Assembly (NCBI GenBank): GCA_031380445.1
Contig: JANNGC010000885.1
Location: 1 to 26,382, forward strand
Source of the DNA: Pedosphaera sp.
GTDB taxonomy: Bacteria; Verrucomicrobiota; Verrucomicrobiia; Limisphaerales; SIBH01
Length of the DNA: 26,382 nt
Direction of reading: 5' to 3'
Positions 1 through 26,382 of the stretch are shown here, in pieces. Each line of letters starts with the position of its first letter. Position 1 is the first letter of the stretch. The position numbers were made by a program, and so were the translations under genes. The notes under the pieces were generated by a model. That model saw only the letters and a list, made by a program, of their open reading frames with translations. It did not search any database and had not been told where the DNA came from.

Positions 1-206
1 TCCGCCTTCAGCCGCCGCCGCACGCGCAGAATGTCGCCCGGACGATCCAGCAGCTTCCTCAGGCGTGACTCCTCATCGCTGTGCCGTCCCCAAGGTTCCT
101 CGACGACCTCGCAGCCCAGCTCGCGCAGGGTGCGCGCGAGCAGCGGCAAAATTTTCGGGAACGGCCCGCGAATCCCCGGATGGCAGGTGAGCATCAGGAT
201 GCGCAT
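1..206 (-). CDS. Probable glycosyltransferase (GT4-like N-terminus), truncated by the window edge
   Basis: My translation from ATG at 206: MRILMLTCHPGIRGPFPKILPLLARTLRELGCEVVEEPWGRHSDEE..., open to the edge. An MRILML start followed by 'L..LG.EV' is typical of the GT-B first strand and helix. Overlaps the upstream stop by 13 nt. Not in the ORF track. Confidence 0.6.
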   Translation of the reverse strand, partial: MRILMLTCHPGIRGPFPKILPLLARTLRELGCEVVEEPWGRHSDEESRLRKLLDRPGDILRVRRRLKA

Positions 207-1351
207 GAGGTCTCCAGAGAGTTCCGCGTCCGGCACAGTCCGGGCACTTGCGGTTCAATCTCGCTCTTGATTCGGGAGCCAACGTGATCCCAAGTGTGGC
301 ACTGCTTGGCCGTTTGCGCCGAATGCCGGCCCTGCGCCTCCAGTTCATCCGGGTGATCCAGCAATTGGATCAGCGCGCCCGCCAGTCCTTCGAGATCGTC
401 CAGGGCCACGCGCCGACCGTTCACGCCGTCCTCCACCAAATCCGGCACCGCGCCCGCGTCGGTCGCGACAATGGCCAGTCCCGAGAGCATCGCCTCGATC
501 AACACAATGCCGAACGGCTCCTGCCGCGTAGGCAGACAAAAAACCGAGGCGGACGAATAAGCCTGTGCCACCTCCGCCAGCGACCGCCGGCCCAGCACCT
601 CGCACCCCGGCACATTGAGAGGCGGAGAGCAGCCGATGATTTTCAGACGCGCATCCGGGTGGCGCTGACGCACTTTTTGAAAGGCGGCGACGAGTTGCGG
701 CCCGCCTTTTCTTTCCCAATCCGTGCCCACGAACAAAATTTCCTTCCGACGATAGCGCGCGGAATCAATTTCCATCTCGCTCCTCACCGGCGCGTTGCTG
801 CCCGCGCCGACTCGCCGCACGCGCGCGGGCGGGCAGCCGTAGTCTTGCTGCAACGAGCGGGTGACATGGCTGCTCATGGTCAGCGTCACCGTCGCGTGCC
901 GGTAGATTTGCGTCTCCAGAGCCGTCCACCACGCGCCTTTCAACTGGCCGGGGTCAAAATCGCGATACTGCCGGTTCGCCTGCTCCGTGTGATCGGTATA
1001 AACGAAGTGCGGCAATCCCGGCACGGACGCATCCCACATGGACTGGGTCTGAAAGGTGAAAAGATATTCCGGCGCGCGTACCACCTCCGCCAGCCACCGC
1101 TTAATGAAATGAAACGTGGCCGGGGTTTGCAGCACACCGTCGAGGAGATCCGCGCGCAATTTCCAGCCGTGCCGGACCGCTCCCGCCCAGAGTCCGCGCA
1201 CCAACGCCAGTTTGGAGCGGCGCAGTTGCTCCGCCACATCCAGCGTCACGACCTCGCACTCCGGGAACTGTTTCCGCAGTTGCGCCTCCACGCTCGCATT
1301 GATGTGCGAGAACGAGCCGCATTTCACAAAGGCAATTTTGCGCGGAGTCAC
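194..1351 (-). CDS. Glycosyltransferase family 4 (GT-B), 385 aa
   Basis: ILFVGTDWERKGG, and FCLPTRQEPFGIVLIEAMLSGLAIVATDAGAVPDLVEDGVNG (E-x7-E GT4 signature). GTG start. Confidence 0.92.
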   Translation of the reverse strand: MTPRKIAFVKCGSFSHINASVEAQLRKQFPECEVVTLDVAEQLRRSKLALVRGLWAGAVRHGWKLRADLLDGVLQTPATFHFIKRWLAEVVRAPEYLFTFQTQSMWDASVPGLPHFVYTDHTEQANRQYRDFDPGQLKGAWWTALETQIYRHATVTLTMSSHVTRSLQQDYGCPPARVRRVGAGSNAPVRSEMEIDSARYRRKEILFVGTDWERKGGPQLVAAFQKVRQRHPDARLKIIGCSPPLNVPGCEVLGRRSLAEVAQAYSSASVFCLPTRQEPFGIVLIEAMLSGLAIVATDAGAVPDLVEDGVNGRRVALDDLEGLAGALIQLLDHPDELEAQGRHSAQTAKQCHTWDHVGSRIKSEIEPQVPGLCRTRNSLETSCAS

Positions 1352-1376
1352 GGGAGAAGGAGCGGAGGCCGGCGGA

Positions 1377-2123
1377 CTACTTCAGTTTTGCACCGATGGC
1401 TTCGAGGTGCGACTCGTGGCAGAACAGCGCGTCGCACCAGTCCGCGAGATTGTTCCGGTATTGCAACTCGTAAAAGCTGACGAGGCGGAAACCATACTCA
1501 CGCAACAGCGCATACACCTGATCCGGCGAGGCACCTTTCCGGTACATCTCGGAAAACGTGATCTCGATGAGCACCAGCTTGACGCGCCCTGCGCTCATCA
1601 TCCGCGCCGCGCCGCGCAGCACCTGCACATCGAAGCCCTGCGTGTCGATCTTGGCGAGACTCACCTGGGTGATGCCCTTGGCCTCGCAGTAGGCGTCCAC
1701 CGTCGTCACCGGCACCGTGACCTTGTTGATAATTTTTCCCCAGCCGTCCTGGCCGACATCGAGAAAGGAGTTCATCACGCTCGAAGAATTTTCGAGCAGC
1801 TCCAACTGTCCGGGCTGATCCGCCAGCCCGACGTTCTGCGGGTGAACATTCTGGAACCGCTGCGCGACCGCGCTCAGTTCGCGAAACGCCGCCGGCGACG
1901 GTTCGAACGAATGGATCACGCTGCCGGGCAGCAAATCTTTGAACGCCTCCACCGACTGGCCCACGTTCGCGCCGATGTCGAGGATGACCGGCGCGGTCTC
2001 GCGCGCGAGAGCCTTGCTCACGTCCGTCAGTTTGTGGTTCCCGACCGGCGACGACCGGGTGCGAATGATTTGAAACCCGGCGGAATACGCGAGTCTCTTG
2101 ACGGCTCTTTTCAAGGTTTCCAT
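1377..2123 (-). CDS. FkbM-family SAM-dependent methyltransferase, about 248 aa
   Basis: VILDIGANVGQS, IHSFEPSPAAF, LAKIDTQGFDVQVLRGA are FkbM motifs. ATG at 2123 (METLKR) preferred over GTG 2144. Confidence 0.9.
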   Translation of the reverse strand: METLKRAVKRLAYSAGFQIIRTRSSPVGNHKLTDVSKALARETAPVILDIGANVGQSVEAFKDLLPGSVIHSFEPSPAAFRELSAVAQRFQNVHPQNVGLADQPGQLELLENSSSVMNSFLDVGQDGWGKIINKVTVPVTTVDAYCEAKGITQVSLAKIDTQGFDVQVLRGAARMMSAGRVKLVLIEITFSEMYRKGASPDQVYALLREYGFRLVSFYELQYRNNLADWCDALFCHESHLEAIGAKLK

Positions 2124-2133
2124 GCAGTTACTT

Positions 2134-3357
2134 TCACTTGGCACACAGTGGCGCGGTGGAATTCAGATCGGGCGCGGCGGGACGGCCCTTTCGGCGGGCC
2201 AACAAGGCCAGCGCCTCGTCATAGACCTCCGCCGTTTTCTCCGCCAGACGCTGGCCGGAAAATTCTTCCAGCGCCCAGGCGCGCGCGCGCGCGGAAGTTT
2301 CCCGGCGCAACGAGTCGTTGATTAAAAGTTCCGCGAGTCGGTCCGCCAGAGCTGGTGCGTCGTTGAGCGGCACGACGAATCCGACGCGCCCCTCGGGAAT
2401 CACGTAGCGATGATCCGAGACATCCGTCGCCACCACCGGCACGCCGGAGGCCATGGATTCGAGCGCGGCATTGGGCGTGCCTTCAAAGAGCGACGAGAGC
2501 GCGGTCACATCGCACACGTTGTAATAGCGCTCCACGTCCGAGCGGTTGCCGACGAAGAGGCAGTGCGGCTTCAGTCCCAGTTCCTCCACACGCGCGAGCA
2601 TCTTCCGCTTCGTCTCGGCGGAGTCGCACGAACCTTGGAACAGCTCGTCGCCCACGAACAAAAACCGCGCGTCCGGCAACGCGCGCACCACTCGCGCCGC
2701 CGCCTCGATGAACATCAGATGATTCTTCTGCGGCTTGAAACTCGCCATGATGCCGACGACGCGGTGCTCCGGGCGCAAGCCCAGTTCCGCGCGCAACGCC
2801 GCACCATCGCGCGGCTGGAAGCGGTTCACATCCACGCCGTTGTACACCACGCGATACTGCGCGGCGGACTGGCCGAGCAGGTGCGCGTTGAATGCCGCGC
2901 CCGCGCGCGAATTGGCAATCGTGAAATCATGCCCCCAGCGCGTCAGCCCGTAGGCAATTTTGTTAATCCGCTTCAACTCGTAGTCCGTGTTGCGTTCCGA
3001 CCCGATGACCGCCGCGCCGGTCAGTCGTCCGGCGAGGCGCGCGGCAATTTCCGCGTCGAACAAGTAGCCATGCACCACCGACGCCCCGAGTTCTTTCAAC
3101 AGCGCACGCAGCCGCGTCACCACCGTGAAGTCAAATTTGCCCCGCCGTTGAATGACGTGCAGCCGGCGGGCCGCGTCGCGCAACGAATCCGCCAGCGGCG
3201 TGTAATCGTGCAGCGCGACGACGTGCAAATCGTAGCGCGCCGGGTCCATGTGGTTGGCGAGTTCCACGACCTGCCGTTGCGCGCCGCCGAATTCGAGATC
3301 GCTGATGACCACGACGGCGACGGGACTCTGGCTTCGGCTGGGGGAATCCGTGTTCAA
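2134..3357 (-). CDS. Glycosyltransferase family 4, about 407 aa
   Basis: ISDLEFGGAQRQ, VVYNGVD, SSLFEGTPNAALESMASGVPVVATDV. TTG start at 3357 overlaps the upstream TGA (TTGA). The ORF-track extension to 3606 overlaps the upstream gene. Confidence 0.92.
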   Translation of the reverse strand: MNTDSPSRSQSPVAVVVISDLEFGGAQRQVVELANHMDPARYDLHVVALHDYTPLADSLRDAARRLHVIQRRGKFDFTVVTRLRALLKELGASVVHGYLFDAEIAARLAGRLTGAAVIGSERNTDYELKRINKIAYGLTRWGHDFTIANSRAGAAFNAHLLGQSAAQYRVVYNGVDVNRFQPRDGAALRAELGLRPEHRVVGIMASFKPQKNHLMFIEAAARVVRALPDARFLFVGDELFQGSCDSAETKRKMLARVEELGLKPHCLFVGNRSDVERYYNVCDVTALSSLFEGTPNAALESMASGVPVVATDVSDHRYVIPEGRVGFVVPLNDAPALADRLAELLINDSLRRETSARARAWALEEFSGQRLAEKTAEVYDEALALLARRKGRPAAPDLNSTAPLCAK

Positions 3358-4214
3358 CAGTTGAAAGGTTTGCGGGCGATGACGCAGACGCCGGAGCCAA
3401 CCGGCGGGAACAGGGATTTGGTCAGCGCGCCAAGGCGGTAGCACGACTGGCGGAATCCGAGCTTTTGATACAGCCCACACAAACTCGGAGCGGCGCTGAC
3501 ATACACCTCGTCGAGTCCGGCCCGCTTCACCAGGTCGCCCAAAGTCTTCGTCGAGAAGTGGCACCAGTGCGATGTGGGGTCCAAAGTTTTGCCCCGCGAA
3601 AACCATTCCTGCGGCTGGTGAACATTCGGAACATCAATCAGCAAAACGCCGCCCGGCTTGAGCAGTCGGGCCATCTCGCGCGCCACTGCCACCGGAGTCT
3701 GAATGTGCTCGAAGACCTGGTAGCTGATGATGGCGTCAAACTGCCCGGCATGGTTCGCGTAGAACTCATCCAGCCGGCCCGTCAGCACCCGGTCAAATTT
3801 CCAATGGCGGTTGGCCGCCTCGACCAGGCCGCGATTCATGTCGAAACCAGTCACCGCCCAGCCGGACTGGAGGGCCGCGTTCACCATCCCGCCGGCGCCG
3901 CATCCGAAATCGAGCAGCTTTTTACCCGGCGTGAACCGTTCGAGCAGGTGCAACAGGAACCGGCCTTGCCGATCCATCGCGGCCAGCATGTCCGGGCGGA
4001 AATGGCGGTCCAGCGCGCCGCGATTTTCGACTTCATCGAGATAGGTCGTGGGCTGCGGGTTCGTGTAGATCATGCCGCACCCCAGGCAGCGCGTGACCCG
4101 GTGCTGCTCCGGCCCGTAGTGCGACGGAGCCATGACGTGGAGCACGGCGTCTGATGCGCCGCACAGCGGACACGGCACCTCAACGAGCGCGCCGGAATGT
4201 TGCTTCGCGTTCAA
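3354..4214 (-). CDS. Class I SAM-dependent methyltransferase with N-terminal CxxC...CxxC zinc ribbon
   Basis: CPLC...CLGC, then LLDFGCGAGG, FDAIISYQVFEHI, LKPGGVLLIDVPN. Start uncertain; TTG 4214 assumed. Confidence 0.88.
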   Translation of the reverse strand: MNAKQHSGALVEVPCPLCGASDAVLHVMAPSHYGPEQHRVTRCLGCGMIYTNPQPTTYLDEVENRGALDRHFRPDMLAAMDRQGRFLLHLLERFTPGKKLLDFGCGAGGMVNAALQSGWAVTGFDMNRGLVEAANRHWKFDRVLTGRLDEFYANHAGQFDAIISYQVFEHIQTPVAVAREMARLLKPGGVLLIDVPNVHQPQEWFSRGKTLDPTSHWCHFSTKTLGDLVKRAGLDEVYVSAAPSLCGLYQKLGFRQSCYRLGALTKSLFPPVGSGVCVIARKPFNC

Positions 4215-4218
4215 ATGT

Positions 4219-5385
4219 TCAACGGGCGCGGCTGGCGACCGGCAAGGATTCCCACGCCCCGACCAGTTCGCGGGCAAACTGCGGCATCACCACTTCCGGG
4301 CGGTGCTTTTCAAAATAGTAGCGCCGCGCCTGTTCAGATTGTTCACACCACCGGGCCGGAGACGAAAACAGTTCGGTGAACGCCCGGACAAAAGCCGGCA
4401 CATCCATCGCGACCGTGCCGAGATTTAGCCGCTCAATCAATCCGTCCGGATCGAACGACGAAACGACCGGCCGGCCATGACTCCACGCTTCGAGAAACGT
4501 GTTCGGAAATCCCTCATATTCCGAGGTGCAGCACACGCACGAGGCGCGCTGGTAAAGGTCCGGCATCTGATCACGTCGCAGCACGCCGCGCCAGATCACG
4601 TTCGCGAGCGCGGCCGCCTGCGCGCGGAGACTTTGCCCGTAGGCGATCCCGTCGTTGGCCACGGCGAGTTCAAACGTCACCTGCGGCAGCCGGCGGGCGA
4701 TCTCGAGCAGCCACTCCAACCGTTTCAGCGGCGCGGCCCGTCCGATCCACGCGACGTGGGCCGGCTTCGGCGGCGGCAATTCGGCAAACTCTTTTTCCGA
4801 CGGGCCGGGACACGGCATGGGCAGCGGGACGGCGACCAGGCCGAAGCCTTCGCGCAGCGCGCGCTGCTGACGGCTCGTCTGCACCAGAACCTTGTGCGCG
4901 CCCGTCAGACCGCGCCGATACAAAATGCGCTCGTAGGCTTTCGGCATCACGGGGAGTTTCGGATCACACGCCACATCGGAAGCCACGGAATAGACAAACG
5001 CGCGCCCGTGCCGCCGGCACCAGTCCGCCGCCAGCCCGGTCACGTACTCGGCGGAGTTGTGATAATAGATGTCGGCATCAGCCCGGCGCAGGGCCGCGTA
5101 GAGGCCGGTCAGGCGCGGATGAAAAAAACGCAACCCCGGCAGGCCCTTTTCCGACGGACAGATCGCGATGACTTTCACACCGTCAATCTCGCTCACCGGC
5201 GGCTGGCCTTCGTCCCAGGTGAGCATGCTCGTCGGGTAGCCTTGCGCCGCGAGCCAGCGCGCGGCACCGGCCGTCTGGTGTTCCGCCCCGCCGATGAATC
5301 CGTTCTTCCCGCCGCACAGCGCGCCGTAGGCGTTGTGGGCAATGAGACAGATCGCGGGCTTCGTGGGGCTTCCGTTCACCATCAT
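4219..5385 (-). CDS. Glycosyltransferase family 4, about 388 aa
   Basis: GGAEHQ, WIGRAAPLKR, CTSEYEGFPNTFLEAWSHGRPVVS. ATG at 5385 overlaps the upstream TGA (ATGA). Confidence 0.9.
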   Translation of the reverse strand: MMVNGSPTKPAICLIAHNAYGALCGGKNGFIGGAEHQTAGAARWLAAQGYPTSMLTWDEGQPPVSEIDGVKVIAICPSEKGLPGLRFFHPRLTGLYAALRRADADIYYHNSAEYVTGLAADWCRRHGRAFVYSVASDVACDPKLPVMPKAYERILYRRGLTGAHKVLVQTSRQQRALREGFGLVAVPLPMPCPGPSEKEFAELPPPKPAHVAWIGRAAPLKRLEWLLEIARRLPQVTFELAVANDGIAYGQSLRAQAAALANVIWRGVLRRDQMPDLYQRASCVCCTSEYEGFPNTFLEAWSHGRPVVSSFDPDGLIERLNLGTVAMDVPAFVRAFTELFSSPARWCEQSEQARRYYFEKHRPEVVMPQFARELVGAWESLPVASRAR

Positions 5386-6107
5386 GCGCGCACCAAGGTG
5401 AACCGTTCCTTCGAGGGCGTGAGCCGGCCTTCCGGCAGCCCGCGCAAAAAGTGCGCGACCTCGTCCGGCATGAACCGGAAATGCCGCGTGGTCGCCGGAT
5501 TGAAATTCAGAAAAATCCGTCCGCCCGGACGCAGCCGGTTGCGACAGTCCTCCAGAAAAAATTTCCATTCCTCCGGTCCCCACACGTCCTCGCGCCAGTG
5601 CAGGTCAAAGCAGATCGAGAAGGCGGTGATCAGATCAAACGGCCCGCCCAGATCGGGCAGGCGCTGGAACTTCTCCACCCGCTGCCCGACCCGGGGGATT
5701 TCGAGCAGCTTCACGAGATCGTTGTACATCGGGTTATCCTCGAGATCGATCCCGAGCACGTCGTGTCCGCTCGTCTTCAAGGCAAACAGGAAGTAGCCGG
5801 AGCCGCAGCCGATGTCCAAAACGCGCATCGGCTTGGCCCCGATCAAACCGAGCCGGCCCGCCGCGTGCGCGACTTCTTCAACGTGCGGCTCGAGGTCGAG
5901 ATACTTTCTCGAGTTGTCCCCGAAGTCGCGGTGCTTCTCGACGAGCGACTGGAGGCCGCGTCCCTGAATGTCGGCCACGACCCGTTTCGCCAAGGCGCAC
6001 TCCGCCCGGTAGCGGGAGGAACCCACAGTGCGAACGAGCCTCGGCAGACCGGTTCGTTTGAGGACGTTTTTTACGGAAGCAAGGGTGCTCACAAATTTTT
6101 TCGGCAA
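5382..6107 (-). CDS. Class I SAM-dependent methyltransferase, about 241 aa
   Basis: VLDIGCGSGYF, VLGIDL, FDLITAF, LRPGGRIFL. Start TTG 6107 or GTG 6092. Confidence 0.85.
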   Translation of the reverse strand: MPKKFVSTLASVKNVLKRTGLPRLVRTVGSSRYRAECALAKRVVADIQGRGLQSLVEKHRDFGDNSRKYLDLEPHVEEVAHAAGRLGLIGAKPMRVLDIGCGSGYFLFALKTSGHDVLGIDLEDNPMYNDLVKLLEIPRVGQRVEKFQRLPDLGGPFDLITAFSICFDLHWREDVWGPEEWKFFLEDCRNRLRPGGRIFLNFNPATTRHFRFMPDEVAHFLRGLPEGRLTPSKERFTLVRA

Positions 6108-6123
6108 GGAGAGGTGTGTCCGC

Positions 6124-7095
6124 TCATTTTGAAATCATCGGAGCACGACGCCATTTGTTCCGCAGGCGCGAGCCGACTTCCGCGCAGACCCCGCGCGGAC
6201 TGGTCGTCATCGCCTCGCCCAGAAATTTCAGCGCCTGGCCATGACCGCCGCGCTTCCACGCGTGCTTCGCCACGTCCACCAAGCGGCGGGCCTGCTGCTC
6301 GTCCCATTCCGCGTCACTCACCGCCACGGGCAGGCCGGTCATCGCGCGCAAAGTCGGCACGCGCTCCAGACGAAATTGCTCCGTCGCGCCCACGGTTTTG
6401 GATGCGCCGTGAAAACGGAATTTCCCCAGCCGCTCGTCCACGTAACTGACCTCCAGGCCGCGCGCGAGCAGCCGCACCATCATGTGATAGTCCATGCAGT
6501 AGCGCAGCTTCTCGTCCACGCCGCCGAGCGCCTGCAACTCCGCGCGCGGCAGAAACGTGCCTTGTTGCGCCCAGCCCAGATGGTCGCACTCCCAAAAGCG
6601 GACGAAGTTTTTCAGCGTCTGGTTTCCGGGCTTCATCACGTCGAACGGTCCCGCCGCGTTAAAAAATTCCGTGGCACCGGAGACGATGCGACCGGGGTGC
6701 TGCTGCCACGCCCGGGCCACCGTCCACAACGCGCCCGGCAGCAGCAAGTCATCCGAATTGATCCAGTTGAAAATGTCGCCGGTGCAGCGGGCCAGTCCTT
6801 TGTTGATGGCGTGGCTCTGGCCGCGATCTTTTTCGCTGGCCCAGAAGGTGAGCCGGTTTTCGTAGCGCCGGATAATCTCCGCGCTGCCGTCCGTGCTGCC
6901 GCCGTCCATGACGATGTATTCGAGCTTCGGATAATTCTGCGCGAGCACCGAAAGGATAGTCTCCTCGATGAAGTCCGCCTGATTGAACGACGGCGTGACG
7001 ATGCTGATGCGCGGCAGCGCGGCCAGCGCCTCGGCGGTGAGCGCGGGGGGCGGATCACTTTCCCATGGCCAGCCTTTTTTGGGTTGCGAGGACAT
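6124..7095 (-). CDS. Glycosyltransferase family 2 (GT-A), about 323 aa
   Basis: [51 protein letters not shown] (DxD-like). ATG at 7095 overlaps the upstream stop (TGATG). Confidence 0.93.
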
Positions 7096-7997
7096 CAGTT
7101 TTCTCCGCGTTGCAGCACCACGAAAATGTGATCCGGCCAGGTCGCGGTGCCGACCGCGTGCGAAAACATTCTCCGGCCCGTGAACCGTTCGCTGATGCGG
7201 CCGATTAAAATTTTCACGAACTGCCGCCAGCGTTCGGCGACAAACATTTTTCCATACGCCCGGCGTGAATGACTGAAGCCCGTGCTGCGCACCAGCCGCA
7301 GTCCGGATTCCTTCGCCGCCCACGCGAACCAGCGGCGGTTACAAAACGAGAGGTGCTGCGGCAGGTAATACCAATAGCTCAGGCGCGACAGCCGCCACGG
7401 CAGTGCGTCGCTGTTGCCCGTGGTGATGATGAGCTTCCCGCCGGGCTTCAGCCAGCGCGCGAGCTTCTGAAGGTCCGCGAGCGGATTGGGCAGATGCTCG
7501 GCCACGTCCATGAGGTAAATGAAATCGAAGCGCGCGTCCGGCGCGGTGGCGGTGTCGATGGTTTCACCGAACAACTGGATGCCGCGCTCGGCCATCATCT
7601 GCCGCGCCTCACGGCTCGGCTCGATGCCGAACTTCGCCACGGTGTTAGGCAGGCGTTGCAGGAAGTCGCCACGAAAGCAGCCCACGTCGAGCACGGTCAG
7701 CGGACGCGTGCCCGCGTCTGTGACTTCCAGCGCGAGATCGAAATCTCGGCGGCCCACGCTCTCCGGCAAAAGATTCGCCGGCAGTTCCTCGTACATCTCA
7801 CTGGCATCGTTCGCGCGCGCGGGCTTGTCGAGGAAGAGCAGGAAGCAGTTCGGACACTCGAAGAGATCGCCGCCATCCGCGAAGCCGTGATCCGCATGGC
7901 GCGACGCCACCGCACCCAGCGCGCGCGGATGACGCTCGCCGCAGGCCGGGCAAGGCGGCTGCGTGGAGCGTAAAGTTTTTTCCTCGGTGGCGGTCAT
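7095..7997 (-). CDS. Class I SAM-dependent methyltransferase with N-terminal zinc ribbon, 300 aa
   Basis: CPAC...[43 protein letters not shown]. Confidence 0.88.
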
Positions 7998-8010
7998 ACC
8001 TGCCTAGCTA

Positions 8011-8106
8011 GGAGCGCGGACCGCTGAGTCCGCGCGATCATCTCACGCCAGATGACTGATTCTTCGTCTGCGACGATGAACACGCGGACTCGGCGGTCCG
8101 CGCTCC
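8011..8106. repeat. REP-like doublet: 24-bp inverted repeat enclosing two internal hairpins
   Basis: 8011-8034 GGAGCGCGGACCGCTGAGTCCGCG pairs with 8083-8106 CGCGGACTCGGCGGTCCGCGCTCC (23/24). Each arm is itself palindromic. The spacer holds hairpins 8038-8055 and 8060-8080. Confidence 0.85.
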
Positions 8107-8127
8107 GATGGATGTGCGCCTCATTAC

Positions 8128-9708
8128 TCAACTGATCACCTTCGCAGCCATTGGCTCGCCGCCCCACGAGAGTTTCGAACGGACTTTCCTCTTCATCGCC
8201 TCGGGCAACACCCAGTTCCAATAAATCGGCAGCGTAATCAACGTCGCCACCGCCACGCCCACCGGCAGGGCGATCAACGGCTTCGACCAGAACAGCCAGC
8301 GCGCGAGCAGCAGCACCGCCGTGGCGGGCAGCACGTAAAGCACCGGCTCGGCGAGCGCCTTCCAGAAATACTCGCGGCCCGACAAGTTCAGGCGGCGGCA
8401 CACGTAGAGCGGAACGTAAATCGCATTCAGCAACGCGAGCGGCGCGCAGACCGCCGCCGCCACCCACGCGAGGTCCAAGTGAAAAACCATCAGCGCCAGC
8501 GCCACCAGCACCGCGCTGATCGCGCACGCGATGAGGTGCATGATGGCCGGGCGTCCGTGGAGATTCATGCCGCCCAGAATGCCGATGGTTGGCGCCTGCA
8601 CGATGTAGGTGGTGTAGCCGAACGCCAGCAGCGCGAGAACGATGCCGTTTTTGTAATCCGGCCCCATCCACGCGACCAGCACCGGACTGCCCATTGTGAC
8701 GAGCACGACGGTCACGGGCAGCGTCAGGCAGCAGGCGTAACGCGTGGCTTTGATCACGAGGTCTTGAATTTTTTGATGATCGCCGAGCGCCTGGAGCGAA
8801 CTCACCGACGGCACCAACACGGCGGACATTTTGAAAATGAGCGAGCGCGTTTGCAGCACGAGACTGCGCGGCCGGGCGAAGAGCGCGAGCGCCGCCGGCC
8901 CCATCGCGGCGATGATGAGCACGTTCACGGTCTGGTTCAGCAGCAGGTCAGCGATTTGCGGGACGAAGGATTTGCCGCCGAAGTGCATCATGCCGCGCGC
9001 GGTCTTCGCCTCGGCGTGGCGCGGGCTGAGACTGAGGCCGGGGCAGACGCGATAGGCGAAGAACATCCGCGCTGCTGCGGGCAACAGTTCACCGAGCAAT
9101 TGCACCACGGCCAGGCCGCGCAGTCCGCCGCCCGCGAGCAGCACGCCCACCATCCCGAGCACGGTGATGAAATAGCCGCCCGCGTAAATACCATTGTGAA
9201 TGCCCCACTGGTGGCAGCCGGTGAGCACGCCGCCATAAACGGCGGACGCGGTTTGCACCGCCGTGGCGAGGCCGAGACCGATGACGACCCAAGCGAGTTC
9301 GTTTTCAAAAGGTCGAAGATGTTTGTCGAGCAGATGCGGCAGCGCGAAGGCCGTGCCGAAGCTCAACAGAACCATCAACGCCGCCATCGCGAGCAGGACG
9401 AGGGAGATGGAACTGACGCAACGATTGACACCCGCGATGTCGCCGGTCGCCTGATGCGTGGCCACATAACGGTTGATGGAGCCGACCACGCCCATCTGCA
9501 CGAGGCCGAAGTAGGCCACGATGGTCCAGCCGAAATCCCAGAGGCCGAGCATCTCCTGCCCGAGCTGGTGATCGATCAGCCGGGGCATGATGAACCCGGC
9601 GGCGATGAAGACCAGTTGCGAGAGCCAGCTCACGAGAACGTTGCGGACCAGATGCTGGCGGCCGCTGACGTCGGGCGCGGGCGGAGATTTCTGTTCGGTG
9701 GCGGTCAC
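8128..9708 (-). CDS. wzx: Wzx-type flippase / polysaccharide export membrane protein, about 526 aa
   Basis: RNVLVSWLSQLV...PRLIDHQLGQEMLGLW start pattern, many hydrophobic segments, MOP-family layout. GTG 9708 chosen because longer starts overlap the upstream gene. Confidence 0.85.
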   Translation of the reverse strand: MTATEQKSPPAPDVSGRQHLVRNVLVSWLSQLVFIAAGFIMPRLIDHQLGQEMLGLWDFGWTIVAYFGLVQMGVVGSINRYVATHQATGDIAGVNRCVSSISLVLLAMAALMVLLSFGTAFALPHLLDKHLRPFENELAWVVIGLGLATAVQTASAVYGGVLTGCHQWGIHNGIYAGGYFITVLGMVGVLLAGGGLRGLAVVQLLGELLPAAARMFFAYRVCPGLSLSPRHAEAKTARGMMHFGGKSFVPQIADLLLNQTVNVLIIAAMGPAALALFARPRSLVLQTRSLIFKMSAVLVPSVSSLQALGDHQKIQDLVIKATRYACCLTLPVTVVLVTMGSPVLVAWMGPDYKNGIVLALLAFGYTTYIVQAPTIGILGGMNLHGRPAIMHLIACAISAVLVALALMVFHLDLAWVAAAVCAPLALLNAIYVPLYVCRRLNLSGREYFWKALAEPVLYVLPATAVLLLARWLFWSKPLIALPVGVAVATLITLPIYWNWVLPEAMKRKVRSKLSWGGEPMAAKVIS

Positions 9709-9715
9709 GGAGAAA

Positions 9716-10333
9716 TTATTGAGTTCGCGCCGCAGCGTCTTTTGGATCGTTGCGCCGCACGAGGCGCGCGGGATTGCCCGCCCAGATTTCATCGGCCAGC
9801 ACTTCGCCCGTCACTACACTGCCCGCTCCGATGACCGCACGATCGCCGATTCGAGTGCCTTTCAACACGAGCACATTCGCGCCGAGAAAAACATCGTCGC
9901 CGATGATGACGGGTTTGCGGGCGATGGCACTGCGGTCATTCGCGCGCCGTGCCGCCGCGTCGAGCGGGTGAAAATCCGTATCCCAGATGCAGACATTCGC
10001 CCCGCACGTCAGATGCGAGCCGATGGAAATATCCAGCGCGCAGTAAATGGACACGCCGGAGAAACCGCAGCCGTCGCCAATGGTCAGCTTCGCGCCCGGC
10101 TCCACGCTGATGGAGCAGCCTTTGGACAGGCCGGAAAGATTTCCCTCCGGCACGCTGATCATCGTGACGTGGGAACCAATCTTCACGCGCGCTTCAGGAG
10201 CCACGTCGAAAATAGGGCGGCCGATGAGGCGCAGCTTGTCGCCGATCTGAACCTGCGGATTCCGCCGCGCAAAGCGGCGCAGCCATGCGTGCGTGCAGCG
10301 TTGCGAGACGAGGTTGAAGAAGCGGGAGAGCAT
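9716..10333 (-). CDS. Left-handed beta-helix (hexapeptide) acyltransferase, probable sugar O-acetyltransferase, 205 aa
   Basis: IWDTDFHP, PVIIGDDVFLGANVLVLKGTRIGDRAVIGAGSVV, IWAGNPAR. Confidence 0.9.
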   Translation of the reverse strand: MLSRFFNLVSQRCTHAWLRRFARRNPQVQIGDKLRLIGRPIFDVAPEARVKIGSHVTMISVPEGNLSGLSKGCSISVEPGAKLTIGDGCGFSGVSIYCALDISIGSHLTCGANVCIWDTDFHPLDAAARRANDRSAIARKPVIIGDDVFLGANVLVLKGTRIGDRAVIGAGSVVTGEVLADEIWAGNPARLVRRNDPKDAAARTQ

Positions 10334-10346
10334 GCTGCGAGCGAGG

Positions 10347-11546
10347 TCAGATCGTCGGAAACTTCAACGGCGGCCACGGAATGGAAACGCTGGCGCGGCC
10401 CGTTTCATCGGTGGCATTCCGTTGGGTCGGAACAGAGCAGCCATTGAGGCGCAACTCGTTCACGCCGACATCGGTGTAAATCGTCAACCCCTGAAGCTCC
10501 TCGCTCGGCCACTTTGAATCGCAGGTGATGTTCACCGCGCCAGACTTGGCGTCTTCCGCGATGGAGAGCGTGGAACTTTCCGTCATCCGCACGTAGTCGA
10601 GCGCGCGGCGCGTCGTGGTCACGAGAATTTTCCCCGCGTCGGAATACTGCTTGAGCAAATGCAGCGCGCGAACCGTGGCCTCGGGAAAAACGCGGTCTGG
10701 CACTTTGCCGAGATGCGTGTAGAGCAGGCAGACGCCCTCACGGTCCACAAGTTGATCGAGGAAGCGCGTGGTCAGCACTTCCCCAAGGCCCGCGCCCGTG
10801 TCGCCGGTGTCCACGCCGGCGGGATGCGGGTTGCAGCGGAGAAATTCCACGGTGGGCTGACCGTCGCGGAGTTGCGAGGGATGGAGCAGGCGGTTGCCAG
10901 CGTGGGCGCGGTATTTCTCATTCCCCGCGTGACCGAGCATCTGCTTCGCGGCTTCTTTCAAAATGGTTTTGCCAGACGCCAGCGGCGCGGAAGCCCGCCA
11001 CAGACCGCCAAAGTTCGCTTCGGTGTTTTGTCCGATGACGCTGGTCACGCGCCCGCGCCAGACGTAGCGCACGCCGTGGCGCAGCGTGAGGTCGGCGTGA
11101 TAGGCGGCGTGGCCCAACTCATCGCCGTGGCCCTGCATGATGTCCGCGCCGAAATTCGTCACCGCCTGCGCGTGATCGATCCAGACTTTGAGCGCGAGCT
11201 GGTGGCGCTCCAATTCTTGCAACGCCCGCTCGACGTGCGCGCGACTCACCGCGAGATCGCCGTACGAGTGGAGGCAGTCAATGTGACCGCTGCGCATCAG
11301 GGTGCGGGCCATTTCGCGTCCCGCGTCGTCCGTGTTCCAGTAGGCGAACTGATTCGGCGGCATGTCGAAGTAGATCGAGTTGCCCACTTCGAGGCCGACG
11401 CCTGCGCCCATCGTCGTCTGCTCGCGCGTGTTCAGGAAACGCATCTGCTCCGCGTACACCTGCGCGTCGGCCGTTTCGTCGAGGTCGCTGCAAATCGCGA
11501 GCATGGCGCGGTACGGATAGGGAAAGCGGCGCAGCGTCACAGGCAA
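10347..11546 (-). CDS. Hypothetical protein, possible NodB/CE4-superfamily polysaccharide deacetylase, 399 aa
   Basis: Clear in-operon ORF. Candidate metal and catalytic motifs ICSDLD (motif 1-like), LHSYGD (motif 2-like), WIDH and LYTHLG. The family call is tentative. Confidence 0.5.
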   Translation of the reverse strand: MPVTLRRFPYPYRAMLAICSDLDETADAQVYAEQMRFLNTREQTTMGAGVGLEVGNSIYFDMPPNQFAYWNTDDAGREMARTLMRSGHIDCLHSYGDLAVSRAHVERALQELERHQLALKVWIDHAQAVTNFGADIMQGHGDELGHAAYHADLTLRHGVRYVWRGRVTSVIGQNTEANFGGLWRASAPLASGKTILKEAAKQMLGHAGNEKYRAHAGNRLLHPSQLRDGQPTVEFLRCNPHPAGVDTGDTGAGLGEVLTTRFLDQLVDREGVCLLYTHLGKVPDRVFPEATVRALHLLKQYSDAGKILVTTTRRALDYVRMTESSTLSIAEDAKSGAVNITCDSKWPSEELQGLTIYTDVGVNELRLNGCSVPTQRNATDETGRASVSIPWPPLKFPTI

Positions 11547-11547
11547 G

Positions 11548-12564
11548 TCAGACGTAGCCGTAACGGCGGTTCAGGTCGCCCGCCACACGGTCAAAGATTT
11601 CCAAATCTTCGGGGCGGAGATGAGTTTTCCAACGCTCGTCCAGGCGAATCTCGGAGGTCGTGTCGAAGCGCATGCCGTTGCCGATTACATGCTGCGCTCG
11701 TGCGCGAAAATCCAGGTTCGCGCGCGCCGGATCCAAACCTAGGAAAGTGCAGAGGCGTCCGAGCGTCTCCTTGGGATTCGCACACAGATCCTCGTAGCGC
11801 ACTTCGGTCCATTGCGAGCGGGGCAGTTGCTGGAGCAGACAATCTGCGGCCTCGTTGCTGCGCTTCCACTCGTTGGCTGCGTCCGCCATGTTCTGCCGGA
11901 CCGAGGGACGTTTCAGGCCCGTGCCTCCGCCGCGCAACGCCGGATCCGTGGAATCGGCAAACCCCCAGTCATCAAGGTAAGTAAGCGACACGGCCCGCCC
12001 GTCGCGCAGGCAGCGGACGATTTTGATGTCGAGGGATTTGAGCCGCAGAAGATATTTGAGGCGCAGCGCAATCTTCGAGGAATCCACCACGATGGCGGCT
12101 CCGGTGGCGGCCTGTAACGATTCGATGAGCGCCAGGTTGCGCTGGTTGGTCCGGCCCAGGTGACGTCGCCACGAACCGGACAAGCTGAGCGCGAGGTCGC
12201 GGACGGTTTCCAGCGCCGCGCCCCGGTGCAGCGGAGCCAGCAACCGCTGCACGTAGGCACTGTCGAGGCCGAAGATACTGGTCCCCGCATTCGTGATGTC
12301 GAACGAACCGATGCCTTTGTGCGACATCTGCTGCGTAACTGTTTTCCAAAAATCGCACTGCCGGATCGGCGCGCGGCAGGAACACCGGTAGGCATCGGGA
12401 TCACCCAGGCTGGTGGCCTTGAGTTCACCCGCCGTGCAGGCCTCCGGATGCGCGCCCAGCAGCATGGCCAGCAGCGTGGATCCGGAATGACTGGCCGCGA
12501 GCAGGTAGGCCAGGCGCGGACGGGCGGCGACCGGAACGGGCGGCGATGTCGGGGCGTTCATCAT
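11548..12564 (-). CDS. PAPS-dependent sulfotransferase (P-loop sulfotransferase family), 338 aa
   Basis: 5'-PSB-like LAASHSGSTLLAMLLGAHP, VVDSSK, 3'-PB-like LRDGRAVSLTY, VRYEDLCANPKETLGRLCTFLG. ATGA-coupled to the upstream gene. Confidence 0.85.
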   Translation of the reverse strand: MMNAPTSPPVPVAARPRLAYLLAASHSGSTLLAMLLGAHPEACTAGELKATSLGDPDAYRCSCRAPIRQCDFWKTVTQQMSHKGIGSFDITNAGTSIFGLDSAYVQRLLAPLHRGAALETVRDLALSLSGSWRRHLGRTNQRNLALIESLQAATGAAIVVDSSKIALRLKYLLRLKSLDIKIVRCLRDGRAVSLTYLDDWGFADSTDPALRGGGTGLKRPSVRQNMADAANEWKRSNEAADCLLQQLPRSQWTEVRYEDLCANPKETLGRLCTFLGLDPARANLDFRARAQHVIGNGMRFDTTSEIRLDERWKTHLRPEDLEIFDRVAGDLNRRYGYV

Positions 12565-14006
12565 GCGGAGTAAGGATGAGAAACCACTTCCACGTCCTCG
12601 GCGGAATCCTCCTCCTCCGGGCTTTCCTCAAACAGCGGCACACCCGTCAGGAGGGATCGCTCGCGTTCGACATAGACCCGCAGCATCAGACCGATGGCGC
12701 ACCACATGCCGACGGAACCTTCGCGCGGATAAAAACTCTGGCTGCCCATCGCCGCGATGAGCAGCGCCGAGACCAGCGAAAAGCAAACGCCGCCCACCGC
12801 CGCATAGATCGGGTCGGTGCGATCCTTCAGCACTCGATACGAGAAGAAAAAGAAGATGGCATACATCGGGATGACGATCACAAAACCGATCAATCCGTTG
12901 TCGAGCAGCATTTCCAGATAGGCGTTGTGCGGATGAGGAAAGGTTTCGCCGCCTTGGTAGTCATCCATGATTTTCTGATAAATGCCGGTGCGAATCATGG
13001 CCTGCCGCCCGTAGCCCATGATGGGCGAGGCAAATATTTTGGGAATGACATACGACCAGGCAATGGTCCGCCCCGAGGTGACTTCATAGGCGTCCGTCTG
13101 CGTCTTCATCGGGCCTTCGCCCTGGCCGAAACCCTGGAGCATCCGCTCCCGCACGGCGGGCAGAAAAGTCATCACGGCCAGGACCGTCAACGGAATAATG
13201 GGCAGGAACTTCCGCCAGCGCAGCAGGCAAATCATCAGACCCAGCAGCCCCCAGGTGACATATCCGGCCCGGCCGCCGGTCAGCGCCTGGCCGAGCGCGA
13301 TGATCGCGGCGGCGGCGAGGATGAGCAGTTGTGCGCGCCGGGTCTTCGCCAGAGTGATCGCGGTGAGCATGGCCCAGGACGCGCCGGAGAACATCATGGA
13401 CAGGTTGACCCGATGATACCCGACAGACCGCGCCAGCACTTTGTTGGCGCGGCGTGAAAGGTCAGCGCCGCTGGCCGTCGCCGAACTCAGCGGCATGTGT
13501 TTGATGACTTGCAGGGCGAGCACAAAATACACCGAAAGGATGCAGGCTACCCCGATGACGGTCCTTTGACGGCTTCGACAGCCGTCGAAAAGCAGCAGCC
13601 CCGGCAGCACCCACTTCACGCAATTGATCAGGTAATCGCTGATCGCATAACTGATTCCGAATTCCTCGAAGTCGTCGTGTTTCAAACTTTCAAAATCCAT
13701 CAGCAGCCGGGCCACTCCCCAGAGGATCACGAACAGATACCCGGCACCGAGCAGCATGAGGTATCGGGGCATGTCCCACACCCTGCCCTCGTGACGCCGG
13801 TTCCGCCTCCACGCCAGCAGCACGTTCAGCATCAAAAAATTCCACGGATTCAGCCCCTGAATGCCGCCGATGCTCTTGGGCATGTCGGGATGTTCGAGCA
13901 CCGCCATCAGACAAATCGCCGCGCAGAGCGACGCGAACCAGTTGCGCCAGGCGTAAATGGAAAAGCCCAGCACGAACAGGAGGCAGAGGATGACGCGGAT
14001 GCTCAC
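12561..14006 (-). CDS. wzy: Wzy polymerase / O-antigen ligase family (Wzy_C) membrane protein, 481 aa
   Basis: Polytopic hydrophobic profile with LTGGRAGY, SGRTIAW, SPIMGYG and HPHNAYLEMLLDNGLIG. Polymerase versus ligase or OTase cannot be resolved by eye. Confidence 0.8.
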   Translation of the reverse strand: MSIRVILCLLFVLGFSIYAWRNWFASLCAAICLMAVLEHPDMPKSIGGIQGLNPWNFLMLNVLLAWRRNRRHEGRVWDMPRYLMLLGAGYLFVILWGVARLLMDFESLKHDDFEEFGISYAISDYLINCVKWVLPGLLLFDGCRSRQRTVIGVACILSVYFVLALQVIKHMPLSSATASGADLSRRANKVLARSVGYHRVNLSMMFSGASWAMLTAITLAKTRRAQLLILAAAAIIALGQALTGGRAGYVTWGLLGLMICLLRWRKFLPIIPLTVLAVMTFLPAVRERMLQGFGQGEGPMKTQTDAYEVTSGRTIAWSYVIPKIFASPIMGYGRQAMIRTGIYQKIMDDYQGGETFPHPHNAYLEMLLDNGLIGFVIVIPMYAIFFFFSYRVLKDRTDPIYAAVGGVCFSLVSALLIAAMGSQSFYPREGSVGMWCAIGLMLRVYVERERSLLTGVPLFEESPEEEDSAEDVEVVSHPYSA

Positions 14007-14027
14007 AAACTTTTTGAACTGCTCAAA

Positions 14028-15137
14028 TCAGACCGCAGCGAGCGCAGACAGAATTCGCTCCGAAGTTTTGCCATCCCACATTTCCGGCAGGCGCCCAAGG
14101 CGCGGACTGGCGGCGAGGACTTGGTTCAAATCCTCGGCGAGCGTGCTGACTTGCGTGAGGCGGTTGCTGCCGACCGTGATCGTAACCGGGCGCTCGGTGT
14201 TCGGACGCAGCGTGAGGCACGGCGTGCGGAAGTAGGTGGACTCCTCCTGCAAGCCGCCGGAATCCGTGAGCACGAGCCGTGCGTTTTCCGTGAGGCACAC
14301 CGAGTCATGGTAGCCGACGGGATCGAGGAGATGGCAGCCGCTGTCGCCGTTGAGTTGAAGGCCAAACTCGGAAAACATTTTGCGCGTGCGCGGATGGACG
14401 GGGAAGACGACGGGCGTTTTGGCGGCCAGCCGTTTCAATTCGCCCGCGATGGCCGTGAGGCTCGCGCGGTCGTCCACGTTCGCGGGGCGGTGTAGCGTGA
14501 CGTAAAGAAAATTTCCCGGCGTGACGCCGCACTGCTGAAGAATTTGGCTGCGCCGCGCCTGTTCCAGATTCGCGACGAGCGAATCGATCATGATGTTGCC
14601 GACAAGTTTGATGCGCGCTTCCGGCACGCCCTCGCGACGGAGATTTTCATTTCCATCCTCGGACGGCGTGAGCAGCAAATCGGCAATCGAATCCGTGACC
14701 AGGCGGTTGATTTCCTCCGGCATGGTGCGGTCGAAACTGCGCAAGCCGGCTTCGACGTGCGCGACCTTGATGCCGAGTTTCACCGCCACCAGCGTGCAGG
14801 CCACGGTGGAGTTCACGTCGCCGAAGACCACGACCCAATCCGGCTTTTCTTCGAGACACACTTTCTCAAAGCCGACCATCACGCTCGCGGTCTGCGTCGC
14901 GTGCGAGCCGCTGCCGACGCCGAGGTTCACGTCGGGCTTCGGGATGCCCAGCTCGCGGAAAAAAACCTCCGACATCGCGTCGTCGTAATGCTGCCCGGTG
15001 TGGACGAGGCGGCAGTCGAAGCGCGCGGTGGCGCTGGTGTCCGCGTTGTAACGGCGCGCGGCGTGGATGAGCGGCGCGACCTTCATGAAGTTCGGCCGCG
15101 CGCCGGCCACGAGAATCAGTTTCAAAGTCTGAGGCAT
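14028..15137 (-). CDS. wecB: Non-hydrolysing UDP-GlcNAc 2-epimerase (WecB/WbpI family), 369 aa
   Basis: GARPNFMK, VHTGQHYD, FGDVNST, HVEAGLRSFDRTMPEEINR, TDSGGLQEE, RPNTERP, WDGK. Confidence 0.95.
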   Translation of the reverse strand: MPQTLKLILVAGARPNFMKVAPLIHAARRYNADTSATARFDCRLVHTGQHYDDAMSEVFFRELGIPKPDVNLGVGSGSHATQTASVMVGFEKVCLEEKPDWVVVFGDVNSTVACTLVAVKLGIKVAHVEAGLRSFDRTMPEEINRLVTDSIADLLLTPSEDGNENLRREGVPEARIKLVGNIMIDSLVANLEQARRSQILQQCGVTPGNFLYVTLHRPANVDDRASLTAIAGELKRLAAKTPVVFPVHPRTRKMFSEFGLQLNGDSGCHLLDPVGYHDSVCLTENARLVLTDSGGLQEESTYFRTPCLTLRPNTERPVTITVGSNRLTQVSTLAEDLNQVLAASPRLGRLPEMWDGKTSERILSALAAV

Positions 15138-15155
15138 GAGAAAGGGGAAATTTTT

Positions 15156-15243
15156 AACCGCTAATTAACGCTGATAAACGCTAATGGGGCAGGAACTGCT
15201 CTGAACTTTCTTCATCAGCGTCCATTAGCGTTTAGTAGCGGTT
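15156..15243. repeat. Inverted repeat built from tandem 10-nt units
   Basis: Left arm AACCGCTAAT-TAACGCTGAT-AAACGCTAAT (15156-15185). Right arm ATCAGCGTCC-ATTAGCGTTT-AGTAGCGGTT (15214-15243). 24/30 complementary, 28-nt spacer. Confidence 0.8.
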
Positions 15244-15253
15244 TGGAAACTGT

Positions 15254-17281
15254 TCACTCCGCCTGAATGCGCGCGATGTCATCAATGTGATCCACGACGA
15301 CTTTCAGCGTCTTGGTGGTCACACCGTTCGCGTGGCCGTTGCGGGAGCGGCGGGCGAGTTTGATTTTGTGTTCCACGTCCTCGGTGGTCTCGATCATCAC
15401 GAGCCGGCCTTCCTGCTCGAGGTGGTGATCAATCGCGCCGATTTTTCCACGGAAGATGCTATAGACCGGCACGCCGAGCGCGGCGGCCTCGCGGTTCATG
15501 GTGCCGCCACCGCTGACCACCAGATCGGAATGCCAGAGCAGATTCAAACCATCCACCGCCGTGCGCGGAATGACGGTGCGCGCCGCGCCGAACCATTGCG
15601 GCCAGTTCTTGCGGATGAGTTCGCCCTGCTTCGTGTTGCGCGGGAGCAGCACGATGCGGACATCCTTTTCCTTGCAGGCCAGTTCCATGAAGCGCACGAA
15701 CAGCGCCTCGCTTTCAGGGTTGTGATAATGCGCCTCGGTCGCTGGCGGGCGCACGGTGATGAGCATCTCCTCGGAGCGGATGCCAAGCGCACTCAGGAAA
15801 TCCGGGTCGCGCCGCATCCGGCTCACGTACACATCTTCCTTGATGCCGGGATATTTGCGGATGCGTTCAGGCGGGGCGCAGAGGGCTTCGTTCGGAATCA
15901 CTTCGGGCACCATCTCCCACGTCGGGCGCATGAGCGGCGGGTATTGCGCGAACTCGTAGTCGGCCATCAGCACGGTGGGAATGCCGAGCAGATTGCAAAT
16001 GATGAGCTGCGACCGCGCGCCGTGCGACAGCGCCAGATCAGGTTTCTCACGCCGCACGAACGGCAGCAACTGGCAGGCGCGGTAGAACAGGCCGAGCACC
16101 TTGACCAACTTGTTCTTGCCGTAGTGCCGTCCGACTTTCGTGTAGCGCACGCCTTTCTGGTCGGCGAGTTCGCACACTTGAAACGCGTCACGCGCCGTAA
16201 GCACGACTTCAAAGCCGCGCGCGCGCAACTCGTCAATGATCGGCTCGAAGAACGGGACGTGCGGCGTGTTGTCGAGGTCGATCCAGATTTTCTGGCGCTT
16301 CGCGGGCGTGGGACGGGGGGGTGGTGCGACGCCGTTCCCATTCAATACAGGTGAAGCGACAAGCGCGGGCGCGAGTTGCTTCCGGGCCAGAGCGGCGACT
16401 TCATTCGGCAGCGCGGCCCAGTATTGCCCCTCGTATTTCTGCTTCGCGTAATCGAGGAACTCCGCGTAGCGCGCGATGGGATACGACTGGCCTGGCTCGC
16501 CCGGCCCGTTGAGATCCATGTAGTCGGGATGCACGTCGAGCATGGCCATGCCGCCGTGCTCGGCGATCCAGTCGAGCTTCTTCTTCCAAATCTCGATGCC
16601 CTCCTCCTGCAAGAGCAGGAAGAGCGTGAAATCTTGCGCGAGCGTGTAGGGCAGCTCGACGTAACCGGGCCGGCCCGGCGCAGAAACCCAGAACGGGAAA
16701 ATTGTGTCCACACCGTCGGGCTGCGGCTCGAACGGATCGGTGTCGAACGTGGAGCAGTCGTAATCCGCCTCGAGATCGTGCAGCCATTCGAGATTGTGGT
16801 GCATGAAGCCGGAGCGGAAACCGGTGGCCTGCCATTCGCGCAGGTAGCGGTTGATGTTCGCGGCGTTGCGGCGGAATTCGTCGCGCGACCAGTAGAGCTT
16901 GCCGTCGTGGTGCAGATCATGAACACCGACTTCAAAACCGTTCTTCGTCAGGAACGCACGGAACTCGGGCGGGACACGGTAGTCACCTTCCGGCACAAAG
17001 TTGAACGCGGAGCGGAAGCCGCGCGACATCTCCAACTCGGCCAAAGCGCGGCAGCGTTCCAGACCGCCCGCACGCTCAACGTCGTGCGTGAGGACGAGCG
17101 CGAATTTTTTCCCGTCCGGCCAGCCCTGCCAGCCGGCGGGCGGTTTTTCGGTGCCGGGCTTGATCGGCCATTCGTGCGCGAAGGCGCGCTGCCGCCGTCC
17201 CGCGCGCCAGCGCCGGAACGCGAGCCGCAGGCCGTGCGGCATGAACGGTTTCAGCCGGTAATATGTGCGGAGGAGGAACAT
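15254..17281 (-). CDS. Two-domain protein: N-terminal polysaccharide deacetylase-like domain plus C-terminal DUF354 (GT-B-fold) domain, 675 aa
   Basis: N-terminal part: LVLTHDVE, EVGVHDLHHDG, GFRSG, ELPYTLAQD, LDVHPDY. Pro-rich linker. C-terminal part: KIWIDLDNTPHVPFF, SHGARS, VVSGGGTMNREAAALGVPVYSIF (DUF354-type). Confidence 0.75.
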   Translation of the reverse strand: MFLLRTYYRLKPFMPHGLRLAFRRWRAGRRQRAFAHEWPIKPGTEKPPAGWQGWPDGKKFALVLTHDVERAGGLERCRALAELEMSRGFRSAFNFVPEGDYRVPPEFRAFLTKNGFEVGVHDLHHDGKLYWSRDEFRRNAANINRYLREWQATGFRSGFMHHNLEWLHDLEADYDCSTFDTDPFEPQPDGVDTIFPFWVSAPGRPGYVELPYTLAQDFTLFLLLQEEGIEIWKKKLDWIAEHGGMAMLDVHPDYMDLNGPGEPGQSYPIARYAEFLDYAKQKYEGQYWAALPNEVAALARKQLAPALVASPVLNGNGVAPPPRPTPAKRQKIWIDLDNTPHVPFFEPIIDELRARGFEVVLTARDAFQVCELADQKGVRYTKVGRHYGKNKLVKVLGLFYRACQLLPFVRREKPDLALSHGARSQLIICNLLGIPTVLMADYEFAQYPPLMRPTWEMVPEVIPNEALCAPPERIRKYPGIKEDVYVSRMRRDPDFLSALGIRSEEMLITVRPPATEAHYHNPESEALFVRFMELACKEKDVRIVLLPRNTKQGELIRKNWPQWFGAARTVIPRTAVDGLNLLWHSDLVVSGGGTMNREAAALGVPVYSIFRGKIGAIDHHLEQEGRLVMIETTEDVEHKIKLARRSRNGHANGVTTKTLKVVVDHIDDIARIQAE

Positions 17282-17290
17282 CAGCGGAGC

Positions 17291-17363
17291 AATGACGAAT
17301 GACGAATGACGAATGGAGGGAGGGCGCGCGACGGCGTTATTGGGTCATTCGTCATTCGTCATT
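17291..17363. repeat. Perfect 20-bp inverted repeat made of tandem AATGACG heptamers (STRR-like)
   Basis: (AATGACG)x3 plus AATG at 17291-17315. GTCATTC-GTCATTC-GTCATT at 17344-17363 is the exact reverse complement of 17291-17310. Confidence 0.9.
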
Positions 17364-17646
17364 TGGATTTCACACAGGCAGACTTCGTCCCCGTCAATTC
17401 GCAGTCACGCGATTGCCTGGCGTCGTCTCGTGTTGTTCTCATGGGGGTGAAATGCGAAAGGCGCGCGGCGCAAAGTCCGTGCGTTCGATCCCACCTTTTT
17501 GCGCCCCGGATAATTCCGGGGCAACTCTCCATCGTCACATTTTCCAGCTTGCGACAATGTTTTCGTCTTCTAACTCAGGAAAATTTCCGCCGCGCGCAAG
17601 GCGGCCCGGCCAGGTTGGCGGCGTGGTTCGCACACCGATGGCCGTT

Positions 17647-19851
17647 TCACACCCCTTGCTGCAACCACTTGGGCACCGGGTCGCGCACCTTGTTCAGCAC
17701 CGCGCTGACGGGCGCCTTCGAGCGCGCGAGCAGACGGCTGGCCTGCTTGACCGACTCCTGCGTGTCCTTCTCCGACTCCACGACGAGGATGACCAAATCC
17801 ATCATGCCGGCGAGGCGCGCGGTCATGGTGGTGGGCGTGGTCGGGGGCAGATCGAAAACTATGTAGTCGTAATCGCACACGCGCAGCTTGGGCACGATGC
17901 GCGCGAGCTGCTTCGGCAGGCTCTGCGTCGCCGGATCGTTCGGGTTGCCGGCGGTGGCGACGTAGAGATTCTGCAAAACTTTGCCATTCGAGCGTTTGTC
18001 GAGTTCGAGCGCGTCGGCCAGACCGCAGGCGAGTTCGCCGCGATAGAATGGATGCGCCGCCTCGGCTTCGTAATTCAAATTCAGCAAGAGCACGTTGCCG
18101 TCACCCGTCTCGGAAAGCGCGCCCGCGAGACCGGCGGCGATGGACGTGACCCCTGCGTTGCCGCCGCAACTGGTGATGCCGATGAGTTTGGGCTTGTGCG
18201 GGTCGCCGCCGAAGTGCGTGAGCGTGGCGTCGCGCACGCCGTCAATGTAGCGGCGCAGCGGATGCTCGGCGTCCCACGTCTGGTGCAAGTCCGTGGCGGT
18301 CGCGGGCAGGCCGGCTTTCTTGTCGTCCTCGTCTTCCTCATCCTTCGGTCCGGGGAAGGGCAGCATCTTCGCGTGACCGTTCAGGCCGAGTTTGGGAATG
18401 GACAGGAACAGCGGCATCTTCAGCTTCGTCTCGATTTCCGAAGCCTTGCGAATGGTGTGATCCACAAACATCTCGATGAAGAACGCCAGGCCGAGACCGG
18501 CGAGCAGGAATCCGACGAACGTTCCGATGACGAATTTGAGGCGCTGCGAGACGTTCGGCGCGGGCGGCGAAGGAGTCTGCGCGGACTGGATGTTCGACAT
18601 CTTGGCCTCGGCCATCTTGTCGTCGAACTTCGAGGCCTGGAGTCCGTTCACGACGTAGTCATAATTTTTCTTGTTCAGATCCAGCTTGCGCTGCACGTCG
18701 GCGATGGACGCCTCCAAGCCGTCAATGGTGGACAGTTCGGCGCGCACTTCAACGATCTGGTTGCTGATGACGTTGAGTTTCGATTCCGCCGCGATCAGCA
18801 GACGCGGATTGGTGCGGGCTTCGAGCGGAGAGCCGGGCAGGATGGGCGCGGCGACGGGCAGAGCGGTCAGTTTCGGAAATTCCTTCTCCAGCGCGGCCTT
18901 CTTCTTTTCCTGCTCCTCGATCTGGCGGCGCAAGGTCACGACTTGCGGGTTTTCGTCGGTGAATTTCGCGGTCAGGTCGAACTCGTTCGCGCGCATGGAT
19001 TCGAGCCGTCCGAGGACGACGCGATACTCATTGAGCTTCGTGGCGGGCAGCGCGCTGGGCACGCTGTTCGTCTCGGGCGTCGGCGCGGCGGTGGTGCCAA
19101 GCACGGCGCGCAAGTCGGCGATGTCCGCCTCGGCGTCATTGTGCTTCTGACGCAGCCGAGCCAGTTCGGCCGCGAGGTTGTTCTTCGACTCGACCACGGA
19201 GACGACGCCGGCCTTGCGGTTGAGCTTCTGCAAGTCCGCCTCGTTTTCGTGGATGCGGGTCAGGAGATCATTGGCCTCTTCGGAGAGGATGCCTTCGTAG
19301 TTGCGCCCGGTGTGGTGGATCTTTTTGTGGCGCTTGAAATACTCCTCGATGATCTCGTTCAGCACGTTCTGGCAGATCGTCGGATCCCGGTGCGAGAAGC
19401 GCACCTTGATGGCGTTATTACGATGCGGGTTGTTCAGCTCCAACCCCTTGAACACCACTTCGGCGGCCGAGGCGACGTTGCTACCCTTGCCCTTGCCGAG
19501 CAATTTCTCCGGGCCGACGCGCCGCGCCACTTCCTCGCAGAGATCGTAGCTGGTGAGAATTTCCATCTCGGTGTTGATGACGTTTTCACCGCCGAAATCC
19601 GGCATCTTGGTCTGCGAACCAGCGGCCTCGACCGAACGTGTGGAGGTGACGTAACGGACAATCAGCTTCGCCTCCGACCAATACAGCGTCGTCTGCGTGA
19701 AGAACACGATGAGGCCCGCGAGCAGGCCCGCCGCGAGACAGCCGAGGATGACCCACTTCTGGCGGAAGAGCACGTAGTAGATGTCCGTGAGCTTCATGCC
19801 CAGGGCCGGCACCTCGAACGCTTCCTTCTTGTTGTGTTTAGCTTCCATCAT
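17647..19851 (-). CDS. wzc: Wzc-like polysaccharide co-polymerase / chain-length determinant with degenerate BY-kinase domain, about 734 aa
   Basis: TM1 (KWVILGCLAAGLLAGLIVFF), long coiled-coil periplasmic region, TM2 (FVIGTFVGFLLAGLGLAFF), then P-loop-like ITSCGGNAGVT and Walker B YDYIVFDLPP. Start at ATG 19851 or 19848. Confidence 0.9.
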   Translation of the reverse strand: MMEAKHNKKEAFEVPALGMKLTDIYYVLFRQKWVILGCLAAGLLAGLIVFFTQTTLYWSEAKLIVRYVTSTRSVEAAGSQTKMPDFGGENVINTEMEILTSYDLCEEVARRVGPEKLLGKGKGSNVASAAEVVFKGLELNNPHRNNAIKVRFSHRDPTICQNVLNEIIEEYFKRHKKIHHTGRNYEGILSEEANDLLTRIHENEADLQKLNRKAGVVSVVESKNNLAAELARLRQKHNDAEADIADLRAVLGTTAAPTPETNSVPSALPATKLNEYRVVLGRLESMRANEFDLTAKFTDENPQVVTLRRQIEEQEKKKAALEKEFPKLTALPVAAPILPGSPLEARTNPRLLIAAESKLNVISNQIVEVRAELSTIDGLEASIADVQRKLDLNKKNYDYVVNGLQASKFDDKMAEAKMSNIQSAQTPSPPAPNVSQRLKFVIGTFVGFLLAGLGLAFFIEMFVDHTIRKASEIETKLKMPLFLSIPKLGLNGHAKMLPFPGPKDEEDEDDKKAGLPATATDLHQTWDAEHPLRRYIDGVRDATLTHFGGDPHKPKLIGITSCGGNAGVTSIAAGLAGALSETGDGNVLLLNLNYEAEAAHPFYRGELACGLADALELDKRSNGKVLQNLYVATAGNPNDPATQSLPKQLARIVPKLRVCDYDYIVFDLPPTTPTTMTARLAGMMDLVILVVESEKDTQESVKQASRLLARSKAPVSAVLNKVRDPVPKWLQQGV

Positions 19852-19859
19852 CAATCGCC

Positions 19860-20954
19860 TCAACTCAGGTGCGGATAAACCGCGCGGCCAAGGCAGCGGG
19901 AAACCGCCACTGGCATTAGAGCAAACAACCGGGCCTGAAGGCCAGCCGCCAGATCGCTTGTTTTGACAAACTGCCGCCGGGCGAAATCGTAACGGGCGTA
20001 GCGGATCACCCGCTCGTCCGCGCCCCACTGCCGCTTGAACCGCCGCAAGCCTTCGTTGGCCTGCGAGGTCTTGCCGAAATCCAGTTCCATCACGCCCGCG
20101 TCCATCAGACGGCGCAAGCTCTGCCAGATCACGAGATTAGGACCGCGCAATTCCTGAAAGCGTTCATCCGAGGCGCTGAACTTGTAGATGGCCGTGCGCG
20201 CGAAACGGAAGAAAACCGCGCCCGCGATGGCTTTGCCCTCGTGCTTGGCCAAGGCGATGAAACCGTGGCCCTTCTCCAGAATGTTCCGGCCCAGCGACTC
20301 GAAGAAACGGAACGGCTGCGGCGGTGCGCCGTGTTTCGTGCGCGTGCGACAGTGCAGTTCGTAGTAGGCGCGCACAGCGGCGGCGTCCGTGGCGAACTCG
20401 ACGGTCACGCCCGCGCGTTCGGCCTTGCGGATATTGCGCTGCACGGAGTTGTCGAACTTCGCGAAGGCGTCCTCGGCCTTGAGATTCAAGCCGAGAACAT
20501 GGCCGTGGAAGGCCACCGACTCGGGCAAATGGTGGAACAGTTCATGGCCGCCGCGCAGTTCGAGATATTTCCAGCCGCGCGACAGGCCCTCGTGCGTGGC
20601 GACACTGAGCAGAGACTCAGCGGTGACGCCCGGCGTGAGCAGCGGCGCGCATTCGTCCGTGAACGGGAGCGACACGCCGCGCTTTCCGCGCAGCCAGCTT
20701 CGCGCCTCCATCAGCGGCAGCAGCCCGCGCAATTCATCGCCGCTCGTCGCGACCACGTAGCGCGGCTCGAAACCGTAGGCGTCCGCGAGCGTCTTCGCCC
20801 ACGCCGCGCTGTGGAAAAAAGTCGCGTGCGGATGGGTCCAGAGCAGCGCGTCCCACGTCGTGTCCTCGATGGGATTCACGATCCGCAAATCCATCGAAGC
20901 CCCGGCGCAGGAAAGCGCGGGCGGCACAATGGAGATGGCGGGGGCGGCGGTCAT
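19860..20954 (-). CDS. FemAB-like GNAT acyltransferase (Acetyltransf_6 / CelD-BcsL type), 364 aa
   Basis: ATFFHSAAW, GLLPL, SLPFTD, YLELRG, RNIRKAERAGV, AIYKFSAS, LDFGKT...GLRRFKRQWGA. Start 20954 (ATGA overlap) or 20894. Confidence 0.85.
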   Translation of the reverse strand: MTAAPAISIVPPALSCAGASMDLRIVNPIEDTTWDALLWTHPHATFFHSAAWAKTLADAYGFEPRYVVATSGDELRGLLPLMEARSWLRGKRGVSLPFTDECAPLLTPGVTAESLLSVATHEGLSRGWKYLELRGGHELFHHLPESVAFHGHVLGLNLKAEDAFAKFDNSVQRNIRKAERAGVTVEFATDAAAVRAYYELHCRTRTKHGAPPQPFRFFESLGRNILEKGHGFIALAKHEGKAIAGAVFFRFARTAIYKFSASDERFQELRGPNLVIWQSLRRLMDAGVMELDFGKTSQANEGLRRFKRQWGADERVIRYARYDFARRQFVKTSDLAAGLQARLFALMPVAVSRCLGRAVYPHLS

Positions 20955-22072
20955 GCGGTCACCAGAGATTTTTCCACCCAGGCGCGCACCGCGCCCGCGA
21001 CGTATTCCACCTGCTCCGGCGTGAGTTCCGGGAACATGGGCAGCGAGACAAATTCATCCGCACAACGCTCGGCCACCGGGAATGAGCCGCGTCCCAGTCC
21101 GAGCGAACGATATGCCTCCTGCAAATGCACCGGCACGGGATAATGGATGCCGGAGCCAATGCCCTGCGCCGTGAGCGCGCGCATCAACTCATCGCGCTTC
21201 GGCGCGCGAATCGCGTAGATGTGGAAGACGTGCGTGCGGCCCGGCGCGGTCGTGGGCAAAATAATTTCGTCGAGGCCGGACAACAGTTCGGTGTAGTGCG
21301 CGGCGTGCTGGCGGCGCAGATCATTCCCAGCGGCCAGCCGCTTCAATTTGATCGAGAGCGCCGCGCCTTGAATGCCGTCCATGCGGCCGTTCCAGCCAAT
21401 CATCGAGTGATGATATTTCTTCGCCTGGCCGTGGTCGCGGAGCGTGTCCATCGCCTGCTTCAACTCCGGGCGGTTCGTCACCGTCCCGCCGGCTTCGCCG
21501 AGCGCGCCGAGATTCTTGCCGGGATAAAAACTGAACGCACCGGCGTCGCCGATGGTGCCGGCCTGACGGCCTTTGTATTCCGCGCCGTGCGCCTGGCAGG
21601 CGTCCTCGACGATGGGCAGCTTGTGCCGGCGGGCGATTTCCAGAATCGGATCCATGTCCGCCGTCTGACCGAAGAGCTGGACGGGAACAATCGCCTTGGT
21701 GCGCGGCGTGATGGCGCGTTCGAGCAGCGTCGCGTCCATCGTGTAAGTCTCTTCGTCAATGTCCACGAACACGGGCTTCGCGCCGCAGTAGCTGATCGCT
21801 TCCGCCGTCGCCATGAACGTGCTCGGCACGGTGATGACTTCATCACCCGGCCCGACGCCGAGCGCGAGCAGCGCAAACCACAGCGCGTCCGTGCCGTTGC
21901 CGACGGCGCAAGTGTGCTTCGCGCCACAGAACGTGGCGAACTCGCGCTCGAATTTCTCGACGTAGCTGCCGCCCGCGAAGGCGCTGGCGTCAATCACCGC
22001 CTCGATGGCGGCGCGCAACTCGTCACGCATCGGCTCGTGATGGAGCCGGAGATTAAGAAAGGGAACCTGCAT
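20951..22072 (-). CDS. DegT/DnrJ/EryC1/StrS PLP-dependent sugar aminotransferase, about 373 aa
   Basis: VGNGTDAL, VPVQLFGQ, EDACQAHGA, FSFYPGKNLGALGEAG (PLP lysine), GWNGRMDGIQ. ATG at 22072 (MQVPFLNL). Confidence 0.95.
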   Translation of the reverse strand: MQVPFLNLRLHHEPMRDELRAAIEAVIDASAFAGGSYVEKFEREFATFCGAKHTCAVGNGTDALWFALLALGVGPGDEVITVPSTFMATAEAISYCGAKPVFVDIDEETYTMDATLLERAITPRTKAIVPVQLFGQTADMDPILEIARRHKLPIVEDACQAHGAEYKGRQAGTIGDAGAFSFYPGKNLGALGEAGGTVTNRPELKQAMDTLRDHGQAKKYHHSMIGWNGRMDGIQGAALSIKLKRLAAGNDLRRQHAAHYTELLSGLDEIILPTTAPGRTHVFHIYAIRAPKRDELMRALTAQGIGSGIHYPVPVHLQEAYRSLGLGRGSFPVAERCADEFVSLPMFPELTPEQVEYVAGAVRAWVEKSLVTA

Positions 22073-22574
22073 GGGATTTTTTAGAGTCAGACATTTTCCG
22101 CAGCACGCGCGCGGGATTGCCGGCGACAATCGCGCCGGCAGGAACATCTTTCGTGACTACGCTGCCCGCGCCGACAATGGCGCGCTCGCCGATGGTCAGG
22201 CCGCAAAGGATCGTGGCGTTCGAGCCGATGGACGCGCCGCGCTTCACGACCGTTTTTTCGCACGCCCATTCGGCATCGGTCTTCGGCAGACCCTCGTCAT
22301 TCGTGGCGCGCGGGAAACGGTCGTTGGTGAACATGACGCCGTGGCCGATGAACACTTCGTCTTCGAGCGTCACGCCTTCGCAGAGGAACGAGTGGCTTTG
22401 AATCTTGCAGTTGTTGCCCACGACCGCGCCCTTCTGGATTTCCACGAACGTCCCGATGCGCGTGTCGTCGCCGATGGTGCAGCCGTAAAGATTGACGAAG
22501 CCGGGGAGCCGGACATTCCGGCCCAGCTTCACATCAGCGGCGATGCGACAGAGAGGATTGGCTTCGCTGCTCAT
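22053..22574 (-). CDS. LbH N-acetyltransferase (WbpD/WlbB/FdtC-like), about 173 aa
   Basis: IGDDTRIGTFVEIQKG, CKIQSHSFLCEGVTLEDEVFIGHGVMFTNDRFPRA, VAGNPAR. ATG at 22574 overlaps the upstream TGA. The ORF-track extension to 23162 is spurious. Confidence 0.92.
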   Translation of the reverse strand: MSSEANPLCRIAADVKLGRNVRLPGFVNLYGCTIGDDTRIGTFVEIQKGAVVGNNCKIQSHSFLCEGVTLEDEVFIGHGVMFTNDRFPRATNDEGLPKTDAEWACEKTVVKRGASIGSNATILCGLTIGERAIVGAGSVVTKDVPAGAIVAGNPARVLRKMSDSKKSHAGSLS

Positions 22575-23662
22575 GGCTTGACGAGCTTGGGAGCCGCATG
22601 GGCTGCGCCGTTTCTGGTCGCGGGCGAAGTCTTGGCCGCTGCGTCGAATTTCACCGCCGCGCCCTGCTGCTTGAGCGAGCGGGTGCAGGCTTCGAGCACG
22701 CGCACGACGTTGGCGCCGTGGACGCCGTCGGTCAGCGGCTTGCCGCCGGTACGGATGCAGTCGAGGAAGTGCGAGCACTCCACCTTCAGCGGCTCCTCCT
22801 GCTTGATGTAGGGGATGTGGCTGTCGCCGTAATGATAGGCGAAATGAAATTCTCCGAACGTGTCGTAGTGCGGCGGCACGGCATCCACGCGCATGTCGTA
22901 GATGCGGACTTTTTCGAGCTGCTGCACGTCGTCGTACACGATCATTTTGCGCGAGCCGACGATGGTCATCTCGCGGACCTTGCGCGGGTCGAGCCAACTG
23001 TTCTGCAAGTTGGCGAACACGCCCTGGTCGAAGTTCATGGACATGTTGGTCACGTCCTCGATGCCTTTGGTGACGTGGGAATTGCCCTGGCAATTGACCG
23101 AGTTCGGCAACATGCCGGTGAGGTAGAAAATGATCGCGATGTCGTGCGGCGCGAGGTCCCACGTCACGTTGATGGTGCGCTGGAACAAACCGAGGTTCAG
23201 GCGGCGGGCGTTGATGTAGCGGATTTCGCCGATGTCGCCGGAGTCAATGATCTCTTTGATGCGGCGGACGGGCGCGGAGTAGAGATAGGTGTGGCCGACC
23301 ATCAGCGTGAGGCTGAGCGAGGCGGCGAGTTCCACGAGTTCGTCGCACTCGGCGGAGGAGGTGGCCATCGGCTTCTCGATGAAGACGTGTTTGCCGGCGA
23401 GCAGACTTTGCTTCGCCATCGAGTAATGCGTGTGGGCGGAGGTGGCAATGACGACGGCGTGCAAATCAGCGCGCGCGAGGAATTCCTGAAAATCCGTGTC
23501 CAACTCGACCTGCGGGTAGAGCGACTTGAGGTGGTTCAGCCGCTTGATGTCGAGATCGCAAATGGCGAGCAGCGTGCAATCCGGCAAGCTGCTGAAGTTG
23601 CGGATCAGATTCGGCCCCCAGTAACCGCAGCCGACGACTCCGACATTGACGCGCGCTTTCAT
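22571..23662 (-). CDS. Gfo/Idh/MocA NAD(P)-dependent oxidoreductase, probable nucleotide-sugar 3-dehydrogenase, 363 aa
   Basis: VGVVGCGYWG Rossmann motif, GKHVFIEKPMA, LMVGHTY, WDLAPHDI. Confidence 0.92.
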   Translation of the reverse strand: MKARVNVGVVGCGYWGPNLIRNFSSLPDCTLLAICDLDIKRLNHLKSLYPQVELDTDFQEFLARADLHAVVIATSAHTHYSMAKQSLLAGKHVFIEKPMATSSAECDELVELAASLSLTLMVGHTYLYSAPVRRIKEIIDSGDIGEIRYINARRLNLGLFQRTINVTWDLAPHDIAIIFYLTGMLPNSVNCQGNSHVTKGIEDVTNMSMNFDQGVFANLQNSWLDPRKVREMTIVGSRKMIVYDDVQQLEKVRIYDMRVDAVPPHYDTFGEFHFAYHYGDSHIPYIKQEEPLKVECSHFLDCIRTGGKPLTDGVHGANVVRVLEACTRSLKQQGAAVKFDAAAKTSPATRNGAAHAAPKLVKP

Positions 23663-23664
23663 AA

Positions 23665-24471
23665 TCAGAGGGTGGTGGCGGGACGGCCTTCCGGCTGGCG
23701 CGACACGGGCGGGCGCGCGACGGGCGGACGGGATTTCGGACCATTACGTTTCCGCTCCAACACTTCACGGCTCTGGCGGAAGACGACTGGGAACGTGCGG
23801 AACAAAATCGAAATGTCCTGACCGAGCGAAAGCGTTTTCGCATAGCGCACATCGAACGCGACCATTTCGGGAAACGTCGTGCGGTTCTTACCATTCACCT
23901 GCCACAGACCGGTTAGGCCGGGGACGGCACTCAGACGCTGGCGATGTTCCGGCAGGTATTGCTCGAACTCGTAGCGGATGCACGGGCGCGGGCCAACGAG
24001 GCTCATTTCGCCGCGCAGGATGTTGAAGACTTGGGGCAGCTCATCCAAGCCGCTGGCGCGGAGAATCACGCCGAACTTCGACACGCGCTTGTCGTTCGCA
24101 TCCATTTTCTCCATCGGCACGTCCGAATGGATGAGGGTGGAAAGGTATTCCTGATGGGACTTGGTTTCCGCGCACTGCTCCATCGTGCGGAATTTGAAAA
24201 GGGTGAAGGGTTTTCCGCGCAGCCCGATGCGTTCCTGTTTGAAGAAGATGCCGCCCCGGGAAGAAAACCGGACGCCCAGCGCGATGAAAACCATCACCGG
24301 CACCAGCGCCGGAGCGAGGAAGATCAGACAGGCGATGTCGAGCGCACGCTTCCAAAACGGCAGCGGGTTGGGCGTCGAAGCCCACTCGTTGGATTCTGCC
24401 GTTGCTGACCGGCCTGCTGCGTTTATGTGCGTTCCCATCTTTTTGATGCGGCGGTCGGTCCAGATTTGCAT
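23665..24471 (-). CDS. Priming phosphoglycosyltransferase (Bac_transf; small WcaJ/PglC-type), first gene of the operon
   Basis: KRALDI, one TM helix, FKQERIG, FKFRTM, GLDELPQVFNILRGEMSLVGPRP, PGLTGLWQV. Start 24471 or 24438. Confidence 0.95.
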   Translation of the reverse strand: MQIWTDRRIKKMGTHINAAGRSATAESNEWASTPNPLPFWKRALDIACLIFLAPALVPVMVFIALGVRFSSRGGIFFKQERIGLRGKPFTLFKFRTMEQCAETKSHQEYLSTLIHSDVPMEKMDANDKRVSKFGVILRASGLDELPQVFNILRGEMSLVGPRPCIRYEFEQYLPEHRQRLSAVPGLTGLWQVNGKNRTTFPEMVAFDVRYAKTLSLGQDISILFRTFPVVFRQSREVLERKRNGPKSRPPVARPPVSRQPEGRPATTL

Positions 24472-24511
24472 GACCCGTTGAACCCATCTGGTGCGACAGC
24501 TAACACGCTAG

Positions 24512-24541
24512 GTTGTAGCCGCCGCCGTTCTCGCCCGTCAA
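24512..24541 (-). promoter_or_regulatory. Candidate sigma70-type promoter for the polysaccharide operon
   Basis: Minus strand TTGACG (24541-24536), 18-nt spacer, TACAAC (24517-24512), about 40 nt upstream of ATG 24471. The -10 is imperfect. Confidence 0.35.
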
Positions 24542-24748
24542 TGCGCCGGGGCGTGTGTCCCCCACGCTGCGCCCTACGGTATTTGCCCTTACGCTGTTTG
24601 ACGCCCGGAGAATTATTGACCGGAACTTCTCGCCGACTGACCGCGTTCGCATAGTGCCTTTTGTCCCCCCGTGGCTCAAGGCAAATGTAGGAGTTTTGTA
24701 GGAGGTTATCACCCCATGCCGTAGGCACTTAGGAAGCGTGGACACGGC

Positions 24749-26382
24749 ATGTCTTTTGCAAAACGGCCCTCTGTGATTTGGCTCTTCTTCAACCTGCGCC
24801 GACGGCTCCGCGCCGTGCTGCCCGGACTGATCATTTTATTTTCCCCGTGTTTCGCGGACGCGGCCACGCTGCTGTGGGATCGGAACACCGAAACCAACGT
24901 CGTCGGCTACCGCGTGCATGTGGGACGAGTGTCCCGTGCGTACGACTTGGTTTTGGACAGGGGCAATTCCACCTCGGCGGAGGTTCCTACAAACCCTGGG
25001 ATGAACTATTATGCCGTCACCGCTTATGACCAGGACGGGCTGGAAAGCGCCTACTCGGCGGAAGTCACTTACATGGACGGCGTCGCAAATCTCCCGCCCA
25101 CGACCGGCCCGGACAGTTACACCACGCCACGCAACGTCACCCTGAACATCCCCGCGCCCGGCCTGCTGGCGAATGATTCCGACCCGGAAGGCCAGCCGCT
25201 GAACGCCGTGCTCGTCAGCGGCCCGACGCACGGCACGCTGGTCTTGGGCGCGAATGGCAGCTTCAGCTACACGCCCACGGCGAATTACACCGGCCCCGAC
25301 AGCTTCACCTACCAGGCGAGCGACAGCGTGACCGCCTCCGGCGCGACCACCGTGGCCCTAACCGTCACCACCCCGCCGCCGGGCAACACAACCCCCGTGG
25401 CCCAGAACGACACCTACACCGTGGCAAAAAACACCGCGCTCAACGTCACCGGCTCTGGCGTGCTCGCGAACGACTCGGATGCCGACGGCCAGCCGCTCAC
25501 GGCCAGCCTCCTCGATGCCCCCAATCACGGCGTGTTTAATCTCAACGCCACCGGCAGCTTCAGCTACACCCCGTTGAATGAATTCGTCGGCACCGACACT
25601 TTTCAATATCAGGCCGGCGATGGCCTCACCTCCGCCGTCGCCACCGTGACCATCAACGTCACCGGCACGGCCACAACCAATTCCCCGCCTGCGCCGCAGC
25701 CCGACGGCTACGTCATCGCCAAGGACACCACGCTCGCGGTCAGCGCCGGCTCCGGCGTGCTGGCCAACGACTCCGACCCGGACGGCAACGCCCTCGTCGC
25801 CGTGCAATACGGTTTCGCCGTCCGCGGTGAAGTGACCCTCTACTCCGACGGCAGCTTCAACTACACGCCCACGAACAATTTCACCGGCACCGACACGTTT
25901 GCCTATCGCGCCACCGACGGCCTGGCCGTCTCCGCTCTCGTGACTGTGAGCATCATCATCACCGGCGCTCCACCCGCCAACACCGCGCCCGTCGCACAGG
26001 CGGACAGCTACAGCATGAGAAAAAACGGGACGCTGAACATCGCGGCGGCGGGCGTGCTGGCGAATGACTCGGACGTGGATGGTCACCCGCTCACAGCGTC
26101 GCTCGTGTCCGGTCCGGCGAACGGCGCGCTCACGCTGAACGCGAACGGCAGCTTCACCTTCACGCCCACGGCGGGCTTCGCGGGCAACGACAGCTTCACC
26201 TACCGCGCCCACGACGGCGCGCTGAACTCCGCGAACGCGACCGTAACGATCTCCATCACGAACATCGCGCCCGTCGCGCAGGCGGACAGCTACGCCACGG
26301 CGAAGAGCATCGGGCTGACCATCGCGGCCCCGGGCGTGTTGAACAACGACAGCGATGCGAATGGCGACGCGCTCACCGCCTC
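24749..26382 (+). CDS. Secreted surface protein / putative adhesin: signal peptide, FN3-like domain, tandem ~95-aa Ig-like (Big_9 / tandem-95 / cadherin-like) repeats; truncated by the window edge
   Basis: My translation from ATG 24749 is open for 544 codons: MSFAKRPSVIWLFFNLRRRLRAVLPGLIILFSPCFADA|ATLLWDRNTETNVVGYRVHVG...YYAVTAYDQDGLESAYSAEVTY, then repeats containing GVLANDSDxDG...NGSFxYTP...G.DxFxYxA.DG. Absent from the ORF track because it has no stop in the window. Confidence 0.92.
   Translation, partial: MSFAKRPSVIWLFFNLRRRLRAVLPGLIILFSPCFADAATLLWDRNTETNVVGYRVHVGRVSRAYDLVLDRGNSTSAEVPTNPGMNYYAVTAYDQDGLESAYSAEVTYMDGVANLPPTTGPDSYTTPRNVTLNIPAPGLLANDSDPEGQPLNAVLVSGPTHGTLVLGANGSFSYTPTANYTGPDSFTYQASDSVTASGATTVALTVTTPPPGNTTPVAQNDTYTVAKNTALNVTGSGVLANDSDADGQPLTASLLDAPNHGVFNLNATGSFSYTPLNEFVGTDTFQYQAGDGLTSAVATVTINVTGTATTNSPPAPQPDGYVIAKDTTLAVSAGSGVLANDSDPDGNALVAVQYGFAVRGEVTLYSDGSFNYTPTNNFTGTDTFAYRATDGLAVSALVTVSIIITGAPPANTAPVAQADSYSMRKNGTLNIAAAGVLANDSDVDGHPLTASLVSGPANGALTLNANGSFTFTPTAGFAGNDSFTYRAHDGALNSANATVTISITNIAPVAQADSYATAKSIGLTIAAPGVLNNDSDANGDALTA
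25088..26382 (+). repeat. Five in-frame Ig-like domain repeats (fifth partial)
   Basis: Units begin at 25088 (NLPPTTGPDSY), 25385 (NTTPVAQNDTY), 25679 (NSPPAPQPDGY), 25979 (NTAPVAQADSY) and 26261 (NIAPVAQADSY). Periods are 297, 294, 300 and 282 nt. Confidence 0.9.

Follow-up and report, generated by a model that had tools for sequence, protein, structure and literature searches.

The DNA studied here, a stretch of 26,382 nucleotides from a Verrucomicrobiota metagenome-assembled genome (Pedosphaera sp.; referred to as the window), carries a minus-strand polysaccharide operon and, within it, a gene for a protein of 399 amino acids, ORF399 (10347..11546, minus strand). On the basis of its modelled structure, its invariant residues and its gene neighbourhood, we propose that ORF399 is a putative metal-dependent sugar de-N-acetylase, which would work in the cytoplasm on the polysaccharide repeat unit, coupled to a GT4 glycosyltransferase, and would use a CE4-type barrel with an active-site layout of its own. 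We put the probability of this assignment at roughly 55%.

The defining genes of a Wzx/Wzy-dependent pathway lie together in this one locus. All of them reside on the minus strand and encode an initiating phosphoglycosyl transferase (Bac_transf, 23665..24471, PF02397, 189.5 bits), a Wzz/Wzc-like chain-length regulator at the operon head (17647..20028, PF02706, 36 bits), a Wzy-type polymerase (Wzy_C, 12561..14006, PF04932, 56 bits; cluster 5, 41 loci) and a Wzx flippase (8128..9792, PF13440; cluster 4, 44 loci). An ORF of 859 amino acids on the plus strand (17299..19878) was discarded as a gene; it belongs to no family, the minus strand holds the Wzz/Wzc-like gene, and the ORF is probably an antisense shadow. 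Three genes for GT4 glycosyltransferases lie on the minus strand at 4219..5583 (PF13692 and PF00534; cluster 3, termed GT4b, 53 loci), 2134..3606 (PF00534 and PF13439; cluster 1, termed GT4a, whose members adjoin or are fused to ORF399 elsewhere) and 194..1351 (a second GT4a-cluster enzyme, PF13692 and PF00534; cluster 1). Profile matches also identified WecB, a UDP-GlcNAc 2-epimerase for ManNAc supply (14028..15137, minus strand; PF02350, 336 bits; TIGR00236, 302 bits against a cut-off of 210), a DegT aminotransferase, a GFO/IDH/MocA oxidoreductase and hexapeptide transferases. Judged by WecB, DegT and GFO, the locus is predicted to be one for the synthesis of N-acetyl amino sugars, just as a sequence-only reading of this DNA had stated.

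ORF399 is preceded by a gene for a PAPS-type sulfotransferase (11548..12564, minus strand). The TGA stop codon of the latter occupies 11550-11548 and the TTG start codon of ORF399 begins at 11546, such that a single nucleotide separates the two genes. The wzy gene lies upstream of the pair, while a gene for a hexapeptide-repeat acetyltransferase (9716..10333, minus strand; PF00132 and PF14602, WbbJ/WcaF-like) and then wzx follow downstream. Stop and start coordinates as well as profile matches thus agree with the arrangement originally described for the pair, i.e., two genes 1 nt apart that are placed between wzy and wzx. Both ORFs are genuine genes, with best homologues at E values of 1e-236 (ORF399) and 1e-209 (sulfotransferase). 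The acetyltransferase directly downstream of ORF399 is a feature of the Verrucomicrobiota variant only and is kept in no more than four loci (L005, L006, L007 and L051).

At the sequence level, ORF399 gave no usable match in Pfam, NCBIfam or the PDB even at an E value of 10, and PF01522 did not match any of 26 family members at the same threshold. The protein belongs to a large family (more than 2000 clusters, 55-60% identity across phyla; 847 clusters at 50% identity) that occurs in Planctomycetota, Verrucomicrobiota, Acidobacteriota, Desulfobacterota and Proteobacteria and is without a name, a Pfam model or a characterised member. Family-wide conservation, here meaning presence in 90% or more of 94 members with identities as low as about 30%, holds for nine polar residues, D21, D23, D90, H93, H125, H150, D152, R237 and H278. 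Apart from R237, they lie in the motifs S-D21-L-D23-E-T, G-H88-I-D90-C-L-H93, D124-H125, H150-A-D152 and T-H278-L-G-K. The sequence-only reading had attributed CE4/NodB-like D-x-D and His motifs to the protein, and a conserved Asp/His constellation including D21-x-D23 indeed exists. The canonical CE4 motifs TFDD and H(S/T)xxH and the Asp-His-His spacing, on the other hand, are absent: D21-x-D23 stands in place of TFDD, and H93-S-Y-G-D97 is found where CE4 enzymes have H-S/T-x-x-H. E24 and D97, the residues expected opposite the metal ligands of CE4 enzymes, vary across the family, and the invariant histidines 93, 125, 150 and 278 sit on different strands. Comparison by hhalign of ORF399 family alignments (26 and 94 sequences) with CE4 alignments, built from the genus of the source genome and from CE4 genes of the cassette, resulted in probabilities below 1%. 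A register suggested by hhalign, with LDET opposite FDDG and HSYGD opposite HSxxH, was not retained, given this variability of E24 and D97. In sum, hhalign, Pfam and PDB searches failed to connect the sequence of ORF399 to any deacetylase that has been characterised.

The operon encodes a second CE4-like domain, and this one is more canonical than ORF399. It forms the N-terminal half of a protein in which it is fused to a DUF354 GT-B-like domain (15254..17281, minus strand; DUF354, 137 bits). The model of this half matches 3rxz with a Z score of 16.7, HP0310 with 15.8 and ArnD with 13.3, and its motifs read THDVE, HDLHH and HPDY.

The relationship of ORF399 to deacetylases becomes apparent at the level of structure. 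Its AlphaFold (AF2) model (pLDDT 88, pTM 0.91) is a (beta/alpha)7 barrel followed by a C-terminal beta-sandwich. Foldseek against the PDB gave no match at E ≤ 0.001, and the fold was resolved only by an exhaustive VIA-align search, in which the PelA deacetylase domain (Z 13.6), 4dwe (13.0), 1z7a (12.0), an insect chitin deacetylase (11.5), HP0310 (10.9), ArnD (10.7) and Agd3 (10.3) were matched. In the AlphaFold database, Foldseek found many clusters annotated as "NodB homology domain" (E 1e-10 to 1e-4). The CE4-type fold that had been suggested from the letters alone is thus borne out by the model and these matches. In the DSSP assignment of the model, the majority of the nine conserved residues come after beta-strands; we infer that the nine cluster as one metal site, possibly an Asp/His site built differently from that of CE4 enzymes. 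ESM features of the protein point toward PF01522, DUF2334 and DUF2194 clusters, which we regard as a lead only.

The same structural searches raise the question of whether ORF399 is a deacetylase at all. GH57 (Z 11.7) and GH38 (Z 9.3) enzymes are among the VIA-align matches, and the Foldseek PDB match of highest probability, albeit at E > 0.001, is a GH57 4-alpha-glucanotransferase. ORF399 could accordingly be a GH57- or GH38-like glycoside hydrolase or transglycosylase, or else a non-hydrolytic accessory subunit of GT4a, a role that would suit the close physical link between the two proteins, fusions included; the missing CE4 motifs would fit either function. We consider this rather unlikely. 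The best structural matches and almost all of those in the AlphaFold database are deacetylases or NodB-homology proteins. GH57 enzymes employ a Glu/Asp pair in catalysis, whereas the invariant set of ORF399 is dominated by His and Asp, a composition known from metal amidases, and E53 is the sole highly conserved glutamate (87%). Furthermore, we know of little precedent for a cytoplasmic glycosidase working inside a biosynthetic operon. It should be noted that the lack of a sequence link to characterised deacetylases, the absence of CE4 motifs and a fold that also houses glycosidases (GH57, GH38) all speak against a de-N-acetylase.

PelA, PgaB, Agd3 (CE18), HP0310 and insect chitin deacetylases share the (beta/alpha)7 barrel with ORF399 (Z 10-13.6 over 220-290 aligned residues), and PelA and 4dwe also carry a C-terminal beta domain after the barrel. 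ORF399 and the CE4-like deacetylases of the PelA group are all encoded in exopolysaccharide loci, and Asp and His abound among their conserved polar residues. The differences are equally clear. PelA, PgaB and Agd3 act extracytoplasmically on the finished polymer. ORF399, in contrast, contains neither a signal peptide nor a hydrophobic segment, some of its relatives are fused to cytoplasmic termini of GT4 or Wzx proteins, and sequence similarity to the PelA group, TFDD and H(S/T)xxH were not detected. ArnD, the Und-P-Ara4FN deformylase, provides a closer functional parallel. Its substrate is a lipid-linked sugar on the cytoplasmic side of the membrane, which it modifies between the glycosyltransferase step and flipping, and this is the very logic that we propose for ORF399. 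The two share the CE4 fold; however, ArnD belongs to another family, comprises about 300 amino acids, lacks the C-terminal beta-sandwich and serves lipid A modification.

Gene neighbourhoods across about 150 related gene clusters show that the main partner of ORF399 is a sugar-adding enzyme and not the sulfotransferase. Of 74 non-redundant loci, 53 have a GT4a gene no more than 300 bp away from ORF399; when only well-flanked loci are considered and the distance is widened to 10 kb, the figure is 39 of 40. The association persists in homologues with 32-45% identity. Fusions of GT4a with ORF399 and of the Wzx C-terminus with ORF399 occur in independent assemblies. The NCBIfam models nearest to GT4a are stp2, BshA and MshA, and its nearest named relatives are HexNAc transferases (BshA, MshA, GlcNAc-PG synthase, PglH), all of them below cut-offs. 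The window itself is an exception, as the neighbours of ORF399 here are the sulfotransferase and the acetyltransferase and not a GT4 gene. ORF399 and the sulfotransferase belong to a cassette that is spread over several phyla, most likely by horizontal transfer, with the core Wzy-sulfotransferase-Wzx-GT4-GT4; its order is ManNAc-related genes, wzy, PAPS sulfotransferase, wzx, GT4b and GT4a.

We therefore propose a scheme for the cytoplasmic side of the membrane, in which the HexNAc-transferring GT4 would attach an N-acetyl amino sugar to the repeat unit carried by undecaprenyl diphosphate. The N-acetyl group would next be stripped by ORF399 through metal-assisted hydrolysis. The freed amine may persist as a positive charge, acquire a new acyl group or, in some loci, receive a sulfate. 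The sulfotransferase encoded next door would act on the same repeat unit, albeit as a separate, optional module of the cassette and not as an obligate partner of ORF399. The logic would parallel that of MshA/MshB, BshA/BshB, PIG-A/PIG-L and ArnC/ArnD. In the first three of these pairs, a retaining GT4 enzyme adds GlcNAc and a dedicated metal-dependent deacetylase then frees the amine; MshB, BshB and PIG-L, however, have the LmbE/PIG-L fold instead of a CE4 barrel and act on small molecules or GPI, not on a Wzy repeat unit. As a variation, ORF399 may convert a nucleotide sugar (e.g., UDP-HexNAc to UDP-HexN) and thereby provide GT4a with an unusual donor, instead of acting on the lipid-linked unit. 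A soluble, cytoplasmic protein encoded next to GT4a, and NDP-sugar epimerases or dehydratases alongside in several loci, would be compatible with such a function. On the other hand, fusion to the C-terminus of Wzx points to the finished lipid-linked unit at the membrane and, to our knowledge, no CE4-fold enzyme acts on a nucleotide sugar. We deem this variation very unlikely.

The immediate neighbour of ORF399 in the window is clearly a sulfotransferase (PF13469, 54.4 bits, cut-off 27; PF00685, 27.1 bits, cut-off 22). Its 5'-PSB-like loop SHSGSTLL aligns with RSGSTLL of the CurM and OLS sulfotransferases, and with homologues that are 65-70% identical across phyla it represents a highly conserved subfamily. 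In principle, the two neighbours could constitute a split version of NDST, as the sequence-only reading had put forward: ORF399 would de-N-acetylate a hexosamine and the translationally coupled sulfotransferase would N-sulfate the amine, giving a heparinoid-like polymer. Just as in NDST1, a CE4-like deacetylase and a PAPS sulfotransferase would serve one glycan, here as adjacent genes, and the deacetylase domain of NDST1 has the fold of ORF399. The similarity is distant, though, with NDST1 (9f6z) ranking only 33rd at Z 8.4, well below the bacterial CE4-like matches, and the sulfotransferase in the window is of the PF13469 type. Among relatives of solved structure, it is closest to CurM ST, TPST and StaL, all of them O-sulfotransferases, which counts against N-sulfation although it does not fix the specificity.

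Co-occurrence of the two genes is informative in both directions. Among ORF399 loci, 43 of the 76 non-redundant ones and 28 of the 41 that are well flanked (57-68%) contain a sulfotransferase gene no farther than 10 kb away, and among metagenome loci seeded on the sulfotransferase, ORF399 is present in 10 of 17 and 8 of 12 (about 60%). Although each gene is rare, with the sulfotransferase in one of 401 genomes drawn from the phylum (the source genome, G000) and ORF399 in 4 of 61 relatives, the two recur together far more often than by chance. Eleven of 74 loci, as well as many metagenome loci, share the direct adjacency of the two genes seen in the window. Nevertheless, the sulfotransferase is missing from 13 of the 41 well-flanked ORF399 loci, and ORF399 from 7 of the 17 loci that were seeded on the sulfotransferase and extend 9 kb or more downstream. 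One locus (L124) even has the gene order of the window without ORF399. Sulfotransferase presence changes at least eight times on the ORF399 tree; in the counts and on the tree, presence was scored by HMM labels, by which L055 and L082, for example, are carriers. No fusion of ORF399 with a sulfotransferase was present among the 10 long or offset matches scanned of 150 listed representatives, in contrast to the fusions with GT4 and Wzx. Where a locus has both wzy and the sulfotransferase gene, the former almost always directly precedes the latter. The pair is hence not a dedicated unit: the constant companion of ORF399 is GT4, that of the sulfotransferase is Wzy, and where NDST1 is a fused obligate pair the link here is facultative. 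Moreover, the second CE4 domain of the operon could equally provide the amine. An NDST-type pair is conceivable, yet another reading fits better, because ORF399 partners mainly with the GT enzyme, and we rate such a pair unlikely. What endures of the original proposal is the CE4/NodB-type fold, the Asp/His set and the recurrent co-location; a dedicated pairing and the canonical CE4 motifs found no support, and the resemblance to NDST1 is distant.

The supply of PAPS gives a mixed picture. Of the cysDNC functions named in the sequence-only reading, CysN is present in G000 (561 bits), but APS kinase (PF01583) was found neither in this genome (88% complete) nor in the congener G007 (96% complete), which may count against the NDST-type pair. 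It was found in the congeners G008 and G003.

Sulfation by itself would not be new, because bacterial Wzx/Wzy loci with sulfotransferases have already been described. By their descriptions, the synechan (xss) cluster of Synechocystis PCC 6803 (PMC8205485), and the predicted sulfated-polymer clusters Actinoplanes wps-1 (PMC13390465) and Pontiella F21 (PMC7356697) resemble the locus in the window as Wzx/Wzy-dependent loci with embedded sulfotransferases, here also with methyltransferases; an ORF399-type protein is not mentioned in the available parts of these descriptions. According to PMC7356697, N-sulfated, glycosaminoglycan-like exopolymers have been measured in Pontiella (Verrucomicrobiota), and work cited there reports such polymers for granular sludge. 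If the NDST-like reading were true, the gene pair would provide the first genetic basis for these exopolymers of Verrucomicrobiota and granular sludge. Our preferred assignment of ORF399 as a repeat-unit de-N-acetylase has other consequences. Should a cytoplasmic, GT4- or Wzx-tethered enzyme with a CE4 fold be demonstrated, ORF399 would found a new carbohydrate-esterase-type family and its reaction would constitute a new pre-flip editing step of the repeat unit in the Wzx/Wzy pathway. From the near-invariant Wzy-sulfotransferase couple, which in several phyla is combined with conserved GT4 enzymes, one would predict that bacteria of soils and sediments have a sulfated polymer in common. The chemistry of the cassette is testable, since a cultured organism, Desulfopila aestuarii DSM 18488 (L071), carries the ORF399 cassette.

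The window is one entire contig (C929) of a 5.29-Mb MAG that consists of 1009 contigs and is 88% complete. Nearly all of the sequence from 194 to 24471 belongs to one polysaccharide locus on the minus strand. In transcription order it starts with an initiating transferase (Bac_transf, 23665-24471), followed by a GFO/IDH/MocA oxidoreductase (22571-23662), a hexapeptide transferase (within 22053-23162), a DegT aminotransferase (20951-22147), a FemAB-like acyltransferase (19860-20954), a Wzz/Wzc-like protein (17647-20028; Wzz domain, C-terminus weakly resembling P-loop ATPases), a 675-aa DUF354 fusion (15254-17281), WecB (14028-15137) and Wzy (12561-14006). The sulfotransferase (11548-12564) and the 399-aa protein ORF399 (10347-11546, TTG start) come next and are succeeded by a hexapeptide acetyltransferase (9716-10333), Wzx (8128-9792) and four methyltransferase/glycosyltransferase pairs (194-7997). 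The sequence-only reading had described the sulfotransferase and ORF399 correctly in every detail; a single nucleotide separates the stop of the former from the TTG start of the latter. An 859-aa plus-strand ORF (17299-19878) matches no family, overlaps the minus-strand ORF with the Wzz domain and is probably a high-GC antisense shadow, not a gene. Divergent from the polysaccharide locus starts the gene of a large protein of secreted type (24749-26380, plus strand), in which Big_9 and cadherin-like domains are repeated. It runs off the contig, and a comparable cadherin/PKD protein resides near a Planctomycetota cassette (L002). A close relative has the hexapeptide acetyltransferase gene behind ORF399 broken into two ORFs (L007:11170-11850), through either a frameshift or an error of assembly.

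ORF399 has no match in Pfam, NCBIfam or among PDB sequences. Its homologues form more than 2000 clusters at 90% identity (847 representatives at 50%), all of them unnamed or 'hypothetical protein' in the source records, and 55-60% identity is retained among Verrucomicrobiota, Planctomycetota, Acidobacteriota, delta- and gammaproteobacteria and a Chlorobium MAG. In a confident AlphaFold2 model built from 26 homologues (pLDDT 88, pTM 0.91), strands alternate with helices as far as about residue 322, and a beta-rich C-terminal domain follows. Foldseek against the PDB returned a weak result; an exhaustive VIA-align structure search placed the fold clearly. The PelA deacetylase domain scored Z 13.6 over 286 aligned residues, followed by the putative polysaccharide deacetylase 4dwe (13.0), 1z7a (12.0), a GH57 amylopullulanase (11.7), an insect chitin deacetylase (11.5), HP0310 (10.9), ArnD (10.7) and Agd3 (10.3), while the deacetylase domain of human NDST1 ranked 33rd (Z 8.4). 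The matching AFDB clusters included roughly a dozen with a 'NodB homology domain' (E 1e-10 to 1e-4). The CE4/NodB-like fold, previously guessed from motifs, is thus real.

The canonical CE4 signature is absent from ORF399, and profile-profile alignment of the family with CE4 sets was insignificant. In a 94-member alignment reaching down to about 30% identity, the polar residues D21, D23, D90, H93, H125, H150, D152, Q173, N218, R237 and H278 are kept in at least 90% of the sequences; E24, H88, D97 and D124 are variable. According to the DSSP elements of the model, most of the conserved residues come right after barrel strands, a placement with the look of a putative metal site at the top of the barrel. 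Two aspartates after strand 1, several histidines, one arginine and another aspartate would be closer to a metal amidase of the CE4/YdjC type than to a GH57/GH38 glycosidase. The protein therefore combines a CE4-type fold with a conserved His/Asp site, as the earlier proposal had required.

No hydrophobic segment was detected in ORF399 (highest 19-residue Kyte-Doolittle mean 0.64). In some homologues (P0129, P0131) the ORF399-type domain is fused behind a GT4 glycosyltransferase, and in others (P0123, P0125 and single ORFs of loci L045 and L081) it follows the final helices of a Wzx flippase in one protein. These features together indicate that ORF399 acts in the cytoplasm, probably positioned at the membrane. 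The same location holds for a sulfotransferase dependent on PAPS. With a probability of roughly 0.55, we regard ORF399 as a de-N-acetylase with CE4 fold from a new, unnamed family; it would work in the cytoplasm together with a HexNAc-type GT4 on the lipid-linked repeat unit, in a cassette that would also supply sulfation of that unit. The fold, the residue conservation, the location as judged by the fusions and the gene linkage are demonstrated; hydrolytic chemistry, substrate and order of steps are predictions of this proposal.

Gene linkage was assessed in 80 genome loci seeded on ORF399, for which all neighbouring ORFs were clustered and the clusters named via Pfam and NCBIfam. A cassette recurs across phyla in the order c17 or DUF354 fusion, WecG or WecB, Wzy, sulfotransferase, Wzx, GT4b, GT4a, ORF399, GT4a (GT4a and GT4b being two clusters of GT4 glycosyltransferases); in the Verrucomicrobiota variant, including the window, ORF399 directly follows the sulfotransferase. 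GT4a lies within 300 bp of ORF399 in 53 of 74 non-redundant loci and within 10 kb in 66 (39/40 of those flanked by at least 8 kb on either side), and GT4b within 10 kb in 53/74 (34/40). By HMM labels, the sulfotransferase is found within 10 kb in 43/76 non-redundant loci (28/41 of the equally well-flanked ones), so that the two genes do co-occur elsewhere. It lies within 300 bp in 11/74. The reverse test used 80 metagenome loci seeded on the sulfotransferase. Of the 17 that extend at least 9 kb downstream of it, 10 have ORF399 there in the same orientation; of the 12 that extend 3-9 kb, 8 do. ORF399 was present in 4 of 61 relatives, all of the window's own genus, and among 401 genomes sampled across the phylum one carried the sulfotransferase. 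As each gene is rare, their joint occurrence is far above chance.

The sequence-only reading had proposed the pair as a possible split N-deacetylase/N-sulfotransferase (NDST) making a sulfated, GAG-like glycan. Fold, His/Asp site and co-occurrence fit this idea, which we nevertheless consider improbable, because the comparative locus data do not support an NDST-specific pairing. Homologues of 32-45% identity keep the GT4 neighbour, but the sulfotransferase is kept in only one of three. On the ORF399 tree, sister loci differ in sulfotransferase presence, with at least 8-9 changes compared with a shuffled mean of about 14. Locus L124 (DUF354 fusion, WecB, Wzy, sulfotransferase, Wzx, GT4b, GT4a, GT4a) has the window order without ORF399, and L165, L187 and L191 resemble it. 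The joint occurrence is due to a common cassette and not to a dedicated pair.

A free amine for any N-sulfation could come just as easily from the DUF354 fusion. Its N-terminal half (16292-17281, minus strand; modelled with pLDDT 70) yielded nothing in Pfam, but CE4 proteins match it better than ORF399 (3rxz, Z 16.7 and 24% identity; 1z7a, 16.3; HP0310, 15.8; ArnD, 13.3), and it carries the CE4-like motifs THDVE, HDLHH and HPDY. It is a second CE4-like deacetylase domain of the locus, and its fusion with the GT-B-like DUF354 part beside WecB is conserved in Verrucomicrobiota-type cassettes.

The sulfotransferase clears the curated cut-offs of both PF13469 and PF00685 and belongs to a highly conserved subfamily (mostly 324 aa, 65-70% identity between phyla). 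In alignments its 5'-PSB loop pairs with that of the sulfotransferase domains of CurM and OLS; the next-best solved relatives, tyrosylprotein sulfotransferases, StaL and Teg, are all O-sulfotransferases, which does not fix N- versus O-specificity. Four invariant cysteines (C43, C61, C63, C70) sit in an insertion just past the loop (residues 43-70) that might bind zinc or form disulfides. Wzy polymerases usually vary greatly. As Wzy nevertheless stands directly 5' of this well-conserved sulfotransferase in nearly every related locus (L009-L084, L113-L192), the arrangement points to a single conserved sulfated repeat unit that horizontal transfer has distributed.

Regarding PAPS supply, CysN was found in the window MAG and in the congeners G004, G007 and G008, while the ATP-sulfurylase family PF01747 is absent from the window MAG. 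Neither this fragmented, 88% complete assembly nor cassette-bearing G007 (96% complete) yielded an APS kinase (PF01583); it is encoded in G008, which has the cassette, and in G003, where ORF399 has no match. Either the assembly has missed cysC or PAPS comes from an unusual source.

In the literature searched, we found no description of an ORF399-type protein or of its cassette with the sulfotransferase. Synechocystis synechan is an established sulfated Wzx/Wzy polysaccharide (PMC8205485), and such polymers are predicted in Actinoplanes (PMC13390465). In the EPS of Pontiella (Kiritimatiellae, Verrucomicrobiota), 75-80% of the sulfate is N-linked; according to the authors, a glycosaminoglycan sulfotransferase has yet to be described from any prokaryote (PMC7356697).

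In Planctomycetota the cassette is often followed by DUF362, a PaaK/CapK-like adenylate-forming enzyme, asparagine synthase, a heparinase II/III-like protein, a sulfatase, a canonical CE4 protein and exosortase/EpsI. Examples of the added PaaK/CapK-like, DUF362, heparinase-like and sulfatase genes lie at L079:13781-15238, L031:12562-14115, L082:17718-19769 and L009:14721-16223. The PaaK/CapK-like ligase, a neighbour of ORF399, could re-acylate a freed amine. The sulfatase has an N-sulphoglucosamine-sulphohydrolase C-domain. In many loci the conserved 381-aa protein c17 (L009:298-1443), without a match in Pfam or NCBIfam, precedes WecG-Wzy-sulfotransferase. ESM features give it a weak placement (below 0.9) close to proteins with an (alpha/alpha)6 toroid, among them a cluster in which 10% of the proteins have a glucuronyl C5-epimerase domain, which we note only as a lead.
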